Source: an uncultured virus (IMG/VR IMGVR_UViG_3300038393_001696)
Lineage: Duplodnaviria; Heunggongvirae; Uroviricota; Caudoviricetes
Direction: 5' to 3' (one strand)
Length of the DNA: 64,000 nucleotides
IMG/VR virus record: IMGVR_UViG_3300038393_001696
In this document: piece after piece, positions 1 through 64,000 of the stretch
How positions within the stretch are numbered: the stretch's first letter is position 1
How the letters are laid out: the number at the start of each line of letters is the position of its first letter
The notes under the pieces: generated by a model
Told to the model about the DNA's origin: nothing
Seen by the model: the letters and a program-made list of their open reading frames with translations, nothing else
Databases searched by the model: none
Made by a program: the position numbers and the translations under genes

Positions 1-245
1 GCGTAGTGGTTGCGGGCGAAGTCGGTCAGGTCAATCAGTCCATCATCGGTCCGGCGCAGCCAGCAGGTGTCGAAGGCGCGATTGAGCGCATCCAGGCGGC
101 GCGAAGGTACGAGGCCGAAGCTGCCGAGGCTGAACACCTCCTGCTCGGTCTTCGGGCCGGTTTCGTAGATCGCCTTGCCGGCGATGTAGCTGCCCTGCTG
201 CTTGTTGATTGGGATGCGCGGGCGGCATGCGGAAATGCGAGTCAT
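1..245 (-). CDS. Phage hypothetical protein (runs off the window edge), homolog of 53235-53618
   Basis: Manual translation from ATG 245: ...SYIAGKAIYETGPK...WLRRTDDGLIDLTDFARNHY, versus AYLAGALIYEEGSK...WLRRLPCGRIALTDAALAHY. Confidence 0.6.
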   Translation of the reverse strand, partial: MTRISACRPRIPINKQQGSYIAGKAIYETGPKTEQEVFSLGSFGLVPSRRLDALNRAFDTCWLRRTDDGLIDLTDFARNHY

Positions 246-928
246 GCTGCTTCCAGTATCAGTTGTTGCGGCCTTATCGACCGTTTGAGGTGAGGTGCAT
301 TGGCGTGAAATACAGCCAATGCGAATCCACGGGGCGTAGCACTTCGAATGTTGGCGCGCTCCGGACCGGGTGGGCACTTGTGGATGCGATCGTCCGGCGG
401 GCCAAGCGTCTCGTCGCGCTGCGGGGGCGGCATTACAAAATCGTTGCCCGTCCAGAGGCACGTGGTCTTGGTGTAGTTGTCGTCCGAGTAGAACCCGGTG
501 TAGTCGTCTGGGCTGAACGTGTGCGTAGCCTTGCCAAATATGCTGCTGAACACACTGACCGGGTTCTCGAAGAACCAAGGCGCTCCGGACAGCATGCCGA
601 CCATGCGGCATTGTTCGGCCACCAGCGCTGCTTTTGCCTGAAAGTGTTTGTCTTGCGCCGCCTTGGAGGCGAACCAGCGCGAACCTGAGACCGCTACGTC
701 GGTGCAAGGCGGGAATCCGGCCACGAATACCACGCGCTCGGCACGAATGATCTCGCCGAGTCGATTGGCAGCGCCAAGGATCGTATTCGAGATGCGCTCT
801 ACCCCCCCCTCGATCTTTGTCACCGGATGTTGCGGGTCAACCAATACAACCCGGTAACCAGCATCGAGCCACGGCTGCGGCATGCTCATGGTGAGATTGC
901 AAAGGAAAATTGCGACGCCACGGCTCAT
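242..928 (-). CDS. Phage DNA cytosine methyltransferase-like protein
   Basis: AGFPPCTD (motif IV PC) and FFENPVS (ENV-like motif VI); start placed at MSRGVAIF, ATG 928. Confidence 0.7.
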   Translation of the reverse strand: MSRGVAIFLCNLTMSMPQPWLDAGYRVVLVDPQHPVTKIEGGVERISNTILGAANRLGEIIRAERVVFVAGFPPCTDVAVSGSRWFASKAAQDKHFQAKAALVAEQCRMVGMLSGAPWFFENPVSVFSSIFGKATHTFSPDDYTGFYSDDNYTKTTCLWTGNDFVMPPPQRDETLGPPDDRIHKCPPGPERANIRSATPRGFALAVFHANAPHLKRSIRPQQLILEAA

Positions 929-1359
929 GCGCGAGCCTCCATCGACCGGCTCGCAAAGAACGCCGGCGGCAGTGCCCACGGATCTGGCGCCACCGGCTCG
1001 GAGCGGACACGGATCGCGTAATACGCGTCGTGGCGCAGCACGTGGAAGTGCCGACGTGGATCGCTCGGCAGCTTCTGGGGCTGTGGCTCCGGCGTCACCA
1101 CCTTTGCCAGGAACGACTCGATCACCCGCTCCTCGGCCGCGAGCGCGAACACGGGCGCACCAACAGCACCCGGCACGGCCGCCGGCAAACGGCGCGCGAG
1201 CGAGACTACGTTTGCCGCCTCGAGCACTTCGAAGTGGCGGCGCGCGGACCTGGAGCTCACGCCGAGCAGCCCGGCCGCAGCGCTGACCACCATCTCCCCA
1301 GTGCGCATTGCATCGATTAGGCGGCGCAGGTTGGCAATACGGCTTTCCGTGCGAGTCAT
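925..1359 (-). CDS. HTH-containing phage protein, homolog of 55602-56057
   Basis: RIANLRRL...AAAGLLGVSSRSARRH HTH-like segment; DPRRHFH...DPWALPPAFF tail shared with the prophage 2 gene. Confidence 0.6.
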   Translation of the reverse strand: MTRTESRIANLRRLIDAMRTGEMVVSAAAGLLGVSSRSARRHFEVLEAANVVSLARRLPAAVPGAVGAPVFALAAEERVIESFLAKVVTPEPQPQKLPSDPRRHFHVLRHDAYYAIRVRSEPVAPDPWALPPAFFASRSMEARA

Positions 1360-1823
1360 GCCGCACCCCACTTTTCTGCCGCGATCGCCGCAAACAGCGC
1401 CAGCACGTCACGGTAATGCTCGCTACTCGCGCAGAGCTCTGGATGGTCGCGCTCTTCCGCCAGGTATTTCGATGCGAACGCAGTGACTGCGCTAAGCAGC
1501 TGGGACGACGCCGGCGGCGTCGAATAGATCGGGTGCGCCCACGGGCCAAACGGTTCTGACGTGACGCAGACGACGCCAGCCCCGCCCCTTTTCAGATTGT
1601 CGATGGCGCCGCGGCGCACGTAGCCGAGCGGCCCGTGCTCGTCGATCTCAGCAAGTACGCCGGACAGGTGCGCGACGCATTCGTGCAGTTCGACGTCGCC
1701 TTCCGCCACGGTTTGCTGCGGGAGCCTGGCCAGGTACTGGCGCGCCAGATCGGTTGCCGCTCGCTTCGCCGGGAAGAGCTCGACCTGCTGGCGCAGGAAA
1801 GCCGGGAGATCGTTCGCGCTCAT
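1356..1823 (-). CDS. Phage hypothetical protein
   Basis: C-terminal YLAEERDHPELCA motif shared with 56054-56494; coupled to neighbouring genes. Confidence 0.6.
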   Translation of the reverse strand: MSANDLPAFLRQQVELFPAKRAATDLARQYLARLPQQTVAEGDVELHECVAHLSGVLAEIDEHGPLGYVRRGAIDNLKRGGAGVVCVTSEPFGPWAHPIYSTPPASSQLLSAVTAFASKYLAEERDHPELCASSEHYRDVLALFAAIAAEKWGAA

Positions 1824-2127
1824 GCCGGCACCTTCGGGCTTTGGCCTGCGGTAGTCTGCGCGCGCTCGATCGCGCGCTGCGCCTGGTGCCATGTGAGTCC
1901 GCTCAGCGCGATGCGCAGGTATGTGGAACGTGCCACAAGCCCCGCCGAGGGACTGGGTTGCGGTGGTATTCTTTTCATCGTGTTCTCCCTGGTGTTGGAT
2001 CGAAGGGCCTCGTGGCAGCGAGGCTCCTTCTACTTCTGCTGCTGTTGGTGCAGTTCTTCGTACTTCTTCTTGCTCATCACGTGTCCTGGTTCTGCCGGCA
2101 GTGGCGCCCCATCGGGCCGCACCCCGC

Positions 2128-2415
2128 TCACGCAGCCACTCTGGCCAAGGTCGACGCGTCGACCGGGCGGTACTTGTCGCGGCGGTCGCCCATCAGGTTG
2201 CGCAGGTCGCGGATGCTCATGCCCGTCACTTCGTGCATGCGGATCAGCAGCGAGGCGCCGACCGGAAGACGGTAGTGACGTACCTTGCTGATCACCGGCG
2301 GTGCGACTTCGAGCTTGCGCGCCAGCGCGGCGTCGTTCTTCAGCTGCAGCTTTCCAATCAGTTCGTCGAGCAGGTGGTTCGGGTTGTAACCATTGGTTGC
2401 AGTAGCTGTCGTCAT
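2128..2415 (-). CDS. Small HTH DNA-binding protein, homolog of 56651-56896
   Basis: NPNHLLD...LKNDAALARKLEVAPPVISKVRH; RBS GGAG upstream. Confidence 0.75.
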   Translation of the reverse strand: MTTATATNGYNPNHLLDELIGKLQLKNDAALARKLEVAPPVISKVRHYRLPVGASLLIRMHEVTGMSIRDLRNLMGDRRDKYRPVDASTLARVAA

Positions 2416-2440
2416 GTCAGTCTCCGAAATTGATGAATGG

Positions 2441-2830
2441 TTAAATTGCGAATCTGCGGACCGCGCGGGCGCGAAGCCTGGCCGACTTGCTGCTGGAGAG
2501 CTGGCCGCCGTAGCTGAAGTCCTGAACCCAGGCATAGCCGGCGAGGGCAGCGTGCTGCTCGCCTGACCAGTACCAGTCCGACTTGAACTCGCGCTGCAGG
2601 TTGGCGAACAGCAGCGCCTGTTCGCGGCGCGTCGGCAGCCCGCCGCCAGCCTTTGCAGCGAATTTCTTCGCCTCTTCCCACGTCACCGAGCCCGCCTCTC
2701 CCGGCAACAGAATCAGATGGTGGTCGGGCTGGCCCTCCACGCCGAGAAGCAGACCGGCATAGATTTCGCCCTGTTTCAGGTTTTCTTTCATCCACTCCGC
2801 CTTTGCGGTAGCTGCGCTGCTCATTGACAT
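2441..2830 (-). CDS. DGR target protein 2 (small C-type-lectin-fold, DUF1566-like)
   Basis: TWEEA...LPTRREQ...WYWS...RARAVRR C-lectin motifs; 3' end is a VR matching the TR. Confidence 0.9.
   Translation of the reverse strand: MSMSSAATAKAEWMKENLKQGEIYAGLLLGVEGQPDHHLILLPGEAGSVTWEEAKKFAAKAGGGLPTRREQALLFANLQREFKSDWYWSGEQHAALAGYAWVQDFSYGGQLSSSKSARLRARAVRRFAI
2454..2558 (-). repeat. DGR variable repeat VR2 (remote, opposite strand)
   Basis: 105-nt ungapped match to TR 9289-9393 with 16 mismatches, all at TR adenines. Confidence 0.95.
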
Positions 2831-2934
2831 ATCTTCGATCTCCTTCTTGGTCTTGATTAAGGTTGTGGACTTCCCTGGTGGTACTGTGTAATTAATGGGG
2901 AGCGCTCTTGGTGCGCACCGCGCAAAACAAACGG

Positions 2935-3540
2935 TCAGCCGACCGAGCGCAGTTTTGCCACGGCCGACCTGCCGGCGCGAGCGATGATGCTGCGGATGTC
3001 GCGCGCCGCGCGGCGGCTTGCCTCTTCGGCCTCCTCGACCTCGCGAAGCGCGGTCTGGAGTACCTCAACTGGTGCGTCCGCGCGCACGTCGGCCAGCGCA
3101 ACGACTGCCTCGCTGCTCTCCTTGGCGACAGACTTCAGGTCATCCCTGGGATCGATCGCCGCGTCGTCGGGCAGCTCGTCAGCGATACGGGCCGCGACAC
3201 CGAGTGGACGGAGAATTTGGTTCAGCACGTGAAGGCGACGGTTCTCCGGCAGCGCTGCGAGCATCGTCGGCAGCATGTTGGAGCCGAGCAGGTTGTTATC
3301 CTTGTTGACGTCATCGAGCCAGCGGTTAATGCGCTCGCAGTGCGCCTTAGCCTGGGTGAAAGCATCTTTGCTGCCCGAGTCAAATTCGACTCCCGTCAAG
3401 CGATCAGCGCCAATCGAAACGTGCGCATCGACGATGTGCAGCGCCAGGGCTTCGCGGCTCCAACCCTGCTCACGCCGGAAGGCCTCGAACTCGTCGCGAA
3501 GGATTCCGATGACCGTCTTGCTGTGTGCTTCGTTCCACAT
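2935..3540 (-). CDS. CII-like regulatory protein, homolog of 57001-57597
   Basis: Directly downstream of cro; SREALA...RWLDD...KESSEAVVAL motifs shared with prophage 2. Confidence 0.6.
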   Translation of the reverse strand: MWNEAHSKTVIGILRDEFEAFRREQGWSREALALHIVDAHVSIGADRLTGVEFDSGSKDAFTQAKAHCERINRWLDDVNKDNNLLGSNMLPTMLAALPENRRLHVLNQILRPLGVAARIADELPDDAAIDPRDDLKSVAKESSEAVVALADVRADAPVEVLQTALREVEEAEEASRRAARDIRSIIARAGRSAVAKLRSVG

Positions 3541-3669
3541 GACTTTTTCCTTTTTGAAATCTAATCTGGCAACACTCATCAATTACTGCTGGAGATCTGC
3601 GTGCCGACTGCCCTCACCATCCCTGCTTGCTTGCGCCGCACGCTACTCCTGTTGACACAGCACAAAGCC

Positions 3670-3948
3670 CTATTGCGCGATGCTGGATACGCTTTGCGGT
3701 CTGCGCCGGCCTCGATTCGGCGACTCTTTGGTGGCCAGCTCTGGCCAAATCGTTTGCCAAACTTCGGGAAACATCTCGCGCCGGGTCACCATGCCGCCGG
3801 TCTTGAGCTCGATCGAGGCACCGAATCGAATAGGAATCGGTCGTTCTCCGGTTGACCACTTGTAGACGTCGGGCGGATGGGCGCCAATGGCCTTCGCAAG
3901 CTTTGTCAGCCGGCCGCGCTCTTCGGAGAGGTATTGGGAAAGGTTCAT
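3670..3948 (-). CDS. cro: Cro-like (YdaS family) regulator
   Basis: HTH LAKAIGAHPPDVYKW, IELKTGGMVTRREMFP..IWPEL; divergent from the repressor. Confidence 0.8.
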   Translation of the reverse strand: MNLSQYLSEERGRLTKLAKAIGAHPPDVYKWSTGERPIPIRFGASIELKTGGMVTRREMFPEVWQTIWPELATKESPNRGRRRPQSVSSIAQ

Positions 3949-3956
3949 GCGCTCAG

Positions 3957-4032
3957 TTTAGCCTAAGGCTAAAGTCTTGCGCAAGAAAAAGTTTAGCCTT
4001 CTGCTGATATCGCTTTTTAGCTAATTGCTAAA
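3957..4032. promoter_or_regulatory. Prophage 1 OR-like operators (three 17-bp imperfect palindromes)
   Basis: TTTAGCCTAAGGCTAAA 3957, TTTAGCCTTCTGCTGAT 3992, TTTAGCTAATTGCTAAA 4016. Confidence 0.8.
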
Positions 4033-4042
4033 TAATATTGGG

Positions 4043-4474
4043 ATGAAAACAATTGACCAGATACGACGCGACAACCTGCAGGCCCTCGTTGATGAGTACG
4101 GGTCGGCCGCCGCAGTTGTGAGTGCGATCGGGTGTAGCGCTTCGCAGTTCAGCCAGTGGCTAAATGCATCACAAAACAGCGGCACGGGGAAGCCGCGAGG
4201 AATCGCCACGGCATCATGCCGTCGGATCGAGAAGGCGACAAACAAGCCGGTCGGCTGGATGGATAAGGAGCATCCAGCAGGCCAAGCCGGGGCTCAGCTG
4301 GCGGTGATTACTCCGCCTGAGCGCGAAACCAGAATGATCCTGGCATACGATGACGAAATAGCCCTTCTTGACCTTTACCGCCGATCAGACGAACGCGGGA
4401 AGCGGGAAATATTCAACTCAGGCCGCATCGAGGCTGATCGGACTAGTGCTGAAGTTGCTTCGCACAAGCGATAG
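4043..4474 (+). CDS. Phage repressor (N-terminal HTH, no S24 autocleavage domain)
   Basis: IRRDNLQAL...IGCSASQFSQW...CRRIEKATNKPVGWMD; divergent from cro across the operators. Confidence 0.8.
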   Translation: MKTIDQIRRDNLQALVDEYGSAAAVVSAIGCSASQFSQWLNASQNSGTGKPRGIATASCRRIEKATNKPVGWMDKEHPAGQAGAQLAVITPPERETRMILAYDDEIALLDLYRRSDERGKREIFNSGRIEADRTSAEVASHKR

Positions 4475-4609
4475 ACGCACCGGCTGCTTGACCTCGGGGT
4501 AATCAACTGACGTCAGAATTGCGCGAGCGAGCGTCGTACTTCTTCCGCGCTCGTCTGATGCCCTGTAAGCCGCCAGCAGTTGCTCCTCTTCCGCGTTCTC
4601 CGTCATCAT
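4418..4609 (-). CDS. Small protein resembling the repressor C-terminal segment
   Basis: EEQLLAAYRASDERGR versus repressor EIALLDLYRRSDERGK. Confidence 0.55.
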   Translation of the reverse strand: MMTENAEEEQLLAAYRASDERGRSTTLARAILTSVDYPEVKQPVRLSLVRSNFSTSPISLDAA

Positions 4610-4807
4610 TACCATATCTTAACGAGCCTTGCGCAAAACACAATGTACATGGTAGGAATCCTCCTACAAAGAATCCCCGCAACACCGCAATTTACCACCT
4701 CGCAGCCGGCATAAAAATCACAAATTTCCACACATTCATCTATATGATGCCACCAACATGGTGGCACTTCCACCCCTGGAAGTCTCGGCAAGTGAAAAAA
4801 TAGGGCG

Positions 4808-5035
4808 ATGCCGAATCCGCCCAGAAGAACAAAAAGTCAAGACGAATACGCCAAACTCACCGTGCGACTTCCGCGTGACCTTTACGAACACCTATCGCGG
4901 GAAGCATCGCGCCATGGGCAGTCGCTCAACGCCCATATAGTCACCAGGCTGCGTGAGAACGAACTCGGCCAGATCCGCTCCGAACTTGATGACGTCAATT
5001 CCACTCTTCGTAAAATCCTTGATGCGGTAACTTGA
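4808..5035 (+). CDS. Arc-family ribbon-helix-helix protein
   Basis: LTVRLPRDLYEHLSREASRHGQSLNAHIVTRL. Confidence 0.8.
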   Translation: MPNPPRRTKSQDEYAKLTVRLPRDLYEHLSREASRHGQSLNAHIVTRLRENELGQIRSELDDVNSTLRKILDAVT

Positions 5036-5434
5036 TCATTTAGTTACATTCGGAATAAATTTCCGTCGAAAATTACATTATAGAAATCTGCTCCGAGGCG
5101 ATATTTACAGACTGTTTCACCTCGATGCAACAGCTGTCGCTCAGCAGCCACAAGCGACGCACTCTCTGGCTAAGACCGCCCGGGCGATCAGCTGTCTTGC
5201 GCGCTAATCCCCTCCCTACTACCTCGCCACGAAACGACCTTCGCCGCAACGGTACTCCCCTCAGTGCTTTCCACATTACAACTAGATCGCGTCAATATAT
5301 GTCGTGCATCTGTATTGAACACTGACGTAAGCTGAACTCCAGACTTGGGAGCAGCCACATCTCACCCAGCCACTGCTACTCCTCACCTAATTGCCACCGC
5401 GCTTAGGACGTGCCCTCTACTTCAATTTTCACAC

Positions 5435-5488
5435 TTTAGCCTGAAGCTAAATTTATTGTTGACTCGAAGTTTAGCCTTAGGCTAATAT
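5435..5488 (+). promoter_or_regulatory. Prophage 1 OL-like operators overlapping a PL-like promoter
   Basis: TTTAGCCTGAAGCTAAA 5435, TTTAGCCTTAGGCTAAT 5470; TTGACT 5459 and TAATAT 5483. Confidence 0.75.
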
Positions 5489-5526
5489 GAGTAAACAACG
5501 CGGCAATCACACCAGTGGAGGCAGCC

Positions 5527-5685
5527 ATGCAATCGAATCACCCGTCGAAGCACGCCGTGAGGGAATACATGGCCAAGCGCCATCGGGAAAGGACGCCGCC
5601 GCCATCGCCGGAACAAATCAGGCGCGAGCTGTGCTGGCACCTGGTAGAGGCGGAGCGTCAGGTAAATAGGATGACGAGGAAATGA
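5527..5685 (+). CDS. Small conserved early protein, homolog of 60161-60325
   Basis: HPSK..VREYM..RTPPPSPEQIRREL.WHL in both prophages; GGAGG RBS; below the ORF-track size cutoff. Confidence 0.7.
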   Translation: MQSNHPSKHAVREYMAKRHRERTPPPSPEQIRRELCWHLVEAERQVNRMTRK

Positions 5686-6110
5686 GCGCGGAACGAATCG
5701 ACCCGAACAGCCGGGAATACCTGCAGCAGCTGTTAAAAGCAGAGGCCGAACTGGCAGAGGCCAAAGGCTACTACAAGGTGCGGCTGCCGGGCATCGAGTC
5801 GATGACGAGGCTTACCCCGCTCTACCCGACCAGGCGGGATGCGACCGGCGGGTTCAGCCCTCATTCGCTACCGCGATGGCGACGCGAGTGGCACGACGGC
5901 GGCAAGCTGATTGGCGAATGCCGGTTGAGCTTGGCGTATGGAGAAACTGCGATCACCGCGTTCACAGCAACCGGCAGGCATTGCGGAATCGCCAAGTGGG
6001 CCGAGCATCCGACCAAAGACAACGCGATTCTCTCCGCGATCGTCGAGGCGGCGACGTCGTATTTCAAGGCGCTGCGCGAAGCGGAGAACAACGAGAGGAG
6101 CAAGGCATGA
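5682..6110 (+). CDS. Phage hypothetical protein
   Basis: ORF with ATGA coupling in the early operon. Confidence 0.55.
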   Translation: MSAERIDPNSREYLQQLLKAEAELAEAKGYYKVRLPGIESMTRLTPLYPTRRDATGGFSPHSLPRWRREWHDGGKLIGECRLSLAYGETAITAFTATGRHCGIAKWAEHPTKDNAILSAIVEAATSYFKALREAENNERSKA

Positions 6111-6627
6111 GATACCTAATCACGGCGAAGTACGAGAACGGCGCGACGCAGCGCTATGTAGGCATCGGCGACCGAGATGCGCTGATGGACGCCATCTACG
6201 ACGACGGTGCCCTGATTCTCAGCTTCATGCCGCTGCCGTGATCCGCACGATCGCTCAAGCGCTGGTCATTACCTTCGGGCTCCTGCTTCTCTGCGCCGAG
6301 GCTGATCGCATGGATTCTCAACCCCAACCTGTCGAGGTGTCGCAATGAGGCTCTATCTCTGTTTCGGGTGCATGACGATTCTCGCACTCCTGGTCGTGAT
6401 ATCCCAGGGCGATACGGTCACCGACTACGCACGATGCCAGGGGCAGACCGCGTATGCGCAAGCACGTCCTGTGACTTGGCCGGATCTCGAGCGCCTGCCC
6501 GTGCGTTGGCCGCAATGAGCTTTCTGAGCCAAGTTGTGCGGAACCGGAGATGCGGGCTCTGGTGGCGCCATGCAGTCAAGGCCGCAGTGCTGAATAAGCA
6601 GATTTCAAAACTCAGGGAGAGACAACA

Positions 6628-6969
6628 ATGAAAGCAGTTGAAGCAGGCATTTTGCGGGTCGCGGTGCTTGGAGCTGGCGCAGTCCTTCCGAATGCGTATT
6701 CGACCGGGATCGTGACGACCGTCGATCGGGAAGCGGAGCGTACCCGGCTGCAGGGCTGCGCCGACCGCCTTCTGAAAGATGCTCGCGAGTCCGGAATTCG
6801 CGGGTGCGCGTCGATTGCCGGCGGCGTGATCGAGATGATCGAGATCGCGGGGCCGGACGACAACGAGATCATCGGGCTGGTCGCCCAGTGCTACGACATG
6901 ACGCCGGCCGAGGCAATCGAGCGCCTTGCATCGATCGATTTCGCACGAGCTCGCGCCGAACTGGCGTAA
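6628..6969 (+). CDS. Phage hypothetical protein
   Basis: GGGAG RBS; position in operon. Confidence 0.55.
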   Translation: MKAVEAGILRVAVLGAGAVLPNAYSTGIVTTVDREAERTRLQGCADRLLKDARESGIRGCASIAGGVIEMIEIAGPDDNEIIGLVAQCYDMTPAEAIERLASIDFARARAELA

Positions 6970-7007
6970 GCGACTCGGCAAGAATAACCACAACACCAAG
7001 GACAACG

Positions 7008-7904
7008 ATGTTTTTCCAGAACCTCCAGCTTTATCGCGTGCCCGCGCCTTGGGCATTCACTCCCGAACAACTCGATGAATCGCTCAAGCAACAGCGCTTT
7101 GCTCCAGCCGGCAGTAACGAACTGCTGCGCATGGGCTGGGATTCGCCGCGGAAGAACGGCCAGCTCGTGCACGTCGTCAACAAGCAGATGCTGCTGGTGC
7201 TCGGCACCGAGAAGAAGCTGCTGCCGAGCTCGGTGATCAACCAGGTCGCGAAGGCGAAGGCGGCCGAACTGGAAGAGCAGCAGGGCTTCCCGCCGGGCAA
7301 GAAGGCGATGAAGGAACTGAAGGAGCGCGTGGCCGACGAGCTGCTGCCGCGCGCATTCTCGATCCGCGGCAACGTTTGGGTCTGGATCGATCCGGTCAAC
7401 GGCTGGCTGGTGGTCGATGCGGCCAGCCCGGCCAAGGCGGACGACGTGATCAAGCTGCTGCTCAAGGCGGTGGACCGCATGCCGCTGGAATCGCTGCGCG
7501 TGCAGCGATCGCCGGTGGCGGTGATGACCGGCTGGCTGGAATCGGACGAGGCGCCGTACGGCTTCACGATCGACCAGGACGCGAAGCTGCGCTCCGCCGG
7601 CGAAAGCAAGGCCGAGATTGGCTACAAGCGCCATACCCTCGAGGCGGATGACATGCGCCGCCACATCGCAGCCGGCAAACAGTGCACTCGTCTGGCGCTG
7701 ACCTGGAACAGCCGCATCTCTTTCGTGCTGACCGACAGCCTCGCGCTCAAGGTTGTCAAGCCGCTCGACGTCATCCGCGAGAGCGCGGCAACCCCGTACA
7801 GCGATGACGAACGCTTCGACAACGACTTCGTGCTGATGACCGGCGAATACGCCAGGATGCTCGCAGATCTGGTCGATGCGATGGGCGGGGAGGCGAAGGC
7901 GTGA
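7008..7904 (+). CDS. rdgC: Recombination-associated protein RdgC
   Basis: MFFQNLQLYR...EKKLLPSSVI...LLPRAFS...GKQCTRLALTW...FDNDFVLM. Confidence 0.92.
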   Translation: MFFQNLQLYRVPAPWAFTPEQLDESLKQQRFAPAGSNELLRMGWDSPRKNGQLVHVVNKQMLLVLGTEKKLLPSSVINQVAKAKAAELEEQQGFPPGKKAMKELKERVADELLPRAFSIRGNVWVWIDPVNGWLVVDAASPAKADDVIKLLLKAVDRMPLESLRVQRSPVAVMTGWLESDEAPYGFTIDQDAKLRSAGESKAEIGYKRHTLEADDMRRHIAAGKQCTRLALTWNSRISFVLTDSLALKVVKPLDVIRESAATPYSDDERFDNDFVLMTGEYARMLADLVDAMGGEAKA

Positions 7905-8125
7905 CGAAGCAGGAAACCGAGGCGGAGCGCCTGGAGCGGTTGGACCGTGAAGCCAGCCGCGTCTACCGGGCGCAGCGCTTCTCGGGCGGGAAGACATCCA
8001 AGCGGTACCGACTCGATATGGAAGAAGTATCCCGTCCGACCGCTGCAGCACCGCCAAAAGGCGCAACTGGTAACGACATCAAGCAGTAATTTTAAGCAGA
8101 TTAACACTCACAACAAGGAGAAAAC

Positions 8126-8740
8126 GTGAACACCCAGGTCCAGAACACCCTGCCGGAGATCGGCTCTTCACTGGAAGGCGGCTTTTACGCCGGCCGGATC
8201 CAGATCGATGGCATTCTCTATGCGCTGATCGTCGCGCCGAAGGTGGAAGGCGAACGGGATGGCGTCGCGTGGCTCGAATCCGAGCAGCGCGTCGCTGATG
8301 CCAACAGCTACAACAACGGCATGCTGAACACGCGCGCCATGCTCGAAGCCGGAAGCGAGGTGGCTCAATGGGCACACGGCCTGGCTATCGGCGGCTACAC
8401 CGACTGGTATATCCCGAGCCAGGACGAACTCGAGATCATCTATCGCAATCTGAAGCCAACCGCAGAGACTAACTCGCTGTACGGCCGAAGTGGCGTGAAT
8501 ATCTCGGCGCCCCCGCCTACCTTCGCCTACAACCGCGAACTGCCGGCCAAGACGACGGCTGAAGGTTTTGCTGCGGGCGGCGAGCATGCCTTTGCTGACG
8601 AATGGTACTGGTCGTCCACGCAGAACGCTGCCTACGACGACTTTGCCTGGGGTCAGCTCTTCGTCATCGGCAACCAGGGCTACATCCCCAAGTCGGCCAG
8701 GCGTCGCGCCCGCGCGGTCCGCAGATTAACCATTCAGTAA
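8126..8740 (+). CDS. DGR target protein 1 (DUF1566-like C-type-lectin fold)
   Basis: GGFYAGRI...GGYTDWYIPSQDELE...WYWSSTQ...RARAVRR; carries VR1; directly upstream of avd. Confidence 0.92.
   Translation: MNTQVQNTLPEIGSSLEGGFYAGRIQIDGILYALIVAPKVEGERDGVAWLESEQRVADANSYNNGMLNTRAMLEAGSEVAQWAHGLAIGGYTDWYIPSQDELEIIYRNLKPTAETNSLYGRSGVNISAPPPTFAYNRELPAKTTAEGFAAGGEHAFADEWYWSSTQNAAYDDFAWGQLFVIGNQGYIPKSARRRARAVRRLTIQ
8619..8724 (+). repeat. DGR variable repeat VR1
   Basis: 106-nt ungapped match to TR 9288-9393: 14 mismatches at TR adenines, 2 at non-A positions. Confidence 0.95.
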
Positions 8741-8757
8741 TTTAGTCCTTTCTCAGC

Positions 8758-9111
8758 ATGGCACTCCACACCAACCTGCCGATCTACAAGGTCGCCTACG
8801 ATCTCCTGGTGCTCGTCGCTAACCTGTCGAAGAACATGCCGCGCGACTTCAAGGCATCAATCGGCGGCAAGCTTCGCGACGAGACCGTCGAGATCGTGAC
8901 CTTGATCTTTCGCGCCAACGTGGCGCGTGAGAAGGCTCGCCATCTAGATGCGCTGATCGAGCGCGTGCAGGTGGCTGAACTGCTGCTGCGGGTGGCGCGC
9001 GACATGCGCCTCATCGCGGTGAAGCAGTATGCCAGCGCGATCGAGCTGACTACCAGCGTCAGCAAGCAGGCCAATGGATGGCGCCGTTCCGCAATGCCGC
9101 CCGCTTCATGA
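8758..9111 (+). CDS. avd: DGR accessory variability determinant (four-helix-bundle Avd)
   Basis: LPIYKVAYDL...MPRDFKASIGGKL...IFRAN...SKQANGW; lies between target and TR. Confidence 0.9.
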   Translation: MALHTNLPIYKVAYDLLVLVANLSKNMPRDFKASIGGKLRDETVEIVTLIFRANVAREKARHLDALIERVQVAELLLRVARDMRLIAVKQYASAIELTTSVSKQANGWRRSAMPPAS

Positions 9112-10508
9112 TGGTCAAGGCCACCATGACTGTGCGAACTTTTAATCTGGTCGTGCCGCTGGCTCACGAGGCCACCGCCATGCGCACCGCAGATACCACT
9201 CGACAGTGTTCGGGCAGGTCCGGCGCAGTTTCCCCGCTGATCGGCCGCTGCGGCCTTCGGTGGGGCGATGTAGATAGCACGAATAACCGCAGCACGCTGC
9301 CAACGACGACTATGCCTGGAATCAGAACTTCAACAACGGCAACCAGAACTACAACAACAAGTCGGCCAGGCTTCGCGCCCGCGCGGTCCGCAGGTTATCC
9401 CGGCCGCCACCATGCTGATTTTTCTTTCGAGGAGCTGGTCCTAGCCTATCTGGACTGCCGCCAGACGAAGCGCACATCTGCCAGCGCCATAGCGTTTGAA
9501 CAGGACCAGGAGCGCAATCTGGCGCGGCTGCACGACGAGCTGCTTGATGGCACCTACCATCCGGGCCGGTCGATCTGCTTCGTCATCACCCGCCCAAAAG
9601 CGCGCGAAGTCTGGGCGGCGGACTTCCGTGACCGTATCGTGCACCACCTGCTCTACAACCGCATCGCGCCGCGTTTTCACGCCTCGTTCATCGCTGATAC
9701 CTGCGCATGCATCCCGGGCCGCGGCACGTTGTATGCGGCACGGCGCCTCGAGTCGAAGATTCGCGCAGCCTCCGGAAACTGGAGCAAGCCTCTGTGGTAC
9801 CTGAAGTGCGATCTAGCCAACTTCTTCGTCACGATCGACAAGCGTGTTTTATGGAAGCTTATCGCGGTCCGTGTGACCGAGCCCTGGTGGCTGTGGCTCG
9901 CTGGAGTGGTCCTGTTCCACGACCCGCGGCAAGACTTTGAAATGCGCGGCGATCGACGCCTGCTCGAGCGTGTGCCGGCGCACAAGCGGCTGGCCAGCCA
10001 GCCGAGCCATCTTGGCCTTCCAATCGGGAACTTGTCGTCGCAGTTCTTCGCCAACATCTACCTCGACGTGCTCGACCAGTACGCGAAGCACAGGATCGGG
10101 GCGCGCCACTACGTGCGCTACGTCGACGACTTCGTGCTGCTGCACGGGTCGCCGCGGTGGCTGAACGAAGCGCTGGCCAAGATTAACAAATTCTTGCCGG
10201 CGAAGCTGGGCGCGCGCCTCAACCCCACCAAGACGGTCCTGCAGCCGGTCGACCGCGGCGTCGACTTCGTCGGACAGCTGATCAAGCCATGGCATATGAG
10301 AACCAGGCGCCGCACGGTGCGTCAGGCCATCACGCGCGTGCGCACGATGGATGCGGACAACGTGCACTCAGCGGCTAACAGCTACTTCGGGCTGCTGCGC
10401 CAGGCATCCCACAGCCACGTCGACCGGGCGGCGCTGGCAAGAGCGGTGCTCCGGCGCGCGCATGCCGTCGACGGCGGCCTGACCAAGACCTATCGGAGGT
10501 CCAAATGA
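9108..10508 (+). CDS. DGR reverse transcriptase (start uncertain; recognisable RT sequence begins about 9420)
   Basis: REVWAADFRDRIVHH, LKCDLANFF, GLPIGNLSSQFFAN (DGR-type SQ motif), YVRYVDDF, GVDFVG. Confidence 0.93.
   Translation: MMVKATMTVRTFNLVVPLAHEATAMRTADTTRQCSGRSGAVSPLIGRCGLRWGDVDSTNNRSTLPTTTMPGIRTSTTATRTTTTSRPGFAPARSAGYPGRHHADFSFEELVLAYLDCRQTKRTSASAIAFEQDQERNLARLHDELLDGTYHPGRSICFVITRPKAREVWAADFRDRIVHHLLYNRIAPRFHASFIADTCACIPGRGTLYAARRLESKIRAASGNWSKPLWYLKCDLANFFVTIDKRVLWKLIAVRVTEPWWLWLAGVVLFHDPRQDFEMRGDRRLLERVPAHKRLASQPSHLGLPIGNLSSQFFANIYLDVLDQYAKHRIGARHYVRYVDDFVLLHGSPRWLNEALAKINKFLPAKLGARLNPTKTVLQPVDRGVDFVGQLIKPWHMRTRRRTVRQAITRVRTMDADNVHSAANSYFGLLRQASHSHVDRAALARAVLRRAHAVDGGLTKTYRRSK
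9288..9393 (+). ncRNA. DGR template repeat (TR)
   Basis: Nine AAC/AAT triplets in the VR reading register; matches VR1 and VR2 essentially except at A. Confidence 0.95.
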
Positions 10509-10771
10509 AAGAAGTGCCATCCAGGCCGGCTGTGCTCGACGCCCTGCTAAACCCCGAAGCTTACCTGCACCAGGCGCGGCTTCTCTGGCTTCTCTCCGCC
10601 GGCCGTCCAGTTCTTCACGATGGAAGCAACAAATATATCCATACGGTCACCGCGCAGCAGGCTGGCGGAGCGATTGAAATGGCCGTGTACTTTTCGGGTG
10701 ATCCAACACCCGTCGATAGCTCGCTGATTCAACTGAAGACAATAACGAATGAAAGGGATGAGGATGAATAA
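10505..10771 (+). CDS. Hypothetical protein
   Basis: GGAGG RBS; ATGA overlap with the RT stop. Confidence 0.5.
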   Translation: MKEVPSRPAVLDALLNPEAYLHQARLLWLLSAGRPVLHDGSNKYIHTVTAQQAGGAIEMAVYFSGDPTPVDSSLIQLKTITNERDEDE

Positions 10772-11993
10772 AAATACTGAAGACGGCGCCTGCCATGACC
10801 GGGCGCGCAAGGTGGGCGCCGCGAAGGGCGGCAATGGAGAAGACTTCGACCACGACGAGTCGTATCAGGTATGGCGCGGCGCACCGCAAGAGCGGGCGGC
10901 AGTGCCGGAAGGGCTGGTGCTCATGCCGAAGGCGCTCACGGCCGAGAACGGCGCGAAATCAGTATTAGTAGGCGAGTTCAAGGAAACGTTGCGCCTTGGC
11001 TGCCCCGACTGCGATCCTGACGGCGAAAGCTGCGACACATGCGGCGATGCTGGCGAGGTGGCGCACGAAGTAACTATCAGCTGGGACACGATCAAGCGCA
11101 TCTACGCGCTGGCCGTCGAGCGCCTCGCCGCCCCTGCTCCAGCAGTCGCGCAGGAAGACGAACGGCAAGCCGGCCGCGACCTGAACAACACTCCCTGCCC
11201 GAAGTGCGGCCGGCGCATTGGGGTTCACACGCAGGTGGATTGGGAAGAGTGCTTTGGCGTCAAGACACCTCCAGATGAGGAAGAGGAGGGCGAGCAGGTC
11301 GCGCCTGATGATGGAATGTTCTCGTCGGACTGGAAAGACGGCTACTCAGTCGGGTTCCAGGCCGCGAAAAAGCTATCCTCTCCTGCCGCCGCCAGCTCCG
11401 AGAGCGTCGATACGCCGGAACTGCGCCGCTTGCTCTACGCGTTGTCTTGCACAACAGGCGCGGAGAACAAGGAGATCGAGCGTCGCGTCATCGCCCACAT
11501 CGAATCCCTGATCGCTGCGCGGGTAGCTGGCGCACAGGCCGCGCCATCCGATGTATTGGTAACGGCTCGTGATGCAATCAACGGGCTGTTGCGGCAATTC
11601 ACTGGTACGCCTTCGTCCTTGAAGGACAGTACCGCGCGTGCTCAGGGCCATGCCGCGATCAAGGAAATTGACGCCGCGATGGGGGCACAGGCCGCGCCTG
11701 ATGCGGTGCGCGATGCGGCGCTGGCCTTTGCCGACCACATCATCAACGGCATGTTCGAGGGTGGGGACTGGCGCGGCGAGAACGTACAGGAACTGGCAAT
11801 CAAGTATGGCCTGCTCAAGCAGCAGACGATGGAGAAGCCATGCGGCGAAGATGGGGCCTGTCAATGCGCGCAAAACGTGCCGTTCTTCCCGGCCGTCTGC
11901 TATCGCAAGACCTACATGGATGCGCTCAAGCGCGCCGCCAGCACCCCGGCAGACGACAGCCAGCCCGCTGTGGGCGCGGGAGGTCAATTGTGA
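10764..11993 (+). CDS. Mosaic phage early protein with Zn-finger-like segments
   Basis: MPKALTAENGAK module, CxxC motifs, Ala/Pro-rich linkers. Confidence 0.6.
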   Translation: MNKNTEDGACHDRARKVGAAKGGNGEDFDHDESYQVWRGAPQERAAVPEGLVLMPKALTAENGAKSVLVGEFKETLRLGCPDCDPDGESCDTCGDAGEVAHEVTISWDTIKRIYALAVERLAAPAPAVAQEDERQAGRDLNNTPCPKCGRRIGVHTQVDWEECFGVKTPPDEEEEGEQVAPDDGMFSSDWKDGYSVGFQAAKKLSSPAAASSESVDTPELRRLLYALSCTTGAENKEIERRVIAHIESLIAARVAGAQAAPSDVLVTARDAINGLLRQFTGTPSSLKDSTARAQGHAAIKEIDAAMGAQAAPDAVRDAALAFADHIINGMFEGGDWRGENVQELAIKYGLLKQQTMEKPCGEDGACQCAQNVPFFPAVCYRKTYMDALKRAASTPADDSQPAVGAGGQL

Positions 11994-12544
11994 ACCAGGC
12001 AACCGAACATCAGGTGCACCTGCTGCACCACACGCTGGGCGTGACACCGCAACGCCGCGCTCCGTACCGCAACCACTTCGTCGCCAGCCGCGGCCACGAC
12101 GACCTGCTCGACCTGAAGGCGCTCGAAGCGGCAGGGCTGATGGCACGAAGCCGGACGCCGAAGTTCTGCGACCCCGACGACATGGTGTTCCATGTCACCG
12201 ACGCGGGCCGGGATTTCGCCCTGGAAAACCTGCCGCAGCCGCCGAAGCGAACCCGGTACGAGGAATACCTGGACGCGGACACTGGTCACAGCTTCGTTGA
12301 ATTCCTGGGCATCAACCCGCCGCGTGTGGAGTGGAACCGCGAATGGGGCAACGCGAGCCGATACCGCTATGTGCGCCTGGACTGGCGCTACCGGCAGGAA
12401 GTCATCGGCGAGTGGAAGCCTAGCAAGAAAGAGGCAAAAGCCAGCTACAAGGCGGCCCTGAAAAAACACAACGATGAGGCGCGCGCATGGCAGAGAGCAC
12501 CCGCCCAGCAGGCAGACGACAGCCAGAAAGGCGGTGCAGTATGA
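11990..12544 (+). CDS. Phage hypothetical protein
   Basis: LLHHTLG...YRNHFVA...FHVTDAG; GTGA coupling. Confidence 0.6.
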   Translation: MNQATEHQVHLLHHTLGVTPQRRAPYRNHFVASRGHDDLLDLKALEAAGLMARSRTPKFCDPDDMVFHVTDAGRDFALENLPQPPKRTRYEEYLDADTGHSFVEFLGINPPRVEWNREWGNASRYRYVRLDWRYRQEVIGEWKPSKKEAKASYKAALKKHNDEARAWQRAPAQQADDSQKGGAV

Positions 12545-12765
12545 GTCGGAACATGGTCGCGGTTTTCGCAATCGTCGCAATAGCGCTCATCTCAGTCACG
12601 ACCGTAATGAACTTGAACTGGTCGAAGGCCAACGCCGAGAACAACGCGTTCGCTAAGGACTGCAACGACCGTGGTGGTATCGCTCGTTTTGATATAGACG
12701 CCCGGCAGTGCATTGGCGCGCACCGCGCACCCTCTCAGGACAGCCAGAAAGTCGGCGGCAAATGA
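12541..12765 (+). CDS. Small membrane-anchored protein
   Basis: N-terminal hydrophobic helix, CNDRGG. Confidence 0.5.
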   Translation: MSRNMVAVFAIVAIALISVTTVMNLNWSKANAENNAFAKDCNDRGGIARFDIDARQCIGAHRAPSQDSQKVGGK

Positions 12766-12977
12766 ACGCGCACCAGCGCCGAGTCGCCCGCCGCAAGGAC
12801 CGCCACTATTGGGACGAGTCGCCATCGTATGCCGACCTGTATGCCAGTGACGGCGACTGCTTTAGCGATGACGACGAGCGCGAAGCATGCACGGCGTGCG
12901 ACGGCGATGGCCGCGATCCAATGACTGATTACTTGCTGCCGTGCGAGGTGTGCGGCGGCGATGGATATTTCGATTAA
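12762..12977 (+). CDS. Small DnaJ-type Zn-finger protein
   Basis: CTACDGDG...CEVCGGDG. Confidence 0.5.
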   Translation: MNAHQRRVARRKDRHYWDESPSYADLYASDGDCFSDDDEREACTACDGDGRDPMTDYLLPCEVCGGDGYFD

Positions 12978-12985
12978 GGACAACC

Positions 12986-13960
12986 ATGACCGACAAGAGC
13001 ACCACCGCAGGCATCGACCTGGACAAGCTGACGCGATACGACCACCAAGGCTGCGTCATGGCTCCCGATGCGACCGGCGATTACTTCCTCGTTGCCGACG
13101 TGCGCGAACTGCTTTCCGCGCCGCGCGTGAGCGAACAGGCGGACGAGCGGGCGCTATGGGAAAAATGGGCGGAACACGAGGCCCGAGTGGCATACCGCTC
13201 GGAGAAGCATGGTCTCGTGTTCTATGACGCCGGGACGAAGACCGCATCATGGGTTGCATGGCAGGCCCGCGCGGCCCTCACCCAGCAAGCCGCGCCCGAA
13301 GCGCCTGCCGACAAGCCCGCTGGCCTTATCGTAGCAACTTCGGTAACGGATGATTCGATTGTCGTCATCGTCAGCATGAAGCAGGGCGACGTAACGACCG
13401 TACTGTACTCAAGGAACCATTCACTCAACGGTGAATCTCTTGGGACGGCACTGCTCGCCGCCGCATCCCCTGCGGCCACCACGGCAAGCGCGAGCGGTAA
13501 CAGCTTCCGCGATCACCTGCAAAGGTGCAGCGACGAGGTTGCGACGTGGCCCGACTGGAAGCGCGCCCCAGCACCCAGCCATGAGGCTGCGCCGCTGGAC
13601 GATGGTTTCCTGTACATGTGCGCAATCGAGGCTGCTTACCCGATACCGAACAATCCTCACAATTCGGTCGTGCAGCGCGCGATGGACAGCCGGATTGCAT
13701 TCAGGAAGGGCTGGGACGCTGCGCGCGATGCCGTCGCCCAGCAGGGCGCAGGACAGGCAGCGCAGGCTGGGGCGGATGAGACGAAGGATGCGGCGCGGTA
13801 TCGCTGGCTGCGTGACAAGAGCGAGCCGGGAATCTGCGCGTTTTACTTGTCGGTGGGCCAGGCTTTCAAAGGTGTGAAGTTCGCGCGTGAGACTGTGGAT
13901 GAAGCCATCGACGCCGCCATGTCCGCCGCTACGGCAAGCCAGAAGGGAGAGCAGGCATGA
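12986..13960 (+). CDS. Mosaic phage early protein
   Basis: AWQARAAL and KDAARYRWLR modules seen in phage early genes. Confidence 0.6.
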   Translation: MTDKSTTAGIDLDKLTRYDHQGCVMAPDATGDYFLVADVRELLSAPRVSEQADERALWEKWAEHEARVAYRSEKHGLVFYDAGTKTASWVAWQARAALTQQAAPEAPADKPAGLIVATSVTDDSIVVIVSMKQGDVTTVLYSRNHSLNGESLGTALLAAASPAATTASASGNSFRDHLQRCSDEVATWPDWKRAPAPSHEAAPLDDGFLYMCAIEAAYPIPNNPHNSVVQRAMDSRIAFRKGWDAARDAVAQQGAGQAAQAGADETKDAARYRWLRDKSEPGICAFYLSVGQAFKGVKFARETVDEAIDAAMSAATASQKGEQA

Positions 13961-14610
13961 AAGAGCGCCGGATCCTTTTCAGTGCCCCGATGGTGCGCGC
14001 GCTGCTCGACGGCACCAAAACGCAAACGCGGCGCGTGGTGAAAGACCTTCCGCCGTGGGAGATAACCGAAATCTGCCACGATGCCGGCGGAACGGGGAAG
14101 TGGATGCCGAATGGCCCCTCTCCAAGTGGCAAGGGAATGGCGGCCGGGCATTGGAGACATTGCCCCTACGGCCGGTCCGGCGACCGCCTGTGGGTGCGCG
14201 AGTCCTTCGTCGCCTTCGGCCGCTGGGAGACCCGTTACAGCGAGAAGAAGCAGCGCGACGAGTGGCACTTCGTGGACTTGACGCTGGAGACCGACCAAGC
14301 CTATCGATTCGACGGCGCGGATCCTGATGCTCGCCGCCGTACTGGCGCGGCGCCGACCTGGCACAGCCGCCCGTCGCTGTTCATGCCGCGCGCGGCCAGC
14401 CGCATCCTGCTCGACGTCGTCAGCGTGCGCGTCGAGCGGCTGCAGGACATCAGCCACGAGGATGCGGAGTGTGAAGGCGTGAAGTGCAATTACTCGGCTT
14501 TGGGCTTTCGCGACCACTACCGGCACCTTTGGGAGAGTATCAACGGCCCTAGCAGCTGGGACGCCAACCCATGGGTGTGGGTGGTCGAATTCAAGCGGGT
14601 GCAGCCATGA
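13957..14610 (+). CDS. ASCH/PUA-like phage protein
   Basis: MKERRILFSAPMVRALLDGTKTQTRR...CPYG..GDRLWVRE...NPWVWVVEF. Confidence 0.75.
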   Translation: MKERRILFSAPMVRALLDGTKTQTRRVVKDLPPWEITEICHDAGGTGKWMPNGPSPSGKGMAAGHWRHCPYGRSGDRLWVRESFVAFGRWETRYSEKKQRDEWHFVDLTLETDQAYRFDGADPDARRRTGAAPTWHSRPSLFMPRAASRILLDVVSVRVERLQDISHEDAECEGVKCNYSALGFRDHYRHLWESINGPSSWDANPWVWVVEFKRVQP

Positions 14611-14752
14611 TTGACCGCCGCGCATCCGCAAGCCAGCATCTGGCCGCCGGCGCGTACCTGCAGCTGCTGTTAAGGATGGGCGTGCGGGTGCGGCCTTGGA
14701 CAATCAGGCCGTCCAGCGAATTGGAGAGCAATGTAATCGCAGCAAGGAGCGA

Positions 14753-14992
14753 ATGACGATGGCGGGGACCGGTTACCTAAGCGCCGATGAACTGGCGGAG
14801 CTGATCGACTGCAGACCCAATCAGCGCAGTAAAATGATTTCATGGTTGACCACAAACCGCTGGCGGTTTGAGGTTGCATCGAGCGGACTGCCGCGGGTCG
14901 CCCGGGCGTACCATGACAGGAAGATGGGCATCACAGAGGAAAAATCGCAGGCCAAGTATGCCGAAACACCAAACCTCAGCGCCTTCACGTAA
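14753..14992 (+). CDS. Excisionase-like protein (DUF4224-like)
   Basis: YLSADELAEL...WL...G.PRVAR; directly upstream of the integrase. Confidence 0.75.
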   Translation: MTMAGTGYLSADELAELIDCRPNQRSKMISWLTTNRWRFEVASSGLPRVARAYHDRKMGITEEKSQAKYAETPNLSAFT

Positions 14993-16247
14993 GGAGCGCA
15001 CCGGGATCGATCGGCTTTACAAGCGAGTCGGCAAGCGCAAGGTCTCGTTCTATTATCAGCATCCGGACGGTACCAGCGAGACGCTTGCCACCGCAACCTT
15101 GGGGGATCGCCAGGCCACCATCGAGGCCGAGCGAACCGCCAAGCGCAAAGCGCTTGATATCCAGCAGGGCGTAATCGTCGCAGGGTCCGTCGCGGATCTT
15201 ATCGATCGGTTCAGGACGGACGAAGACCCTCATCACTACCGTGACCAGTCCAAGGACGGCATCGCCGTACGCCGCGGAGTTTACGAAAACCTCATCAGGT
15301 TTTTCGGACAGATGCACCCCACGGCGCTAAAGACGATTCATGGTTATCAATACGTTGAGGCTAGAGCCAAGGCCGGTGCCCCGGTCAAGGCGTGGAAGGA
15401 GCTCTACGCTTTCTCCACGATCTGTAAGAAAGCTATCCGCTGGGGCGTCATGGAGCACAACCCATTTACGGATATGGACACCGACCCCCACGATAAGGAC
15501 GTTCGGACGGTAGAGCGCTCGCAGGTCGTGAGGTTCTATCTCTGGAGCCGCCGCCAAGACAATCGGAATGCGCGCTTGATGGGATGCCTTGCGATGTTCA
15601 CCTACCTGACGGGCTTCCGTGCTGCAGAGGTTCGCCCGCTGCTAAAGACTGCCGTCACGAAACAAGGGGTTGCGGTCGAGGGGGCGAAGCGCAAAAAAGG
15701 AGAGGCGCCAGTCCTGAAACTCCGAGAGTGGACGCCGCGGCTACGTTTGGTGGTTGCACGTATCGAACAGGCTCAGGTACATATGGCGCAGATGCCAGCA
15801 GAAGTCGTGCAAACTCTGGCGCAAATTACGGTTAAGATCGCCTCTGGGATGTCAGCCAAGTCCGCTGTAAAAGAAGCCGGGATGAAGGAGTCCACCTATT
15901 ACTATTGGCTCAAGCGGGCCAAGAAAGATGAGCGCGTGAAGCCAACCGAGTCGACCTACCTATTCCCGGCAAAGGGCGGAAAATGCTACACGAAAAGCGG
16001 ACTGTTTTCGACCTGGCAGGATGTGATGCTTGACTACGTGCGCTCGCTCGACGCTGGCGTGACAGCGGATAAGTTGGTTGAGCACCGGGACTATTACTCT
16101 CCGCTTGACATTCGCCCCGCCGCGATCACTGCCAAACTCGAGAGCCGCGACGCCGACGCCTACGATTTCGCGGCCCACGCCAATCCCGCGACCACGCACA
16201 GGCACTACGACCGGCGCAAGGTCAAAAAGGCGAAGGCAACGGAATAA
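14958..16247 (+). CDS. int: Tyrosine integrase
   Basis: YLTGFRAAEV (R-I), DIRPAAIT (R-II), AAHANPATTHRHYDR (H, Y); adjacent to att. Confidence 0.88.
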   Translation: MPKHQTSAPSRKERTGIDRLYKRVGKRKVSFYYQHPDGTSETLATATLGDRQATIEAERTAKRKALDIQQGVIVAGSVADLIDRFRTDEDPHHYRDQSKDGIAVRRGVYENLIRFFGQMHPTALKTIHGYQYVEARAKAGAPVKAWKELYAFSTICKKAIRWGVMEHNPFTDMDTDPHDKDVRTVERSQVVRFYLWSRRQDNRNARLMGCLAMFTYLTGFRAAEVRPLLKTAVTKQGVAVEGAKRKKGEAPVLKLREWTPRLRLVVARIEQAQVHMAQMPAEVVQTLAQITVKIASGMSAKSAVKEAGMKESTYYYWLKRAKKDERVKPTESTYLFPAKGGKCYTKSGLFSTWQDVMLDYVRSLDAGVTADKLVEHRDYYSPLDIRPAAITAKLESRDADAYDFAAHANPATTHRHYDRRKVKKAKATE

Positions 16248-16374
16248 AGACGCGCGAAAATTTTCCAACGGATGCCTTGAAACCCGCATGGCTGGCACTG
16301 TTTTGTAGCGTATCCGTTGGAACGAAAAATCGGTAAGTGACTGAATAATCTATGAAAAACCACACCTCAATGCT

Positions 16375-16422
16375 GGATTGTGATTCCTGTCGTCGTGGGT
16401 TCGAGTCCCATCAGCCACCCCA
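16375..16422 (+). other. att core: 3' fragment of tRNA-His(GTG), not an intact tRNA
   Basis: GGATTGTGATTCCTGTCGTCGTGGGTTCGAGTCCCATCAGCCACCCCA has the anticodon loop, T-arm and CCA end; no D-arm or acceptor 5' strand upstream. Confidence 0.9.
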
Positions 16423-16521
16423 AAATTCCCAGTAAATTCAGGTAGTTATAACAGGCCACTGGTTTCAGCATCTGAAATTTACAACGCAAACGGCGATTTT
16501 CCAACGAGCGCCACACAAATG

Positions 16522-16544
16522 AGCCGCAGATAAGCGGCTTTTTT
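16522..16544 (+). terminator. Intrinsic terminator
   Basis: AGCCGC-AGATAA-GCGGCT followed by a T run. Confidence 0.7.
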
Positions 16545-16555
16545 GTTGCCTCAAC

Positions 16556-16861
16556 TTATCCGCTCCTGCTTCCTTCTAGCACCACCGCCCGCCATTCCTG
16601 CACATACCCAGCGTCGTCGGTGCCCTTCTCGTAGCCGCGGAACAGCATGCCATTGCCGTGCATCGTCACCAGTTTGGCATCGTACAGGCTCTGGATGATC
16701 GGCTTGCGCTGCTGCTCGTCCTCGATGGCCGCTAGACTCAGCTCCAGAATGCCGGCCACCGCGGCCAGGCGCATATCGCCGGTCGTGCCCGGGTCGTTTT
16801 GGATGTCATGGTCGCTGCGGCGCTTGCCGCGCTCGCGGAGGCGGGTGATGGTGGCGTACAT
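16556..16861 (-). CDS. Hypothetical protein
   Basis: MYATITRLRERG...LYDAKLVTM...FRGYE...YVQEW. Confidence 0.55.
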   Translation of the reverse strand: MYATITRLRERGKRRSDHDIQNDPGTTGDMRLAAVAGILELSLAAIEDEQQRKPIIQSLYDAKLVTMHGNGMLFRGYEKGTDDAGYVQEWRAVVLEGSRSG

Positions 16862-16890
16862 GGGCGCGAGTGTAGCACTGTTGACCCAGC

Positions 16891-17836
16891 TCACCCTGAA
16901 CCCACCACCCAATAGCGCTTGATCACGGGATGCCGAAGGGTTCCTCCGTGCGTCCATTCTGTGAACGCTACTCGTGCACGCAACAGCGGCCGGACCCAAT
17001 ACACGCCCCGCTCCCGCCCGGTCGCGCCGGGGACTGGCGGCGGCGTCGGGATATGGCTGAACGCCGCCAGCAATTCGCGCCGCTGGCCGTCGCTCAGGCC
17101 CGAGCCGACCGAGCCGACATAGCGCAGTCCATCGTCAGCGCCAGGCATGGCCAGCAGCAGCGAGCCAACGCCGGCGCGGGTGCGCGTGTAGCCGACGATG
17201 ACAAATTCATCTACCAGGCCGCATTTGAGCTTGATCCAGCTCCGGGTGCGCCTGGATGCATAGTGCGAGTCGCGGAGCTTTCCGACGATCCCTTCCAGCC
17301 CAAGGTCGCAAGCTGCGCGCAGCATGTCTGCCGGGTCACCAGCAAGGGGGGGCGCTGTAGCGAACCACGCGCTGGTTGACCTTTGGGAGCGCCAGCTCGA
17401 GCAGTCGGCGCCGATCCTCCAGCGCCACCGCACGCAGGTCATGCCCGAAGAGGTACGGACAATCGAACAGGTAGTAGGTGATCCGCTCGCTTTTACGCGC
17501 GTCGATCGACTGCTGCAGCTGGCCAAAATCCGGCAGCCCGCGATCGTCCAAAACGACAATCTCGCCGTCGTACCAGCCCGGCGGAAGACAAAGCCTCGCG
17601 ATTGCGCGGCGCAGGCATTCCAGCTCGCTGGTCCAGTTGTGACCTCTGCGGGTGAACAGCTTGATGCTGATTCCCTCTACGCGCGCGAGCAAGCGGTAGC
17701 CGTCGTACTTCGCCTCCCATATCCACTCTTCCGGTACCATGGGCGGCTCATGCACGAGCGTGACTAGTTGCGGCGCCAGCCGGGCTGGTAGCGGCGCGGC
17801 AACGGCGGACGGCGGCATCGGCGGGACTCGGGGCAT
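16891..17836 (-). pseudogene. ligD: LigD-type ATP-dependent DNA ligase domain, frameshifted
   Basis: EAKYDGYR, DGEIV and YLFD in one frame; EGIVGK and WIKLK in another; the break is at a C7 run (17346-17352). Confidence 0.8.
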
Positions 17837-17897
17837 GGTCGCTCCTGATCAACCCCAAGCGTACTCCTATCGGCAATCGAAACCGCCGTTTATCGCC

Positions 17898-18212
17898 TCA
17901 GTCGGCCTTCCCGCACTGCTTTCGCTCGACCTTGTCCTTCGCCTTGGCGTCGGCGCGGGTCTGCCATTGCAGGTTGGGCAGGTCGTCGAGCGCCAAGCGC
18001 TCGGCCTCGGTCTTTGCGCAGGCCAAGGCAATCTTGTGGTCGACCACATAACCGGCACAAATCCCAGAGGTGCGGCCGGTGGCCGGGCATGGGACGGTGG
18101 CACGGAAAAGCCGGATGATTTTAGGGTTGCGCTTGAGCCTCCCGAAGTCATCTCTGGCCGGCGCCTGCGCGTGGGCGAGGACCGGCAACAGGAGCAAGAC
18201 AAGTAGCTTCAT
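17898..18212 (-). CDS. HNH-like protein with a signal peptide
   Basis: Signal peptide ending AHA; PCPATG...YVVDHKIAL...NLQWQT. Confidence 0.65.
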   Translation of the reverse strand: MKLLVLLLLPVLAHAQAPARDDFGRLKRNPKIIRLFRATVPCPATGRTSGICAGYVVDHKIALACAKTEAERLALDDLPNLQWQTRADAKAKDKVERKQCGKAD

Positions 18213-18353
18213 GCGCGCATTCTAGAAGCCCGTCCCGGCGCCCCTTTTGCGAACACGCAGTTCGCTTGACCTGCCGCCGAGCTCGCCTTGACGGTTAACA
18301 AGTTGGCGTAAACACAAGCATGCGAGGATGCCTCATCACATTACGGAGGCAAC

Positions 18354-18845
18354 ATGGCAGCAGATTTCTACCTGCAGATCGAAGGCATCAAGGGCGAGTC
18401 GTCGGACTCGAAGCACGCCGGCTGGATCGAATGCATGTCGGTCAACTGGGATATCCGGCAACCAAAATCGGCCACGGCTTCGACCGGCGGTGGTCACACC
18501 GCTGAGCGCGCCGAGCTCAGCGACATCAGCATAGCCAAGCTGGTTGACCTGTCCTCGCCCATCCTGGCGCAGCATTGCGCGATGGGGAAGACGATCCCGA
18601 AGGCGAAGCTGGAAATGCAACGCGCTGACGGGCAGGGGCAGCCGATAAAGTATTTCGAGGTCGAGCTCGAGAACGTACTAATCTCGCACATCGCGCCGAG
18701 CTTCGACGGCGGTGGGCAGCCAATGGAGAATTTGGGCTTGAAGTTCTCGAAGGTACGCTGGCGCTACACGCAGCAAAAGGTGGGCGGCGGCGCCAGCGGC
18801 AACACGGCCGGTGGCTGGGATCTGGCCACGAACAGGTTTGCATGA
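18354..18845 (+). CDS. hcp: T6SS Hcp tube protein
   Basis: DFYLQIEGIKGESSDSKH.GWIE...KLVDLSSP...GWDLATN. Confidence 0.95.
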   Translation: MAADFYLQIEGIKGESSDSKHAGWIECMSVNWDIRQPKSATASTGGGHTAERAELSDISIAKLVDLSSPILAQHCAMGKTIPKAKLEMQRADGQGQPIKYFEVELENVLISHIAPSFDGGGQPMENLGLKFSKVRWRYTQQKVGGGASGNTAGGWDLATNRFA

Positions 18846-19195
18846 TGCGCGCGCTCATTCTTTTGGCGCTCGCGCTGCCGGCTTACGCCGCGCCGGTCGG
18901 GACCCATCCATTCCCGTGGATGACCGGCGAGCAGCTACTGCGCAAGCTGGACCGACCGGCGAGCCAGATCGACGCTGCGGCGACATCAGCCTACCTGCAG
19001 GGCGTGATGGACGCCACCGCTGACCGTGAATGGTGCTACAGCGCGACCAAACCCGGTACCAACCAGGTGCAGCCGGTGCTGACGGACAAGCTGCGCGCGC
19101 TGCCACCGGCGCAGGTGCGCCAGAGCGCGGCGGTGCTGGCGGTGCAGGCGTGGCGAGAGAAGTGGCCTTGCACTGCGGGGTGCTGCCATGCATAG
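18842..19195 (+). CDS. Rap1a/Tai-like T6SS immunity protein
   Basis: Signal peptide, TGEQL, YLQGVMD, WC, C-terminal WPC; next to tae4. Confidence 0.8.
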   Translation: MMRALILLALALPAYAAPVGTHPFPWMTGEQLLRKLDRPASQIDAAATSAYLQGVMDATADREWCYSATKPGTNQVQPVLTDKLRALPPAQVRQSAAVLAVQAWREKWPCTAGCCHA

Positions 19196-19664
19196 ACCAC
19201 TCTATGCTGTCCTGCGAAGCAAGTATCCCGACAGGCGCTCCGTCAGCGCCGAGGAAATCTACCGGTGGATCGGCTACCCGCCCGAGTACGCGAGCGACGC
19301 GCGCTGGGCGAATACCTGCGCGGTCCGGATGAGCCTCGCACTAGTGCGCTGCGGGGTGCCGGTGCCGGGACGGCTGCGCGTGCTGGCCGGCGAGTGCAAG
19401 GGCAAGCTGCTCGAGCCGGGGCAGGCGAACCTTTCGCACATGCTGGTGCGCCTGTGGGGCGCGCCGGAAAAGTACCAAGGTGGCCCGGCGGCGATTAAGG
19501 GCATCGGCAGCCGGCGCGGCGTGATCAGCTTCTACCGCCTCTGGAACCCGAGGGACCCGCAAGGGCATATCGACATGGTGGCACCGTGGGGTATCAACGA
19601 CCTGGCATGTGAGGAGGACTGCTACTGGCTGTCGTCGGAGGTGTGGTTCTGGCCGCTGAAGTAG
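19188..19664 (+). CDS. tae4: Tae4-family peptidoglycan amidase effector
   Basis: NTCAVRMS (catalytic Cys), RGVISF, GHID (His), VWFWPLK. Confidence 0.88.
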   Translation: MHRPLYAVLRSKYPDRRSVSAEEIYRWIGYPPEYASDARWANTCAVRMSLALVRCGVPVPGRLRVLAGECKGKLLEPGQANLSHMLVRLWGAPEKYQGGPAAIKGIGSRRGVISFYRLWNPRDPQGHIDMVAPWGINDLACEEDCYWLSSEVWFWPLK

Positions 19665-19882
19665 CTGCGCATGATTGACTAGGATCAGGCAAGAAGCGCC
19701 GGACCGCACTATCGTAGCCGGATGACTCCGCGGACGAACCAGGCCGACGCCATGCTGATCGATCTTGCCGTGATCCTGCTGCCGCTGGTCGGGCCGCTGG
19801 AGGCGGCGCGCATGCTGGTCGACCGAGCGATCCCGCTGCGCCTTGCAGTACGCGCGCTGGCCAGCAGCAGGCGCCGCGCCAT

Positions 19883-20086
19883 CTACGCGGACATGTTCCA
19901 GCCGTCGATGCCGGCCTGACGCATGCGCGACTCGTCCTCGCGCCGGGTGTACATCAGCACGGCGCCGCACGGCTGACCGCACTTGCACATCAACTGCAGC
20001 GTGTGAACGCCCGCCCGCTTGGCCTTCACGAAGCGCGGGGCCTTGCCGCAGGAGCACGGGCGCACCATCGGTTTCTGTGCACTCAT
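19883..20086 (-). CDS. Small Cys-rich phage protein
   Basis: PCSCGK...CKCG; ATGA coupling. Confidence 0.45.
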   Translation of the reverse strand: MSAQKPMVRPCSCGKAPRFVKAKRAGVHTLQLMCKCGQPCGAVLMYTRREDESRMRQAGIDGWNMSA

Positions 20087-21267
20087 GCAGCCTCCAGCAT
20101 CTCGGGAGTGACGGTGTTGCGGCATACCTGGCCAAATTCGCTGTGGTAGGTGATCGCGGTGCACTGCCGCTCGCTCATCCAGCCGCCCCGGGCCGCATAG
20201 GCGTCCCGCGAGGCCAAGGTCGAGTGTTGTACCACCTGCATGCCCGGATGCTCCTTTTCCTCGACATGGTGCCGGTGGCCGGTGTGCGCGTAGCGCTTGG
20301 TCGTGTCGCCCCACATCTTCGGGAACTGTGCGGCGAACAGCAGCGGCAGCTGGTCGTTCTTCTTCAGGTGGCCATGGTGCCAGGCCAGCATCGTGCTGCC
20401 GTGCTGGTAGGCGTAGTACGGCAGCTCCGAATCAATTACCTCGACGCGCGGCTCCTTTTCGTACAGGGCCTTGAACATTGCACGCAGCCACACGCTCGAC
20501 GCGAGGTCGTGGTTGCCCTCGGCGAGCAGCACGATCACGCGCCGGTGCTTTCGCAGCGAGAAGTCGACCACGCGCCGCAGGATACGGATTGCGGCGGCAA
20601 CAACCTTCGGAAATCTCCCGTCCTGGTCGAGAATATGGCCCGAGGTGGGCGTCTTGGCCTCCAGCCCATCGCTGTGCATCCAGTCCCCAAGCTGCGCCAC
20701 GATACCGACGTCGGCCGGCGGACTGGCGTCGACCATGTGCTCGAAGCAGCCGGTCAGCACCCGCTCGGCGATCGACAAATCCCAGTCGCCGTTGGCGGCC
20801 AGGTTCTCCTTATGCCACGCGAGCATGCCGACATGGCTGTCCGTCAATGTGTAAAGGTTGGCCAGCTTGGCGTTTGTCAGGCGCGGAGCCTTGACCGGCT
20901 TGGCGCGCGGGAGCTCCTCGGCCATTGCCGCCGCAGCCTCGCGCATGATCTCTTCGAGCTGGTCGGCATCAGCGCGGGTCTTCACCCACTGCAGCACCGG
21001 CACGCCGTCCTTGAACAGGGTCGAGGTACCCTTGAGCATTTGGCCGGGCGCCACCGGGTGCTGCAGATGGTATTCGGGCGCGTAGCCGCGCGCAGCGGCG
21101 GCCAGCTTCAGGCGCGCCAGTGACGCCGCGATCGTGGTCTTGCCGACCCCGAGCGCGCGGGCGGCCGGGCGTTCGCCGCCGTGCGCGATCACGGCGTCGA
21201 GGTAGACGGCCTGCTGCGGCGTGGCGAAGTCGCGCAGCGCCGGGTCGTAGTGGGGTGCTTTGCTCAT
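20083..21267 (-). CDS. HTH plus calcineurin-like metallophosphoesterase
   Basis: AARALGVGKTT HTH; DSH, GDWMH, GNHD, HHGH, GHRH motifs. Confidence 0.8.
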   Translation of the reverse strand: MSKAPHYDPALRDFATPQQAVYLDAVIAHGGERPAARALGVGKTTIAASLARLKLAAAARGYAPEYHLQHPVAPGQMLKGTSTLFKDGVPVLQWVKTRADADQLEEIMREAAAAMAEELPRAKPVKAPRLTNAKLANLYTLTDSHVGMLAWHKENLAANGDWDLSIAERVLTGCFEHMVDASPPADVGIVAQLGDWMHSDGLEAKTPTSGHILDQDGRFPKVVAAAIRILRRVVDFSLRKHRRVIVLLAEGNHDLASSVWLRAMFKALYEKEPRVEVIDSELPYYAYQHGSTMLAWHHGHLKKNDQLPLLFAAQFPKMWGDTTKRYAHTGHRHHVEEKEHPGMQVVQHSTLASRDAYAARGGWMSERQCTAITYHSEFGQVCRNTVTPEMLEAA

Positions 21268-21277
21268 CGGATTCCTT

Positions 21278-21787
21278 TTACTGGGCCGGTGCGGCCGGCG
21301 GGTTGGTCGGCCACGCGGCGCCGAGCGTCAGGGCGTCGTTAGCGTGTCCTTGAGCTGCTTCTCCCATCGCGCGATATCGTCCGACACAGTCTGCAAATAC
21401 GGTCTGGTAGGCTGCGGCGTACTTGCGGGCGGTTTCGGCGGAAGCACCGGCCAGGAGCTGGCCGAGCCTGTCGGTGGTGTCGCGCAGGCCGTCAGCAGCA
21501 GCGCGGGCAGCAGCAGCGTCAGCGTGAAGAGCTTGTGCATTTTTGGCTCCCTGGTTGATGGCGTCGTCGTAGCGCGCGCGCCAGAATTGCGCCTGCCGGT
21601 CGGCAGCTTCCTGGTCGGCCAGTTTCTGAGCGTCCCAGCGCGCCTGGACCTCGTCACGGCCGATCTGGCGCTCGTGTTCGAGGAACTGGTGCGCGCCGTA
21701 TAGCGCGCCGGCGGCCAGCGCGCCGAACACGAGGATTTCGAAGGCCAGCTTGTACGGCGCCAGCCGCGCCAGCAGCGCGGCAATCAT
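21278..21787 (-). CDS. Rz-like inner-membrane spanin
   Basis: N-terminal TM helix plus Ala-rich coiled coil, downstream of the endolysin. Confidence 0.7.
   Translation of the reverse strand: MIAALLARLAPYKLAFEILVFGALAAGALYGAHQFLEHERQIGRDEVQARWDAQKLADQEAADRQAQFWRARYDDAINQGAKNAQALHADAAAARAAADGLRDTTDRLGQLLAGASAETARKYAAAYQTVFADCVGRYRAMGEAAQGHANDALTLGAAWPTNPPAAPAQ
21328..21540 (-). CDS. Rz1-like outer-membrane spanin lipoprotein nested in Rz
   Basis: MHKLFTLTLLLPALLLTAC lipobox; Pro-rich mature part. Confidence 0.75.
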   Translation of the reverse strand: MHKLFTLTLLLPALLLTACATPPTGSASSWPVLPPKPPASTPQPTRPYLQTVSDDIARWEKQLKDTLTTP

Positions 21788-22119
21788 CCGTAGTGCTCCG
21801 GGAAGTCGGCCAGCGGTACGGTCTGCCCTGCCAGCGCATGGGTGGAGTCGGCGAGGAACTGGATCCGGCCATCGGTCACGAAGGAATGGCAGCGCCGTTC
21901 GGTACGCCATTCCTTGAACTCGTCGTTGGCCTTTGGGTTAGCTGGCCAGGTGACCAGCACGGACGGCGTGAAGGTCGGACAGTCGGTGCTGCCGTTCCAG
22001 ACCCACCCGCCGGCACTGGTGCGGATGGCGTGGGCGCTGTTGCAGCCCGGGCAGAAGAACGACAGCCCGTGCTGGTCGCCGCTGGCCCAGTCGCGCAGTT
22101 TCGCGGAGAGTTGGCTCAT
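21784..22119 (-). CDS. DUF6527-like Cys/His protein in the lysis cassette
   Basis: FFCPGC..H, WNG...PTFTPS, CHSFVTDGRIQFL.D.THALAGQTV. Confidence 0.7.
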   Translation of the reverse strand: MSQLSAKLRDWASGDQHGLSFFCPGCNSAHAIRTSAGGWVWNGSTDCPTFTPSVLVTWPANPKANDEFKEWRTERRCHSFVTDGRIQFLADSTHALAGQTVPLADFPEHYG

Positions 22120-22607
22120 CACAGTCCTTTCAGGCACAGATCGCGCTCGCGCTGGCGGCGCCGGGTCAGACCGGCCACTTCCCTACCGCCGACCTTGTTC
22201 CACAGCAGCAGCGCGTCGCAGCCGCCGCGGTCGTCGCCGGCGCTGGTCTTGCGTGCCATGCTCGAGCCGCAGAAGGCCTGTACGCCGATGTTGTAGGCAG
22301 CGTCGACGAAGGCGACCTTCTGGCCGTCGCTCAGGCGCTCCCACGGCAGGCACGGCGCGATGCCGGCGGCGTGGCGCTCTAGGTCGCGGTCGGTCTGTGC
22401 ATCGCACTCGGCCGGCGTGTAGGTCTTGCCCCACTGCGCATTCTCGGTGGCGCCGTCGCAGTAGGTCAGCACGCCGCCGATGTCGCGGTAGGTCTTCGGC
22501 ACCCTGCCCTCCTGCGCCGGCGTAAAGGCCAGCAGCGCCGCGGCGGCGACGGCGCCGACGACGGCGGCGAGGCCGCGTTTCGGCATGCCCGGCTTGTCGG
22601 CGCTCAT
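22119..22607 (-). CDS. Endolysin, GH24 lysozyme (probably SAR type)
   Basis: Ala-rich N-terminal helix; EG...YRDIGGVLTYC; YNIG; GLTRRR..ER.LC. Confidence 0.9.
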   Translation of the reverse strand: MSADKPGMPKRGLAAVVGAVAAAALLAFTPAQEGRVPKTYRDIGGVLTYCDGATENAQWGKTYTPAECDAQTDRDLERHAAGIAPCLPWERLSDGQKVAFVDAAYNIGVQAFCGSSMARKTSAGDDRGGCDALLLWNKVGGREVAGLTRRRQRERDLCLKGL

Positions 22608-22816
22608 TTGTCGGCCTCAAGATGTGCAAGCGTCGCGTCGCTCTCGCGTTGCTCGCGGCGGTCCTTGCGGACCATGTAGGCGACGTTGACGACGCAGGTC
22701 AGCAGCGCCGTCACGATGCCGACGATGACGCCGACCTGGTTCAGGGTTAGCGACGCGCCGATCGACGCGACACCGCCCGCTACGCTGGTCACTTCCGGCG
22801 CGCTCAGTTTGATCAT
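22604..22816 (-). CDS. Holin
   Basis: Small hydrophobic protein with charged C-terminus just upstream of the endolysin. Confidence 0.75.
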   Translation of the reverse strand: MIKLSAPEVTSVAGGVASIGASLTLNQVGVIVGIVTALLTCVVNVAYMVRKDRREQRESDATLAHLEADK

Positions 22817-22843
22817 GGATGGGCCTTTCATGGCGAGGGCAAT

Positions 22844-22865
22844 AAAAAACCCGCCGAAGCGGGTT
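22844..22865 (-). terminator. Intrinsic terminator
   Basis: AACCCGC-TTCG-GCGGGTT followed by a T run on the minus strand. Confidence 0.75.
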
Positions 22866-22882
22866 GGCTGGAGTGGCGTCGC

Positions 22883-23359
22883 TCAGGCAACCATGAGCGC
22901 GGTCTTCGGGTAGTCGCACATGTGCAGGTCGATCGGCCGCACGCGCTTCATCATGTCCGGATCGAACAGGCGGGTACCGCCGGCCAGCACAATCGCAAAC
23001 GCCAGGTCGGAGCACCACCAACAGCTGTCGTCGGACCAGTCTTCCGAATAGCTGAAGGGGATGCCGACCGCGCCGGGCCAGTCGTAGCGCTTGCCGACTT
23101 GGGCCTCGGCGAACGCGATCGCGGCGTCGAGGTCGGGCACCCATACCGGCATGTCGCGGTAGCGCACGATGCCCGCCATCAGTTCGCCGACGGTACCGGC
23201 ACGGCAGCCGTGCGCCATCGACGCCTCGTAGGCCCGCTCGCCGATGATCGTGATCGCGTGGCTGAACTGGCGCGACCCGGCCAGCACGCCGACGGCCAGG
23301 CTGATCGGGTTGTACGGCCAGCGGCTGGTCAGCCGCACGGTTACGTAACCGCCCCGCAT
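22883..23359 (-). CDS. Permuted papain-like (YiiX/YebB) NlpC/P60 enzyme
   Basis: FSHA (His) precedes VGKRYD and WWCSD (Cys). Confidence 0.75.
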   Translation of the reverse strand: MRGGYVTVRLTSRWPYNPISLAVGVLAGSRQFSHAITIIGERAYEASMAHGCRAGTVGELMAGIVRYRDMPVWVPDLDAAIAFAEAQVGKRYDWPGAVGIPFSYSEDWSDDSCWWCSDLAFAIVLAGGTRLFDPDMMKRVRPIDLHMCDYPKTALMVA

Positions 23360-24000
23360 CAAAGCCCCAGTTCCGCCCGGGTGGCGCTGATGAAATCAGC
23401 CCATGCGGCGACGGCCGCCGCCAGCGCTTCCCCGGTCGCGGCGGCGCGCATCGCCGCCTGGCTGGCGAAGCGCTGCGTGCGCATGGCCTTCTGGGCGGCG
23501 CGGAACGCATCGGCGCGCGCGATCACCTGGTCAGCCGCCCACTGGTTCGACTGCTCGGTGCCGGTCGGGTTATGCAGCGCGTAGTCGGAGACGTACTCCG
23601 ACACATCGCCCGCGTAGCCGGCGTCGGCAAAGGCGCGCGCTGCGGCCTCGGCTTCCTGGTATTCGGTGGCGCGGCGCCCGACCGCAGCGTCGTACACGGC
23701 ATCGACGTCGACATAGGTCTTGGCGATCGCGCGCGCCTTCACAGCGGCCAGGTCGATCGGGGCTGGCGCGGCCGGCGGCAGCAGTTCCACACCGCTGCGG
23801 GCGTCGTCGGCGCGGTAAGCGGTCCAGTCGGACGCGACATCCTCGTCCACAACGATCATGCACGCGGCGTGTTCCTCGGGCGGCACTTGCAGAAAGCAGC
23901 CGAGCAGCTTCCCGCTATCGTCGAAGGTGACGTAACGGGTCGGCGGCGGGAAGTTGCCGGCCGTCGGCTCGGCGGCTGCGGTTCCAACGGTATCGTCCAT
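23359..24000 (-). CDS. Tail fibre assembly-like protein
   Basis: Follows the distal tail gene; EYQEAEAAARAF helical motif. Confidence 0.55.
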   Translation of the reverse strand: MDDTVGTAAAEPTAGNFPPPTRYVTFDDSGKLLGCFLQVPPEEHAACMIVVDEDVASDWTAYRADDARSGVELLPPAAPAPIDLAAVKARAIAKTYVDVDAVYDAAVGRRATEYQEAEAAARAFADAGYAGDVSEYVSDYALHNPTGTEQSNQWAADQVIARADAFRAAQKAMRTQRFASQAAMRAAATGEALAAAVAAWADFISATRAELGL

Positions 24001-24003
24001 GCT

Positions 24004-25020
24004 TTACCCTATCTTCTCAATGAAAATCTCTGAGTACACCTCGACCTGGCCGGAAACGGATGCCGGCAAGCCCCAAAATGACGGACTGGCGCCGGAAAAA
24101 AGATCACGCAGCTCCAGCGTCCGAGTGCTGGCAAGAGTCACGAACGCCGTCAATTCAGACGCCTCGCCGTAGTAATCTGCGGCTCCCGAGTAATCGAAGT
24201 TTCTGGCGCCGTTACCGAATGCCAGATACGCACTTCCCGTCACGTCGTACAGCGCAAGCCGCCGCTGTACCCCTGTGTTCAAGGTGAGCGGTGAGCGAGC
24301 GCGGATTTTGTAGTTCCCGCCAGGAACGCCAGTAATCTGGTTCCCAGACAGCGCCATGCCGGCGATCTGGTTGGTCTTAACCGTATTCAGCACGCGCCGA
24401 TAGCCACCCGTGACAGCGGTTCCAGCCGCGCCATACGTACCGCTCGCCTGCTCTTCGCGCGCATGGAAGACCAGGATGCTCGGCGAACCCTGGTCGCCCT
24501 TGTCGCCGGTGCGCTGGAAGAACAGCACCAGCGGATCGCCGTTGACAAATGGGGTTGCCGAACTACCAGTGATGCCGGCCACCGAGATGTTGCGGTAGCC
24601 GCCCGTGCCGGCGATCGCACTGACGCTGAAGAACAGGAACTTCGACGCGTCCCCCACCTTCATCAGCAGGATGTGGCCCTTGACGGCACTGGTCGAACCG
24701 CCGAAGGTGTCGAGCATCGCGGTGAAGTCATTCCCGTTCGAGCCGATCAGGTCGGTGCGGATCACTGCCGATGACCACTGCGTCGCGTTGTCCAGCCGCA
24801 GCTTGCCGCTGCCCGGGTCGGCGTCGGCGGTGGCCGTGTCGAAGGTGTACGGGATGCGGTAGGCGCCGCCGGCGGCAGCGAAGTTCATGTTCGCCTCGGT
24901 GGTATTCACCTGGGTCGCCCACACCGGGAAGTTCGCCATCAGCAGCGCCATCGCGTTGTCGAAGGCCTGCTGGTCCATCTGGCGGTTCGGCAGGCCGCTT
25001 ACCAATGCTGAAATCGTCAT
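24004..25020 (-). CDS. Distal tail / fibre-like protein
   Basis: Position in tail module; RTGDKGDQG hinge; C-terminal part has different codon usage. Confidence 0.55.
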   Translation of the reverse strand: MTISALVSGLPNRQMDQQAFDNAMALLMANFPVWATQVNTTEANMNFAAAGGAYRIPYTFDTATADADPGSGKLRLDNATQWSSAVIRTDLIGSNGNDFTAMLDTFGGSTSAVKGHILLMKVGDASKFLFFSVSAIAGTGGYRNISVAGITGSSATPFVNGDPLVLFFQRTGDKGDQGSPSILVFHAREEQASGTYGAAGTAVTGGYRRVLNTVKTNQIAGMALSGNQITGVPGGNYKIRARSPLTLNTGVQRRLALYDVTGSAYLAFGNGARNFDYSGAADYYGEASELTAFVTLASTRTLELRDLFSGASPSFWGLPASVSGQVEVYSEIFIEKIG

Positions 25021-26564
25021 ACGGTCCCTTCTATCTGCAGCGCCATCTCCCACTTGTTGGCGCCCTTGATCACTGGTTTGAAACTGGAATAGCGCCCGAA
25101 GGCGATGGCGATGCCATAGGTCTTCGAGCCGACCCAGACCAGCGGGCGCTGGCGGTAGTCGGCCAGCGCCTCGTACACGGAATCGACCTGGTCGGCCGGT
25201 ACCGAGACGTCCGCGGTGATGCGCTTGGCGTAGCCGCGCAAGGTGGTGCTGCTGGTGCCGTCGAAGTTGAAGGTGGTCTCGGAGTAGTCCTTGATCTCGG
25301 CGCCGAGCGTCTTCAGCGTCTCGCCCAGGTCGACCACCGGGCCGACCGCGCACATGCCGCACTTGGCGGTGGCGCCCGGCTTCTTGATGGCGATTGTGAC
25401 CAGCGCGTTGGCGTAGACCGGCAGGCCCAGACTGACCGCCCAGGTCTTCTTCTTGATGCGCTTGAAGCACCAGTTGAAGAACGACGAGGCGGAATTTGAC
25501 ACGATCAGGCTTTGCGTCTCCTGGTAGACCAACCCTTCGCTCAGGTCGACCACCGAGAGCCGCACCTCGGTGGCGTCGACGTTGCCGATGTAGAAGCCCT
25601 GCGAAATGAGCTGCGGCGACACCACCAGCAGGATCTCCTCCGCGTTCGCAGTCTGGGTGTTGTTGTACTGGTCGAACATGCGCCAGCGGTTGACGACCGT
25701 CGAAGCCAGCGGCGCCCACTTGGTGGTGTTGGTCAGTGCATTGCCCACATTGGCGTCGACCAGCGACTGGTACATCGCGTAGGTGGCCGGGTCGTACACC
25801 TGCGCGCCGCTGGCGTAGGTGGCGGCGGCGCTATACAGGGTTTCGGTGATGGCGACGTTGGAGTAGGCCAGGCCGGCGCCGGCGGCAATCGAGTCAGCGG
25901 CGCGCGATGCACCACAATAGCTCGTCAATTTGCTTCCAGCTTCGAGCTGCGCCCCGTACCAATCAAGCGAGAAAAGCGCAGTGATATTTGAATAGAAAAC
26001 AACCGTCTTGTTGCCCGCCGGGTCTGCCGTAACGCTTACGTAAACCCGATACCAGCCGTTGGCGCATGCGATTACGCCATAGTTCGTGACACCGGTACTC
26101 CCAACAAGTTGGCCGGTAGCGACGTCGACTAGAACGTACTGAGCGGGGCTCTCAAGCCCGACGCGCAATTGGCCACCGCCTAGATTGGGCCGGAAATGAA
26201 TACTCAGTGTGTAAATCCCGTTGTCCACCATTGTCGTTGCGCGATAGAACATCCCATCGCCGAAAGCGCCGAACGACCAGCGGGTGGCGTTTGTCCCAGC
26301 TGCCGGGTCTGCTACGTAGTTCGCAAATGCTCCACCGTTCGAAGACCACCCGCCGAGATACACCTGGTCTGGATTTGGAAGAAGATTTGATGCCGCTGGC
26401 TCAATCAGCGCATACGGCGCCTTGGTCAGGTCGCTCGGGTCGTAGGTCACCGCCAGCGTGTTGGCCGGCACCTGCACCAGCGTGCCAGTGCGGTCATACA
26501 CCTTCTTGACGGACGCGCGCGTGCAGGCGACGTCGCCCAGCGTCACGGGATCAACAATCTTCAT
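25017..26564 (-). CDS. Minor tail protein with an inserted beta-rich domain
   Basis: Follows tape measure; NGWYRV, YGAQLEAG, NRWRMFD, IKDYS. Confidence 0.65.
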   Translation of the reverse strand: MKIVDPVTLGDVACTRASVKKVYDRTGTLVQVPANTLAVTYDPSDLTKAPYALIEPAASNLLPNPDQVYLGGWSSNGGAFANYVADPAAGTNATRWSFGAFGDGMFYRATTMVDNGIYTLSIHFRPNLGGGQLRVGLESPAQYVLVDVATGQLVGSTGVTNYGVIACANGWYRVYVSVTADPAGNKTVVFYSNITALFSLDWYGAQLEAGSKLTSYCGASRAADSIAAGAGLAYSNVAITETLYSAAATYASGAQVYDPATYAMYQSLVDANVGNALTNTTKWAPLASTVVNRWRMFDQYNNTQTANAEEILLVVSPQLISQGFYIGNVDATEVRLSVVDLSEGLVYQETQSLIVSNSASSFFNWCFKRIKKKTWAVSLGLPVYANALVTIAIKKPGATAKCGMCAVGPVVDLGETLKTLGAEIKDYSETTFNFDGTSSTTLRGYAKRITADVSVPADQVDSVYEALADYRQRPLVWVGSKTYGIAIAFGRYSSFKPVIKGANKWEMALQIEGTV

Positions 26565-29500
26565 GTAGTCACTTTCGTCGCGAGCGGCTTGTTGCCGTTG
26601 AGGGCGTCGTCGAGGTGGCTGGCGGTGGCCGCGGTGTGGCCGGCGATCGAGCGCAGCGCGTCGCGCAGGTCCTGCTCGAGCTCGGCGCGCGCCTTGCGCT
26701 CCTGCTCGAGTGCGTCGGACAGCCGGCGCACCTCGGCGGCCAGGGTGTCGCTGTTGGCCGCCGGGCTGGCCGCGCGCCGCAGGAACTCGGCGGTCTGCTG
26801 AGTGTTCCAGATGCGCGAGGCGCCGGTGGCCTCGAGCTCAGGGCCGTCTTCGCCGACCACACGCAGGCCGCCGCCGAACCAGCCGCCGCCGGCGAAGCCG
26901 GGGATGTGGTGCTTGGCCTCGGCGCTGCCAGCGATCGCGTTGCCGATGTCGGCCAGCGAGACGCCGTGGCTGGCCTGGTCGACCCAGAACTGCAGGCCGG
27001 CGGCGTCCGGCGGGCGCCCCAGCATGGTCTGGTACATGCCGCGGATGGTCGCCTCCGGCGAGCCGGTGATCGCGCCGACGATGCTGTCGAGCGAGGCGCC
27101 GGCGGCCGCCTGCTGCTGCCAGAACGCCAGCCCGGCCGCATCCGGCGCGCGCCCGAGCGCGCTCTGGTAGGCCTGGTTCACCTTGGCGGTGGCGGCGTTG
27201 ACCGGGTTGGCCAGCGCCGACTCGATCGCGAGGCGCACGCCGTCGACCGCGTCGTTCAGCGACAGCAGCAGGGTCGACTGGCCCTTGGCGATGTCGATCT
27301 GGTCCTGCATGCTGGACAGCACGCCGTCGAGGTCCTTCAACTGCTGGTTCAGCGCGTCCAGCGACTTCTGCTCGACCGACAGGCTGTCGTCGGTCAGGCC
27401 GGCCAGCTGGGCGATGTCGCCCTGGGTCGCGTACAGGTCGAGCAGGTAGTCCTGATAGGTGCGGAACTGGCTCGCCGCGTCCTTGGTCAGCACCGACAGC
27501 GCGCCCTTGAGCGCATCGGCGTCGGGCAGCGGGCCGCCGGCCTTGGCGACGGCCAGCGCGCGGCGAATCTGCGCCTGCGCCTGCGCCCGGCTCATCATCA
27601 GCGCGTCACTGCCGCGCATGGTGTCGAGCGTCGAATGCAGCGCGTCCGACAGCGACTTGAGGCGGTTGACCACCGCCGTCTCGGCGTCGATGCGCGTCTG
27701 CACGCCAGTCTTCTCGCGCGCGACCACCTTCTGCAGCGCCGCATAGGCCACATCCACCGAACCCATCAGCGTGGAGGCGTTGGTCTTGACCTGCTCGATC
27801 GCGGCGGCAGCGGCCTTGGCCGCCTGCACCTGGTCGAACAGCGCGCGGTTGGACTCATCCAGCGCGGCGCGCTGCTTGGCCAAGAGCTCGACGTTGGTCA
27901 GGGTCAGCTGGTCGAGCTGGTCCTGCAGGTCCTTGCGCTCGGCCAGGATGTCGGCCTGGGTGCGGAAGTAGCCGTCGGACGCCGGGTGGGTCTGGGCGAA
28001 CGCCGCGTTCAGCGCCATCAGGTCGTCGAACTGCTTGGCGCCGGCCTCGGTCAGCACCGCGCCGGAGCTCACCAGCTGGTTGACGTAGGCCTTGAACTGC
28101 TCGCGGCTGGTGATCCACGCAAGGCCCATGCCGGCCAGCGCGGCGTCGACCGCCTGCGCCACCGGTGCGAGGCGCTCGGCCTCGGTCAGGAAGGCCTGGT
28201 TGTAGCTGGCGGCCTGCTGGCTGAGCGTGGAGGCACCGCCGGCCAGGTCGAGCAGGCGTTCGCGCGCATCCGCCGAGGCCAGCCCGACCGCGCCGAACAT
28301 GGCGACCGCGTTCGTGCCGACCAGCTGCGCGAGCTGGTCGGTGGCCTGGAAGTCGCCGGCCAGGCGCTGCAAGGTGGCGGCGGCGGTCTCGCCCGACTTG
28401 CTGAAGCGGTCCAGGCCGGGCACCAGCGTGGTCGCCAGCTCGTCGCCGATGCCGGCGAAGAAGTCGGTGATGGTCTGCTGGTCCTTGGCGGCGTCGCCGC
28501 TCAGGGTCAGGTCGAAATATTTCGAATAACCCTTGATCGCATCGGCGTTGACACCGAGCGTCTTGGCGAAGCCGCTCGATGCGGTCTCGAGCGCAGACAG
28601 GCCCTGGGTGAACTGGCTGACGGTGGCGGCGCTGAAGGGGGTGGTGGTCTGCCAGTCCTTGTCGCTGCGGAACCAGCCGCCGTCCTGGTGCAAGTCCGTG
28701 TAATTGAGGCCGGTCAGGCTGGTGGCGCTGAGCGTGCCCTGCATGCCCTGCTTCTTCACCTCGGTCGAGCCCATGCCGAAGGCACGGTTGAACAGGCCGC
28801 CGACCACGCCGCCGACCACGCCACCGATCGGGCCCAGCAGCGCCGCACCGACCGCGGTGGCGATGTTGGTCACCGCCTGGCCGTGGTTGACGCTGTAGTC
28901 GCCGGCGATCGCATTGCCGATGTAGTGGCCGCCTAGCAGCCCGGCACCGTAGGCGGCGGCAGTGCCGGCCATGCTGGCGGCCGGCGTCAGCGCCTGGCCG
29001 GAAGCGGTCGCCAGCCCCTGCGAGGCCAGCGGGGTGTAGCCGGCCGCGCTGAGCGCCGACTGCACACCGCCCGCCACCATGTCCGACAAGCCGGCGAAGC
29101 CCAGCGACGCTGCCTTGTACAGCGCGGCGGCGCCTTGCGCGGCGCCGATCGCGCCCGAAGCCGATGCCCCGGCAGCGCCGGTGCCGCCGGCTCCAAGCGC
29201 GCCGGATCCTGCCGCAATCTCGCCGGCAACTGCCGCCGGACTGACGCCGAGGAAGCTGCCGACCAGCTGCACCACGAACGGGCGCGCGAAAAGTTTGTAG
29301 AGCTGGTCCGCCACCGTGGTCTTGAAGGTGGTCACCAGCGACTGCGTGAACGAGCTCCAGCCGGCACGGCCGTTGTTGAGCATGTCGGCGAAGCCGGCCG
29401 TGAAGACCTGGTCGTACTGGTCGACCGCCTTCTTGAACTGGTCGTAGCGGAATTCCTGGTCGGCGCCGTCGACCACGGCGGCGGCGCGCTCGCGCAGCGC

Positions 29501-31633
29501 CTTCGCCTGGTCGCGGATGATCGCGGCGCGCTGGCCGTCGGCGTACATCACTTCCGCGAGGTCTGCCTCCTGCTCCTTGCGGGCGGCGGCATCGAGCAGG
29601 CGCGCCGCGGTCAGCGAGGCGATCTGGGTCTTGGACAGGCCGATCTGCGCGTTGTAGTCGAGCTGTGCCTGGGTGCTCTGGATCAGGCTGTTGCGCTCGG
29701 CCATGTCGGACTCGATGACCTTGGCGGTGTTGTCGACCGCCAGCCGGTAGCGGCGCTGCTCGGCGGCGGCGAGGTCGTTGGTGCGCTGTTCCTGCCGGTT
29801 GGTGCGCTGCTCGTCCAGAACCTTCCTCTGGCCTTCGAGGTCTTCCACCTCCTTTTTGCTGTTGGCCTTCTGCTTCGTCAGCGTGATCTCTTTTTCCAGC
29901 GCCTCGCGCTTGCGATCGAACGCCTTCAACTCCGCGTCAGCGGTCTGGTTGATGGCGTCGTCCTCGGTCATGCTGCCGGCGGCGCGCAGCGCGGCGATGC
30001 GCGCCAGCTCGCGCTGGGTCAGCACATCCTGCACGCCGTCACGGCGCTTCAGCGATTCGATCTGCGCATCGACGCCGGCGTTATACAGGTCGGCGTACGA
30101 CTTGTTGATCGCGGCGATGCGGTCGTTGATGGCCTGGTCCGACACGCCGGCCGCGAGGCCTTCGTTGCGCGCCTTGGCAATCGCCTTGTCGCGCTGCTGC
30201 TCCCTGCTCAGGAACTGGTCGCCCGCCTTGTCCCACGTCTGTTGGGCCGCTTCCAGCTTGTCGCTGATCGCCGCCTGCGCCGCATCCCACTTGTCCTTGG
30301 CGATCACGAACTCGAGCTCGACCTTGCGCGCCTGGTTCTTCTTCAGGTTGGCGCGGTCCTCGGCGTTGCCGCCGACCGACGGGTCGAACGCCTTCTGGGC
30401 GCGCGCGATCGCGGCGTTGACCTTGTCCAGCTGCTGCTGCGGGGTCTCTTCGCGGCCGACATCCAGCATGGCGTCCCACGCCTTCTTGGCGAAGTCGGTC
30501 ACGCCGCGCCAGCCGCGCTCGAGCGTGCCGAGGTGCTCCTGCATCTTCGCCGCGCGGTTGCCGAACGCGGTCGCGTAGGCGTTCTGCGCAACCTCGCCCG
30601 CCTCCTCGGTGCGGCCCTGGTCCTCCAGCGCCTTGATCTGGGCCAGCACGGCGGCGGTCAGGTAGTGGTACTGCTCGTTCAGCTTCTGGCTGGCCTGGAC
30701 CGGCGACTTGCCGAGCTCGGCAAAGTCGCTGACGGTGTCCTGCACGCTGCGGCCGAGGTTGCGCTGCACCTCGATCGCGACCCGGCCGAACTTCTGCATG
30801 TTCTCGGCACCGACCTGCCCCGTGGCCGTCAGCGCTGCCACCGCCTCGGCGGCCTGCCCCTGCGTGCCGACCACCTTGCCGATGGCGCGGGCGGCGTCGG
30901 CCAGCATGGCGGCGCTCTCGCCGGCGGCGTTGCCCGACATGATGAGCGAGTTGGCGTAGGCGCCCGCTTCCTTCGAGCCCTGGTTGTAGGCCACCGCCAG
31001 CGCGACCGCCGCCGCCGCGGCCACCGTGTAGGGCGTGACGAGGCTGGTGACGTAGCTGGCCAGCCCGCGCGCGGCGGCGCCGGTGCTGCCGAACGAGTCG
31101 CGCAGCTGGCCGCCCTGCTGCAGCAGCACCGTGATCGGCGCCTGCCCGCCCTGCAGGCTGGTGACGATGTCCATGAACTGCGCCGGCACCTGGCGCATCG
31201 CGTTGGCCGTCTGGGCGGCGCTCACGCCGACATTGTTCAGGGCCGCCGGGGCCGCATTCAGGGCGCCGGTCGCGCGCGCCTGGGCCTGCTCGACCGCGCG
31301 CAGCTGGGCCAGGTACGGCGCCAGCACGTTCGGGTCGATGCCGCGCTGGCGCGCCAGCACCTCGAAGTACTGGGCGCTGCTGCGCGAGCCGGCCTCCATC
31401 TGCGCCGTGGTGCGCTGGATCGACTGGATCAGGCTACGCTGGGCGGCCTCGACGTTGCGGGCCGAGCCGCCGGCGGCGGTGCCGACGTCGGCCACCGCGC
31501 GCTCGGCGCGCTCGCCGGAACGCTCGACGCTCTGCGCCATGCCGGCGGCCTGCTGGCCGATCTCGGCGAAGCCTTCGCGCGTGCGGGTGGTGTCCACCTC
31601 GGCGACAAGTTGTACGCGGCGCTCTTCGGTCAT
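26561..31633 (-). CDS. Tail tape measure protein (lambda H-like) with C-terminal DUF4214-like repeats
   Basis: 1690 aa, Ala-rich; VPAQFMDIVTSLQGGQ..LLQQGGQL; two LGR.PDAAGL.FW repeats. Confidence 0.92.
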   Translation of the reverse strand: MTEERRVQLVAEVDTTRTREGFAEIGQQAAGMAQSVERSGERAERAVADVGTAAGGSARNVEAAQRSLIQSIQRTTAQMEAGSRSSAQYFEVLARQRGIDPNVLAPYLAQLRAVEQAQARATGALNAAPAALNNVGVSAAQTANAMRQVPAQFMDIVTSLQGGQAPITVLLQQGGQLRDSFGSTGAAARGLASYVTSLVTPYTVAAAAAVALAVAYNQGSKEAGAYANSLIMSGNAAGESAAMLADAARAIGKVVGTQGQAAEAVAALTATGQVGAENMQKFGRVAIEVQRNLGRSVQDTVSDFAELGKSPVQASQKLNEQYHYLTAAVLAQIKALEDQGRTEEAGEVAQNAYATAFGNRAAKMQEHLGTLERGWRGVTDFAKKAWDAMLDVGREETPQQQLDKVNAAIARAQKAFDPSVGGNAEDRANLKKNQARKVELEFVIAKDKWDAAQAAISDKLEAAQQTWDKAGDQFLSREQQRDKAIAKARNEGLAAGVSDQAINDRIAAINKSYADLYNAGVDAQIESLKRRDGVQDVLTQRELARIAALRAAGSMTEDDAINQTADAELKAFDRKREALEKEITLTKQKANSKKEVEDLEGQRKVLDEQRTNRQEQRTNDLAAAEQRRYRLAVDNTAKVIESDMAERNSLIQSTQAQLDYNAQIGLSKTQIASLTAARLLDAAARKEQEADLAEVMYADGQRAAIIRDQAKALRERAAAVVDGADQEFRYDQFKKAVDQYDQVFTAGFADMLNNGRAGWSSFTQSLVTTFKTTVADQLYKLFARPFVVQLVGSFLGVSPAAVAGEIAAGSGALGAGGTGAAGASASGAIGAAQGAAALYKAASLGFAGLSDMVAGGVQSALSAAGYTPLASQGLATASGQALTPAASMAGTAAAYGAGLLGGHYIGNAIAGDYSVNHGQAVTNIATAVGAALLGPIGGVVGGVVGGLFNRAFGMGSTEVKKQGMQGTLSATSLTGLNYTDLHQDGGWFRSDKDWQTTTPFSAATVSQFTQGLSALETASSGFAKTLGVNADAIKGYSKYFDLTLSGDAAKDQQTITDFFAGIGDELATTLVPGLDRFSKSGETAAATLQRLAGDFQATDQLAQLVGTNAVAMFGAVGLASADARERLLDLAGGASTLSQQAASYNQAFLTEAERLAPVAQAVDAALAGMGLAWITSREQFKAYVNQLVSSGAVLTEAGAKQFDDLMALNAAFAQTHPASDGYFRTQADILAERKDLQDQLDQLTLTNVELLAKQRAALDESNRALFDQVQAAKAAAAAIEQVKTNASTLMGSVDVAYAALQKVVAREKTGVQTRIDAETAVVNRLKSLSDALHSTLDTMRGSDALMMSRAQAQAQIRRALAVAKAGGPLPDADALKGALSVLTKDAASQFRTYQDYLLDLYATQGDIAQLAGLTDDSLSVEQKSLDALNQQLKDLDGVLSSMQDQIDIAKGQSTLLLSLNDAVDGVRLAIESALANPVNAATAKVNQAYQSALGRAPDAAGLAFWQQQAAAGASLDSIVGAITGSPEATIRGMYQTMLGRPPDAAGLQFWVDQASHGVSLADIGNAIAGSAEAKHHIPGFAGGGWFGGGLRVVGEDGPELEATGASRIWNTQQTAEFLRRAASPAANSDTLAAEVRRLSDALEQERKARAELEQDLRDALRSIAGHTAATASHLDDALNGNKPLATKVTT

Positions 31634-31694
31634 GGTCTACCCAACAAAAAAGCCACCCGCAGGTGGCCCAAATAAAAACAGCGACGCCGCAGCG

Positions 31695-31823
31695 TCACTG
31701 CACGAACAGTTTCAGCACCAGCGCGAGGCCGGCGCACGCCGAACCGATGGCCACGCCAACCGCAACGGTGATTGCCGCCGTCGCCAGTCGCTTGCCGACG
31801 ATTCCCGCATCGCGCTCGTTCAT
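31695..31823 (-). CDS. Small hydrophobic peptide (possible moron)
   Basis: 42 aa MNERDAGIVGKRLATAAITVAVGVAIG...; lies between hairpins at 31646 and 31901. Confidence 0.35.
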   Translation of the reverse strand: MNERDAGIVGKRLATAAITVAVGVAIGSACAGLALVLKLFVQ

Positions 31824-31946
31824 CTTCCCACTCACTTTCAGTTGATTTTTCGCGGTATACTTCATCCATGTTCTTTCGTAGTTGGGTACGGAGGAAACAG
31901 AAAAGCCCTGAACGTTGCTGCGCTCAGGGCTTTTTGCTTTGATGCG

Positions 31947-32695
31947 TCAATCCGGGTTGCCGCTCATCGCTTCGATCGCGGCGAACTCCATCGTGCGGAT
32001 GTCGTCCTCGAGCGCGTCGTAGTCGTCCGGGCCGAGGCGCATCCGGTCCATCTTCCGGTGCAGCGTGTTGTAGTCGAGCCCGATCAGGCCCATCGCGCCG
32101 GCGCGCCACTGCGTCTGCATGTAGCAGAACAACTCGTAGGCCGCCAGGTTTTCCGGCCACACCTCGACCGGGCCGGTGTCGAAGTCTTCCGGCGTCAGGC
32201 CCGCCGCCGCCATCTCGGCCAGCTGCTTGTCGCTGGGCGGCGGCGTGAACAGCGCCGCGGCGGCGGCCTTCAGTTTCCCAGCCGGCCCTCCGTGATCGCG
32301 GCGCGGTAGGCCCGGACGATCGCGTCGAACGCCGCCGGCACCTCGTCGGCCAGTTGCTCGACCGCCTTGCGGTCGAACGGCACGTCCAGGTTCCAGCCTT
32401 CGACCGCCTGCATCACGTAGTCCACCTGCAGCGCCACCGAGTGCTCGTGCATGTCGAGGTTGGTCAGCGGCTTGACCTGCTCGCCCGCCGCGGCGGCGGC
32501 CTTGACCTTGGCCACTTCCGCTTCGCCGGCCGCCTGCGCGGTGGCCTGCAGATCGTCGTTCAGCCTGGCGAACTCGCTGCGGGTGCGGTACTTGAAGGTC
32601 ACTTCCATGCTGCCGCTCTCGCCGTCCAGCAGCGGGAAGGTGATCTCGCGCTTGAACGACTTGGGGTGCGCGCCCAGCTTGATTTTCTGTGCCAT
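31947..32695 (-). CDS. Tail assembly chaperone G (32270-32695) with -1 frameshift extension GT (DUF1799-like)
   Basis: Slippery G GGA AAC at 32279-32273 just before the G stop; the -1 frame continues ...VWPEN...TQWR..GLDY. Confidence 0.85.
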
Positions 32696-32800
32696 GGTTG
32701 TTGTCTTTCTGTCGGATCGGAGGAAAAAGACCCGCGGGAGCTACCGCGCGGGCGGAAAAGCCCGGCCTTGGCGGACCACGACCGGGCTGGCATGAACGCT

Positions 32801-33448
32801 TTACGACGCGTAGCGCACGACGCGGCCCTGCAGCGCGAGGCCGCACTTGACCGTCATGCCCTGGCCCTTGGTCATCGCCGGGTTCGGGTTGAAGGCGGCG
32901 TAGCCGTTGTAGAGGATCGGCGCGCCGGACGGCAGGTTGACCTTGACCGCCGTCGGCGTGCCGGCGTCGGTGGCGGCCAGCAGCACGGCGTGGTGCGGCA
33001 GGGTCGGGTCGTCGGCGATGGTCATCGTCACCGTGGTGGCCGAGAAGCCGTTCGGCATGCTGATCTCGTCCGGGTAGTCGAGGTACTCCTCGGTGTTGAA
33101 TTTCGGGTCGCCGCCGGAGACCTCGAACGCCTTCATGAACGGGATCGGGGTCCAGGTGCTGATCTTGCGTACCGAGCCGACGCCGGCGCCGGCCGGGAAG
33201 ATCTTGGTCGAGGTGGTGTCGAAGGCTTCCAGCGTGACCGTGGTGCCGGTGGCGGCCTTGACGCGGAAGATGCGCATGTTGGCGCGCGGCCAGCCGCTGG
33301 TGAACTCGAGGAAGTCGCCGGTGGCGTAGGTGTTGGCGGCGGTGGTCAGCACGCATTCGGTCGCGTTGCTGGCGGCCGTGACCGAGACCGCGGCGGCGTA
33401 GGCGGAAGCGACCGCGTAGGTCGAGCCGTTCGGGATGGAGACAGCGAT
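32801..33448 (-). CDS. Major tail tube protein
   Basis: AVSIPNGST...SGW....RIFRV...GGDPKF; ATC at the expected start after RBS AAAGGA. Confidence 0.85.
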   Translation of the reverse strand: MAVSIPNGSTYAVASAYAAAVSVTAASNATECVLTTAANTYATGDFLEFTSGWPRANMRIFRVKAATGTTVTLEAFDTTSTKIFPAGAGVGSVRKISTWTPIPFMKAFEVSGGDPKFNTEEYLDYPDEISMPNGFSATTVTMTIADDPTLPHHAVLLAATDAGTPTAVKVNLPSGAPILYNGYAAFNPNPAMTKGQGMTVKCGLALQGRVVRYAS

Positions 33449-33550
33449 GATAGTTCCTTTCCGGCCGATCCCGGCCGACAGTGGCGCCCGTGCGGGCATG
33501 AAAAAAGCCGCCCGGCGGGTGCGGGGCGGCTCGGTTTGCGTGGCGGCCGG

Positions 33551-33898
33551 CTAGCGGTCGGCCCAGATCGAGAAGTCCTGGCGGGCGCCGGCCAGCTGCA
33601 TGTCCGGCTCGCTGGCGTCCTGCGATTCGCCCTGCGGCTCGGCCTGCAGGTCGGGGGCGGTGCGCAGCGCGAGCTCGACTTGCTGGATCAGTGCGTCGGG
33701 GTCGTCGCCGCCCCAGACGTTGACCTGCACCAGCGCGTTGCGCTTGCCCGGGACCATGTTGTCCATATAGGTCAGCGACTGGCCGCCGAGGCGCTGGTAG
33801 GTGATGTAGGGCTGCGCGGTGCCGACCGGCGCCGTGATGCGGAACACGCGCGGGCAGATCGTGCACAGCAGCGTCGTCAGTGTTTGTTCGAGGGTCAT
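33551..33898 (-). CDS. Tail terminator (DUF3168-like)
   Basis: PYITYQRLGG, VQVNVW, QDFSIW. Confidence 0.8.
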   Translation of the reverse strand: MTLEQTLTTLLCTICPRVFRITAPVGTAQPYITYQRLGGQSLTYMDNMVPGKRNALVQVNVWGGDDPDALIQQVELALRTAPDLQAEPQGESQDASEPDMQLAGARQDFSIWADR

Positions 33899-34413
33899 AC
33901 GATCGCCCTGTGCAGTACGTCGGCCGCCGCTTCGGCGGCCAGCGGGAATTTCACGGTCGCGCGGCGCGCGAACGCATGCGCGGCGACCTGCTTCGGCGCC
34001 GGCAGGGTGACGTAGTAGGCGTCCTTGGCGGCCTGCGAGGCTCGGCGGCCGGGCCTCGGCTTGCCGCGCGCTTCCGGCCGCACCGCGGTATACCAGTTGC
34101 CGTCCTTGCCGACATAGCTGGCGTAGCGCTGGATGTGCCCGAACTCGACCAGGTGGCCGTGCGGCGCCTTGCGCACGTTCCAGCTGACGTGGTAGGTCGC
34201 GCGGCCGGCGCCGCTGTGGTCCTGCGAGTAGACCTGGTAGATGCTGTCGGCGAGCTTGCCGGTCTTCTGCGGGATCGCGCGAACGTTGCGCAGCATCTCG
34301 TCGTACAGCACCTGGGCCATCGCCTGCGCCGCCGGGCGCGCAGCCTCCTCGACCTCGTCGGCCAGCTCCATCAGCATCGCTTCGGTACCGCCGGCCAGTC
34401 GCAGGAAGCTCAT
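33895..34413 (-). CDS. HK97 gp10-like neck protein
   Basis: TGKLADSIY, KAPHGHLVEFGH. Confidence 0.8.
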   Translation of the reverse strand: MSFLRLAGGTEAMLMELADEVEEAARPAAQAMAQVLYDEMLRNVRAIPQKTGKLADSIYQVYSQDHSGAGRATYHVSWNVRKAPHGHLVEFGHIQRYASYVGKDGNWYTAVRPEARGKPRPGRRASQAAKDAYYVTLPAPKQVAAHAFARRATVKFPLAAEAAADVLHRAIV

Positions 34414-34715
34414 TTGATCCCCTCCAGCGCCAGGTCGACCCGGGCCTTGCGCTGGTCGGGCAGGATCGCGGTGATCTTGTAGCGCACACCGCCGTACTCG
34501 ACCACCATGTCGTCGGCCAGGTCGGTGCAGAAACGAATCCGGGCCGAGCCGCGCACGACGGCGGCGGCGGCATCAGCCTTGATGGTCTGCATGCCGTTCA
34601 GCAGGCGCAAGTCCGCCCAGGCGTCGCGGTGCTTGACCAGTTCCGTCGACGGGCGGCCGGCGGTATCGGTGCCCGCCTGCGGGCGGTACAGCGTTATCTT
34701 CTGGTTGCGCGCCAT
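34410..34715 (-). CDS. Head closure / head-tail adaptor
   Basis: About 100 aa; AWAD, IRF..DL..DM, YKITAILPD; synteny. Confidence 0.75.
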   Translation of the reverse strand: MARNQKITLYRPQAGTDTAGRPSTELVKHRDAWADLRLLNGMQTIKADAAAAVVRGSARIRFCTDLADDMVVEYGGVRYKITAILPDQRKARVDLALEGIK

Positions 34716-34718
34716 CGG

Positions 34719-35279
34719 TCAGGAATAGACTTTGAGCGGCCACAGGAGCCGGATCAGGTTGTCGGTTTTCGGCGGCTCGTCGAGCGCGAACTGCGCCTGG
34801 ATCCGGCCGAGGATGAAGCTCTGGACCGGCGCCGGCACGGCGCTGTCATCGGCGCCGTAGCCGCAGCGGCACTGCACCTCGACCGCGTTGATGCGGGCTG
34901 CGGTCGCCGGCCATGCCTTGCCCGGCGCCGGGACCAGGTAGCCAGGCTCGCTCTCGGCGTCGAGCAGGTAGTCCTGCGGGTCCAGCGTCTGCCGCGCGCC
35001 GTCCGTGTCGTAGAACTTGACGTGGTCGACGCTGATTAGCGGCGGGCGCGCCAGCTCGATCGCATCGGGGAAGCTGTCGAGCGTCACGCGCCAGGTTTGT
35101 TCGATCACCGCGCGCCCGGTCTCGTGCTCGGCCTCGGCTGTGTAGGTGGCGATCGCCAGCGCGAGGTCGCCGTCCAGCGGCGAAGTGCCGTCGTCGTTCA
35201 GGTCGACGCGGGCCGCGGTGCGCGCCGCTGCCAGCGAGACCGCCGGCGCGGCCGGTTCGATGATGCGTCTTGTCGTCAT
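34719..35279 (-). CDS. Head-tail connector (phiE125 gp8-like)
   Basis: AVSLAAAR, AEHETGRAVIEQTW, CGYG...VPAP. Confidence 0.8.
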   Translation of the reverse strand: MTTRRIIEPAAPAVSLAAARTAARVDLNDDGTSPLDGDLALAIATYTAEAEHETGRAVIEQTWRVTLDSFPDAIELARPPLISVDHVKFYDTDGARQTLDPQDYLLDAESEPGYLVPAPGKAWPATAARINAVEVQCRCGYGADDSAVPAPVQSFILGRIQAQFALDEPPKTDNLIRLLWPLKVYS

Positions 35280-36166
35280 CGGGAATTCCTTTGGGTTGCG
35301 CCAGGCCGGCCGGCGCCGCGCTGCACGGGGCGAGCCTGGTAGTCGTGACGCTGCGGCGCGTAGCCGGCGCCGGCCGGGGCGCGCGCATAGTCGACCTGGG
35401 CGCTGTACTTGAGCAGCGCAGCGGCGCCGCCGAGCGGGATACCGTCCGGCTGGGCCGCCAGACGCCGGGAGGCGCGCAGCAGCACGGCGCTGCCGTCGAC
35501 GGCGGCGGCGCCTGCCGAAGCCACCAGGCGGCGAGCCAGCAGAAGGCGTCCCGCTGCTGCGCCGATCGCGAGCGGTGCTGGGTCCACCGGCAGCAGCCGC
35601 GCCGCCAGCAGCCCGGAACCGCCGCCGCCCAGCGCGAGCGCGTCAGGCTCCGCAGCCAGCGTGTAGGTCGGGCCGACCGTGCCATCGAGCGGCACGTACT
35701 GGAAGTCCGCCCGCGTCGCGCCGAGGCCGAGCGCGCCGCTGGAAGCGGCCAGAAGGCGCGCTGCGCGAAGGGGCGCGGCTTGCCCGGCGAGCGGCAACGC
35801 GTCGCCGTCGGCGACCAGCCGGCGCTGAGTGGCGAGGCTGGCATTGGCGCCCGCCAGCCCAACGGGGCCGACTTGCGCCGCGATGACCCGGGCCGTCCGC
35901 AGTGCGGCGGCGGTGCCTGCCAGCGAGAGGGCGCCCGGTTGGGCGGCCAACGTGCGGGAGGCGAACAGGCCGGCCGGCGCACCGGCGAGCGGCAGCGGCG
36001 CGGCCGCGGCGGGCAGATTGCGGTTGGCGAGCAGCGCCGCTGCCGATCCGCCCAGCGCCGTGGCAGCGCTGCCGGCGGCCAGCGTATATTGCTTCGGCCC
36101 TGACGCCGCCCGGGCCGGGGCCAGTCCCAGTGGCGCCAGACCGAGCGGCGAGAGGCCGAGCGCCAT
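35276..36166 (-). CDS. Ala/Gly-rich repetitive virion protein
   Basis: Recurring R.L.A..G.L.LAG units. Confidence 0.55.
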   Translation of the reverse strand: MALGLSPLGLAPLGLAPARAASGPKQYTLAAGSAATALGGSAAALLANRNLPAAAAPLPLAGAPAGLFASRTLAAQPGALSLAGTAAALRTARVIAAQVGPVGLAGANASLATQRRLVADGDALPLAGQAAPLRAARLLAASSGALGLGATRADFQYVPLDGTVGPTYTLAAEPDALALGGGGSGLLAARLLPVDPAPLAIGAAAGRLLLARRLVASAGAAAVDGSAVLLRASRRLAAQPDGIPLGGAAALLKYSAQVDYARAPAGAGYAPQRHDYQARPVQRGAGRPGATQRNSR

Positions 36167-36706
36167 TTACACCTCCGGCCAGCCGGTTGAGTAGTCGTAG
36201 GCGGCGACCGCCTCGCACGAGTCGAGTGCCATGATCGCGTCGCGGTGGCGGCCGTCGGTACCCCCGATGGCCGATTCCAGCGCCTGGAACCGCGCCGCAT
36301 TGCCCATGACCTTGTCAACGAGCGCCGCGAGCGTGATTCCGCGCCCCGCCGCCTCGGCCGACAGCATCGGGCAAGCCGCGTTGGGGTCGGCGCTGAACGC
36401 GATGGCCTCGGCGCGCTTGATCGGCCAGCTGGCCATCTCGCCCTGGGCGACCGCCGCCGTTGCCAGGTCGCGCAGGTTCTTGGAATGCGCCAGCACCTCG
36501 GCGCACCTGGCGGACCTGGCGTAGGCCAACGCATCGGCCGCCGTGTAGCCGTCGATAAAGGCCTGCGCCGCTGGCGCATCGCTGGCGAACTCGCCCGACA
36601 CGCCGCCCTCGACCTGGATGCCGCGCGCCGCCAGCGTCTCGTACAGACCCGGCAGGTAGCCGTTCGGCAGCGTGATCCGGCAGGCTTCGTTTTCGTAAAT
36701 GCTCAT
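36167..36706 (-). CDS. Fibre-assembly-like protein
   Basis: EMASWPIKRAEA, EAAGRGITL..LV.KV, C-terminal GWP. Confidence 0.55.
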   Translation of the reverse strand: MSIYENEACRITLPNGYLPGLYETLAARGIQVEGGVSGEFASDAPAAQAFIDGYTAADALAYARSARCAEVLAHSKNLRDLATAAVAQGEMASWPIKRAEAIAFSADPNAACPMLSAEAAGRGITLAALVDKVMGNAARFQALESAIGGTDGRHRDAIMALDSCEAVAAYDYSTGWPEV

Positions 36707-37629
36707 TTGAACAGCCCCACTACTTGGCCACCGCTGGAGCGGGTATAGACGTTGGACGCGCTGGTGTCGGCGGTCGCCGGCAGCGCGCCGTAGGTCGCGC
36801 CCTTGTCGAACATCAGCTGGTCCCGTCCGCCGCCAGCCCCCGTGCTGAGCAGCCCGTGGCCGAAGTGCGACAAGCGGCGCAGCGAGATCGCGGCGCTCGC
36901 TTGCAGGCACAGCCACGGAAACCCCGCGGGCATCCCGAACGGCGTGGCTGGCGTGACCGCGCGCAAGCCGGTCGCCGAGGTATCGATCTGCGCCGCCGCG
37001 GTGAATTCGGTCAGCAGGTTGCCGGGGCCACCCGAGCTCTGGTCGGTGTCGTAGATGCCCATGCGCAGCGTGGAGGACGCCACCGCCGTGGTCACATCGA
37101 CAGCCACCTGCACGATCGGCTTGCCATACACGTACTCGATCGGGATATACAGGCGGGCGCCGGCCGACATCGCGAACACCCCCGAGGCGCTGTCATAGGT
37201 GACGCGGGTATTGAACGGCTGCCAGATGTCGGAACTGGACGAGGTGACGTTGAACGTGGCGGGCAGCGCGGCCTTCTGGGTGTTCGCGCCGCCGCCGAAG
37301 GTGATCACGATGTTCGCCGCCGTCGCGCCGAAACTCAGCGCGCTCGGGTTCGACTTGTTGTAGCTGCCGCCGGCCACCCAGGTCTTGAGCACCGTGGTGC
37401 GGGTCAGCACGTTGGTCGCCAGGTTCAGCACGCCGAGCCCGGATTCCTCGCGCACCAGCGTGGCCAGCGTGGCATCGCTGTACTCGGCGATCTGGTATTC
37501 CACAACCAGAGAGCCCGACGTGCCAAAGGCGTCGATCGGCTGCGGATAGCCGTCGCCCCGACTGGCCAGCGTGAATGCGCCCGGGCCGCCGGTGCCGTTA
37601 TGGGTGCAGCGCAGTCCGTCGGCGAACAT
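36703..37629 (-). CDS. Putative head fibre / decoration protein
   Basis: Between capsid and connector; E.GLG....TLTRTTVL N-terminal motif. Confidence 0.5.
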   Translation of the reverse strand: MFADGLRCTHNGTGGPGAFTLASRGDGYPQPIDAFGTSGSLVVEYQIAEYSDATLATLVREESGLGVLNLATNVLTRTTVLKTWVAGGSYNKSNPSALSFGATAANIVITFGGGANTQKAALPATFNVTSSSSDIWQPFNTRVTYDSASGVFAMSAGARLYIPIEYVYGKPIVQVAVDVTTAVASSTLRMGIYDTDQSSGGPGNLLTEFTAAAQIDTSATGLRAVTPATPFGMPAGFPWLCLQASAAISLRRLSHFGHGLLSTGAGGGRDQLMFDKGATYGALPATADTSASNVYTRSSGGQVVGLFK

Positions 37630-37632
37630 GCG

Positions 37633-38049
37633 TCAGCCCACCGTCAGCGCGCCATTGGCCTGGTCGAGGTCGACCAGCAGCGACTCACCATCGTTCAGCG
37701 TGATCGAGGCGCCGTAGTCCCACAGGCCGATCAGGTCGCCATTGGTCGCGGTGGCGTTGGCCAGCACGACATAGCGGAACGGGCCGACTGTGCCGCCAGA
37801 CGCAGCCAGCGTCAGGTCGGCCAGCACGCACTTGTAGGTGCCGCCGCTTTGCGAGGCCGAGCTGCGCGTTAGGTTGCGCGTCGAGCAGTGCGAATAGTCG
37901 GCGATCTGGGTGATGTCGGCGGTGACCGCGTTGGTCGCCACCGCCGGCGCGGTGTTGGTGAGCAGCAGCACCAACTGGTCGGCGCTGAGGTTGTGCTTCT
38001 TTTCGGCCAGCGCTTGGGCGTAGGCGTTGAATCGTTGGAATGCAGCCAT
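37633..38049 (-). CDS. Putative virion structural protein
   Basis: [23 protein letters not shown]. Confidence 0.55.
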
Positions 38050-38242
38050 GGGCTAGCCTTTCTTGTCACGTGACTGCGCAAGCCGCGCGCGCAGCTGGTC
38101 ATCTGTTTTGCCGACGACGTCGGCGGGGAGGATGGCGACCGGGCCGCGCGCGCCGCAGACCGTGCCCACCACGGCGTGCGGGTCGCGCGCCCACGCGCGC
38201 AGCGCGGCGAGCGTGGCGGCGGGGCCGGGCGCCATCGGTGGA

Positions 38243-38530
38243 TTACCTGTTACGCTGGCCACGGGCCGGCTTTGCGGCCGGCGGCTCTGCCGATTGCTCT
38301 CCAACGGGCTCGCCAGCCGGTTCGCCGCCTTCATCGGACACCGCATGGGCGGCTGCGCCAGAGTCAGCAGTCTCCGTAACATTCGATTCCGCCTCGACCA
38401 CCAGGCCGTTCGCCTTCAGGTCGGCGAAGCGCTGGCGCGACACCTGGAAGGGCGCGCTGTCCGGGTTCTTGAAACCCTCTTCGCCGTGGAACGTCTTGAC
38501 GGCACGCGCCATCACTTCGTTTTCTTGCAT
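38243..38530 (-). CDS. Small acidic protein after the capsid gene
   Basis: AGGAG RBS; LKANGLV motif. Confidence 0.55.
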   Translation of the reverse strand: MQENEVMARAVKTFHGEEGFKNPDSAPFQVSRQRFADLKANGLVVEAESNVTETADSGAAAHAVSDEGGEPAGEPVGEQSAEPPAAKPARGQRNR

Positions 38531-38581
38531 GGATTCTCCTTATCAAAAGGGCCGCGAGCAGCGGCCCTCCTGCTGGGTCGA

Positions 38582-39766
38582 TTACAGCGAGCCGGTAACG
38601 AAGGCTTCCGGCCGGTAGACTGCCAGCGCGGCGCGCTCTTCCGCGCGGATCGTGCACATGCCCTTTTCGAAGTCGTCCACGTTCTCGGTGGACAACAGCA
38701 CCTCGATCTCCTGGCGGTCGAACACCTGGGCGCCGAGGTTGAAGGCGCCGGTCAGGAAGGTGCTGGCCGTCATTGCCTGGGTCTCGACCACCGGCAGGCC
38801 CCACAGCCGCGGGGTCGAGCCGTTGACCGGCGAACCGACGATGTAGCGCCCTTGCTCGTCCTTGGTGAGCTCGATGCCGGTCCAGTCGATCGGGTTCAGG
38901 ACGAAGCCGGACGACGGGTACTCGGCCAGGATCACCTGCAGCAGCGCCAGGCGCAGCTTGTCGATCGCGGTCGGCGCGGTCAGCGTGATCGCGGCGGCAT
39001 AGGCACTGGCCTGCGGCACAATGCCGAGGATGTTGGCGCCGGTGCCGTCACCGAACAGGAACTGCAGTTCCTCGCGGTAGCGCAGGCCGTACTGCGCGCG
39101 GCCGTCGATGTAGCTGGCCAGGCCCTTGGCATCGTCGAGCAGCTGGCGCGAGGCCTTGAAGATGTGCGAGATGGTGCGAACCGGCGCGGTCTTCAGGTCG
39201 AAGATCAGGTTCGACTTGGCCATCGCCGCGCCTTCGGCGCGCGGCGCGGCGTTGTTGGTGAAGCCGGTCTCGCGCACGAACTCGATCGAGTTGGTGTCGG
39301 TCTGCCCGGGCATGACCAGGTCGCGGATGGTCATCTTGCGCTCCGGCGAGGCGATGATGCCCGGCTGGCGGTCGCCCAGGACCAGCGAGTTCGACGCGCT
39401 GACGCCGGTGCCGACGGTGGCGCTCACGTTCAGCAGGTCCTTGCGCTCCATCGAGACGCGCATCGACTTCTGCGCCGAGCTGTCCATGGCCTTGAAGCCA
39501 TCGCTCTCGACCACGCGCTGGCCGATGGACTTGCGCTCGGCCGACTCGCCCTCGCCCGGGCGGCGCGCCATCTTCTGCTCGACCTCGGCCAGGCGCTGTT
39601 TCAGCTCGCCGTGCTGGACCAGCAGCTCGTCGACCTTTTCCTTCGATTTTTCGGCCATGTCGCCGGTTTTCTTGGCCTCGGCCAGCGCCTTTTCGCCGGC
39701 TTCCTTGACTTGCTGGGTGATCTTGTCGAGCGCCTGCTTGATATCGTTTTCGGTGTTGTCAGCCAT
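38582..39766 (-). CDS. HK97-family major capsid protein
   Basis: Coiled-coil delta domain; ASRQLLDD, GDGTG, LWGLPVV, IRAEERAALAVYRPEAF. Confidence 0.95.
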   Translation of the reverse strand: MADNTENDIKQALDKITQQVKEAGEKALAEAKKTGDMAEKSKEKVDELLVQHGELKQRLAEVEQKMARRPGEGESAERKSIGQRVVESDGFKAMDSSAQKSMRVSMERKDLLNVSATVGTGVSASNSLVLGDRQPGIIASPERKMTIRDLVMPGQTDTNSIEFVRETGFTNNAAPRAEGAAMAKSNLIFDLKTAPVRTISHIFKASRQLLDDAKGLASYIDGRAQYGLRYREELQFLFGDGTGANILGIVPQASAYAAAITLTAPTAIDKLRLALLQVILAEYPSSGFVLNPIDWTGIELTKDEQGRYIVGSPVNGSTPRLWGLPVVETQAMTASTFLTGAFNLGAQVFDRQEIEVLLSTENVDDFEKGMCTIRAEERAALAVYRPEAFVTGSL

Positions 39767-39829
39767 TTACAGCTCCATAAAATGAAAAAACCCGCTCGCA
39801 AGCGGGTCCGGTGTGGGTCAGTGACGGGG

Positions 39830-40510
39830 TTACTGCAAGCTGAAGTCCTGCAACAGCTTCAGCGCATCGCTGGTGTCGCCATCGGCCTCACGCCGATCAA
39901 GCAGTTTGCGCAGGCCGTTACCAGCGACGGCTTTGGCCTGCGTTTTCGAGAACCCTGCCTCGCACAGGAAGTTCTCGAATTCGGGCAGCGTCGGCAGATC
40001 GCCGGCCTTGAGCGTGCGCTCGATCGACTTGACGCTATCGATCGTCGCCTCCTCGTTCATCGGGAAGGTCACGATGCTGATCTCGACCAGCTCCAGTTCG
40101 ATCAGGGTGCGGATACCCTCTTTTTCGTTCCAGCTGTCCTTCAGCACGTAGTAACCGATCGACAGGCCCTTGACGATCCGGCGCTTCATCAGCGCGTAGG
40201 CTTCGGCGGCCCGGGTCACGTCGTCCTTCAGCAGGAAACCGCCGACCTTCAGGCCGTGATCGTCCTCTTCGAGCAAGTCGAAGCCGCCGATCGGCTCGCG
40301 GTAGTTGTGCTGCCACAGCGCGGGCAGCGGATCGCCGGCGGCCTTGATGCGTTTCAGGCTGTCGGTGAAGGCGCCCTTGGCCACGATGTCGCGCCCGCCG
40401 TCGACGTTACCGAACACCGAGCCGTAGCCGGTGAAGGTGCCGTCGTCGGCCGCGTCGGCCTTGAATGCGAACTCCTTGCGCTCCAGGACAGCGCCGCTTT
40501 TATGCTTCAT
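39830..40510 (-). CDS. HK97 prohead protease
   Basis: FTGYGSVFG, LWQH, GLSIGY, EISIVTFPMN. Confidence 0.93.
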   Translation of the reverse strand: MKHKSGAVLERKEFAFKADAADDGTFTGYGSVFGNVDGGRDIVAKGAFTDSLKRIKAAGDPLPALWQHNYREPIGGFDLLEEDDHGLKVGGFLLKDDVTRAAEAYALMKRRIVKGLSIGYYVLKDSWNEKEGIRTLIELELVEISIVTFPMNEEATIDSVKSIERTLKAGDLPTLPEFENFLCEAGFSKTQAKAVAGNGLRKLLDRREADGDTSDALKLLQDFSLQ

Positions 40511-41810
40511 GCTTGAATTCTCCGTCTTGTTTCAGGCCGAGCCAGTCGAGTACCGCGTTCTTCGCGGCGGTGGCGGTCGAGGTGATCTTGCCCAGCATGG
40601 ACAAGGGGATCAGGTTGCTCTGGACGGTCAACTCGTCGCCGCCGTCCATGCGCGGGAGGTTTTCCAGTTGGCGCACCTCGTTGCGGGTGTAGATGCCGTT
40701 CTGGGTCATGATCGAGTAGAACTGGGCGCGCGCGGCGCTGTCGGCGCGCAGCAGGCCCTCGACGCCGAATTCGCCGAAAAAGCGCCCTTTTTCGCCCGGC
40801 GCAAGCGCCGATTTACGCACCGCACTCTCGACCTTTGACAGGATCGGGCGCAACGCGAAGGTCAGGAAAGCGATCATCTGCTGCTCGATGCCGGTTCCCC
40901 AGTTCGACACCGCGCCGCCATGGCCGACCATCGATGGCGGCACCCGGAACCAGCGGCAGATTTCCTCGACGGAGAACTGGCGGCTCTCCAGCATCTGCGA
41001 GTCGGTCGGGTTCATCGTCAATTGCTGGTAGTCGGCGTCGTTTTCCAGCACCATCGCGGTGCCGGCGTCCGGGCCGCCCGCGGTATAGGCCCTGAGGCGG
41101 GCGCCCAGCTTCTCGCGCTGCTCCTTGCTGAGCGTGCCCTTCACCTTCAGGAAGCCAGCGGCGCGCATCCCGGTGCTGTATACCTTGGCGCTGGCGTCAT
41201 CGACCGCTCGCGCCGAGCCGAACACCCGGGCGCCGTACGACATCGGGGTCAGGCCGTTGACGCCGTCCAGGCTGAAGGCCGGGATGTTGATCAGGTCGTC
41301 CTCAGGGATCAGCCGCAGCGTGCCGTCGAGGTCGTGGTATTTGTATTCCATCGAGCCGTCGCTCAGGCGGCGCTTGCGGATCCGCTGCGGCAGCAGGAAA
41401 TTGAGCGCCACCACGCGCTTGCCGATACGCGCCTTCTCGATGTAGGCGTTGCCCCACAGGAGCATGCTGGCGATGACCGCCTCCCAGAACTGCACCGCCG
41501 TCATGTCGGCGTTCGGCTGGTTGTGCAGCAGCTCGTACAGCGGGTGGTCGGTGGCGGGGCGCCGCGAACCGTCCGGCAGCCGCTCGTAAAAGCCAAACGG
41601 CAGGGTCGAAATGGTCTCCGCGATCAGTCTCACGCAAGCCCACACGGTGGACAGCTGCAGCGCGGCGTGCACCGTGACCGGCTTGCCGCCGCCACCTGCG
41701 CCTGCATAGGCCGCCCAGAACTCGCCATCGGTGAGCGAAATCGGCTGGCCGAGCCATTTCAGCACGGCCGATTTGAAGCGGCCGGGCGGTTTGTTCTTGG
41801 TTTCGGTCAT
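40500..41810 (-). CDS. HK97-family portal protein
   Basis: VWACVRLIAE, PN..MT...FWE, GNAY, EICRWFRVPP, TRNEVR..ENLP. Confidence 0.95.
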   Translation of the reverse strand: MTETKNKPPGRFKSAVLKWLGQPISLTDGEFWAAYAGAGGGGKPVTVHAALQLSTVWACVRLIAETISTLPFGFYERLPDGSRRPATDHPLYELLHNQPNADMTAVQFWEAVIASMLLWGNAYIEKARIGKRVVALNFLLPQRIRKRRLSDGSMEYKYHDLDGTLRLIPEDDLINIPAFSLDGVNGLTPMSYGARVFGSARAVDDASAKVYSTGMRAAGFLKVKGTLSKEQREKLGARLRAYTAGGPDAGTAMVLENDADYQQLTMNPTDSQMLESRQFSVEEICRWFRVPPSMVGHGGAVSNWGTGIEQQMIAFLTFALRPILSKVESAVRKSALAPGEKGRFFGEFGVEGLLRADSAARAQFYSIMTQNGIYTRNEVRQLENLPRMDGGDELTVQSNLIPLSMLGKITSTATAAKNAVLDWLGLKQDGEFKHEA

Positions 41811-41820
41811 GTGAGTCCAG

Positions 41821-43488
41821 TTAGCCGACGAGGATGTCATCCACCCAGTCGTTGTTGGCGGCGGGGGCTGGATTGAGCGCCATCAGCGAGACGGCGTTGA
41901 GCATCGCCATCAGCGGGTCGATCTTGGCCGAGCCGGAGGCCTGCTTGGTGATCACGATGGCGTTGCCCTTCGGTTCGACCTTGGCGTTGCCGACGCACCA
42001 GGCCATCAGTGGCCGGCCGCCGTGCACCAGCACGCCCTCGGCCAGCTTGCGCTCGGCGGTCTTGATCGCGCCGCTCAGCTTCCAGCCCTGCGAGATGCCG
42101 ACGATCTTGTCTTCCGGGACGCCTGCTTCGAGCAGCGCGTCGAGGATCGCGCCGAGGCCGGCCGGATCGACACCGATCTTGTCGAGCTTGCCGGACTGTT
42201 CCAACGTAGCGAAGATGGCGGCCACCTCGGCGACGTCGTCGCCGATGCGCTCGACCAGCACCAGGTCGCCGTCGCGGGCGAAGTCGTGCAGGCGCGGCGC
42301 GATGTCCTTGCGCCGCTCCAGCACCGAGGGGTGGGCCCAGGCGCGGCACCACGCCAGCCATTCGCGGGTGGTGGCGCAGCGCCCGAGCGCCGAGGCGCCG
42401 AGCAGGTCGTCGAGGCCGCCGCCGTCGATGCCGCCGGTGACCACCTCGCAGCGAGCGATCAGCTCGTCCAGGCTGAACACCGGGCGCGCCTGCTGTTCCC
42501 AGAAGCCGGCGCCGGCCCAGCGATCCGAGCGCAGCGCCAGGCCGATCTCGACGTTCAGGTGCTTGGCGAGGAAGCCGCGCAGCGATTCCTCGCCGGCGCT
42601 CTGGGCCTTGGCCAGCTCGCGCTCGAGGTAGGCGCGGTCGACCGAGTAGTTCAGGTTCGGGTTGACGATGCCGAAGTGTTCCGGCTGGAGGTAGGCCTTG
42701 GCGACCACCATGTCCGGCGGGAACTCGTAGATGACCGGCAGGAAGTGGCGGTCATCGATCACACCGTCGCGCACGTCGCGCGCGTACTGCAGGTCCTGGC
42801 GGAAGATGCCGGCCGGCGGCTCGTCCGACTGGGTGCTGAGCTTGATGACGATGCCCTCGGGCCGCGCCGCCAGACCGCCGGTCGCCTCGCGGAACATGTT
42901 CTCCGCGTTGTGGCGCTTACCGAAGATCCACTCCTCGTCGATCAGGATCCAGCTGGCCTTCTTGCCGCCGACCGTGTCATTGTCGGCGGCGACCACCTTC
43001 AGCGTGGCGCCGTTGTTGCGGTCGGTGATCGTACGGACGTGGTCCTGCACGTGGAACATCTTGTCCAGCTCGTCGTCGGCCTTGATCATGTCGCGCGCCG
43101 GCGCAAACGCGTTGTTGGCGATCTCGATGGTCGGCGCCAGGATGATCAGCTCGGCCGAGGCGCGCCAGTTCAGGATCAGCGCGGTGACCATGATGCCGGC
43201 GGCGATCGTGCTCTTCGAATTCTTCTTCGGGATCGCCAGGAAGGCTTCCTTGATCAGGCGCCGGCCGCTGTCGGCGTCGTAGGCGCCGAAGATGGCGCCT
43301 ACGAAGTCAAACACCCACGGGGCGCAGGCCTCGCCGAAAGTCGGGCTGCCGGGCGCATCGACGATGCGCAACAGCTTGAAGGTGGCGACCGCCTCGGCGG
43401 CCTGATCCGGGAAGATCGGCGGCGGGATAATGGATTGGCCCTGTTTCAGCCTGTCGGCCCAATCCGGACAGGCTGTGGTCCATTCCAT
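41821..43488 (-). CDS. terL: Terminase large subunit
   Basis: IPKKNSKS Walker A, ILIDE Walker B, GIDGGGLDDL, KIDPLMA. Confidence 0.95.
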   Translation of the reverse strand: MEWTTACPDWADRLKQGQSIIPPPIFPDQAAEAVATFKLLRIVDAPGSPTFGEACAPWVFDFVGAIFGAYDADSGRRLIKEAFLAIPKKNSKSTIAAGIMVTALILNWRASAELIILAPTIEIANNAFAPARDMIKADDELDKMFHVQDHVRTITDRNNGATLKVVAADNDTVGGKKASWILIDEEWIFGKRHNAENMFREATGGLAARPEGIVIKLSTQSDEPPAGIFRQDLQYARDVRDGVIDDRHFLPVIYEFPPDMVVAKAYLQPEHFGIVNPNLNYSVDRAYLERELAKAQSAGEESLRGFLAKHLNVEIGLALRSDRWAGAGFWEQQARPVFSLDELIARCEVVTGGIDGGGLDDLLGASALGRCATTREWLAWCRAWAHPSVLERRKDIAPRLHDFARDGDLVLVERIGDDVAEVAAIFATLEQSGKLDKIGVDPAGLGAILDALLEAGVPEDKIVGISQGWKLSGAIKTAERKLAEGVLVHGGRPLMAWCVGNAKVEPKGNAIVITKQASGSAKIDPLMAMLNAVSLMALNPAPAANNDWVDDILVG

Positions 43489-43499
43489 GCGCGCGTCCT

Positions 43500-44000
43500 T
43501 TACTTCACTGCCCGCAGTTGGCCAGGTGCAGGGGTACGGCCAAACTTGCTACCGGCCTCCTTGGCCTGCTCGGCCTGTTGCTCCTTCTTGCCGCCCTCGC
43601 CCTTTTTCGGGTGCACGAACGGCATCAGCGCCTTGGCCGCTTCGATGCGCTGTTTCGGATCGAGCTCGTTGTCATTCATCGCGGCGAGCAGGAACGCCTT
43701 CGGGTCGGAGTGCAGCAACGCCGCATTCAGGTCGAACGTCGGCTTCGGCGGAGGCGGTAGCGCCGTCTTCGGCGCCGTCGCCGCACCGGCGCGCTTGCGC
43801 TGCTTGGGAGCGGCGGCGGCCTCGGTGGCTGCTTTCTTGCGGCGGTCGATATATGCCACGACGTCCTTGTCCCTCGCCAGACGCGAGCCGGCTGGCCCGG
43901 CAGTCTTGGCGCTATACCCAGCGTGGATCGCCGCTTCCTTGTTCGATAGCCCGGCCAGAACGGCATCCGCGAAGGCTCGCTTGTTGCCCGTTAAAGCCAT
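43500..44000 (-). CDS. terS: Terminase small subunit
   Basis: EAAIHAGYSAKTA HTH; directly upstream of terL. Confidence 0.85.
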   Translation of the reverse strand: MALTGNKRAFADAVLAGLSNKEAAIHAGYSAKTAGPAGSRLARDKDVVAYIDRRKKAATEAAAAPKQRKRAGAATAPKTALPPPPKPTFDLNAALLHSDPKAFLLAAMNDNELDPKQRIEAAKALMPFVHPKKGEGGKKEQQAEQAKEAGSKFGRTPAPGQLRAVK

Positions 44001-44086
44001 TAACAATTCCTCCAGGGGAGATTTATTCTGTGCGTGCGGAACCTGTCGGTGTCCGGGGACAAAAGGCCCCAGACTTTCACCCCGCC

Positions 44087-44413
44087 CTACCCCTGCGGCA
44101 GCTCGCCACGGGCGCGCAACGCGGCCTCAGAGGCCGTCTTGGCGTCGTGGCAGGGGTTGCAGAGCAACCATTTGTTGGCGTCGTCGTCGGAGCCTCCGGC
44201 CCACAGCGGGACCTTGTGGTCAACGACGTCGCCCAGCGTGACCTTGCCGTCCAGTCGGCACCGCTGGCACAGGCCGCAGTCGCGCTCCTTAATGCGCTGC
44301 CGGTCGCGCACCCCTGCGCTGCCGCGCTTGCGCTCGACCGTGGAGGCCGGAAGCGACTGCAGGCGGGACAGGCTGGCGACTTGGACGCGCGGCTTCAGCG
44401 TCCGGAGCTTCAT
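44087..44413 (-). CDS. Packaging-associated HNH endonuclease
   Basis: RDCGLCQRC, VDHKVPL..GG, N...LC.PCH..KT; next to terS. Confidence 0.88.
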   Translation of the reverse strand: MKLRTLKPRVQVASLSRLQSLPASTVERKRGSAGVRDRQRIKERDCGLCQRCRLDGKVTLGDVVDHKVPLWAGGSDDDANKWLLCNPCHDAKTASEAALRARGELPQG

Positions 44414-44598
44414 TTCTTCAGCGGCACCTGGCGGACAATCACGTCGATCGGCGCACGCGCAGGCCCGTAACCCTTCTGGATCAGGAGCTCCTTGGCTTTC
44501 TCGTTCTCGGCCAGCACAGCGCACATCGAATCAAGTAGCTCTTCGTTCCGGCCGCGGATTGCGCGGTCAAGCATCGCGCGGTAGTGGGATGGCTTCAT
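44410..44598 (-). CDS. Hypothetical protein
   Basis: Coupled ORF in the late operon. Confidence 0.5.
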   Translation of the reverse strand: MKPSHYRAMLDRAIRGRNEELLDSMCAVLAENEKAKELLIQKGYGPARAPIDVIVRQVPLKK

Positions 44599-45090
44599 GC
44601 GGCGTCTCTTACATACACGGCGCGCCGGACCCACGCCTCGGTCTGCGCTTCACTGGGTTTCCAGCCGGTCCAACGGTTCGCGATGATCAGCATTCCAACC
44701 ACCCACTTGAACCACCAGCGCACCCCAACGGTCACACGGATCGATGCCATCGCGCACCTCGAAAAAGAAAACCGCCGGCGCATTCGCTGCTGCCGGCGGC
44801 AAAGTCCAACCATGCTGTTGGAGGAGACTCGGATTGATCGGTGAAACTCGCGGCCCAATGAGAAAAGCCCGCCAACCTTGCGGCTGCGGGCTTGGTAGCT
44901 CACCATGCTATCTGCGTGGTGAGCAAAACGATTTTTGCAGGCGAGCGGCGGCTGTAACGCGGGTCGGGGTGTTCGCCTGCTCCGGTGAGCGGTGCCGCCT
45001 AAGCGATCATTACGCGGGCCGGAGGAAATGTGGTTGATGACGGTAGTCTACATACTATTGCCCGCGCGCTCAACAGTGCGCTGCAAATTT

Positions 45091-45522
45091 TTATCCCGGT
45101 CGCGCCAGTCGATCTTCCGGCCATCGATACGGCTCCGTCGCTGCAGCGCGCCGCGTCTTCTCGTGCGCCTCGCCCCAGCCACTCATTGCGGCTTGCAGGC
45201 CATCGATGTCCGCAGAAGCTTGCTCGATCGCGAGCTCGTAGAAACGCTCCACCCACATGTGGTCGAACAGCGTCCGCCCGACCGGCGTGCCGTACCTCAT
45301 TGGCTCCGGCCTGGCGGGATCGAGCACGACCACATCCACCTCGAGCTTGCGCTGCCGCAGCTCGCGGCGCAGCCGCTCGGCCTCACGCCCATCGAGCGTC
45401 ACGATACGGTCACCATCCTTCAGGCTATTTAGAAGCGATGTCGTACGGCCGGTGCGCCGCGCGCACGTGAAGCAAATCCGGGCAGCCCCTTTGAGTGCAG
45501 CACCGATGCCAAAGTGATCCAT
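45091..45522 (-). CDS. Hypothetical protein with a P-loop-like motif
   Basis: ARRTGRTT; GAGG RBS. Confidence 0.5.
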   Translation of the reverse strand: MDHFGIGAALKGAARICFTCARRTGRTTSLLNSLKDGDRIVTLDGREAERLRRELRQRKLEVDVVVLDPARPEPMRYGTPVGRTLFDHMWVERFYELAIEQASADIDGLQAAMSGWGEAHEKTRRAAATEPYRWPEDRLARPG

Positions 45523-45543
45523 GTTATTCCCTCGTACGAACCA

Positions 45544-46092
45544 TCATGCAGCGCGGCGCATCTTCGCCCCCGCGCGCCCGCCGTGCGCCTGGAACAGCCC
45601 TTCCAGCTCGCTGACCATGTCCTTGATGCACTCGACCTCCAGCCGCCCACCCTCGATCGACGCCCGCCCGCTGCCGCCGCACGCCGCGCACACCCGGTGG
45701 TTGTGCATCTTGGTGCCGTGGCAAACATCGCACTCGCCGCCCAGCCAGTGCGCCAGCGAGTGCAGCGCGATCTTCCTGTACATCGCGTGCGCTGCGGCGA
45801 CGTCCCATTCGCTCTTGATCTTCATCCAGCCGCGCGCTCGCCCCCTCTCGATGACGACCGCTTCCCACACCCGCGCCAGCTGCGCCAGGTCGCGCGTGCC
45901 GCTCTCGAAGGTCTTGTGCACGACCCCATTCGCAAACTTGGCGCGCGCCAGCATCGAGCCGACGATGGTGCCGCTGCCGCCGGACAGGTCGGCCAGCGCC
46001 GCCGCCGTCAGCGCGTGGGTGGCCCGGTGGTACTCGTCGTCCTGCAGATTGGACGCATTGAGGGCGGCGACATATTTTTCGACAAACGGCAT
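45544..46092 (-). CDS. Late antitermination Q-like protein
   Basis: CDVCHGT...CAACGGSG zinc finger; upstream of the late genes. Confidence 0.65.
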   Translation of the reverse strand: MPFVEKYVAALNASNLQDDEYHRATHALTAAALADLSGGSGTIVGSMLARAKFANGVVHKTFESGTRDLAQLARVWEAVVIERGRARGWMKIKSEWDVAAAHAMYRKIALHSLAHWLGGECDVCHGTKMHNHRVCAACGGSGRASIEGGRLEVECIKDMVSELEGLFQAHGGRAGAKMRRAA

Positions 46093-46221
46093 GAACTTTC
46101 CTCGACGTAAGGATGGCCGAGCTTAGCATACGCCTACAAATTTTCGCCTGCGCAAACAGTTTCCATCAGCACAAGAAAACGCCGACGGCGATCCGCCCGG
46201 CGCGGGCATATCCGATGACTG

Positions 46222-47307
46222 CTAATCATTTGCCCCGCCTGCAATGGCGGGCGCGCTTCGATTTGGCTCGCCACTTTTGCGCCAGTTAAACCCGATTTCA
46301 CCGCCGATCCGGTTCTGCGCGCGCGCCGCCGTGTCGAGATTCTTCTCCAGGTAGCCCATCGTCGTGGTGAAGCTTTTATGCCGCATCACCTTCTGGATGG
46401 TCTGGATCGGCACGCCCGCCTCCGACAGCAGCGTGGCGAACGTGCCCCGCAAACGGTGCGGCGTGATGCCCTTGACCGCGCAGGCGGCATTAGCCCGGCG
46501 CAGCGCATGGCGCGCGAACCCGGGCGCGAACGGCTGCCCGTCCGGCCGGCATGCGATCAGGCCCTCGGCCTGGCGCAGCGGCTTCAGGAAGTCGCGCAGC
46601 CAGTCCGGCAGCGGCACCGGCTCGGCCTCCCTGCCCTTGGTGATGCCGGGCGTGTAGGTGCCGCGCTGCCAGTCGACCCATTCCCAGCGCGCCGACGCCG
46701 ACTCGCCTTCGCGCAGGCCCAGGCCGAACATCAGCCGCACCGCGACGGCGACGCCGGGCGAACGCACGCACGCCGCGTCGACCGCATCGAACCACGCCCT
46801 GGCGACATCCAGCGGCAAGACCGCGCGCGGCCGCTTCTGCACCTTGATCATCGCGACCTTCCACGGCGCCGCCAGGATGATCCCGCGCTTGACTGCCCAC
46901 AAGGTCAGCAGCTTCAGGATGCGCAGCCAGTGGTTCGCACTGGCCGGCTTGCGCTCCAGCAGGTGCGCGTTGCGCGCCAACTCGACGGCGCCGGTGGTGA
47001 TCTCGGTGATGCGCTTGTCGCCCAGACCGTAAAGGTGCAGGCGCCCGAAGCGCTCGACGCTGGCGGCATGGTGCACGCTGACGACCGGCCGGTTGGCCGC
47101 CAGCCACGCGTCGATCAACTCGCGCAAGGTCGGCACCGGCTTGCCCCCGTTGACGCGCACCACTTCGTCCTCGTAGGCCTTGTTGGCAATTTCCTCCGCG
47201 CGCCACCGCCGTGTCTCGCGCGTGCTGCACTGCGTGCGCTTGCGGGCAATCTGAAACCGGTAGTGCCACACCGATCCGACCCTGAACAGACTGGCGCCCA
47301 TCGTCAC
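46222..47307 (-). CDS. Tyrosine recombinase internal to prophage 2
   Basis: GLREGE, TKG, HRLR, MRH...TTMGY. Confidence 0.88.
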   Translation of the reverse strand: MTMGASLFRVGSVWHYRFQIARKRTQCSTRETRRWRAEEIANKAYEDEVVRVNGGKPVPTLRELIDAWLAANRPVVSVHHAASVERFGRLHLYGLGDKRITEITTGAVELARNAHLLERKPASANHWLRILKLLTLWAVKRGIILAAPWKVAMIKVQKRPRAVLPLDVARAWFDAVDAACVRSPGVAVAVRLMFGLGLREGESASARWEWVDWQRGTYTPGITKGREAEPVPLPDWLRDFLKPLRQAEGLIACRPDGQPFAPGFARHALRRANAACAVKGITPHRLRGTFATLLSEAGVPIQTIQKVMRHKSFTTTMGYLEKNLDTAARAQNRIGGEIGFNWRKSGEPNRSAPAIAGGAND

Positions 47308-47732
47308 ACCCGCAGCACGCCGTTGCGGTTGAACTCGGCCAGGGCGGCCAGCGACGCGCGCGCGATCGCCACGTTCGGCACCGTGCGCAGGTAGTCCATG
47401 GTGCGCCCGATCCCCTCGCGCAGCACGCGCAGTTCGTCGCCGCTCACGCCGTGGCGGCCGCTGCGCTGGGCGCGCTGCTGGATCGCGGCGACCGCCTCGA
47501 CCATCTGCCGGGCGACCTCCAGCACCGGGTGGCCGTTTGGGGCGATGCGCCGCGCCAGGTCGGCGTTGCTGAGCAAGTCGTACACGTGCTGCTCCTCGAA
47601 GTGGCCCTGCCCGAGCGCCAGGCTGGCGGCGTAGCCGGGGAATTCCAGCATCTGGGCGTTGCGGATGCCGAGCGGTTTCACCACCGGCTTGGGACGGTAC
47701 GGTTTGCGCGGCTTGCTGGAGCGGCCCATCAC
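47304..47732 (-). CDS. Phage hypothetical protein
   Basis: KPRKPYRPK N-terminus; coupled ORF. Confidence 0.55.
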   Translation of the reverse strand: MMGRSSKPRKPYRPKPVVKPLGIRNAQMLEFPGYAASLALGQGHFEEQHVYDLLSNADLARRIAPNGHPVLEVARQMVEAVAAIQQRAQRSGRHGVSGDELRVLREGIGRTMDYLRTVPNVAIARASLAALAEFNRNGVLRV

Positions 47733-48067
47733 GCCCCCCCCAGCTTAGCGATCACCGCGGCGACAATCACCGCGCGGGTGGCCGCGTCGCGGTTGGTGCT
47801 CACGCCCGCCGTCCGACAGCCCTGCGGCGAGGCTGCCGCCACCAGGGTGCGCAGGTGGCCGACGTCGATCAGGTGCTCGCTCAGCAGCGGCCCACAGGCG
47901 CGCCAGTCGCCGCTCCAGTCCGGTACCGCCGCCTGCCCGCGGCACGCGGCCTGGCCGCGCGGCGGCGTGCCGAGCAGTGCGCCGCCGACGTCGACGATGC
48001 CGCTCCAGCCGGTCAGCTCGGCCAGGCGCCGGTTGGCCGCCAGTTGTTCAGCCCTTGTCATGTGCAT
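47729..48067 (-). CDS. NinX-like phage protein
   Basis: PDWSGDWRACGPL..., RAVIVAAV. Confidence 0.5.
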   Translation of the reverse strand: MHMTRAEQLAANRRLAELTGWSGIVDVGGALLGTPPRGQAACRGQAAVPDWSGDWRACGPLLSEHLIDVGHLRTLVAAASPQGCRTAGVSTNRDAATRAVIVAAVIAKLGGA

Positions 48068-48302
48068 CCTCTCCCGTTGTCGTTGCCTTCTGTTGGTGCC
48101 CGATCCAGCGCTCGCGCGGCTTCATGTCGGCTGCGCGGCGGAACAGCACACAGTGCTTGTGATCCCACGCGACCCACGGCTCGAGGTCCCGCGCCGCGCC
48201 GTCGTAGCCGCCGCATCGACCGATTCCCTGCGCCGCCCGCGCCGGATCGTCTTTGATGCCGAAATGCGCGCAGCGTGCGCAGATCTTGTCGACGCGGCTC
48301 AC
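48048..48302 (-). CDS. Small Cys-rich protein
   Basis: CARCAHF...GRC...CVLF. Confidence 0.45.
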   Translation of the reverse strand: MSRVDKICARCAHFGIKDDPARAAQGIGRCGGYDGAARDLEPWVAWDHKHCVLFRRAADMKPRERWIGHQQKATTTGEDAHDKG

Positions 48303-49048
48303 CCGGCCCTCCGGAAGCTGGGCCAGTCAAACGCGCACGGGTACGCGTGCTCGTGCAGCCGGTCCAGCACGCGGTCGCCGACAAAGCGCCCCAGCTCGGC
48401 CAGCCGCTGGTTGCTGATTGCGATCAGCGGCTTGTGGTGGCTGTAGCGCCGGTTGACCACCTCGGTCAGCAGCAGCTTGGCGTTGTCCTTGTCGGGGATC
48501 GCGTCGATCTCGTCGAGGATCAACAGGTCGTACTGGACGAAGCGGTCGATCTCGGATTCCTCGCTCTTGCCCTCGCACCCGTAGGCGGCCTGGATCTCGC
48601 TGACCATACCCTTGCCGGTCACGTAGCGCGCCGAGCGGCACAACCGGTTGATCCAGGCCTCGCCGAACTCGCACGCCAGCTGGGTCTTGCCGGTGCCCGG
48701 GTCGCCCACCAGCAGCAGGCAGGCCCAGCGCCGCTCGGCAACGATGAAGTCGCGGAACGCGGCGGCCAGCGCGCGCACCTCCTTCTGCGCCGGCGTCGCC
48801 GCGGCGAACGCCTGGCCGCGGTAACGCAGCGGAATCCCGGCGATCGCGTGCAGGGTCGCCGCGCGTTCTCTGGCCCATCCGCGCAGCCCCTCGGCGCGCT
48901 GCTGATCCTCTAGGCAGGCCGGGCAATACCAGCCGAGGTCGACGCGCGCGACCACGCTGGCTGGGCCGTGGGTCGCGCAGCTGCCGGCCACCGTGTGTAC
49001 GCGCGCGCCGAGCTGCTCGAGCAGCGCCACCCGCTGCAGCCCGCTCAC
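48299..49048 (-). CDS. DnaC/IstB-like helicase loader ATPase
   Basis: GDPGTGKT, DLLILDE, NRRY, ISN, DRVLDRL. Confidence 0.88.
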   Translation of the reverse strand: MSGLQRVALLEQLGARVHTVAGSCATHGPASVVARVDLGWYCPACLEDQQRAEGLRGWARERAATLHAIAGIPLRYRGQAFAAATPAQKEVRALAAAFRDFIVAERRWACLLLVGDPGTGKTQLACEFGEAWINRLCRSARYVTGKGMVSEIQAAYGCEGKSEESEIDRFVQYDLLILDEIDAIPDKDNAKLLLTEVVNRRYSHHKPLIAISNQRLAELGRFVGDRVLDRLHEHAYPCAFDWPSFRRAG

Positions 49049-49578
49049 AGCGCCACCTCGCCGGCCGGCACCGCGATCCCGAGGCGCGCCATCGCGCTGT
49101 GCTGCGCCGCGCGGTCGCCAGCACGGTCGGCGCCAGAGAAGTGGAACTTGCCATGGCCCTGTTGCTGAGCGCCGGCTGCTCGCGCGCGCTTGACGGCCAG
49201 CTGGTCCCACTTCTCGCGCAGCTTCTTTGGCGACAGGATGTTGGCGCACCAGAACGGGTCCGCGTGGGCCCACTGGAACAGCTCGCAGATCTCGCGGTGG
49301 CTGCGCTTGTCGAGCTCGCGCATCAGGCGCACCTCGTCGGCCCACACCGACCAGGTCGGCTGCTTGGCGCTCGGGCTGGTATTCAGGATCAGGCCGTAGA
49401 TCCAGCGCGCACACTTCTCGTCCTCCGGGGTGGCGTGGCGCTTGCGCCGCTCGGCAGGGGCGATGCGCTTCGCCCGCAGCCGCTCCAGCTCATCGAGCAG
49501 CTCGAGCAGCACGCCGGCCTCGACCGCCACCTTCGGCTCCGCCGCGGCCGCCGCGCGCAGTTCGGTGTAGTCACGCAT
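49045..49578 (-). CDS. Short replication initiator-like protein (O-type C-terminal module)
   Basis: WADEVRLMRE.D.R...FW..NILSP.KLR.KWDQL. Confidence 0.75.
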   Translation of the reverse strand: MRDYTELRAAAAAEPKVAVEAGVLLELLDELERLRAKRIAPAERRKRHATPEDEKCARWIYGLILNTSPSAKQPTWSVWADEVRLMRELDKRSHREICELFQWAHADPFWCANILSPKKLREKWDQLAVKRARAAGAQQQGHGKFHFSGADRAGDRAAQHSAMARLGIAVPAGEVAL

Positions 49579-50008
49579 GGATCGCCCTCCGCTGAGGCGG
49601 CGGCGCAAACAGCGCCGCCGCCCACCCGTTCGGTGCCGCTGCCGCCTTGCGCTGCCAGTACAGGCCGCTGCGTTGCGCCTTGCGCCGATCATCCACCTCA
49701 GTGCCCTTGACGCGCTTCTCGTAGCGGGCCCAGATCTGCTGGCGCGTCAGGCGCTTCAGGTTCTCCGGCGCGTCCGCGCCGGGCCCCGGCACGTACACCG
49801 GCATTGGCACGCCGCCGCCGTCGCGGTGCCGCCAGCGGCCGACGTGCACCTTGCCTTCGCGGTGCAGCTGCGCCACCGCCCGCGCCACCGTATAGGTTGG
49901 CAGGCCGGTGGCCGCGGCAATGGCCGGCCGCGTGCCCGGCAGCGCCGCCAGCACCGCTGCCCGCGCCGGCGCCCGGCGCGGATCGACATAGCCATCCGGG
50001 CGCTTCAT
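49571..50008 (-). CDS. HTH protein
   Basis: IAAATGLPTYTVARAV. Confidence 0.5.
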   Translation of the reverse strand: MKRPDGYVDPRRAPARAAVLAALPGTRPAIAAATGLPTYTVARAVAQLHREGKVHVGRWRHRDGGGVPMPVYVPGPGADAPENLKRLTRQQIWARYEKRVKGTEVDDRRKAQRSGLYWQRKAAAAPNGWAAALFAPPPQRRAIHA

Positions 50009-53000
50009 GCCGCCTCCCTGCGGTCCTGCTGCTCGTCCAGCGCCTCGAGGTCGAACAGGGTCGGCATGCTGACCTCGCGCTCCATCGCCCGGCAGTAGTG
50101 CACCTGGTCGGCAAAGTAACCGGCGTTCAGCTCCGAGCCCATGCCATAGCGCCCCAGCTTCATCGCCCGCACCGGCACCGTGCCCAGCCCGGAGAACGGG
50201 TCGTAGACGGTGTCGCCCGGGTTGCTGTAGCGGTTGATCAGGCGGTCGACGATGTCGATCTGGAACGGGCACACGTGCTTCTCGACCGCGCGCGCCGACT
50301 GCGCGCCGTTCAAGGTGATCATCCGGTTCACGTCGTGCCACACCGCCGGGTCGGCGCTGCCGGGCGCCAGCGACATGAAGGTCGACGGCAGCGCGCCGCG
50401 CGCCTGCAGTTCCTCGCCGGTCTGCACGTGGCGTTCGTAGTCGTACACGTGGCGCAGGCTGTCGTCGGTGAAGAACTTGGCCAGCTTGGCCGGGCCCAGC
50501 GCCGCTAGCTCCTCGGCGCTCATCAGCCGGTTACCGCTCGAGCGCCAGAACGCGTGCGCATCGATCTGCCAGCGCGCCAGCGAATAGCCCGGGTCGTACT
50601 CGATCACCTCGGCGAACGCGCCGTTGACTGCCTCCTCGAACTCCGGGTGGTCCTCGGTCAGCACCGTGCCGTCCGCCAGCACCACCCGCCCCGTCTTGCT
50701 CTTTCTGACCGGCAGGTCGGCATAGCCGCGCGAGCGGTCGCTCTGCGGCTTGTGGAACAGCAGCACGTATTCCGGCGAGCCAACGCCCATCTTGGTTCCA
50801 TCCTTGCACATCTCCGTGTAGCCCAGCCGGTAGGTCTGGTTGTTCTCGCGCACCACGTCGGTCACCACAGTGATCATCCCCAGGTAGTCGAAGCCATGGC
50901 GCATGCCGTGGAACAGCGCCTCCGCGTGGAACGGGCTGACGGTCGGCAGGCCGTCGCCGGTCACGTTGCCGAAGTTGATCCGGTCCTTCACGTGGCAGGC
51001 GTAGATGCGGCCCGGCTGCAGGATCCGGTAAAGCTGCGGCGTCAGGAAGTCCATCTGCGCCCAGAAGTGGGCGTTGTCCTGGGTGTGGCCGAAGTCGTTG
51101 TAGCTGGGGCTGTACTCGTAGTGGTTGGCGAACGGGATTGACGTCACGATCAGCCCGACCGAGTTGTCCGGCTGTTCGCGCGCCTCCAGCACGCAGTCGT
51201 TGTTGGCCACCGTGAAGCGCTCGCCCTTGACGACACGCCGCTCGACGCCAATCGTGCGCGCCAGCGACTCCTGCATCGACAGGTGGTCCAACCCGTAGGC
51301 GCGGATGATCTCACCCATCGTGCCCTGCATCGCGTCGTGCTGGCGCCACTTGTCCTGCAGCTCGGCCAGCACGGCACGCTCGACCTCGGTGTGGATGATG
51401 TGCACAGTGCACGGCGCAGTTTGGCCGAAGCGATGAATCCTGTGAATGGCTTGAATGAAGTCCGCAAACTTGAATCCAATGCCAGCGAAAATCATCGTGT
51501 GGCACTGCTGCAGATTGACGCCGGCGCCATACATCACCGGCTTCGTCAGGAAAACGTCGGTGTCGCCAGCGCGCCACTTGTTCAGCAGCGCCTCCCGCTC
51601 ATCTACAGTTTGGCTACCAGTCAGGGATGAAACCGAAAGCCCCTCGGCCCTCAGGGCGCGCTCGATGGCTTGCTGCTCGTCGTTGAGATCGCACCAGACG
51701 ATGACTTGTTCAGGTAGTTCGCCGCCCGATTGACCAGATCGATCCGGTCCATGAACATCCCCAGTCCTGCATTGCAGCGGTGGCACAGCAACCCGCGCAC
51801 CCTCCCCGTCGTGTGGCAATGATCCACATACAGCGGATGCCTCTTGCTCGCCAGCCCGTGCTCCCCCTCGCAGATCGCGCACCGACCGCCCTGCGCCGCC
51901 AGCATCGCCTGATACTGCGCTTCCGTCAGTCCGTACCGCGCCAATTTCTGCGCGCGCGACTGCGCCGCTGCACGTGGCTTGTTCTGGGCGTACCATTCCC
52001 GGCTCCGCTGAACGGATAACCCGGGATGCGATAGCCGGTGACTCTCCTGGAGCTCCTTCATCCGCTCCGGGTTCGCCTCGCGCCAACGTTTGCTCCGTGC
52101 CGCATGCTCCTCCGGCTTCGCTTCGTAATTCCGCTTGTTGCGCGCCCGCTGCTTGACCAGCAGCTGCTCCTTGTTCTTCTCGTAGTACTCCTTGAGGTAA
52201 CGCCTTCTTTCTTCTTTCGTCACGGACGATCTCCACGAGTCGCTCGACGCGCTTCTCGATGCTGTCACGCTTCTCCCCTGCGGCAGCGGCCAACCCCATC
52301 GCCACGTTCGGGATCAGCAGGCCCTGCCCGTTTTTCTCGGCACCAGCAGCGTCGTAATTACTTGGTACTTCATGGTAGCGCACTCGCAGCTCGGGTAGTA
52401 CATAGCCGTCATCCGAATGACCCAGATCACTCGGCTTCTGAATGAAGCACGCCCAGCTAGCCACCCACAGCCAGAATTCGCGCTCCTTGTGCGGGTACAA
52501 GGTCAGGTTGCCGGCCTTCTCGCTGTCGCGCTGGAAGAAGCGCGTCAAGGCCTGGCCGGTGTCCATCACGCCGAGAAAGCCGGCGTAGTGGATCAGTTCC
52601 TTGTAGCGGTTCGGGCTCGGCGTGGCGGTGAACACGAACTTGAACTCGACCTGCTCGAACAGCGGCAGGAACTCCTGGTAGGTCTTGCTGCCGAAGCTGC
52701 GCAGCACGCTGGCCTCGTCGAGAGCAGCGGCACCGAACTGGCGCACATCGAGCTTGCCGTCGCGGACCGTCTCATAATTGGTCATGTACAGCGTCGCCGG
52801 GTCGTCGACCTCGGCATCCGAACGGATGAACCGCAGGTCGAGCGCCTGGTCGCCGGTGAAGCGTTGCGCCACTTCGCGCGTGAATTCGCCGCGCACGCCG
52901 AGCGGCAACACGATCAGGCGCTTGCACGGGCGGTGCTGGCCGATCTGGCGCATGATCTCCAGGTTGGTGGAGGTCTTGTGCAGGCCGAACGAAGCGAACA

Positions 53001-53163
53001 CGGCGCGCTGGCCGCCACGCAGCGCCCACTGGACGATCTGGCGCGTGTGCGGCTTCAGGTGCGGGTTGATCCGCTCCATCGGCACGTCGAAGCCGAGCCG
53101 CGGCGCCAGCCGGATCTTGGCCCGCAAGAAGTCGTGGTACTTTGTTAAAATGTCATCAGCCAA
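50005..53163 (-). CDS. SNF2-like helicase fused to an N6/N4 DNA methyltransferase, with an internal insertion
   Basis: GLHKT, LDEAS, TATP, QAIHRIHRFGQ; TSIPF, HVCP, DPFSGLGT; TTG start inferred. Confidence 0.88.
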   Translation of the reverse strand: MADDILTKYHDFLRAKIRLAPRLGFDVPMERINPHLKPHTRQIVQWALRGGQRAVFASFGLHKTSTNLEIMRQIGQHRPCKRLIVLPLGVRGEFTREVAQRFTGDQALDLRFIRSDAEVDDPATLYMTNYETVRDGKLDVRQFGAAALDEASVLRSFGSKTYQEFLPLFEQVEFKFVFTATPSPNRYKELIHYAGFLGVMDTGQALTRFFQRDSEKAGNLTLYPHKEREFWLWVASWACFIQKPSDLGHSDDGYVLPELRVRYHEVPSNYDAAGAEKNGQGLLIPNVAMGLAAAAGEKRDSIEKRVERLVEIVRDERRKKALPQGVLREEQGAAAGQAAGAQQAELRSEAGGACGTEQTLARGEPGADEGAPGESPAIASRVIRSAEPGMVRPEQATCSGAVARAEIGAVRTDGSAVSGDAGGAGRSVRDLRGGARAGEQEASAVCGSLPHDGEGARVAVPPLQCRTGDVHGPDRSGQSGGELPEQVIVWCDLNDEQQAIERALRAEGLSVSSLTGSQTVDEREALLNKWRAGDTDVFLTKPVMYGAGVNLQQCHTMIFAGIGFKFADFIQAIHRIHRFGQTAPCTVHIIHTEVERAVLAELQDKWRQHDAMQGTMGEIIRAYGLDHLSMQESLARTIGVERRVVKGERFTVANNDCVLEAREQPDNSVGLIVTSIPFANHYEYSPSYNDFGHTQDNAHFWAQMDFLTPQLYRILQPGRIYACHVKDRINFGNVTGDGLPTVSPFHAEALFHGMRHGFDYLGMITVVTDVVRENNQTYRLGYTEMCKDGTKMGVGSPEYVLLFHKPQSDRSRGYADLPVRKSKTGRVVLADGTVLTEDHPEFEEAVNGAFAEVIEYDPGYSLARWQIDAHAFWRSSGNRLMSAEELAALGPAKLAKFFTDDSLRHVYDYERHVQTGEELQARGALPSTFMSLAPGSADPAVWHDVNRMITLNGAQSARAVEKHVCPFQIDIVDRLINRYSNPGDTVYDPFSGLGTVPVRAMKLGRYGMGSELNAGYFADQVHYCRAMEREVSMPTLFDLEALDEQQDRREAA
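51651..52223 (-). CDS. Endonuclease VII-family (homing-type) nuclease nested in another frame of the helicase-methylase
   Basis: YGLT..QY..ML..QGGRCAIC, VDHCHTTGRVRGLLCHRCN.GLG; GGAG 7 nt before a GTG start. Confidence 0.88.
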   Translation of the reverse strand: MTKEERRRYLKEYYEKNKEQLLVKQRARNKRNYEAKPEEHAARSKRWREANPERMKELQESHRLSHPGLSVQRSREWYAQNKPRAAAQSRAQKLARYGLTEAQYQAMLAAQGGRCAICEGEHGLASKRHPLYVDHCHTTGRVRGLLCHRCNAGLGMFMDRIDLVNRAANYLNKSSSGAISTTSSKPSSAP

Positions 53164-53234
53164 TTTCGATCCCCATTGTTGTTGGTCAGAGGCCGCCGCC
53201 AGTTGCCGCTGGCGGCGGCTTCGTCTTGTAAAGG

Positions 53235-53618
53235 TCAGCCCGCGCGCAACGACCACGCCGGGATGTCCGGCCGGATACCGCGCGTGCTCGGGATGTGGCG
53301 CTTGCTCAGCGGCGGCCGGTTCATCACATCAATCTGCCGGGGCGCTGCGATCTGGCCAGGGCACTCCGTCTCCGGCTCGGCCGGGCCGTCGTTCTCGTAG
53401 TGCGCCAGCGCGGCGTCGGTCAGCGCGATCCGTCCGCACGGCAGCCGGCGCAGCCAGCCGGACTGGATGTCGCGCTCGAGGTTGGCCTCGCGGATGCCCG
53501 GCTTGGGGCCGTAGTGCACCCGCGCGAACAGGTCGGCGGGCAGCTTCGAGCCCTCTTCGTAGATCAGCGCGCCGGCCAGGTAGGCGGCGGTGCTGCGTTT
53601 CGGGTGCGGGCGGGTCAT
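53235..53618 (-). CDS. Phage hypothetical protein
   Basis: Homolog of 1-245. Confidence 0.6.
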   Translation of the reverse strand: MTRPHPKRSTAAYLAGALIYEEGSKLPADLFARVHYGPKPGIREANLERDIQSGWLRRLPCGRIALTDAALAHYENDGPAEPETECPGQIAAPRQIDVMNRPPLSKRHIPSTRGIRPDIPAWSLRAG

Positions 53619-53721
53619 GCGGTGGTCCTCATCTTGAAGCGGGCGTAGCGGCATCCGGCCAGGTGCGGCCGGCCAAGCGGCTGGTGGCAGCCGGTGCAGC
53701 GGCAGGGTGTGCGGGTGATGC

Positions 53722-55605
53722 TCATGCCGCGGCCCTCGCAATCTCGCGTTCGTGCGCGAAGTTGGCGCGGATCAGCGCCTCGGCGACCGTCGGGCAGACG
53801 CTGTTGCCGCACATGCGGACCTGCGACGACTTCGGCAGCGCAATGCGCGGCAGCAGGCGTGGGTCGCCGTCGACCTGCCGGCCATCCACGAACAGCAGCT
53901 TCGGGTCGGGAATCTCGTCGATCACGTAGGTGCTCGGGAAGCCCTGGGCGCGGTACAGCTCGTGCGGCGCCAGCATGCGCAGGCCGATGTCGACGATCTG
54001 GTAGTCCTGGCCTTGAATCGTCACCAGCCCGAAGCGGTCATGCGTGGGAATCGTGTGCAGCGGCGCACCCAGCTCGACGCCGTCCTTGTCGTTGCCGTAG
54101 TACTTGATCAGGAAGGCCCGGACCTCGGCGTGGTGCTGGCCCTGCGCGCTGATCGTGCCGATCGGCTCGTTGGTGGCCGCTGCCGCCGAGGTGCCGCGCA
54201 GCTTGACCAGATTGCTGGTGACCAGCCTGTGGTGGTCCTGCGTGGTCACCGTGCTGATCGGCTTGTCGAGCGGCCATCCCGGCGATTCGTTGCCGCCGAA
54301 GCTCTTCTCGAGGAACGCCGTCGCCAGCGCGACATCGTACTTCGCCGTGGTAGTCGCCGTCGGCTCATCCAGCCCGCGCGGCCGGCGGTCGCCTGCCCGG
54401 CCGCCGACGCCAACTAGCGCAGCCGACACCATGCTGAAGTGACCGCCCTTAACCTGGGCGCACACCGTGCGCAGCGGCTGGTCCACCGGCATCACGCGCT
54501 GGTTGCTGGCGTTCGCGTGCTCGTTCAGGAAGGCGCTAACCAGCGTCGCATTGTTTTCGACCGGCTGCAGCGTCGCCTGCGCCAGCGCCTTCTCGCCGCG
54601 GTGCGCCGCCGTGATCGTGCGGAACGGCTCGTGCACCGACTCGCTGCGGTCGCCACCCTGGTGCGTGACCGGGACGATCGACGGCAGCACGATCGCGCGG
54701 TGGTTCTCGGTCGTCAGCGTGCCAAGCGGCTGGGTCACCGGCACCGGCTTGCCGGCGTAGATCGGCCCGCCCTGGCCGACGATGAACGGTGTCGGGTTGT
54801 CGATCACGTAGCGCATGATGCCCTTGGCGATGCGGCGCAGGGTCGCCTCGGCCAGCGGACGCTTGCGGTTGAAGATGGACGGGCACGGCAGCGACCAGTC
54901 GATGCATTCGGCGGCCGTGCGATATGGCTTGAGCTTGCCGGTCCTGACCATGGGATGGTCCGGTGCCGCGTGCGATTGCTCGGGCCACACGATGGGCAGG
55001 TGGTCGCGCCGCGCCACCATGAACAGGCGCTTCCTGATCGTCGGCGTATTGAGGTCACTGGCGCGCAGCTCGCGGAACTCGATCTTGTAGCCATGGCCTT
55101 CCAGCTGCCGCTTGAAGCTGCGGAAGGTCACGCCCTTCTTCGCCGGATCCGGCAGCCAGACTTCCTCCCCGTCGACCATCTTGCGCATCAGCGGGCCCCA
55201 GGTGACGAATTCCTCCACGTTCTCGAGCATGATGACCCTCGGCTTGCACTTGGCCGCCCAGCGCATCGTCACCCATGCCAGTCCGCGAATCTTCTTCTCG
55301 ACCGGCTTTCCGCCCTTGGCCTTGGAGAAGTGCTTGCAGTCGGGCGACAGCCACACCAGACCGACCGGCTGATTGTTGGTCACCTCGATCGGGTCGACGT
55401 CCCATACCGACTCGCACAGGTGCTTCGTGTACGGATGGTTCAGCGCATGCATCGCCAGCGCCTCCGGGTCATGGTTGATCGCGATGTCGACCGGGCGACC
55501 GAACGCGGACTCAATACCGGTGCTGGTCCCGCCGCCGCCGGCGAAGTTGTCCACGATCAGTTCGTTGCCCAGGTCGAGCGCCATCGTCAGCAGATCGCGC
55601 TTCAT
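53722..55605 (-). CDS. C5 DNA cytosine methyltransferase
   Basis: DNFAGGGG, SPDC, LENV, RKRLF, GNSV. Confidence 0.92.
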   Translation of the reverse strand: MKRDLLTMALDLGNELIVDNFAGGGGTSTGIESAFGRPVDIAINHDPEALAMHALNHPYTKHLCESVWDVDPIEVTNNQPVGLVWLSPDCKHFSKAKGGKPVEKKIRGLAWVTMRWAAKCKPRVIMLENVEEFVTWGPLMRKMVDGEEVWLPDPAKKGVTFRSFKRQLEGHGYKIEFRELRASDLNTPTIRKRLFMVARRDHLPIVWPEQSHAAPDHPMVRTGKLKPYRTAAECIDWSLPCPSIFNRKRPLAEATLRRIAKGIMRYVIDNPTPFIVGQGGPIYAGKPVPVTQPLGTLTTENHRAIVLPSIVPVTHQGGDRSESVHEPFRTITAAHRGEKALAQATLQPVENNATLVSAFLNEHANASNQRVMPVDQPLRTVCAQVKGGHFSMVSAALVGVGGRAGDRRPRGLDEPTATTTAKYDVALATAFLEKSFGGNESPGWPLDKPISTVTTQDHHRLVTSNLVKLRGTSAAAATNEPIGTISAQGQHHAEVRAFLIKYYGNDKDGVELGAPLHTIPTHDRFGLVTIQGQDYQIVDIGLRMLAPHELYRAQGFPSTYVIDEIPDPKLLFVDGRQVDGDPRLLPRIALPKSSQVRMCGNSVCPTVAEALIRANFAHEREIARAAA

Positions 55606-56057
55606 GCCCGCACCCCGACCGCCGGCCCGAACAGCGCCGCCACCATCGGGTCGCGCATCACCGGCAGCCGGCTGACGCGGATCGCGAAGTCGACGTCGTC
55701 CTCCATCAGGTGCAGGTGCCGGCCCGGGTCGCGCTGGGCCACCGCCAGCTGCGCGCGGCTTGCCTTCTGGCGCGCGCCGCGCTGCTGCGGCGCTTCGTCC
55801 AAACCGGCGAGGAACGCCGCCACGCACTGCGCGTCGGCGGTCAACCGGTAGCGGCGTTGCACGGTCCGGCCGCCCTCGATCACCTCGACCAGCGGCAACA
55901 GGTCGCGCACATAGCCGCGCACGCCGGAGCCGCTCTGGCCGAGTTCCTCGGCGATGTCGTCGCGCGACAGCGTGCGCCGCTGCAATTCGCCGACCAGGCG
56001 GCGCAGGTTGGCGGTGCGGCGCACGGTGCGGCGGTCGTTGGTGGTGGCGAGCGTCAT
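55602..56057 (-). CDS. HTH protein
   Basis: IAEELGQSGSGVRGY; homolog of 925-1359. Confidence 0.6.
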   Translation of the reverse strand: MTLATTNDRRTVRRTANLRRLVGELQRRTLSRDDIAEELGQSGSGVRGYVRDLLPLVEVIEGGRTVQRRYRLTADAQCVAAFLAGLDEAPQQRGARQKASRAQLAVAQRDPGRHLHLMEDDVDFAIRVSRLPVMRDPMVAALFGPAVGVRA

Positions 56058-56494
56058 GCTACCCTCCGCTCTTCGCGCTCGAGCGCGGCGAACAGCCCGC
56101 ACACGGCCTGGTGGTGCGCTGCATCGGCGCACAGCTCCGGCTGGTCGCGCTCCTCGGCCAGGTAGGCCAGCGCGTAGGCGCGCACGCAGCGCAGCAGTTC
56201 AGGCGACGCCGGCGCGGCCAGGTAGACCGGCACCAGCCCGCGCCCCGGCCGCGCATTCAGCACGCTGCCGATGCCGCCCAGCCGCTCGTCGGCCAGGCGC
56301 GCCAGCGCGGCGGCGCTGACGTAGGCTGCCGGCTTGGCGCCGTCCAGGGCGCTGGCGCGCTGGATCACGGTTTGGGCCACGTGCGCGGCCAGCCCCGTGC
56401 GGGCGATGGCATTGTGGGCGGCGCGGGCCGCGAGCGGGTCCGCCGTCTCCGGCAGGCGCTCCTGCGCAAGCTCCGCTGTCTCTTGTGGTAGCAT
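56054..56494 (-). CDS. Phage hypothetical protein
   Basis: YLAEERDQPELCA motif. Confidence 0.55.
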   Translation of the reverse strand: MLPQETAELAQERLPETADPLAARAAHNAIARTGLAAHVAQTVIQRASALDGAKPAAYVSAAALARLADERLGGIGSVLNARPGRGLVPVYLAAPASPELLRCVRAYALAYLAEERDQPELCADAAHHQAVCGLFAALEREERRVA

Positions 56495-56650
56495 CTCAGT
56501 TCCTTTTGTGGTTGGTGGTACCCGGGCCCGTTGCAGCGGGCCCTTCTTATTTGTGCTGCTCGCGCACCAGGCGCGCGTAGGCGGCCCGGCTCATCACGTG
56601 GCCCGGCTCGACCGGCAACGGCTGCTGCTCCTGCGGTGGCTGCTGCTTGC

Positions 56651-56896
56651 TCATGCCGCCCCGCCGATGAAACCGCGGATGGTCGGCACCGGCAGGCCGG
56701 CGATCTCGTGGCACTTCAGGATCATTGCCGGGCCGACCGGCAGGCGGCCGTGGCGGATCTTGCTGATCACGGGCGGTGCGACCTGCAGGCCGCGCGCCAG
56801 GGCGGCGTCGTTCTTGGCGCCGAGCTTCTGCATCACGGCGTCCATCAGGCCGTTCGGGTTGCGGGCCGCCGCGGCGGCCGTCGAGGTGGTTGACAT
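56651..56896 (-). CDS. Small HTH protein
   Basis: NDAALARGLQVAPPVISKIRHGRLPVG. Confidence 0.75.
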   Translation of the reverse strand: MSTTSTAAAAARNPNGLMDAVMQKLGAKNDAALARGLQVAPPVISKIRHGRLPVGPAMILKCHEIAGLPVPTIRGFIGGAA

Positions 56897-57000
56897 GCGT
56901 CTATCTCCTTCTTGTGGTTGGATAAATCGGGTGGACATCCCTGCTGCTACCGTGGCAGCGTCGGGGAGCGGTCTGCGCCGCCCGCCCGCGCAAAAAAACC

Positions 57001-57597
57001 TCAGCCGACCGCGCGCAGCGGTGCCGGCACCTCGCCCTGTTCGATGCGGGCGATCAGCGCGCGCTTGGCGTTCGCGGCCGCTTCCTCGGCCTCGGTCACT
57101 TCCTTCAGCGCCGCCTTGAGCGCCTCCGGGGTCGGGTTGGCGCCGGCCGTCAGCAGCGCGACCGCCGCCTCCGAGCTTTCCTTGACGGTGGCGCTAGCGC
57201 AGGCCAGCGCGTCGAACGCGCACCCGTCGGCGCGCTGCAGCTGGTGCGCCTCCAGCTCGAGCGGGCGCAGGATCTCGTTGACGGCCTGCACGCGCAGCGC
57301 CAGCGGCAGCGCCGCCAGCACGCTCTGCACCATGCTGGCCGGCAGCGTCGCGTCGCGCGTCACGTTGTCGAGCCAGCGGAACAGCTTCTGGGCCGCCACC
57401 TTGGCGCGCTCGAAGGCATCCGCGCTGCTCGAATCGAAGCGGATCCCGGTGGCGACGTCGGCGCCGATGCGCTCGTGCGCCGCGACCACCTCGGTCGCGA
57501 CCGCCTCGCGGCTCATCTGGCCGGCGCTCTTGCGCCAGCTGTCGATGGCGGCATTGAGCACGGCGACGAGCGGCTGGGCGTGAAGTCCAATCTTCAT
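57001..57597 (-). CDS. CII-like protein
   Basis: Homolog of 2935-3540; downstream of cro. Confidence 0.6.
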   Translation of the reverse strand: MKIGLHAQPLVAVLNAAIDSWRKSAGQMSREAVATEVVAAHERIGADVATGIRFDSSSADAFERAKVAAQKLFRWLDNVTRDATLPASMVQSVLAALPLALRVQAVNEILRPLELEAHQLQRADGCAFDALACASATVKESSEAAVALLTAGANPTPEALKAALKEVTEAEEAAANAKRALIARIEQGEVPAPLRAVG

Positions 57598-57710
57598 GAC
57601 TTTTTCCTTTTTGAAAGCTAATCTGGCAATACTGAACAACAACAAAATCGACCCATGACTACCTTCGCTGCTGTCCTGAACCGCCCACCAAGCGAGCGAT
57701 TCCAGATGGG

Positions 57711-58052
57711 CTACGTTTTCCGCTCGAATGGCTGGTTCAGCTCGCCAGCGAACGACGCAACATTCTTGCGAGATGGCGGGTTACGGCCAGCGCGCCCTGG
57801 TTCGGGCTTCGGGTCGGTTGAGCGCCTATTTGGTGTCGGCGATCGCATCGGTTCCTCAGCTGCATATATCTCGTCATATGTCAGGGCGACGCCTAGCGAG
57901 GCGGCATACGCAATAAGCCTCGCCGCCACGTGGGGTGGCATAGCTTGCCCCCGCTCGTAGTTCGAGATGTTTCCCTGCGAGACACCTAGTCCCTCGGCCA
58001 TTGCGGTCTGGGTGACGCCAAGGCGCGCCCTGATGTGGGAGATCGTGTTCAT
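57711..58052 (-). CDS. cro: Cro-like XRE HTH regulator
   Basis: TQTAMAEGLGVSQGNISNYERG. Confidence 0.85.
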   Translation of the reverse strand: MNTISHIRARLGVTQTAMAEGLGVSQGNISNYERGQAMPPHVAARLIAYAASLGVALTYDEIYAAEEPMRSPTPNRRSTDPKPEPGRAGRNPPSRKNVASFAGELNQPFERKT

Positions 58053-58061
58053 GACAATAAT

Positions 58062-58124
58062 ATTAGTCGGACTGATTGACTGTGTCAACAGCCAGACTAA
58101 TTGCCGAATATTAGTTTCACTTAT
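58062..58124. promoter_or_regulatory. Prophage 2 OR-like operators (15-bp, consensus near ATTAGTCnGACTAAT)
   Basis: ATTAGTCGGACTGAT 58062, AACAGCCAGACTAAT 58087, ATTAGTTTCACTTAT 58110. Confidence 0.75.
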
Positions 58125-58135
58125 ATTCTTGCGAG

Positions 58136-58909
58136 ATGCCAGCACTCCCCCTCACCCATGAACAGCTTTCCGACGCCGCCCGTCTCAAGAACCTCTTTGC
58201 GACCTGGCAGAGAGGTCGCAGGGAGGCAGGCTTGCCATCGTCTCAGGAGGCGTTGAGTGACTTGCTGGGGTTCAACCAGAGCGCCATGAGCCAGTACTTG
58301 AACGGCCGGATTCCGCTCAACGTCGACGCTGCTACGAAGTTCGCCAATCTAATCGGATGCGCGGTGGTGGACTTCAGCCCAAGCCTAGCCAGCCAGATCG
58401 AGAGGTATGCCGCCGCGGCGGAGGCTCTCAACGAGACCCGACTTCCGTATAGTGCTGCCCAAGTATCGCTCGACCCGGAAGAAGACGTAATCCCAATCAA
58501 AACCGTAAATATTCGCGTTGAAGCAGGATTCCCAGGGTTTGAGGCTGATCGGGACTTTGAAGACGGCGGCGTCATCCATATTCCGCGCAAAGTGGTAGAA
58601 GCAAACGATTGGGTGCCGCAGTGTCTTCTCGCCACCAAGGTTAGGGGCGACAGCATGGCGCCTGTTTTCGCTGACGGCGACATTATCGTGGTCAATATCG
58701 CGGACACTAAGCCAGTGTCCGGGGAAATCTACGCGATTAATTACGAGGGAACGCCAGTCGTTAAGCAGATGGCAAATGAGGGGCCAATGTGGTACATGCG
58801 CTCCTTCAACCCTAACTATAAGCCGGTTCTATTCAGGACTCCAGACTCTAACATCATTGCAAAAGTCGTCTATCAGCCTGGACGAGTAGTGGCTGGGCGG
58901 ATTGTATAG
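58136..58909 (+). CDS. cI: CI repressor (HTH plus S24 peptidase)
   Basis: SQEALSDLLGFNQSAMSQYLNG; AG cleavage site; VRGDSM; VVKQ. Confidence 0.92.
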   Translation: MPALPLTHEQLSDAARLKNLFATWQRGRREAGLPSSQEALSDLLGFNQSAMSQYLNGRIPLNVDAATKFANLIGCAVVDFSPSLASQIERYAAAAEALNETRLPYSAAQVSLDPEEDVIPIKTVNIRVEAGFPGFEADRDFEDGGVIHIPRKVVEANDWVPQCLLATKVRGDSMAPVFADGDIIVVNIADTKPVSGEIYAINYEGTPVVKQMANEGPMWYMRSFNPNYKPVLFRTPDSNIIAKVVYQPGRVVAGRIV

Positions 58910-59172
58910 TGAGGTATGCGATAGGCAAGTGGATCACTCCTATAGTGATCGTGGAGGTTGACCCAGAGGTGTTTGACGACTCCGCCGTTGGCGACTTGCT
59001 CGCGAAGCTGGATCAACACTTCATGCAGCCGGTCGCGATGATTACTCCGGACTGGGAGGCATCGACAGGCATACGGGCGCAGGGCCTGGCTTGCCCGATC
59101 GAGATGCTGGCAGCGGCAGACGTGGTCTGGCGCGAGCTCGTGCTACCGTCAGAGGCTGAGATACCGTTCTAG
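58909..59172 (+). CDS. Hypothetical protein in the immunity region
   Basis: Coupled to the cI stop. Confidence 0.5.
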   Translation: MRYAIGKWITPIVIVEVDPEVFDDSAVGDLLAKLDQHFMQPVAMITPDWEASTGIRAQGLACPIEMLAAADVVWRELVLPSEAEIPF

Positions 59173-59267
59173 GCGCGACGGCACGCAAGGTGCGCACTTC
59201 TAAAAAAATGTATGCATGTGACAAGGCAAACTTAGCCACAACGATACCAACAAGAATAGGAGAAGCT

Positions 59268-59684
59268 ATGAAACGCCGTGCTGTAACAGTCGCCATCGCC
59301 GCGCTTTCATTTGGATCGGGTTTCGCGGCCGCCACACCGCTTAGCGATCTGAATTTTTCAGGAAGAGCATTTCAGTGCGAGTCGTACGAATTCGCTGAGA
59401 TTGACTCAATGTCGCGTGACGAACTTCAGGGCGCCTACTGCAGTTATGTGATCGGTTCGAAACGAGCGTCAAAACGCAATGAAGAAACGAAAGAAAAATA
59501 CCGGGATCAGCCGAGGATTCTCAGTGCCCTCCTGGGCGACCACATTCAGTTTCTTGAGCGGTGCTCTCAAGGGATGAATAAAACCAGCGACCTCTTTTCG
59601 CGCAAATTCCATGCGCCGGCACCAGATTGCGCCGCGATGGCCGAGAAGGTCGACGGCATCATGGAGAAGCGGAAAAATCCGTAA
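59268..59684 (+). CDS. Exported protein in the immunity region
   Basis: Signal peptide MKRRAVTVAIAALSFGSGFAAA; four Cys; AGGAG RBS. Confidence 0.6.
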   Translation: MKRRAVTVAIAALSFGSGFAAATPLSDLNFSGRAFQCESYEFAEIDSMSRDELQGAYCSYVIGSKRASKRNEETKEKYRDQPRILSALLGDHIQFLERCSQGMNKTSDLFSRKFHAPAPDCAAMAEKVDGIMEKRKNP

Positions 59685-60082
59685 CATCCGATTTCCCCGT
59701 TTTTCTGCCAGGCCGTTTTGCTTGTGGTCCCGTTATAGGTACTGCTAGGTATCTAATTCTTGGCTGATCTAAGAGTCAGCTTCTGCTCTGCCGCTGTCGA
59801 CGTCATCCCAGCAGAGCCTCGGTTCCGGATGTCACCCTCCCAGTAGCCAGCCACAAGGCTCGCTTCCGTGGAGAGTGACACATCCCATGCTTTCGCCTTC
59901 GGACGCGCACTTGTCGACAGACTTTCAGGTGTTGCCACCTGCCCCCGGCGCGCTCTATCCCTACCACCCACGCGTTGCCCTTCCGGTCGTCCTTGGCTAG
60001 CCGGCCTGGTCGTCGGCGGTTTCCCCTCCCTGCTCCAGGCTCGCGTCAAAATTCCTTTTGACAGAAGAATATTACACGAAAT

Positions 60083-60124
60083 ATCAGTCAGACTGTTGAC
60101 TGCGTTAATCAGTCAGACTAATAT
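60083..60124 (+). promoter_or_regulatory. Prophage 2 OL-like operators and PL-like promoter
   Basis: ATCAGTCAGACTGTT 60083, ATCAGTCAGACTAAT 60108; TTGACT 60096, 17 nt, TAATAT. Confidence 0.75.
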
Positions 60125-60160
60125 TGCTGAAACAGCTAAGCGAACTCATCGGAGGCCCGC

Positions 60161-60325
60161 ATGACGCAGACGACGCACCCCAGCAAGGAGCAGGTCAGGC
60201 AGTTCATGCGGCAGCGCCGAGTGGAGCGCACCCCGCCGCCCAGCCCGGAGCAGATCCGGCGCGAGCTCGGCTGGCATCTGGAGGCGGCGGCGCGGGCCGT
60301 CCGCGCAGGCACAGGCAGCAGGTAG
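60161..60325 (+). CDS. Small conserved early protein
   Basis: Homolog of 5527-5685. Confidence 0.7.
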   Translation: MTQTTHPSKEQVRQFMRQRRVERTPPPSPEQIRRELGWHLEAAARAVRAGTGSR

Positions 60326-60352
60326 CGCAACGACAACAGGAAAGGACCAACC

Positions 60353-60589
60353 ATGGGTATGACGACGAATCAACTCGACCACCTCGATGCGGTCGCCGAA
60401 TCGCTGAAGGGCAACCGGGCGCGCGGCGCGTTCGGCGTGCTGTCGACCGGCGAGAAGCTGTACGTGGCGTTGGCCGCGAACCGCGCCGACCTGCTGGCCG
60501 GCATGCGCTACACGATCGCGGAAGCGTTGGCGCGGCTGGGCGGCGACGACATTGTCGCGCTGGCGCGGCGCTGGCAGTACCGCGACTGA
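60353..60589 (+). CDS. Hypothetical protein
   Basis: AAGGA RBS; LSTGEKLYVALAANR. Confidence 0.6.
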   Translation: MGMTTNQLDHLDAVAESLKGNRARGAFGVLSTGEKLYVALAANRADLLAGMRYTIAEALARLGGDDIVALARRWQYRD

Positions 60590-61052
60590 TTCGCAACCAA
60601 CCGAAGGGAGAGCACGATGAAATACCGCATCAAGGCGCGCACTGCCACCAGCACCACGACCTACGACGCGATCGGCGAGCGCGACGCGCTGATGGACGCC
60701 GCCTACGACGCCGGCGCGCTCGGCGTGACCGCAGTGAGGCTGGCATGAGCGAGCGCGAGCTGACCGTCCGCAAGACCCGGCTTGCATGCGCCCTGCTCGT
60801 GCTGCTCGCCATCGCGCTGGCCAAGGTGTGCGCATGATCCGCACCTTCGCCCAGGCGCTGGCGATCGTCGCCGCGTTCCTGCTGCTGGTGGCCGAGGCGC
60901 AGCGCGCCGACGCCCGGCTCGACGCCGAACGGCCCACCGCCGCCAGCCGGGCCGCGCGTGCCGCCCAGGCAGACCGCCTGCTCGGCCTGCACGACGAACG
61001 TCGCCTCTCGCAGCGCTGACCCGATCAACCACAACAACAACGAGGAAACCCG

Positions 61053-61946
61053 ATGTTCTTCAAGAACCTGCAGCTGTACCGCCTGCCCGCGCCGTGGGCG
61101 ATGAGCGCCGACGCGCTGGCCGCCGCGCTGGCGCCGCACACGTTCGTGCCGCCGTCCAGCAACGAGCTGCTACGCCAGGGCTGGACCGCCCCGCGCGGCG
61201 CCGGGCTGGTGCACAGCGTCGGTGGCCAGTACCTGCTGCAGCTGGCCACCGAGAAGAAGCTGCTGCCGGCCGCGGTGATCCGCCAGGCCGCGCAGGACCG
61301 TGCCGCCGCGCTGGAACGTGAGCAAGGCTTCGCGCCCGGCAAGAAGGCAATGCAGGAGCTGCGCGAGCGTGTGGCCGACGAGCTGCTGCCGCGCGCGTTC
61401 CCGGTCAAGAGCGCCCTGCACGTCTGGATCGACCCGGCCAACGGCTGGCTCGCGATCGACACCGCCAACGCAGCCAGTGCGGACGGCGTGGTCAAGCTGC
61501 TGCTCAAGGCGGTCGACCGGATGCCGCTCGCATCGCTGCGCGTGGCGCATGCGCCGGTCGCGGTGATGACCGGCTGGCTCGACGCGGATGAAGCCCCGGC
61601 AGGTTTCTCGATCGACCAGGACGCCCAGCTGCGCGCCGCCGGCGAGAGTCGCGCCGAGGTCGGCTACCGGCGGCACACCCTCGAACCGGACGACATGCGC
61701 CGCCACATCGCCGCCGGCAAGCAGTGCACGCGGCTGGCGCTGACCTGGAACAGCCGCATCTCGTTCGTGCTGACCGAGACGCTGGCGCTGCGCGCGATCC
61801 GCCCGCTCGACGTGCTCAAGGAAGGCGCCGCGGCCGCGTACAACGACGACGAGCGCTTCGACAGCGACTTCGCGCTGATGGCCGGTGAGTATGCGCAGCT
61901 GCTGGCCGACCTGGCCGCAGCGCTGGGCGGCGAGGCAGCAACATGA
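61053..61946 (+). CDS. rdgC: Recombination-associated protein RdgC
   Basis: Close homolog of 7008-7904. Confidence 0.92.
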   Translation: MFFKNLQLYRLPAPWAMSADALAAALAPHTFVPPSSNELLRQGWTAPRGAGLVHSVGGQYLLQLATEKKLLPAAVIRQAAQDRAAALEREQGFAPGKKAMQELRERVADELLPRAFPVKSALHVWIDPANGWLAIDTANAASADGVVKLLLKAVDRMPLASLRVAHAPVAVMTGWLDADEAPAGFSIDQDAQLRAAGESRAEVGYRRHTLEPDDMRRHIAAGKQCTRLALTWNSRISFVLTETLALRAIRPLDVLKEGAAAAYNDDERFDSDFALMAGEYAQLLADLAAALGGEAAT

Positions 61947-62161
61947 GCGCGCTCGGCGGGCGCGCCGCAGCGAACACCGGATTCCATTGCCCTGAATGCT
62001 ACGCCAAGGGCGACCAACCGCACGCGTCGACCTGCTCGGCAGCCAAGGCGCCGGCGCCGGCGGTTATCCCGCTCGGCATCTCCAATTACCAGCTCCCCGA
62101 CGGTACGACGGGAAGCTCCTACACCAGCAGCACCAACCAACCACAACCAGGGAGAACCTCG

Positions 62162-62938
62162 ATGTCCTTCGACACCGCCGAAGCAGCACCCGCCGCAGTG
62201 GACGCCACCGCTGCCGCACCGGCAGCCGCTGCCGTTGACCAGCACCTGTTCGTTACCGTCCCGGAAACCACGCTGCCGAACGGCACGGTGGTCCCGGCCT
62301 TCCAGGTCGGCCAGTACTACTGCTCGCAGGGCGCGGACGGCAAGCTCGCGATCAACGCGAGCAGCGAGCCGTGGGTCGAGATCAGCTACCACGCCGCGCG
62401 CCAGGCCTGCGCCGCCGCCGGCTACTCACTGCTGACCGAGCTGCAGGCGTTGGCGATTGCACACAACATCGCCCAGCAGGGCGCGAACTGGAGCGGTGGA
62501 CAGGTTGGCGTGGGCAACCTGCTGCAGGGCCTGCACCTCGACCCCGACGACGCCGACGAAGCCTACGCCGGCGACTACGTGCCAGCCGATCCGGCCGAGC
62601 GCCGCATGTTCGTGCTGTCGAACGGCCAGACCATCTGCGACGCGGCCGGCAATTTCTACGGCTGGGTCTTCGATGACGTCCAAGGCGACGAGAACGGTTT
62701 AGTGGCGCGCGCATTCGCTGCCGATTCGCCGTCGATCACCACGGCGCCATTCCCGTCGCTGGAGCGCGGCATGGGCTGGTATCCGAAGGCCGGCAGCGAT
62801 TGGTCGGGCGCTGCGCTCCTCCGCGGCGGCTACTGGTGTTCGGACGGCGATGCCGGCGTGTTCGATCTCGACTACGGCTGGCCCGGCGACGCCTACGACT
62901 ACGTGGGCTTCCGCTGCACCAAACCCATTGGTCTCTGA
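62162..62938 (+). CDS. Putative DGR target A (FGE-sulfatase-type C-lectin fold)
   Basis: FQVGQY, PWV.ISY..A..AC, DAAGN, RGG.W, VGFRC; GGAG RBS at MSFD (frame is open back to 61943). Confidence 0.8.
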   Translation: MSFDTAEAAPAAVDATAAAPAAAAVDQHLFVTVPETTLPNGTVVPAFQVGQYYCSQGADGKLAINASSEPWVEISYHAARQACAAAGYSLLTELQALAIAHNIAQQGANWSGGQVGVGNLLQGLHLDPDDADEAYAGDYVPADPAERRMFVLSNGQTICDAAGNFYGWVFDDVQGDENGLVARAFAADSPSITTAPFPSLERGMGWYPKAGSDWSGAALLRGGYWCSDGDAGVFDLDYGWPGDAYDYVGFRCTKPIGL

Positions 62939-62972
62939 TCCCTGGTCCCGGGTCGCCGCGTCAGCGGTGACC
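62801..62972 (+). repeat. Putative VR-A, conserved 3' tail and hairpin
   Basis: Ungapped match to 63762-63933; hairpin GGTCGCCGC-GTCA-GCGGTGACC. Confidence 0.85.
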
Positions 62973-63008
62973 GATCCCGAGCCACCGACAAACGCGAGAA
63001 CCGCCAAC

Positions 63009-63899
63009 ATGAAAATCGAACTCACCCAAGAGCACACCTTTACCGCCCGCGCTGGCGCCTACACGGTACACGGCCTGCGCCGCGCCGACCAATGGGAAGG
63101 CCTGACCAAACTGGTGGACCTGTCCGAGCGCTTCCTGATCGTATCTGACAACGACGGAATCGTGGTCAAGGGCACGCCCGCGCTGCTGCGCGACCTGCGC
63201 CTGACCGCCAGCACCGACTTGTTCGTCACCGTGCCGGAAACTACGCTGCCCACCGGCCAAGTCGTGCCGTCGTTCCAGGTCGGCCAGTACCACTGTGGCA
63301 GCGACGGCGACAGCATCGCCATCCGTTCCGACTTGGTGCCGCTGGTACGCGTCAACTACCGCGACGCGAAAACGCGCTGCGTGGACGCCGGCTACCAGTT
63401 GATCACCGAACGGCAATGCCTGGCGATTGCCGTCGACATCGCCGGGCAGGACATCAACTGGACCGGCGGCAAGGTCGGGCACGGCGCGATCTACCAGGGC
63501 CTGCACCTCGGCACGGTCAGCGCTCCGCAGGCCGGCACCTACGAACCGGACGACAACGAACGCCGCTGGCACCAGCTGTCGAACGGTGCGCGCATCTACG
63601 ACTTCGCCGGCAACATGTTCAGCTGGGTGTACGACGACGTGCAGGGCGACGCCGAAGGTCTGGTAAGCGCCGCGATCGAAAAGGACTCGCCGTCGCTCGC
63701 CAGCGCGCCCTACCCCAGCGAACAGAAGGGCATGGGCTACATCCCGCGCGGCCCGCTGAAGTGGTCGGGCCGTGCGCTCGTCCGCGGCGGCTGCTGGTTT
63801 TCGGACGACCGTGCCGGCGTGTTCAGTCTCGACTACGACTGGCCCGACTCCGCCAGCGTCTACGTGGGCTTCCGCTGCACCAAACCCATTGGTCTCTGA
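63009..63899 (+). CDS. Putative DGR target B (FGE-sulfatase-type C-lectin fold)
   Basis: Paralog of A with a different N-terminus; DFAGN, RGG.W, VGFRC. Confidence 0.8.
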   Translation: MKIELTQEHTFTARAGAYTVHGLRRADQWEGLTKLVDLSERFLIVSDNDGIVVKGTPALLRDLRLTASTDLFVTVPETTLPTGQVVPSFQVGQYHCGSDGDSIAIRSDLVPLVRVNYRDAKTRCVDAGYQLITERQCLAIAVDIAGQDINWTGGKVGHGAIYQGLHLGTVSAPQAGTYEPDDNERRWHQLSNGARIYDFAGNMFSWVYDDVQGDAEGLVSAAIEKDSPSLASAPYPSEQKGMGYIPRGPLKWSGRALVRGGCWFSDDRAGVFSLDYDWPDSASVYVGFRCTKPIGL

Positions 63900-63933
63900 T
63901 CACTGGTCCCGGGTCGCCGCGCCAGCGGTGACC
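63762..63933 (+). repeat. Putative VR-B, conserved 3' tail and hairpin
   Basis: 17 coding differences from VR-A, all at codon positions 1-2; hairpin GGTCGCCGC-GCCA-GCGGTGACC. Confidence 0.85.
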
Positions 63934-64000
63934 TCCCTTAACCAGAACAATAAATAAGAAGACAACCATGCAACAGGCAGCAACCCAGCACCCCACCGAC

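Follow-up and report, generated by a model that had tools for sequence, protein, structure and literature searches.

A template repeat of a prophage DGR matches two variable repeats on opposite strands, one of them in the cro-cII operon

The DGR of Bordetella phage BPP-1 (mtd-avd-TR-brt) has a single target, a tail-fibre protein encoded in the structural module, and a hairpin follows its IMH. A DGR of the same lineage as the one described here is present in Burkholderia phage Magia (MT701587), where it lies in the early operon with the immunity region on one side and the integrase on the other. It consists of gene 44 (RT), gene 45 (Avd), genes 46 and 47, and the non-adjacent gene 57; genes 47 and 57 were named as potential targets in the Magia genome announcement (PMC7883833). 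Three variable repeats (VRs) of Magia derive from one template repeat (TR), with 8/8, 11/11 and 15/15 mismatches at adenines, and the last VR is located ~7 kb from the TR. In a survey of 372 DGRs, non-adjacent targets within prophages were documented for 45, amounting to 73 putative targets, and the targets of category 'd' were short and contained DUF1566 only (Wu et al. 2018, PMC5758913).

The DNA analysed here (the window) comprises 64,000 nt from an uncultured virus (IMG/VR IMGVR_UViG_3300038393_001696), and its DGR belongs to the early region of a prophage of the lambdoid type. The host is a soil betaproteobacterium, probably of the Oxalobacteraceae. A repressor gene (4025..4474, plus strand; phrog_12107 transcriptional repressor, E 1e-24) is divergent from a Cro/YdaS-like regulator gene (3670..3948, minus strand; Pfam YdaS_toxin 2.6e-8, P22_Cro 2.2e-3, phrog_35 7.9e-15), and the 76-bp gap between them (3949-4024) is the presumed operator region. 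The gene for a CII-like activator follows on the minus strand (2935..3582; phrog_163, E 5.7e-9). On the plus strand, an RdgC-like gene (6804..7904; Pfam RdgC 1.9e-110 from residue 69), the true start of which is likely near 7008, is followed by the DGR in the same operon. Since no tRNA was found within the window, no att site was inferred. No GenBank phage was matched by region 2300-10600 in a megablast search; the nearest record (G001), which is prophage 2, is devoid of the DGR.

The cassette is complete and appears intact, with target gene 1, avd, the RT-15 RNA, the TR and an RT gene in this order on the plus strand. Target gene 1 (8126..8740), which adjoins the cassette, encodes a DUF1566 protein of 204 aa (P0002) and contains VR1 (8620..8724). 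The avd gene (8758..9111) matched Pfam bAvd above the cut-off (7.6e-11; 42.9 bits versus 40), phrog_3206 'Avd protein of DGR' (1.1e-30) and, below the cut-off, NCBIfam DivGenRetAVD (1.5e-12). The Rfam structured RNA RT-15 (9095..9289) was matched at full length with 172.6 bits versus a gathering score of 82; it fills the gap between avd and the TR and ends on the first base of the TR, a placement that was unchanged in all seven related DGRs tested. The TR (9289..9393) is directly adjoined by a DGR-type RT gene (9396..10508, start approximate) with an intact catalytic motif (YVDD) and the motif IGNLSSQ (RVT_1 3.4e-15; phrog_1423 2.8e-117, matched from residue 115 of ORF 9078-10508). ORF 9078-10508, which runs across the RT-15 RNA and the TR, would imply an RT extended at its N-terminus, but this was rejected because 9095-9289 is the full-length RT-15 match. 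The best solved relative of the RT was 8ub7 'Reverse transcriptase' (E 6e-36), which we take to be the Bordetella DGR RT, with retron and group II RTs at ~1e-8. An NCBIfam search of the RT returned no DGR-specific RT name, and NCBIfam contains no DGR-RT model.

Target gene 2 (2441..2830, minus strand) is located directly after the cII-like gene, within the cro-cII-replication operon, and encodes a stand-alone DUF1566/C-type-lectin-like protein of 129 aa (P0001). Its VR2 (2454..2558) contains at 2454-2474 a GC-rich IMH-like core, TCGCGCCCGCGCGGTCCGCAG, that is the same in VR1. Behind this core, both VRs have an AT-rich flank, which for VR2 (2416..2453) comprises the stop codon, 'ATTCGCAATTTAAC...' and the RBS GGAG, whereas the TR has 'GTTATCCCGGCC'; the IMH*-type flank 'GTTATCCCGGCCGCC...' follows the TR. 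The same split between IMH and IMH* flanks is present in 10 relatives. DNA folding revealed no GC-rich inverted repeat after the IMH, with no hairpin better than shuffles in either VR flank (z 0.16 and 0.98); a GC-rich hairpin downstream of the IMH is not a universal feature and was reported by Wu et al. 2018 (PMC5758913) for no more than 127 of the 372 DGRs surveyed.

The first-pass annotation had proposed that one TR drives two targets across the lysis/lysogeny switch, and this anatomy was confirmed in all its parts: a single TR, two VRs on opposite strands and 6.7 kb apart, and the repressor/Cro-like switch between them. The TR was aligned to both VRs without gaps. Pairwise alignment of TR 9289-9393 with the reverse complement of 2454-2558 covered 105 nt with 16 mismatches, all of which, as had been stated, fall on TR adenines (9302, 9303, 9306, 9309, 9320, 9321, 9326, 9333, 9335, 9341, 9342, 9347, 9348, 9351, 9354 and 9357; P = 4.6e-11 under random placement). 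The 75 non-A positions of the TR are all identical in VR2. The 30 adenines among the 105 nt of the TR occupy codon position 1 (12) or 2 (18) only, and nine TR codons are AAC or AAT; the annotated codon changes AAC>CTC, AAT>GTT and GAC>GCC were found. The DGR hallmark of mismatches confined to TR adenines thus holds for 16/16 in VR2 and for 14/16 in VR1, whose two non-A mismatches are C9293>A and T9372>G; with 22 of 105 positions differing between the two VRs, the substitution set of VR1 is distinct from that of VR2, again as annotated. VR2 is a non-adjacent target site in the sense of Wu et al. 2018, having no non-A difference over 105 nt. The TRs of the 10 relatives compared show several non-A differences from TR 9289-9393 in their 3′ part, and the perfect non-A match therefore ties VR2 to this TR. 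Within 1-20 kb, ORF scans found no second TR, avd or RT, and self-comparison found no second template. The TR-VR2 observation is real, and the DGR system is apparently active.

Both VRs lie at the C-terminus of a target matched by Lcl_C (PF07603). For P0002 the match is above the gathering threshold (4.9e-11; 43.4 bits versus 34.9), and for P0001 it is below it (E 2.3e-5; 25.1 bits versus 34.9), although precomputed Pfam tags assign PF07603 to P0001 and to most of its homologues. The phrog_4245 profile matched both proteins (2.8e-31 for P0002, E 5.8e-9 for P0001). A single BLASTP stretch of 52 residues with 37% identity connects P0001 and P0002, in agreement with the annotation that, outside the VR, the two proteins share little beyond C-lectin motifs. 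P0001 has 1636 homologues at E <= 0.001, and the C-termini of 26 aligned homologues are hypervariable. The AlphaFold model of P0001 (pLDDT 76.7) matched 43 chains at Z >= 5 in a VIA-align wide search, with a top Z of 7.5 that is middling by the standard of the tool. Among the 50 structural matches listed, most are C-type-lectin-like domains, including the C-terminal domain of Lcl (8q4e, Z 6.9); a Foldseek search of the PDB yielded no match at E <= 0.001. P0001 contains no Cys and no hydrophobic segment. Both targets would be small cytoplasmic binding proteins that are expressed early.

With BPP-1 the locus shares the avd-TR-RT core, A-specific mutagenesis, a GC-rich IMH and a VR at the C-terminal end of a C-type-lectin fold (the P0001 model aligns to Mtd 1yu0 with Z 5.1); it differs in that its two targets are small, look non-structural and lie in early operons, and in the lack of a hairpin. 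Magia is closer, with an RT-15 RNA directly upstream of the TR and small stand-alone lectin-fold/DUF1566 targets, and its best match to P0001 shows 57% identity over 72% of the P0001 length. However, every target of Magia shares both strand and operon with the TR, whereas the non-adjacent target of the window is on the opposite strand, across the repressor/cro switch. In all 33 related loci with a TR, one TR serves 2-4 targets, and the VRs are situated upstream on the TR strand at a distance of up to 4.4 kb; none of the 33 has an opposite-strand target in another operon. The VRs were identified with a self-BLAST filter requiring >= 80% of mismatches at A, which missed VR1 of the window itself (14/18 in that alignment), so degraded VRs in relatives may have been missed too. 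The arrangement is thus of a known kind, as TRs of this lineage regularly serve several targets and non-adjacent prophage targets are documented. The one unusual element is the placement of the second target on the opposite strand and in another operon. New in this locus are that placement, within the cro-cII operon, and the signs of its origin, a flank exchange and an insertion at a start codon. The passages of Wu et al. 2018 (PMC5758913) considered here describe no target in a divergent early operon and no relocation signature.

The signs of origin emerge from the tandem DGRs, with two to four targets, in prophages of Oxalobacteraceae, Rhodocyclaceae and Gallionellaceae (L022-L086), in which a large DUF1566 target, a small DUF1566 target, avd, RT-15, TR and RT follow one another in the same order. 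Their small targets in TR-bearing loci have 52-69% identity, and all, or almost all, of the mismatches fall on A. In contrast to these DGRs, the cassette of the window has no small target; it is found inverted 6.7 kb away, and the VR flank types are exchanged. RRFAI forms the C-terminus of eight out of ten large targets in relatives, and the small targets, next to avd, end in RRL(T/I)IQ; in the window, the C-terminal ends and the 3′ flanks of the VRs are reversed relative to these large and small targets. The flank type at 2416..2453 follows the first (large) target in tandem relatives, and it is that of the VRs with A-only mismatches in the four closest tandem relatives shown (L022, L023, L026 and L045). 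As annotated, the equivalent post-cII slot of prophage 2 is without the target 2 gene, which was established by BLAST and sequence comparison. Compared with prophage 2, an insertion of ~437 nt separates 'ATG TCA' from the remaining part of a resident HTH gene (2128..2415, minus strand; homologue at 56651-56938 in prophage 2), the 5′ end of which is split by the insertion. Target 2 is thereby placed exactly at the start codon of the HTH gene, start codon to start codon. This junction is based on BLAST and reading of the sequences, as the gap was poorly positioned when the post-cII regions were aligned with MAFFT. The small target would accordingly have moved out of the tandem large-small-avd arrangement, probably by VR-VR recombination and subsequent insertion at the start codon of the resident HTH gene.

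Natural variation of the VRs was read at the consensus level from assembled metagenome contigs (Logan). A 154-bp contig of run X10 covers 2460-2613 with 22 differences from the window; 20 of the 21 listed differences fall in VR2, and 19 of those 20 are on TR adenines, the exception being a synonymous difference at TR thymine T9298. In run X11, a 588-bp contig over 2528-3114 has 8 differences, 7 of them within 2535-2564, and the VR1 contig (7669-8782) has none. The flanks of this second VR2 allele (X10, X11 and protein P0003) show only 2 differences in ~556 nt. P0003 equals P0001 outside the VR apart from K83R, and 14 residues differ within it. All residues of the VR peptides of P0001, P0003 and P0004 are reachable from the TR by A-only changes, and 2 residues of the VR1 peptide (P0002) are unreachable; P0003 holds residues that occur neither in VR1 nor in the TR peptide. 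A scan of metagenomes with P0001 yielded 8 relatives of 33-61% identity, among which the contigs of P0003 and P0004/P0122 were not included. The VR2 allele of the window recurs without change in 3/3 IMG/VR contigs as well as in runs X8 and X4, and is therefore stable at the consensus level in those samples. VR1 was invariant in every copy seen; the contigs of run X10 leave holes over 7843-9288. The restriction of VR2 variation to TR adenines, on which the first-pass annotation had made its case depend, is supported by a second natural allele in soil-metagenome contigs. The alleles indicate that VR2 has been rewritten from TR 9289-9393 or an identical TR, apparently at least once and very recently in natural populations, and that VR1 appears free of recent rewriting. 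This contrast between a static VR1 and a live VR2 is based on one rewriting event and two point mutations in VR1.

Very probably, the locus is a complete prophage DGR in which one TR rewrites both VR1 and the remote opposite-strand VR2. RT and Avd would reverse-transcribe the TR RNA and place random bases opposite its adenines, and the resulting cDNA would replace any VR whose 3′ end is the matching GC-rich IMH core with an AT-rich flank behind it. Two genes bear such a site, the adjacent 204-aa target and the 129-aa target 6.7 kb off, and distance and strand would be irrelevant because homing would proceed via a diffusible cDNA. The anatomy, the A-only mismatch pattern and the allele variation at A sites are observed, and the mechanism is assigned by family membership. 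Ordinary paralogy of lectin-fold genes with an A bias by chance, for which the shared C-terminal motif of the family is the one point in favour, has a negligible probability: it is refuted by the restriction of all 16 mismatches to adenines, and the TR, which adjoins avd and RT, has no coding function in this context.

VR2 could also be a stranded relic that was diversified in a tandem cassette and then moved, after which rewriting ended and the A-only pattern became historical. The recurrence of one VR2 allele in the window, the three IMG/VR contigs and runs X8 and X4 would fit such a history, but the second allele differs at 19 A sites in flanks that are nearly unchanged, and VR2 has no non-A mismatch to the TR versus two in the adjacent VR1. 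The second allele moreover bears the RRFAI end of the relocated gene, and its rewriting therefore postdates the relocation; a relic is unlikely. Still less probable is that the VR2 alleles stem from a further, identical TR of the genome, or that they were acquired through recombination with VRs of DGR phages residing in or infecting the same host. In favour are the great abundance of the family in the same soils (related contigs of high depth; 1636 homologues) and the one non-A difference of the variant allele, at T9298; the search for a second TR covered 1-20 kb of the window. Against this stand the non-A differences in the 3′ part of the TRs of the 10 relatives, the fit of both VR2 alleles to TR 9289-9393 at non-A sites (75/75 in one, all but 1 in the other) and the presence in P0003 of residues that both VR1 and the TR peptide lack.

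With one TR very probably rewriting both repeats, the case joins a known class, in which a DGR has one target next to it and another at a distance within one prophage. It offers direct natural evidence of a non-adjacent opposite-strand target that appears rewritten at A sites, with the adjacent target unchanged in the same lineage. The exchanged VR flanks and the start-codon-to-start-codon insertion in a resident gene form a readable trace of target-gene movement, which fits the rapid change in the arrangement of target genes stated by Wu et al. 2018 (PMC5758913). RT-15, an orphan motif of Rfam, can now be assigned as the avd-TR element of the present DGR lineage. It is a rather improbable further reading that the relocated inverted target is the main live substrate and the adjacent one is decaying, possibly with two differently timed binders. 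As VR1 and VR2 present opposite strands to a passing fork or transcript, the pair could be a consequence of DGR cDNA integrating in an orientation-dependent manner, an idea for which it would in any case be a natural test. If the reading is true, each divergent early operon would supply one hypervariable cytoplasmic lectin-fold binder, differently timed and self-diversifying, and the candidate ligands would be host or rival-phage factors, with the binders not being receptor-binding parts of the virion. The family of such early-operon, apparently cytoplasmic DGR targets is very large, with >1,600 small and >1,100 large homologues, and the real question it raises is that of their ligand.

Three copies of the shared core were anchored and then aligned in register: the template repeat (TR, 9289-9393, plus strand) of the diversity-generating retroelement (DGR), and the variable repeats VR1 (8620-8724, plus strand) in target 1 and VR2 (2454-2558, minus strand) in target 2. 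TR and the reverse complement of VR2 aligned without gaps and differed at 16 positions, all 16 of which were located at TR adenines as the first-pass annotation had claimed, and the codon changes quoted there were all found. TR contains 30 A in 105 nt, confined to codon positions 1 and 2, with 9 AAC or AAT codons; under random placement the chance of all 16 mismatches falling on A is P = 4.6e-11. The 75 non-A positions of TR were all unchanged in VR2. VR1 showed 14 A-site mismatches to TR as well as two non-A mismatches (TR C9293>A and T9372>G) and was unlike VR2 at 22 of 105 positions, so that the two targets do carry different sets of substitutions, as had been proposed.

Target 1 (204 aa, 8126-8740, plus strand; Lcl_C, 4.9e-11) is followed on the same strand by the accessory gene avd (8758-9111) and, after TR, by the reverse transcriptase (RT) gene (phrog_1423, 2.8e-117), in the sequence of which the motifs YVDD and IGNLSSQ were read. 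The plus strand also carries the repressor gene (4025-4474; phrog_12107, 1e-24) and an Arc-like gene upstream of RdgC (6804-7904). On the minus strand, a Cro/YdaS-like gene (3670-3948), which diverges from the repressor gene across a 76-bp gap, a CII-like gene (2935-3582), target 2 (129 aa, 2441-2830) and an HTH gene (2128-2415) were located; these four genes as well as avd, RdgC and the Arc-like gene were assigned by family scan. Beyond the left end of the window, an overlapping IMG/VR contig carries resolvase, HNH, helicase and DnaD/DnaC-like loader genes, all on the minus strand. One target is thus located in each of two divergent early operons. The previously suggested separation of the targets by a lysis/lysogeny-type switch follows from this layout of divergent repressor and cro-cII strands, the repressor and the Cro/YdaS-like gene being found between them. 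A weak terminator-like hairpin with a T-run (2945-2932, minus strand), a consensus match only, immediately follows the stop codon of the cII-like gene and precedes target 2, the transcription of which may for this reason need read-through or antitermination. A trio of Hcp, Rap1a-immunity and Tae4-amidase genes (type VI secretion effector/immunity; 18354-19664, plus strand) is located between both prophage regions.

Similarity between the target 2 protein (P0001) and the target 1 protein (P0002) was limited to one stretch of 52 residues at 37% identity, in agreement with the earlier view that they share little beyond C-lectin motifs outside the VR. Homologues with E <= 0.001 amounted to 1636 of 1720 database candidates for P0001 and 1169 of 1717 for P0002. 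In an alignment of the small target (26 homologues) the body was conserved and the C-terminal block hypervariable. The AlphaFold model of P0001 had a pLDDT of 76.7, with low values across residues 99-115. A Foldseek search with this model gave no significant match, and VIA-align returned mostly C-type-lectin-like domains with a top Z of 7.5, which is middling by the tool's own note; the Legionella Lcl C-terminal domain (8q4e, Z 6.9), Mtd (Z 5.1) and TvpA (Z 4.8) were among these middling matches. Since a scan of both target sequences found neither an N-terminal hydrophobic segment nor a cysteine, both proteins are predicted to be cytoplasmic.

TR, VR1 and VR2 were the same as those of the window in three IMG/VR contigs. 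The region was present in eleven soil or rhizosphere runs, as assembled contigs throughout, and four of these runs were compared with the window. A 154-bp contig of run X10 (over 2460-2613) differed from the window at 22 positions; of the 21 differences listed, 20 were located in VR2 and 19 of these at TR adenines, the single exception being a synonymous change at TR T9298. In run X11, 7 of the 8 differences in a 588-bp contig (over 2528-3114) were within 2535-2564, and a contig with VR1 (7669-8782) showed 0 differences. The VR2 allele of the window was also present in runs X8 and X4. When translated, the variant allele was at most one residue off P0003, a database homologue of P0001, across the last 47 residues, and K83R is the sole change between P0003 and P0001 outside the VR. 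Since the variant allele (X10, X11, P0003) is changed at A sites and near-identical elsewhere, VR2 has been rewritten at these sites after the split of two lineages that are otherwise less than one percent apart.

From the TR of the window, A-only changes suffice to derive the VR peptides of P0001, of P0003 and of P0004, a more distant homologue. Two residues are not so derivable in the VR1 of the window and none in that of the relative P0122. Target 1 was unchanged on all 11 contigs carrying it, the nearest relative beyond these having 72% identity. VR1 may thus be quiescent, a weaker reading than that for VR2 because its basis is a single event plus two point mutations and because non-A differences occur in some DGRs (Wu et al. 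2018, PMC5758913).

The closest tandem relatives (L022, L023, L026 and L045) carry a first, large target with an RRFAI* end and the flank 'ATTCGCAATTTAA...GGAG...ATG', running into a small target with an RRL(T/I)IQ* end and the flank 'ATTAACCATTCAGT.ATTTA...CAGCATGGCACTCC', which is the avd start. The RRFAI end was present in 8 of 10 large homologues examined. The window has these flanks swapped: the large target with the small-target flank adjoins avd, and the large-target flank is found behind the small target. The same swap applies to P0122 and P0004, both encoded on one 8,316-bp contig. Prophage 2, the second prophage in the window, has cII-like, intergenic and HTH sequences homologous to those of the DGR-bearing prophage 1, which contains about 437 nt extra that separate the resident 'ATG TCA' from the remaining HTH gene and extend from the ATG of the small target to the ATG after its flank. 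Recombination between the two direct VRs of a tandem cassette would have deleted and excised the small-target piece, which would then have landed at the start codon of the resident HTH gene via a few bases of homology. The relocated target may have arrived by other routes, e.g. mosaic exchange between phages; VR-VR recombination with start-codon insertion would give precisely the observed swapped flanks and insert, and is considered a reasonably probable origin. As the variant VR2 allele has the RRFAI end of the relocated gene, its rewriting is placed later than the relocation.

A second rearrangement was considered for a 6,618-bp contig of run X4, in which the reverse complement of 9358 onward (RT/TR side) is fused to 2490 onward (VR2, target 2) through 36 nt identical in TR and VR2. 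The junction matches the expectation for an inversion between the inverted repeats TR and VR2, flipping a 6.8-kb segment with the immunity switch, but an assembler with k=31 is equally able to make such a junction at a 36-nt repeat, and the window and three IMG/VR contigs are all in uninverted order. The evidence leans towards an assembly artefact.

The Rfam motif RT-15 gave a full-length match at 9095-9289 (plus strand; 172.6 bits, gathering score 82), the last base of which is the first base of TR. RT-15 was placed identically in all seven related DGRs tested (L022, L023, L024, L031, L045, L081 and L088), Burkholderia phage Magia among them. This orphan motif (RF03018) is therefore a structured RNA between avd and TR of the present DGR lineage, and since it occupies this interval, ORF 9078-10508 is not RT throughout. 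In the account of Weinberg et al. 2017 (PMC5737381), RT-10 alone was linked to a DGR, and other RT motifs were speculated to function in other DGRs.

In prophage 2, an ORF of the FGE-sulfatase type (62850-63899, plus strand; Pfam 8.5e-6, 26 bits against a cut-off of 23.3) lies downstream of an RdgC-like gene, and its 3' end with flank has a second copy 961 nt upstream (89% identity over 172 nt; 62801-62972 and 63762-63933). The two copies resemble the VRs of tandem targets that would belong to a second DGR, with its TR and RT past the window end. A tyrosine-integrase-family gene of this prophage (46222-47307, minus strand) is not located at a prophage end but has the replication genes on one side and the HNH/terminase module on the other. 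Massilia, Telluria, Janthinobacterium and related genomes (L043-L085, e.g. L058:9983-10354) encode a paralogue of the small DGR target that is conserved, 123 aa long and fixed in its C-terminal block (...ETRAQLVWGENFASGIQTVYGRPFRGHARAVRR...). No TR was found within 10 kb of it in any of 19 such loci examined, and its neighbours in L058 are chromosomal-type genes (SRAP, DJ-1/PfpI, M28 peptidase). It looks like a domesticated copy in which diversification has ended.

For comparison, 74 related loci (64 genome, 8 metagenome and 2 further viral; L034/L035 and L013/L014 are likely duplicate pairs) were self-compared for repeat pairs with A-dominated mismatches. A TR was found in 33, each with 2 to 4 VRs; the 28 TR-bearing genome loci had two VRs in 20 cases, three in 7 and four in 1. 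The VRs in these 33 loci were always upstream of TR, on its strand and at most 4.4 kb away, and none was detected on the opposite strand by the self-comparison filter, which missed the window's own VR1, so that degraded VRs in relatives may escape it. In Magia, TR matches the VRs of genes 47, 46 and 57, with mismatches at A in 8/8, 11/11 and 15/15 cases, and gene 57 is located about 7 kb from TR, heading the same early operon; of the three, genes 47 and 57 had been proposed as potential targets in the genome announcement (PMC7883833). In 45 of 372 DGRs, Wu et al. 2018 (PMC5758913) reported 73 putative non-adjacent targets, and Baykov et al. 2023 (PMC10743442) described phage DGRs with two targets. 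On these grounds, the use of a single template for two targets of which one is non-adjacent is already an established kind of arrangement. Short, domain-only proteins make up half of the DUF1566 category (Wu et al. 2018), and tail proteins are most of the viral DGR targets (Roux et al. 2021, PMC8144416). What is noteworthy here is the placement of target 2 in the opposite operon and that the evidence for recent rewriting falls on this remote target, together with the trace of target relocation and the assignment of RT-15 to a place in the DGR.

What the first reader, a model, noticed from the sequence alone, without database searches (positions are those of the whole stretch)
8126..10508. Complete DGR in the early operon, diversifying small proteins that do not look like tail fibres
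Seen: target-VR1-avd-TR-RT sits just after rdgC among early genes near xis/int. The targets are only 204 and 129 aa, with no visible signal peptide or fibre shaft. Established: the best-studied phage DGR (Bordetella BPP-1) diversifies the tail-fibre tropism protein Mtd. Inference: these are cytoplasmic early hypervariable binders, for example for counter-defence, host-factor capture or phage-phage conflict. The function is unknown.
Basis: partly seen in the sequence, partly recalled or inferred. Interest (0 to 1): 0.8.

Follow-up and report, generated by a model that had tools for sequence, protein, structure and literature searches.

The report
Early-operon phage DGR, free lectin targets
A dormant soil-bacterium virus carries an intact targeted-mutation system (a DGR) that rewrites the binding tips of two small free-standing lectin-fold proteins encoded among its early genes rather than in its tail, a layout that is common in related viruses and partly published, while what the proteins bind remains unknown.

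Summary
Window 8126-10508 is a complete DGR: target T1 (204 aa, DUF1566/Lcl_C) with VR1, Avd, an RT-15 RNA, TR and the RT. A second target, T2 (129 aa, 2441-2830, minus strand), lies 6 kb away. VR1 and VR2 differ from TR almost only at TR adenines (14 of 18 and 17 of 21 mismatches).

Both targets sit in early operons of a lambda-like prophage. T1 lies between rdgC and xis/int. T2 lies just after the cII-like gene.

The layout is not a one-off:
- 16 of 16 related genome loci have regulators, recombination or replication genes and an integrase around the cassette. One tail-type hit lies beyond an integrase.
- 64 of 80 viral contigs repeat T1-(T2)-Avd-RT.
- Five isolated phages share the layout (Magia, vB_E192a, QDWS, Cruim01, LPPA56).

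Short DUF1566-only targets are in print (Wu 2018), as are Magia's short target frames.

The cytoplasmic-binder reading is plausible but unproven. T1-like modules also cap tail fibres, and small free copies sit in tail modules (PMBT3, L027). Those form a separate clade from all early-operon copies.

Odds: free early-expressed binder about 0.45; detachable virion adhesin about 0.3. VR1 and VR2 showed no differences wherever the samples covered them.

The parts
8126..8740 (+). Target 1 (T1), 204 aa, free-standing DUF1566/Lcl_C C-type-lectin-fold protein. GTG start, with AAGGAG seven bases upstream.
   Evidence: Pfam Lcl_C 4.9e-11, above cut-off. phrog_4245 E 2.8e-31. 1169 near-length relatives of about 203 aa. 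AF2 model pLDDT 74. VIA-align: 4eps Z 8.3, Lcl_C 8q4e Z 7.7. Upstream bases.
8619..8731 (+). VR1, the variable repeat at the 3' end of T1.
   Evidence: 84% identical to TR. 14 of 18 mismatches are at TR adenines.
8758..9111 (+). avd, the accessory variability determinant (four-helix bundle).
   Evidence: PF22296 bAvd 42.9 bits against cut-off 40. phrog_3206 'Avd protein of DGR' E 1.1e-30.
9095..9289 (+). RT-15 structured RNA, directly 5' of TR and overlapping the avd stop.
   Evidence: Rfam RF03018, 172.6 bits (gathering score 82), E 3.5e-43, full length 1-192. The same feature is annotated in phage Cruim01.
9288..9400 (+). TR, the template repeat. It holds 9 AAY codons in the target reading frame.
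9420..10508 (+). DGR reverse transcriptase. The conserved part is given; the open frame runs from 9078 and the true start is undetermined.
   Evidence: RVT_1 E 3.4e-15; phrog_1423 E 2.8e-117. 66-82% identical to RTs that follow Avd in related loci.
2441..2830 (-). Target 2 (T2), 129 aa, a minimal C-type-lectin-fold protein with a 17-residue N-terminal helix. It lies between the cII-like gene and an HTH gene.
   Evidence: Lcl_C E 2.3e-5, below the Pfam cut-off. AF2 pLDDT 94.1. Foldseek 8q4e E 1.3e-5, TM 0.62, plus many C-type lectin domains. No gene at the matching site of the second prophage, where a 62-nt gap lies between 56938 and 57001.
2447..2559 (-). VR2, the remote variable repeat at the 3' end of T2.
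   Evidence: 78 of 82 non-A positions of TR are kept. 17 of 21 mismatches are at TR adenines.
7008..7904 (+). rdgC, the recombination-associated early gene just upstream. A 62-aa ORF (7901-8089) overlaps its end by 4 nt.
   Evidence: PF04381 E 8.9e-111; phrog_724. Coordinates.
2935..4474 (.). Immunity region: cII-like 2935-3582 (-), cro-like 3670-3948 (-), repressor 4025-4474 (+). It defines a PR-like arm that holds T2 and a PL-like arm that holds T1.
   Evidence: phrog_163, phrog_35, phrog_12107.
14696..16247 (+). Excisionase (14696-14992) and a divergent integrase-like gene (14868-16247) at the end of the same-strand gene string.
   Evidence: phrog_4764 and PF13986. tblastn to the Magia integrase, E 7e-11. 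No terminator-like site on the + strand between 6056 and 15518 (a crude scan).

Best explanation
This is an intact diversity-generating retroelement of the DUF1566 (CLec2) class. It belongs to a large lineage of temperate-phage DGRs whose cassette sits in the repressor-side early operon, between recombination or replication genes and xis/int.

Mechanism, inferred from the BPP-1 paradigm: the RT, with Avd, copies the TR RNA, whose 5' flank is the RT-15 structured RNA. It misincorporates opposite adenines. The cDNA then replaces VR1 in T1 and, 6 kb away, VR2 in T2. This rewrites 9 AAY codons on one face of a C-type-lectin fold.

Function of the targets (my commitment, inferred): T1 and T2 are free, soluble, signal-less binding modules made together with the early genes. 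They act as diffusible binders inside the infected or induced cell. They may capture or block a variable host or rival-phage factor such as a defence component. They are not built-in subunits of the tail fibre. Because the variant gene is expressed in the very cell it enters, genotype and phenotype stay linked, so selection can act on each variant.

Shown: the anatomy, the adenine bias, the fold, the operon position and the conservation of the layout. Inferred: current activity, timing of expression, location in the cell, and the ligand.
For: The DGR parts and the adenine bias:
- All parts are present.
- 14 of 18 and 17 of 21 mismatches are at TR adenines, P 1.3e-5 and 5e-7.

Operon packing:
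- rdgC and the 62-aa ORF overlap by 4 nt. A 36-nt gap with AAGGAG precedes T1, and a 17-nt gap precedes avd. The RT stop overlaps the next ORF.
- T2 lies between the cII-like gene and an HTH gene on the PR-like arm.

The layout is conserved:
- In 16 of 16 genome loci (181 ORFs within +-6 kb), the PHROG-named neighbours are CI/cII regulators, rdgC, RecE, ParB-like, helicase/primase, methyltransferases and dNMP phosphatase.
- An integrase lies downstream in 12 of the 16.
- The only tail-category hit lies beyond an integrase, in L020.
- Of the best 80 of 502 viral contigs, 64 have Avd/RT after T1.
- Only 5 of the 80 show any homologue of the second prophage's 13 structural or lysis proteins within 10 kb. 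These are one TerL 9.8 kb upstream and four lysozymes on the opposite strand. None is a tape measure, portal, capsid or tail protein.

The same layout occurs in phages with different tails:
- Magia, called a myophage in PMC7883833 (passages seen).
- Cruim01.
- Medea1, which carries a T1 homologue (H17) and is described as lambdoid (PMC10175458); its gene layout was not examined.
- QDWS, vB_E192a and LPPA56.

Phylogeny: all 3 tail-module free copies and 19 of 20 fibre-fused domains form one clade (SH-aLRT 100). None of the 31 early-operon rows falls in it.

Other points:
- Early-type fusions exist: a 3'-5' exoribonuclease fused to T1 (P0136) and DUF551 fused to T1 (P0016).
- A DGR-less T1 homologue sits between CI and a Lar-like anti-restriction gene (L017).
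- No lipobox or Tat motif.
- Cassettes carry up to three or four T2 paralogues.
Against: - No expression, localisation, virion or binding datum exists for any member. No RNA run holds the locus.
- The one phage DGR target whose function the papers I read describe as tested, BPP-1 Mtd, is a receptor-binding protein (PMC5758913 and PMC8144416, passages seen).
- The T1 module is homologous over its full length (33-50% identity) to the tips of proteins with Phage_tail_fib, Mtd_N, collagen, fn3 and Ig domains.
- Small free T1-like proteins lie right behind fibre-like genes in PMBT3 (gp024, gp033) and L027. A shaft-less adhesin that docks on a fibre is therefore a real precedent.
- The tail genes of this prophage lie outside the window. 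A third VR in a fibre gene cannot be excluded.
- Activity is not shown. Three IMG/VR contigs from three samples are identical to the window from base 1 (L034, L036) or base 1000 (L035) up to 16441, VR1, VR2 and TR included.
- The Logan contigs listed over VR1 in runs X3, X9 and X11 carry no differences there.
- Over VR2, only X9 spans it without a difference. X3 starts inside it at 2490 at a misassembly joint. The X11 contig over 2528-3114 has 8 unlisted differences and two odd joints.
Confidence: 0.45

Rival explanations
1. Detachable virion adhesin. T1, and perhaps T2, is made early or throughout the cycle. It then docks non-covalently on a tail fibre or tail tip as the receptor-binding tip, in the manner of a separately encoded adhesin. 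The DGR would then switch host tropism as in BPP-1. The early-operon position would only reflect where the mobile cassette lands.
For: - The full-length T1 module caps proteins with tail-collar-fibre, Mtd_N, collagen and Ig domains.
- Free 170-217-aa T1-like proteins directly follow fibre-like genes in PMBT3 and L027.
- The fold resembles adhesive tips: Bacteroides fimbrial protein 4eps Z 8.3, Lcl_C Z 7.7, Bdellovibrio Bd2740 Z 5.1.
- Longer T2 forms carry a roughly 35-residue N-terminal helical extension that could serve for docking.
- Virion proteins need no signal peptide.
Against: - The gene lies in an early operon convergent with the late genes in 16 of 16 genome loci and in five isolated phages. 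It is never beside tail genes.
- The tail-linked forms are a separate clade.
- The same cassette type occurs in a myophage (Magia) and in siphophage-like lambdoids. A fixed docking partner is hard to square with that.
- There are several paralogous targets per cassette.
- T1 has only about 15 residues before the domain.
Confidence: 0.3
2. A binder that acts outside the producing cell or in the lysogen. The proteins could be released at lysis as free lectins that coat receptors on neighbouring cells or debris. Alternatively they could be expressed from the prophage to protect the lysogen, as superinfection exclusion or an adaptive recogniser of incoming phage proteins.
For: - The cassette sits in the accessory-gene zone next to int, where conversion and exclusion genes cluster.
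- Neighbours in relatives include a BstA abortive-infection gene (L003), an 'immunity to superinfection' gene (L014) and a Lar-like gene (L017).
- A cytosolic DGR-based recogniser has been proposed on general grounds (PMC10053308, passages seen).
Against: - Both genes lie inside operons that a CI-type repressor should silence in the lysogen.
- No separate promoter stands out. The scan found 4 promoter-like sites against 4.6 expected by chance, none next to T1 or T2.
- There is no export signal and no effector domain to turn binding into defence.
Confidence: 0.15
3. A quiescent relic. The parts look intact, but the element no longer diversifies, and T1/T2 now work as fixed proteins.
For: - VR1, VR2 and TR are identical in three IMG/VR contigs from three sample ids.
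- VR1 is identical in the contigs of three further runs, and VR2 in one (X9).
- 8 of 80 viral loci and 3 of 29 genome loci keep T1 without Avd/RT although the contig has room.
Against: - All parts are intact. The RT frame is open, with YVDD and the IGxxxSQ-type motif visible (motif names recalled).
- VR1 and VR2 differ from each other at 26 positions, 21 of them TR adenines. Each was therefore rewritten separately.
- Assembled contigs hide rare variants, and the samples may be one campaign.
Confidence: 0.1

Closest known systems
DGR of Burkholderia cenocepacia phage Magia (NC_070954; gp44 RT, gp45 Avd, gp46/gp47/gp57 lectin-fold targets; PMC7883833)
   Same: Small lectin-fold targets, then Avd, TR and RT, lie between recombination genes and xis/int. 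One target is remote, near the immunity region. By tblastn, the RT is 66% identical, Avd 61%, and a T2-like protein 57%. [quoted passage not shown]
   Different: Magia has only T2-type targets and no 204-aa T1. It is described as a myophage. Its paper offers host range as a possible role and tests nothing.
Bordetella phage BPP-1 DGR (mtd-avd-TR-brt)
   Same: The same parts list and the same adenine-specific TR-to-VR transfer into the C-terminal C-type-lectin fold. Mtd 1yu0 aligns to the T1 model at Z 3.4.
   Different: Mtd is described as sitting at the tips of the tail fibres and switching tropism (PMC5758913, passage seen); that it is a 381-aa trimer with N-terminal fibre-attachment domains is recalled, not seen in a call. 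Here the targets are single domains of 204 and 129 aa in early operons. An RT-15 RNA lies 5' of TR.
Short DUF1566-only targets, 'category d' / CLec2 VR class of Wu et al. 2018 (PMC5758913); type example Legionella LdtA
   Same: The VR overlaps DUF1566. [quoted passage not shown]
   Different: LdtA is a surface lipoprotein. T1 and T2 have no lipobox or Tat motif. That survey does not discuss an early-operon position; the word 'early' occurs 0 times in it.
Free-standing T1-like proteins in tail modules: Pseudomonas phage PMBT3 gp024 and gp033; locus L027
   Same: The same phrog_4245 module and a similar size of 170-217 aa, with 39-45% identity to T1.
   Different: They are encoded directly after minor-tail or fibre-like genes. 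No RT, Avd or TR is nearby. They fall in the fibre-tip clade, apart from every early-operon copy.
DGR-diversified putative antigen sensors of multicellular bacteria (PMC10907252; search listing and abstract seen only)
   Same: A precedent for DGR targets in conflict systems rather than in host attachment; that they work inside the cell is my reading of the abstract, not its wording.
   Different: Those are cellular DGRs. That their lectin domain is fused to signalling or NTPase domains is recalled, not seen in a call. Here the element is phage-borne and the targets have no effector domain.

Membership tests
Diversity-generating retroelement (DGR) | A TR/VR repeat pair whose differences fall at adenines of TR | tested here: met
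   VR1: 14 of 18 mismatches at TR-A. VR2: 17 of 21. Binomial P 1.3e-5 and 5e-7. 78 of 82 non-A positions are kept in each.
Diversity-generating retroelement (DGR) | A reverse transcriptase of the DGR type next to TR | tested here: met
   RVT_1 E 3.4e-15; phrog_1423 E 2.8e-117. 66-82% identity to RTs that follow Avd in 20-odd loci. YVDD and an IGNLSSQ stretch are visible; that these are the DGR hallmarks is recalled.
Diversity-generating retroelement (DGR) | An accessory protein (Avd) | tested here: met
   PF22296 bAvd 42.9 bits, cut-off 40. phrog_3206 E 1.1e-30.
Diversity-generating retroelement (DGR) | The VR at the C-terminal end of a C-type-lectin-fold target, with a 3' end (IMH) that differs from TR | tested here: met
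   Both VRs end 9 or 6 nt (3 or 2 codons) before the stop codon. VR reads ...GTCCGCAGATT and TR reads ...GTCCGCAGGTT. Fold evidence. No GC-rich hairpin is obvious after either VR (by eye).
Diversity-generating retroelement (DGR) | Ongoing mutagenic retrohoming (VR heterogeneity in a population) | tested here: inconclusive
   There are no differences at VR1 or VR2 in three IMG/VR contigs. The listed contigs over VR1 in X3, X9 and X11, and over VR2 in X9, also show none. Contigs drop rare variants, and no raw reads were laid.
Lcl_C / DUF1566 (PF07603) | Score at or above Pfam's gathering cut-off (34.9 bits) | tested here: met
   T1 scores 43.4 bits and is a member. T2 scores 25.1 bits, below the cut-off. 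T2 is linked by fold (8q4e E 1.3e-5) and by profile match of the last 66 columns to T1 (hhalign 99.7%).
Mtd-type tail-fibre receptor-binding protein | An N-terminal fibre or shaft attachment region (Mtd_N, tail-collar, collagen, Ig) ahead of the lectin domain | tested here: not met
   Pfam finds only Lcl_C in T1 and T2. The single domain spans residues 4-201 of T1. T2 is a 17-residue helix plus one C-type lectin domain.
Mtd-type tail-fibre receptor-binding protein | Encoded in the tail or late module | tested here: not met
   T1 lies between rdgC and xis/int, and T2 after the cII-like gene. The same holds in 16 of 16 genome loci and five isolated phages.
Mtd-type tail-fibre receptor-binding protein | Present in the virion and needed for adsorption | not testable with these tools
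   No virion proteome was found in the PMBT3 or Medea1 papers. The other isolates have no paper in the library.

The most novel reading that the evidence does not exclude
Temperate phages of this lineage use a DGR to keep a small arsenal of hypervariable soluble lectin-fold binders. These are made with the early genes and act inside the cell. They would be a phage-side counterpart of an antibody repertoire, aimed at variable host defence proteins or at rival phages. Tropism switching would then not be the only use of targeted hypermutation in phages. This window adds two points. One TR serves a target on each early arm (PL-like and PR-like). Two neighbouring related prophages each carry a diversified-target set in the same slot right after rdgC, with different lectin classes (DUF1566 here, FGE-type at 61943-63899).
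Probability: 0.4. Interest if true: 0.85.

Novelty: new member of a known kind. Interest (0 to 1): 0.55.

Why it matters
In the papers I read, phage DGRs are treated as devices for changing host range. Here the diversified proteins are free single domains wired into early operons. This holds across hundreds of phage contigs and at least five cultured phages, and nobody has tested what they do.

If they act inside the cell, DGRs would be a second, protein-level route of rapid adaptation in the phage-host arms race. The small scaffolds (129 aa, model pLDDT 94) would also be natural minimal hypervariable binders.

If they turn out to be detachable adhesins, that would show that receptor-binding tips can be encoded and regulated apart from the tail.

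Either answer is within reach, because cultured phages carry the cassette.

Tried and rejected
- Whole genome of the window: none is held. The tail genes of this prophage could not be read.
- T1+T2 complex prediction: verdict 'no answer', score 0.00. This is not evidence either way.
- RNA evidence: no RNA holder is listed among the 11 runs.
- Read laying: contigs only. There were no VR differences in the listed pieces. The 2490/9358 'opposite strands' joint in X3 is an assembly artefact of the VR2/TR repeat. Extra depth over rdgC and TR comes from relatives.
- Search for a third VR: an exact 24-nt scan with the 3' end of the VR found only VR1 and VR2 in the three IMG/VR copies. In metagenome contigs it found one unrelated 1550-nt contig with a T2-like gene.
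- Foldseek of the T1 model against PDB: nothing at E <= 0.001; best hit Lcl_C at E 0.12. The VR stretch, residues 166-190, has pLDDT under 50.
- Promoter and terminator scan: counts equal chance, 4 against 4.6 and 16 against 15.2. A terminator-like site at 2945-2932 (-), between the cII-like gene and T2, is therefore not claimed.
- Virion proteomics: none in the PMBT3 or Medea1 papers. The PseuP_222/224 paper does not mention DGRs.
- Literature on early-operon phage DGR targets: searches found no paper that treats this placement, apart from the Magia announcement. Supplements were not opened and may hold relevant target lists (Wu 2018, Roux 2021).
- tRNA at the prophage end: none in the window.
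- Hydropathy as a stand-in for a signal-peptide predictor flagged T1 residues 27-36. I rejected this because the stretch is a confident core strand and is internal in fibre-fused homologues.
Full report
**What is there**

The span 8126-10508 holds a complete DGR. The 204-aa ORF at 8126-8740 (T1) is a DUF1566/Lcl_C protein. Pfam scores 43.4 bits against a cut-off of 34.9, and phrog_4245 matches only the last 170 or so positions of a 583-position profile. Its last 113 nt (VR1, 8619-8731) repeat at 9288-9400 (TR) with 84% identity.

Between them lie avd (8758-9111; bAvd above cut-off; phrog_3206) and a full-length match to the Rfam RT-15 RNA (9095-9289, 172.6 bits against a gathering score of 82). 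The RT follows in ORF 9078-10508 (RVT_1; phrog_1423, E 2.8e-117). Its start codon is not settled.

A scan for TR-like stretches that tolerates changes at A found one more copy. This is VR2 at 2447-2559 on the minus strand, at the end of a 129-aa ORF (T2, 2441-2830).

**Is it more than chance?**

VR1 differs from TR at 18 positions, 14 of them TR adenines. VR2 differs at 21, 17 of them adenines. A makes up 31 of 113 TR bases, giving binomial P 1.3e-5 and 5e-7. The few non-A differences sit at the repeat edges, including the 3' end, where both VRs read CAGATT and TR reads CAGGTT.

In the target frame TR carries 9 AAY codons. Eight are changed in VR1 and nine in VR2. The two VRs differ from each other at 26 positions, 21 of them TR adenines. 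Each has therefore been rewritten on its own.

**The targets**

- T2 folds with high confidence (pLDDT 94.1) into a 17-residue helix plus one compact C-type lectin domain. The best Foldseek hits are the Legionella Lcl C-terminal domain (E 1.3e-5, TM 0.62) and many C-type lectin domains.
- T1 folds less well (pLDDT 74; the VR stretch 166-190 is under 50).
- Foldseek gave T1 only Lcl_C at E 0.12.
- The wide VIA-align search put a Bacteroides fimbrial protein (4eps, Z 8.3) and Lcl_C (Z 7.7) on top. Next came Bdellovibrio Bd2740 (Z 5.1), C-type lectin domains, and the DGR proteins TaqVP, TvpA and Mtd at Z 3.4-3.7.
- Z near 8 is the tool's usual best score, so I take this as agreement with the Pfam call, not as independent proof.
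- Neither family has a lipobox or twin-arginine motif (0 of 25 and 0 of 14 rows). A hydrophobic stretch in T1 (residues 27-36) is a confident core strand. I had no signal-peptide predictor.

**Where it sits**

The window holds three blocks:
- The right arm of one prophage (1-16.2 kb).
- A short host stretch with a ligase fragment and an Hcp-Rap1a-Tae4 set (16.5-19.7 kb).
- Most of a second, related prophage (20-64 kb).

In the first prophage, a cro-like and a cII-like gene run leftward. A repressor runs rightward, as do the genes after it: rdgC, a 62-aa ORF, T1, avd, TR, RT, eight more ORFs, xis and an integrase-like gene. These genes abut or overlap, and the crude scan predicts no terminator-like site on that strand between 6056 and 15518. 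This matches lambda's PL arm.

T2 lies on the other arm, right after the cII-like gene. The second prophage has only a 62-nt gap at that place. Co-transcription with early genes is inferred from this packing. No RNA data exist.

**Is the layout general?**

T1 has 1169 near-length relatives, nearly all about 203 aa and 55-70% identical.

Genome loci:
- In 29 genome loci, the usual cassette is T1, one or more T2-like genes, Avd, TR and RT.
- I annotated 181 ORFs within 6 kb of the cassette in 16 of these loci, choosing those with long flanks.
- The neighbours with a named PHROG are CI/cII regulators, rdgC, RecE, ParB-like proteins, helicase/primase, methyltransferases, PAPS reductase and dNMP phosphatase.
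- An integrase lies downstream in 12 of 16.
- The single tail-category hit lies beyond an integrase, in L020.

Viral contigs:
- IMG/VR holds 502 contigs with a relative.
- Among the best 80, 64 have Avd/RT after T1, 8 end too soon, and 8 have room but none.
- 58 of the 64 have a T2-like gene between T1 and Avd.
- The window's arrangement, with T1 next to avd and T2 remote, is thus a minority form. Three of the six such loci are this same element.
- Homologues of the second prophage's 13 structural or lysis proteins appear within 10 kb in 5 of 80 loci. These are one TerL 9.8 kb upstream and four lysozymes on the opposite strand. No tape measure, portal, capsid or tail protein appears. That query set is narrow, so it is a weak negative.

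Cultured phages show the same layout: Magia, vB_E192a, vB_Sb_QDWS, Cruim01 and LPPA56.

**What is already known**

- Wu et al. 2018 place DUF1566-type VRs in their 'category d' (CLec2). They state that about half of those targets are short, DUF1566-only proteins (PMC5758913, passages seen).
- Roux et al. 2021 class viral targets as 'structural' or 'unknown', and treat phage DGRs as host-attachment devices (PMC8144416, section 9 read).
- A 2023 paper floats cytosolic DGR-based recognisers in general terms (PMC10053308, passages seen).
- Searches found no paper that analyses the early-operon placement. I did not open supplements.
- Earlier notes of this scan report the same pattern in many genomes (33 notes). 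One of them was later marked 'part of it fell'. These are leads, not support. I re-derived the layout here.

**Evidence on function, both ways**

For a virion role:
- A search among longer proteins found 288 hits. The whole T1 module (about 94% coverage, 33-50% identity) sits at the end of proteins with Phage_tail_fib, Mtd_N, collagen, fn3 and Ig-like domains.
- In the virulent phage PMBT3, which has no RT nearby, a 170-aa and a 217-aa T1-like protein follow a minor tail protein and two fibre-like proteins.
- In L027, a 209-aa copy follows a 2490-aa protein and a fibre-like ORF.
- Small size and lack of a shaft therefore do not exclude a virion job.

For a separate role:
- In a 62-row tree (quick IQ-TREE run; the careful search did not finish), all 3 tail-module copies and 19 of 20 fibre-fused domains form one clade with SH-aLRT 100. 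All 31 early-operon rows fall outside it, as do the exoribonuclease fusion and one unplaced row.
- The cassette occurs in phages with different tail types.
- Fusions of the early type exist: 3'-5' exoribonuclease plus T1, and DUF551 plus T1.
- A DGR-less T1 sits between CI and a Lar-like anti-restriction gene.
- Cassettes often hold several paralogous targets.

**Activity**

Three IMG/VR contigs from three sample ids match the window without a single difference from base 1 (or 1000) up to 16441. One of them differs only beyond 17990.

The Logan contigs listed over VR1 in three further runs show no differences there. Over VR2, only the X9 contig spans it without a difference. The X3 contig starts inside it at a misassembly joint. 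The X11 contig that reaches it has 8 differences whose positions were not listed.

Contigs hide rare variants, and the samples may be one campaign. Current activity is therefore open.

**Verdict**

The element is a genuine, intact-looking DGR and a new member of a known, partly published lineage.

I think its targets most likely work as free early-expressed binders rather than as fibre subunits (about 0.45). A detachable adhesin comes second (about 0.3). An extracellular or lysogen-protective binder comes third (about 0.15).

The tail genes of this prophage were out of reach, so a third, fibre-borne VR cannot be ruled out.

Noticed in passing
window 61053-63899 (+): The second prophage also has rdgC (61053-61946) followed at once by two paralogous FGE-sulfatase-type lectin proteins of 331 and 349 aa. 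Both end in GFRCTKPIGL and share the same 3' flank. They differ mostly at first and second codon positions in one C-terminal patch, as two VRs of one TR would. TR, Avd and RT would lie past base 64000. So the slot after rdgC hosts diversified targets of two different classes in two neighbouring prophages.
   Followed up: partly
window 16556-19664: Between the prophages lie an ATP-dependent DNA ligase fragment (17336-17836, -) and a T6SS set: Hcp (18354-18845), Rap1a immunity (18842-19195) and a Tae4 amidase effector (19188-19664).
   Followed up: no
window 46222-47307 (-): A second integrase-family gene (PF00589, phrog_1) sits in the middle of the second prophage, between replication genes and the HNH/terminase block. 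It is not at a prophage end.
   Followed up: no
window 2490 / 9358: In run X3, one Logan contig joins VR2 to TR on opposite strands. This is an assembly artefact of the repeat. DGR repeats can misjoin contigs in metagenome assemblies.
   Followed up: partly
L017 9749-11270: A T1 homologue without any Avd or RT (a 278-aa ORF) lies between a CI-like repressor and an integrase. A Lar-like restriction-alleviation gene follows it directly.
   Followed up: partly
P0136 (416 aa) and P0016 (277 aa): Natural fusions of the T1 module to early-gene domains: an Rv2179c-like 3'-5' exoribonuclease (P0136, named from Azorhizophilus paspali) and DUF551 (P0016). P0136 groups with the early-operon copies of phage LPPA56 in the tree.
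   Followed up: partly
L003, L004, L010, L014-L016, L018, L021 (T2-like genes): About half of the T2-like proteins carry an extra N-terminal stretch of roughly 35 residues (for example TLADIEAAH..MIAAFEAQ). The window's T2 lacks it. It looks helical by eye and could serve for oligomerising or docking.
   Followed up: no
window 50005-55827 (-): The second prophage encodes a 1083-aa helicase-methylase fusion and a 701-aa C5 cytosine methyltransferase. The first prophage has a methyltransferase at 242-1000 (-).
   Followed up: no

Follow-up and report, generated by a model that had tools for sequence, protein, structure and literature searches.

The window, that is, the whole stretch of 64,000 nucleotides analysed here (uncultured virus, IMG/VR record IMGVR_UViG_3300038393_001696), carries on its minus strand a gene for an SF2 helicase with an N6/N4 DNA methylase. 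Pfam matches were obtained for Helicase_C at residues 515-611 (E 7.3e-12) and for N6_N4_Mtase at residues 702-1048 (E 5e-12). The initial annotation had described the reading frame of this host gene as unbroken, and 1083 residues are indeed encoded without a stop, although alignments with homologues begin only at residue 38-40, so that the true start may be further downstream. A second methyltransferase gene adjoins the host gene. G001, the nearest record, is a fragment of 22.7 kb whose host protein and nested nuclease (described below) are both 100% identical to those of the window, and therefore it is not regarded as independent.

About 170 residues between EIVRD and PEQVIVWCD had been pointed out as unlike any domain, and alignment with insertion-free homologues, the check proposed at that time, delimited an insert of 172 codons (516 nt, ERRKK...GELPE) in place of a linker of ~7 residues. 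The references without the insert were Mycobacterium phage Charlie gp56 and Arthrobacter phage Tiff81 gp71, which are 61-63% identical to the window protein. The replaced linker sits between ...VEIVxD and Q(I/V)I(V/I)WCDLNDEQ, i.e. between the two RecA-like lobes of the helicase. The features of the locus are as follows, with the basis of each given in brackets.

50005..53256, minus strand: host gene, SF2 helicase with N6/N4 DNA methylase (unbroken ORF, 1083 aa)
52222..53256, minus strand: host part 5' of the insert, helicase lobe 1, codons 1-345, ending in ...RLVEIVRD (alignments)
52222..52403, minus strand: probable upstream co-converted flank, host codons ~284-345, GC3 43/62 (GC3, metagenome boundary)
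52221..52234, minus strand: putative translation signals, GGAG at 52234-52231, 7-nt spacer and GTG at 52223-52221 (written in host codons)
51706..52221, minus strand: insert as read in the host frame, codons 346-517, rich in G, A, E, R, S and P, without stops, inter-lobe linker (alignments)
51651..52223, minus strand, +1 to the host frame: Endonuclease VII-family gene, 190 codons from the GTG at 52223 plus the stop (Pfam, PDB matches, translation)
51705..51947, minus strand: Endonuclease_7 (His-Me finger) catalytic domain, residues 108-188 of the 205-aa ORF (Pfam; CAIC, VDHCH and CHRCN motifs)
51402..51705, minus strand: probable downstream co-converted flank, host codons 518-618, start of lobe 2, GC3 73/101 (GC3, relatives, metagenome boundary)

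The nested ORF as listed spans 51651..52268 on the minus strand (205 aa), and its first codon position coincides with the second codon position of the host. That it encodes a clear nuclease of the Endonuclease VII type, on the same strand and in a shifted frame, is borne out by the match to Endonuclease_7 (PF02945; E 1.6e-23; score 82.9 bits, cut-off 23.6; profile positions 4-82 of 82). The protein also aligns to T4 endonuclease VII (1e7d, E 2.9e-5) and to Hpy99I (3fc3, E 2.7e-5) across CxxC, DHCH and CxxCN, and the CAIC, VDHCH and CHRCN motifs are kept in all three of the lineages that were aligned. We take the two CxxC motifs to be zinc-binding pairs and the D-H residues to be the catalytic motif. 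The window protein has a His-Me finger core and its two CxxC pairs in common with T4 endonuclease VII (1e7d, 1en7, 2qnc) and Hpy99I (3fc3); however, the T4 enzyme, a junction resolvase, differs in its C-terminal part, whereas the window protein has an N-terminal repeat region of 100 residues. This region, with its repeated Y-x-x-x-N-K/R-E motifs, is common to free-standing phage homologues.

The start of the nuclease gene was said to consist of a GGAG and a GTG formed from host codons, and both are found where claimed, within the host codons GTG-GAG-ATC-GTC-CGT-GAC. The homologous ORFs of two further lineages (L008 and L156) begin at the same point. In eight of the nine invaded lineages an ATG, GTG or TTG is preceded at 7-10 nt by GGAG or GAGG, and L008 has GGAA. 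GGAG was also considered as a signal specific to the cassette, a candidate which was rejected, since 53 of 115 insertion-free alleles have the motif at the same spot. At the other end, the nuclease ORF had been thought to fill the insert. It does cover all 516 nt, but it brings no stop of its own: the last ~18 codons and the TGA (51651-51653) lie beyond, in conserved host codons, the TGA being within the host codons for A-L-R.

Recurrence of the insert and selection on the two frames

A homologous nuclease at the same site and with the same +1 offset was found in nine DNA lineages (the window, L008, L156, L232, L260, L311, L313, L314 and L336) with amino acid identities of 39-54%, and seven of these (L008, L156, L232, L260, L313, L314 and L336) came from searches that were independent of an open host frame. 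Two more full-length proteins, P0003 and P0005, have a homologous linker; these are known as protein sequence only, and their nested ORFs would be present by inference. The insert is otherwise sporadic. Of 78 related IMG/VR loci, 76 lack it and have 18-51 nt at the site, and in a set of 158 related loci 147 have only a short gap there, the spans over both sets being 15-84 nt; the insert itself occurs in 2/78 and 8/158 loci, respectively. Both halves of the host gene are conserved and in frame in all copies. Among the best 40 of 1918 records of cultured phages, no nuclease match lay under a helicase or methylase gene. A metagenome scan with the nuclease alignment, a weak search with patterns drawn from the N-terminal repeats, gave at least 61 loci, and none of those listed was flanked by helicase halves; the same was true of the genome scan, in which the at least three Microbacterium loci listed had N-terminal similarity only.

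Whether the host frame stays open in other copies had been posed as a question, and it is open across the insert in 9 of 9 lineages. The initial annotation had also cautioned that this alternative frame is often open by chance in GC-rich genes. This holds for GC3-rich genes taken singly: against the background of its own genome, an open frame has a chance probability of ~0.02 for the window, which is only mildly unlikely, and of ~0.11 for L156, and therefore the case rests on the set of lineages. Over the nine lineages chance is ruled out by the pattern of codon usage set out below. The host gene of L008 is only 52% GC, and ~13 stops are expected in its host frame whereas none is present (P 3e-7); the L232 locus, also at 52% GC, is likewise open. 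Synonymous shuffling left the host frame free of stops in 41 of 20000 trials for the window and 551 of 20000 for L008. The equivalent frame is open in one of 56 free-standing homologues, and in none of the 23 that have at least 120 codons.

A direct measure was provided by at-risk junctions, defined as wobble positions that precede a nuclease codon starting with AA, AG or GA, where a T would create a stop in the host frame. T was found at 0/53, 0/65 and 0/49 such positions, and at 0/331 in six more loci, making a total of 0/498. At the other wobble positions of the same genes T occurs at 62/364 and 149/743 (211/1107 together), and Fisher tests for stop avoidance gave p values of 1.1e-11 and 8e-27. 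The same junctions in the own frame of the host genes, outside the insert, have T at 66/600 and 101/1067. We read the lack of T before these codons as the result of selection removing variants with host-frame stops. On this codon evidence the host frame is kept stop-free by selection and not by GC content, in agreement with the proposal that dual coding spares the host gene. Of the two frames that of the nuclease is the better conserved: aligned lineages are 49-54% identical in it, and 27-36% identical in the frame of the host. The lineages differ most at the third codon position of the nuclease (0.48-0.60, compared to 0.34-0.39 at positions 1 and 2), and the least variable position within the insert is the third codon position of the host.

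Movement of the insert between alleles

Flanks of lower GC bias at third positions had been noticed at about 51420-51640 and 52330-52460 and ascribed to co-conversion. Host GC3 in the flanks (codons 284-345 and 518-618) is 116/163, or 71%, against 660/709, or 93%, elsewhere in the gene (p 4.7e-13), and this dip was not seen in close insertion-free relatives. The downstream flank has other invaded alleles as its nearest relatives, unlike the rest of the gene, and related abundant alleles in four metagenome runs cease to match at 51401. For the upstream flank, loose ends of related alleles occur at 52403 in three of the four runs; at the protein level no switch of lineage was seen there for the window, and this flank is marked only by GC3 and by boundaries derived from reads. 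A metagenome contig of a related allele has 358 nt in place of 865 nt, i.e. 507 nt fewer.

Outside a tract that surrounds the insert, two invaded alleles, P0003 and L311, share 94-100% identity with alleles that lack it. P0003 is 99% identical to the insertion-free L208 over 616 columns; however, its residues 518-640 are at most 58% identical to the L208 clade and have the window as their nearest relative (83%). Between L311 and the insertion-free L312, nucleotide identity is 0.89-1.00 outside residues 271-614 and 0.53-0.74 within. The insert label needs six changes for six rows when placed on the tree built from the remainder of the gene, whereas on the flank tree it is clustered with three changes, and none of 500 shuffles was as low. 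The two trees are incongruent (AU test p 0.00018). Taken with the allele switches at both boundaries, these pairs and trees agree with the co-conversion that had been suggested, and comparison of alleles indicates that the insert is mobile and moves together with its flanks.

The recipients in the two transfers (L208-type and L312-type) read WHDLE(D/S)ER where the donors read WCDLNDEQ, so that a specific cut at that sequence is not evident. Ordinary recombination between co-infecting phages could also move the cassette. No direct repeats of the kind expected from target-site duplication were seen bounding the insert; the only repeats seen were internal copies of the N-terminal motif of the nuclease and one 10-nt two-copy match that does not flank the insert.

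Probable mode of invasion and related elements

The initial annotation had explained the locus as a homing-type nuclease which avoids killing its host gene by dual coding as a linker, with co-converted flanks, and this explanation is supported by the comparisons reported here. It is highly probable, judging from the sequences compared, that a homing-type gene of the Endonuclease VII family invaded the inter-lobe linker of the helicase-methylase of a temperate phage without an intron or intein, and that the host frame is read through. The cassette would comprise ~510 bp, almost wholly the nuclease ORF in +1 to the host frame, with a Shine-Dalgarno-like GGAG and a GTG in host-like codons at the 5' junction and a stop in conserved host codons at the 3' junction. 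Ribosomes on the host gene would pass straight through the insert, as the selection on this frame suggests, giving a full-length helicase-methylase with a disordered linker of ~170 residues. A minority of ribosomes may initiate internally at GGAG-N7-GTG and make a 21-kDa nuclease, which presumably cuts insertion-free alleles of co-infecting relatives. Repair would then copy the cassette with flanking host sequence, an outcome that is seen in the alleles, and selection would purge variants with stops in the host frame, as is seen in the junction counts. In the AF2 model residues 352-514 have pLDDT below 50 and form coil with no secondary structure between well-modelled lobes, pLDDT being mostly 75-95 in the host part upstream. 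Although a low pLDDT does not prove disorder, the host-frame insert is predicted to be, most likely, a floppy, disordered inter-lobe linker.

Amongst the other explanations, a self-splicing group I or II intron that carries the nuclease ORF, with a spliced mRNA and an incidentally open host frame, might come to mind, group I introns being a common vehicle of homing endonucleases in phages (discussed in PMC11855218). It is nevertheless highly improbable. Within the range of Rfam models, neither L008 nor positions 50000-53500 of the window gave an intron match at E up to 1; the only match in the latter was a sub-threshold sRNA located elsewhere than the insert, and L008 gave nothing. The view that there is no room for an intron core also holds good, as the whole insert is taken up by the nuclease ORF, which continues into host codons on either side, and an intron gives no reason for the avoidance of host-frame stops at 498 junctions. 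An intein with its homing endonuclease encoded out of frame, an arrangement documented in certain actinophage inteins, in which case the 170 residues would be spliced from the protein, has in its favour that the relatives Minnie and Pacc40 carry a true intein elsewhere in the gene. However, no Hint or intein family was detected in the whole window protein (Pfam, E up to 0.01), and the host-frame inserts of L008 and L156 had no Pfam match even at E up to 10. The junction residues vary between lineages (D|E, D|R, E|S ... E|Q, D|Q, P|Q) and are not of the intein type, with neither a Cys/Ser start nor a His-Asn end followed by Cys/Ser/Thr, just as the earlier reading of the termini had it. The low identity in the host frame, the host third codon position as the least variable one and the coil predicted by AF2 all point the same way, and we give an intein practically no credence. 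Because splicing domains are lacking, the stretch should stay in the protein.

It may also be asked whether the open frame is a by-product of GC-rich sequence, with the helicase-methylase inactivated or dispensable and no selection for read-through. Off-frames are often open in GC3-rich genes, as the single-locus probabilities for the window and L156 illustrate, and such methylases are described as dispensable in PMC11855218. The two loci of 52% GC that remain open, the nine open lineages without a T at any at-risk junction and the in-frame conservation of both host halves in all copies make this reading very improbable indeed. A nuclease that is not, or is no longer, selfish might instead act as a restriction-like partner of the helicase-methylase or as a fusion of lobe 1 with the nuclease through +1 slippage at rare AGA-AGA codons. 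In favour of this, the nuclease frame is offset by +1 from that of the host, which in the window reads GAA-AGA-AGA-AAG at the junction, the closest solved relatives include the restriction enzyme Hpy99I, and a second methyltransferase gene lies alongside. These points are set against the sporadic occurrence of the insert (2/78 and 8/158 related loci), the movement of insert and flanks between alleles, which is the pattern of a selfish element, and the variation of the junction sequence between lineages whereas the Shine-Dalgarno motif and start are conserved; we consider such a role very unlikely. A small chance, again low, is allowed for a specialised two-frame element in which the nuclease would depend on translation of the host gene, through an opened GGAG-GTG site or through +1 slippage at the rare codons of the junction. 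Slippage might then yield a fusion of helicase lobe 1 and nuclease which brings the cutter to DNA and, if true, this would represent a mode of expression control and targeting not known for homing endonucleases.

Considering known systems, the 'genes in pieces' arrangement of mobE in nrdA of phage Aeh1 is reportedly one in which a free-standing homing endonuclease splits its host gene into two ORFs whose products reassemble. As in mobE/nrdA, the window has an endonuclease gene without intron or intein within an enzyme gene, at a domain boundary. Unlike mobE/nrdA, its host gene is a single ORF, not split in two, in all copies, and when shorter or split versions of the junction region were looked for there were 0 matches.

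The principle of a hidden out-of-frame endonuclease is already known from the work of Arsenault, Gosselin and Gogarten (Genes 2025; PMC11855218); the novelty of the present case lies in its nuclease family, its site and its frame offset. That work includes ShiLan gp65 and Pacc40 gp60. The ShiLan domain is described there as an HNH endonuclease with zinc fingers that is encoded out of frame in the mycobacteriophage DNA methylase ShiLan gp65 (PMC11855218). It shares with the window an insert in a phage DNA-modification gene that adds no host-frame stop, a complete endonuclease in another frame with a GTG start, the absence of a detectable intron or intein, a read-through part predicted to be poorly structured and a disjunct distribution suggestive of homing. 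By the same description the nucleases differ, HNH with zinc fingers in ShiLan and Pfam Endonuclease_7 in the window, as does the frame, the ShiLan nuclease being in the third frame and that of the window offset by +1. The ShiLan gene belongs to a different family, with the site within the methylase. With respect to initiation, the authors of PMC11855218 report no ribosome-binding site for ShiLan and propose leaderless initiation, in contrast to the GGAG-type motif 7-10 nt before the start in eight of the nine lineages considered here.

Pacc40 gp60 is closer, being of the same host gene family, aligning with the window protein along its whole length and following the same principle; its insert, according to the published account, stays open in the host frame and has an alternative ORF of 160 aa (PMC11855218). 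The Pacc40 insert, however, follows ...PSD(L/I) at approximately residue 278 of the window protein, ~65 residues upstream of the present site. A free-standing relative of the Pacc40 ORF is given in that paper as the gene directly upstream of the Tiff81 methylase (PMC11855218), and the window nuclease had no similarity (E 1.2) to L003 902-1504, taken as that gene. The window insert is thus the same kind of element as those of ShiLan and Pacc40 and not the same element, the ShiLan HNH being set apart by description. Two further loci, L255 and L256, have an insert in the upstream region, with host-frame sequence that resembles that of Pacc40.

To our knowledge, homing endonucleases have been thought to persist in protein-coding genes only by means of an intron, an intein or the splitting of the gene. 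The window supports a third route, free of splicing and known since 2025, in which the host reads through the parasite in another frame. To this route it adds quantitative proof of selection for read-through (no T at 498 stop-forming junctions over nine lineages), the Endonuclease VII family, and the inter-lobe linker of an SF2 helicase as a site. A plain Shine-Dalgarno motif and start codon are seen for the hidden gene, and two near-isogenic pairs of invaded and empty alleles map the co-converted tract. The lack of a wobble T before AA, AG or GA codons could serve as a codon signature by which to find such hidden genes, and could keep annotators from naming a read-through stretch a domain.

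The helicase-methylase gene and its insert

The window is a temperate siphovirus-like phage or prophage, with a gene set that includes terminase, portal, capsid, tape-measure, integrase and a DnaC-like loader. The gene hosting the insert encodes an SF2 helicase joined to an N6/N4 methylase. The protein shares about 61% identity with its helicase/methylase counterparts in Mycobacterium phage Charlie and Arthrobacter phage Tiff81 and matches 349 phage records in total.

Features of the host gene and its neighbourhood
50005..53256, minus strand: host ORF, 1083 aa, unbroken
51706..52221, minus strand: insert, host residues 346-517, from alignment with the Charlie and Tiff81 proteins
Host residues 515-611: Helicase_C (Pfam)
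Host residues 702-1048: N6_N4_Mtase (Pfam)
53722-55827, minus strand: second DNA methyltransferase, a separate gene upstream of the helicase-methylase (phrog_116, E 1.4e-96)

The two methyltransferase genes have only one ORF between them, of 168 aa and without a family match. The first ~38 residues of the listed host ORF (53140-53256, minus strand) have no counterpart in any homologue and run into the ORF upstream; the true start is probably further downstream than listed.

The initial annotation described an unbroken host ORF with about 170 aa of non-domain-like sequence before the second RecA-like lobe, and both points hold. In Charlie and Tiff81, which lack the insert, a linker of ~7 residues takes its place; it joins the final helix of lobe 1 to the strand that opens lobe 2, Q(V/I)I(V/I)WCDLNDEQ. 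In an AlphaFold2 model (23-row alignment) residues 352-514 have pLDDT below 50 and no secondary structure, against 75-95 for the flanking lobes. No direct repeats bounding the insert were found; an exact 10-nt direct repeat, ACTTGTTCAG, at 51576-51585 and 51704-51713, pairs the 3' junction of the insert with a position 128 nt deeper in lobe 2 and is probably due to chance.

In the +1 frame of the strand that carries the host gene, the insert codes for a member of the Endonuclease VII family (Pfam 82.9 bits, cut-off 23.6), as had been recognised from the sequence. The nuclease aligns with T4 endo VII and Hpy99I across the CxxC, DHCH and CxxCN motifs, and no second copy of it occurs elsewhere within the window. 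Its GTG start (52223-52221), placed by comparison with the homologous ORFs of related loci L008 and L156, is preceded by GGAG at 7 nt, and both elements are made of host codons, in agreement with the earlier reading. The ORF brings no stop codon with it: it terminates within conserved host codons (51651-51653). As a possible signal for internal initiation, GGAG or GAGG is found 7-10 nt ahead of the start in 8/9 invaded lineages, but 53/115 empty alleles have it too.

The absence of intein termini and of an intron core was likewise upheld: no Hint domain was found, the junction residues vary between lineages without intein character, and an Rfam search of L008 and of window 50000-53500 was negative for introns. 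An intein of ~330 residues does occur in the methylase domain of the Minnie (L002) and Pacc40 (L230) genes, at ...QMHV|C...N|CPLQ, away from the insert site; it is probably the reason why RefSeq names the intein-bearing mycobacteriophage members 'anaerobic ribonucleoside reductase large subunit'.

Host frame held open by selection

The caution that such a frame may be open by chance was justified for the window taken alone, which against its own background makes a weak case (P about 0.02); the argument for a selected open frame is carried by the set of lineages. Eight further DNA lineages, nine in total, share the site, the +1 offset and an unbroken host ORF, so the proposed comparison with other copies found the host frame intact in all of them. 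L008 was found through the nuclease, L156 through the host halves, and L232, L260, L313, L314 and L336 through the host flanks, while L311 is the DNA of protein P0004. Searching proteins with the junction region brought three additional forms of full length (P0003, P0004 and P0005), and a separate search for shorter forms gave none. The insert is rare, occurring in 2/78 and 8/158 related IMG/VR loci, where both counts include the window's own lineage and the two later scans overlap.

For a stop to appear in the host frame, a nuclease codon with T as its last base must precede a codon that begins with AA, AG or GA. At such at-risk junctions T occurs in 0/53 cases in the window, against 19/136 other junctions, and in 0/498 against 211/1107 over the nine lineages (Fisher p 1.1e-11 for the first three, 8e-27 for the remaining six). 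General dinucleotide avoidance does not account for this, since outside the insert the host genes do carry T at such junctions in their own frame (66/600 and 101/1067). For the L008 host gene, at 52% GC, ~13 stops were expected (P(0) 3e-7), and synonymous shuffles lacked host-frame stops in only 41/20000 (window) and 551/20000 (L008) cases. Among distinct free-standing nuclease homologues the equivalent frame is open in 1/56, and in 0/23 of those with at least 120 codons. The host frame is thus held open by selection.

The nuclease frame is itself under protein-level constraint. Nuclease codon position 3 is where the lineages differ most (0.48-0.60; the other two positions, 0.34-0.39), and because the nuclease is 49-54% identical and the host frame 27-36%, the host-frame stretch is constrained only to remain open.

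Transfer of the insert together with its flanks

The insert was transferred together with its flanks. The lower third-position GC bias reported for the flanks was confirmed, at 71% (116/163) in codons 284-345 and 518-618 against 93% (660/709) elsewhere in the window's host gene (p 4.7e-13), and the dip is absent from insertion-free relatives. P0003 is 99% identical to the insertion-free locus L208 over 616 columns, but its residues 518-640 are at most 58% identical to the L208 clade and closest to the window (83%); its upstream tract covers only ~8 residues. Similarly, nucleotide identity between L311 and the insertion-free L312 is 0.53-0.74 within residues 271-614 and 0.89-1.00 outside.

All six insert-bearing rows of the flank tree fall within one 23-row clade (100/99), and the insert label needs 3 changes, a number as low in 0/500 shuffles, against 6 changes for 6 rows on the rest-of-gene tree, where an AU test rejects keeping the flank-tree group together (p 0.00018). 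These results agree with the co-converted flanks proposed earlier. Across ~51402-52400, depth in four soil or rhizosphere metagenome runs was mostly 11-50, far below that of much neighbouring sequence (up to ~400). Contigs of related alleles, not of the same strain, lose their match at 51401 and regain it at 52403 in 3 of the 4 runs, and one carries 358 nt in place of 865 nt, 507 nt fewer.

Two deeply diverged types of the lobe 2 start (window residues 518-640) exist: WCDLNDEQ, with 23 rows, and WHDLEDER, with 55, on either side of a 0.61 branch (support 100/99); every insert-bearing allele is of the WCDLNDEQ type, regardless of the remaining gene.

The insert probably acts as a floppy linker in a host protein translated at full length, and the nuclease would be made by internal initiation and would cleave empty alleles. 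Plain recombination is also a possible means of transfer, since two recipient alleles read WHDLE(D/S)ER and so differ from the donors at WCDLNDEQ.

Relation to known hidden genes

The finding is real and the initial annotation read it correctly; its general kind has been described recently. The ShiLan domain is an HNH hidden out of frame in a methylase of another family (Arsenault, Gosselin, Gogarten, Genes 2025, PMC11855218), and the same account includes a second hidden case, Pacc40 gp60. The latter belongs to the same gene family as the window's host protein; however, its insert lies ~65 residues upstream of the window's insert site, and the Tiff81 gene taken as a relative of the Pacc40 ORF has no similarity to the window's nuclease. 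Literature searches returned no Endo VII gene lying in a helicase linker without an intein.

L334, a related locus of the WHDLESER type, has a different in-frame insert of ~180 residues (~1458-2009), which follows closely on the first lobe 2 helix, resembles a folded domain in its sequence and has no Endo VII match. In the IMG/VR relatives L255 and L256, the upstream region that holds the published 'hidden ORF' insert in Pacc40 gp60 contains an insert rich in S/T/P/A in the host frame, and its host-frame sequence resembles that of Pacc40. Taken with the window's insert, one gene family has therefore been invaded at a minimum of two sites by different hidden genes.
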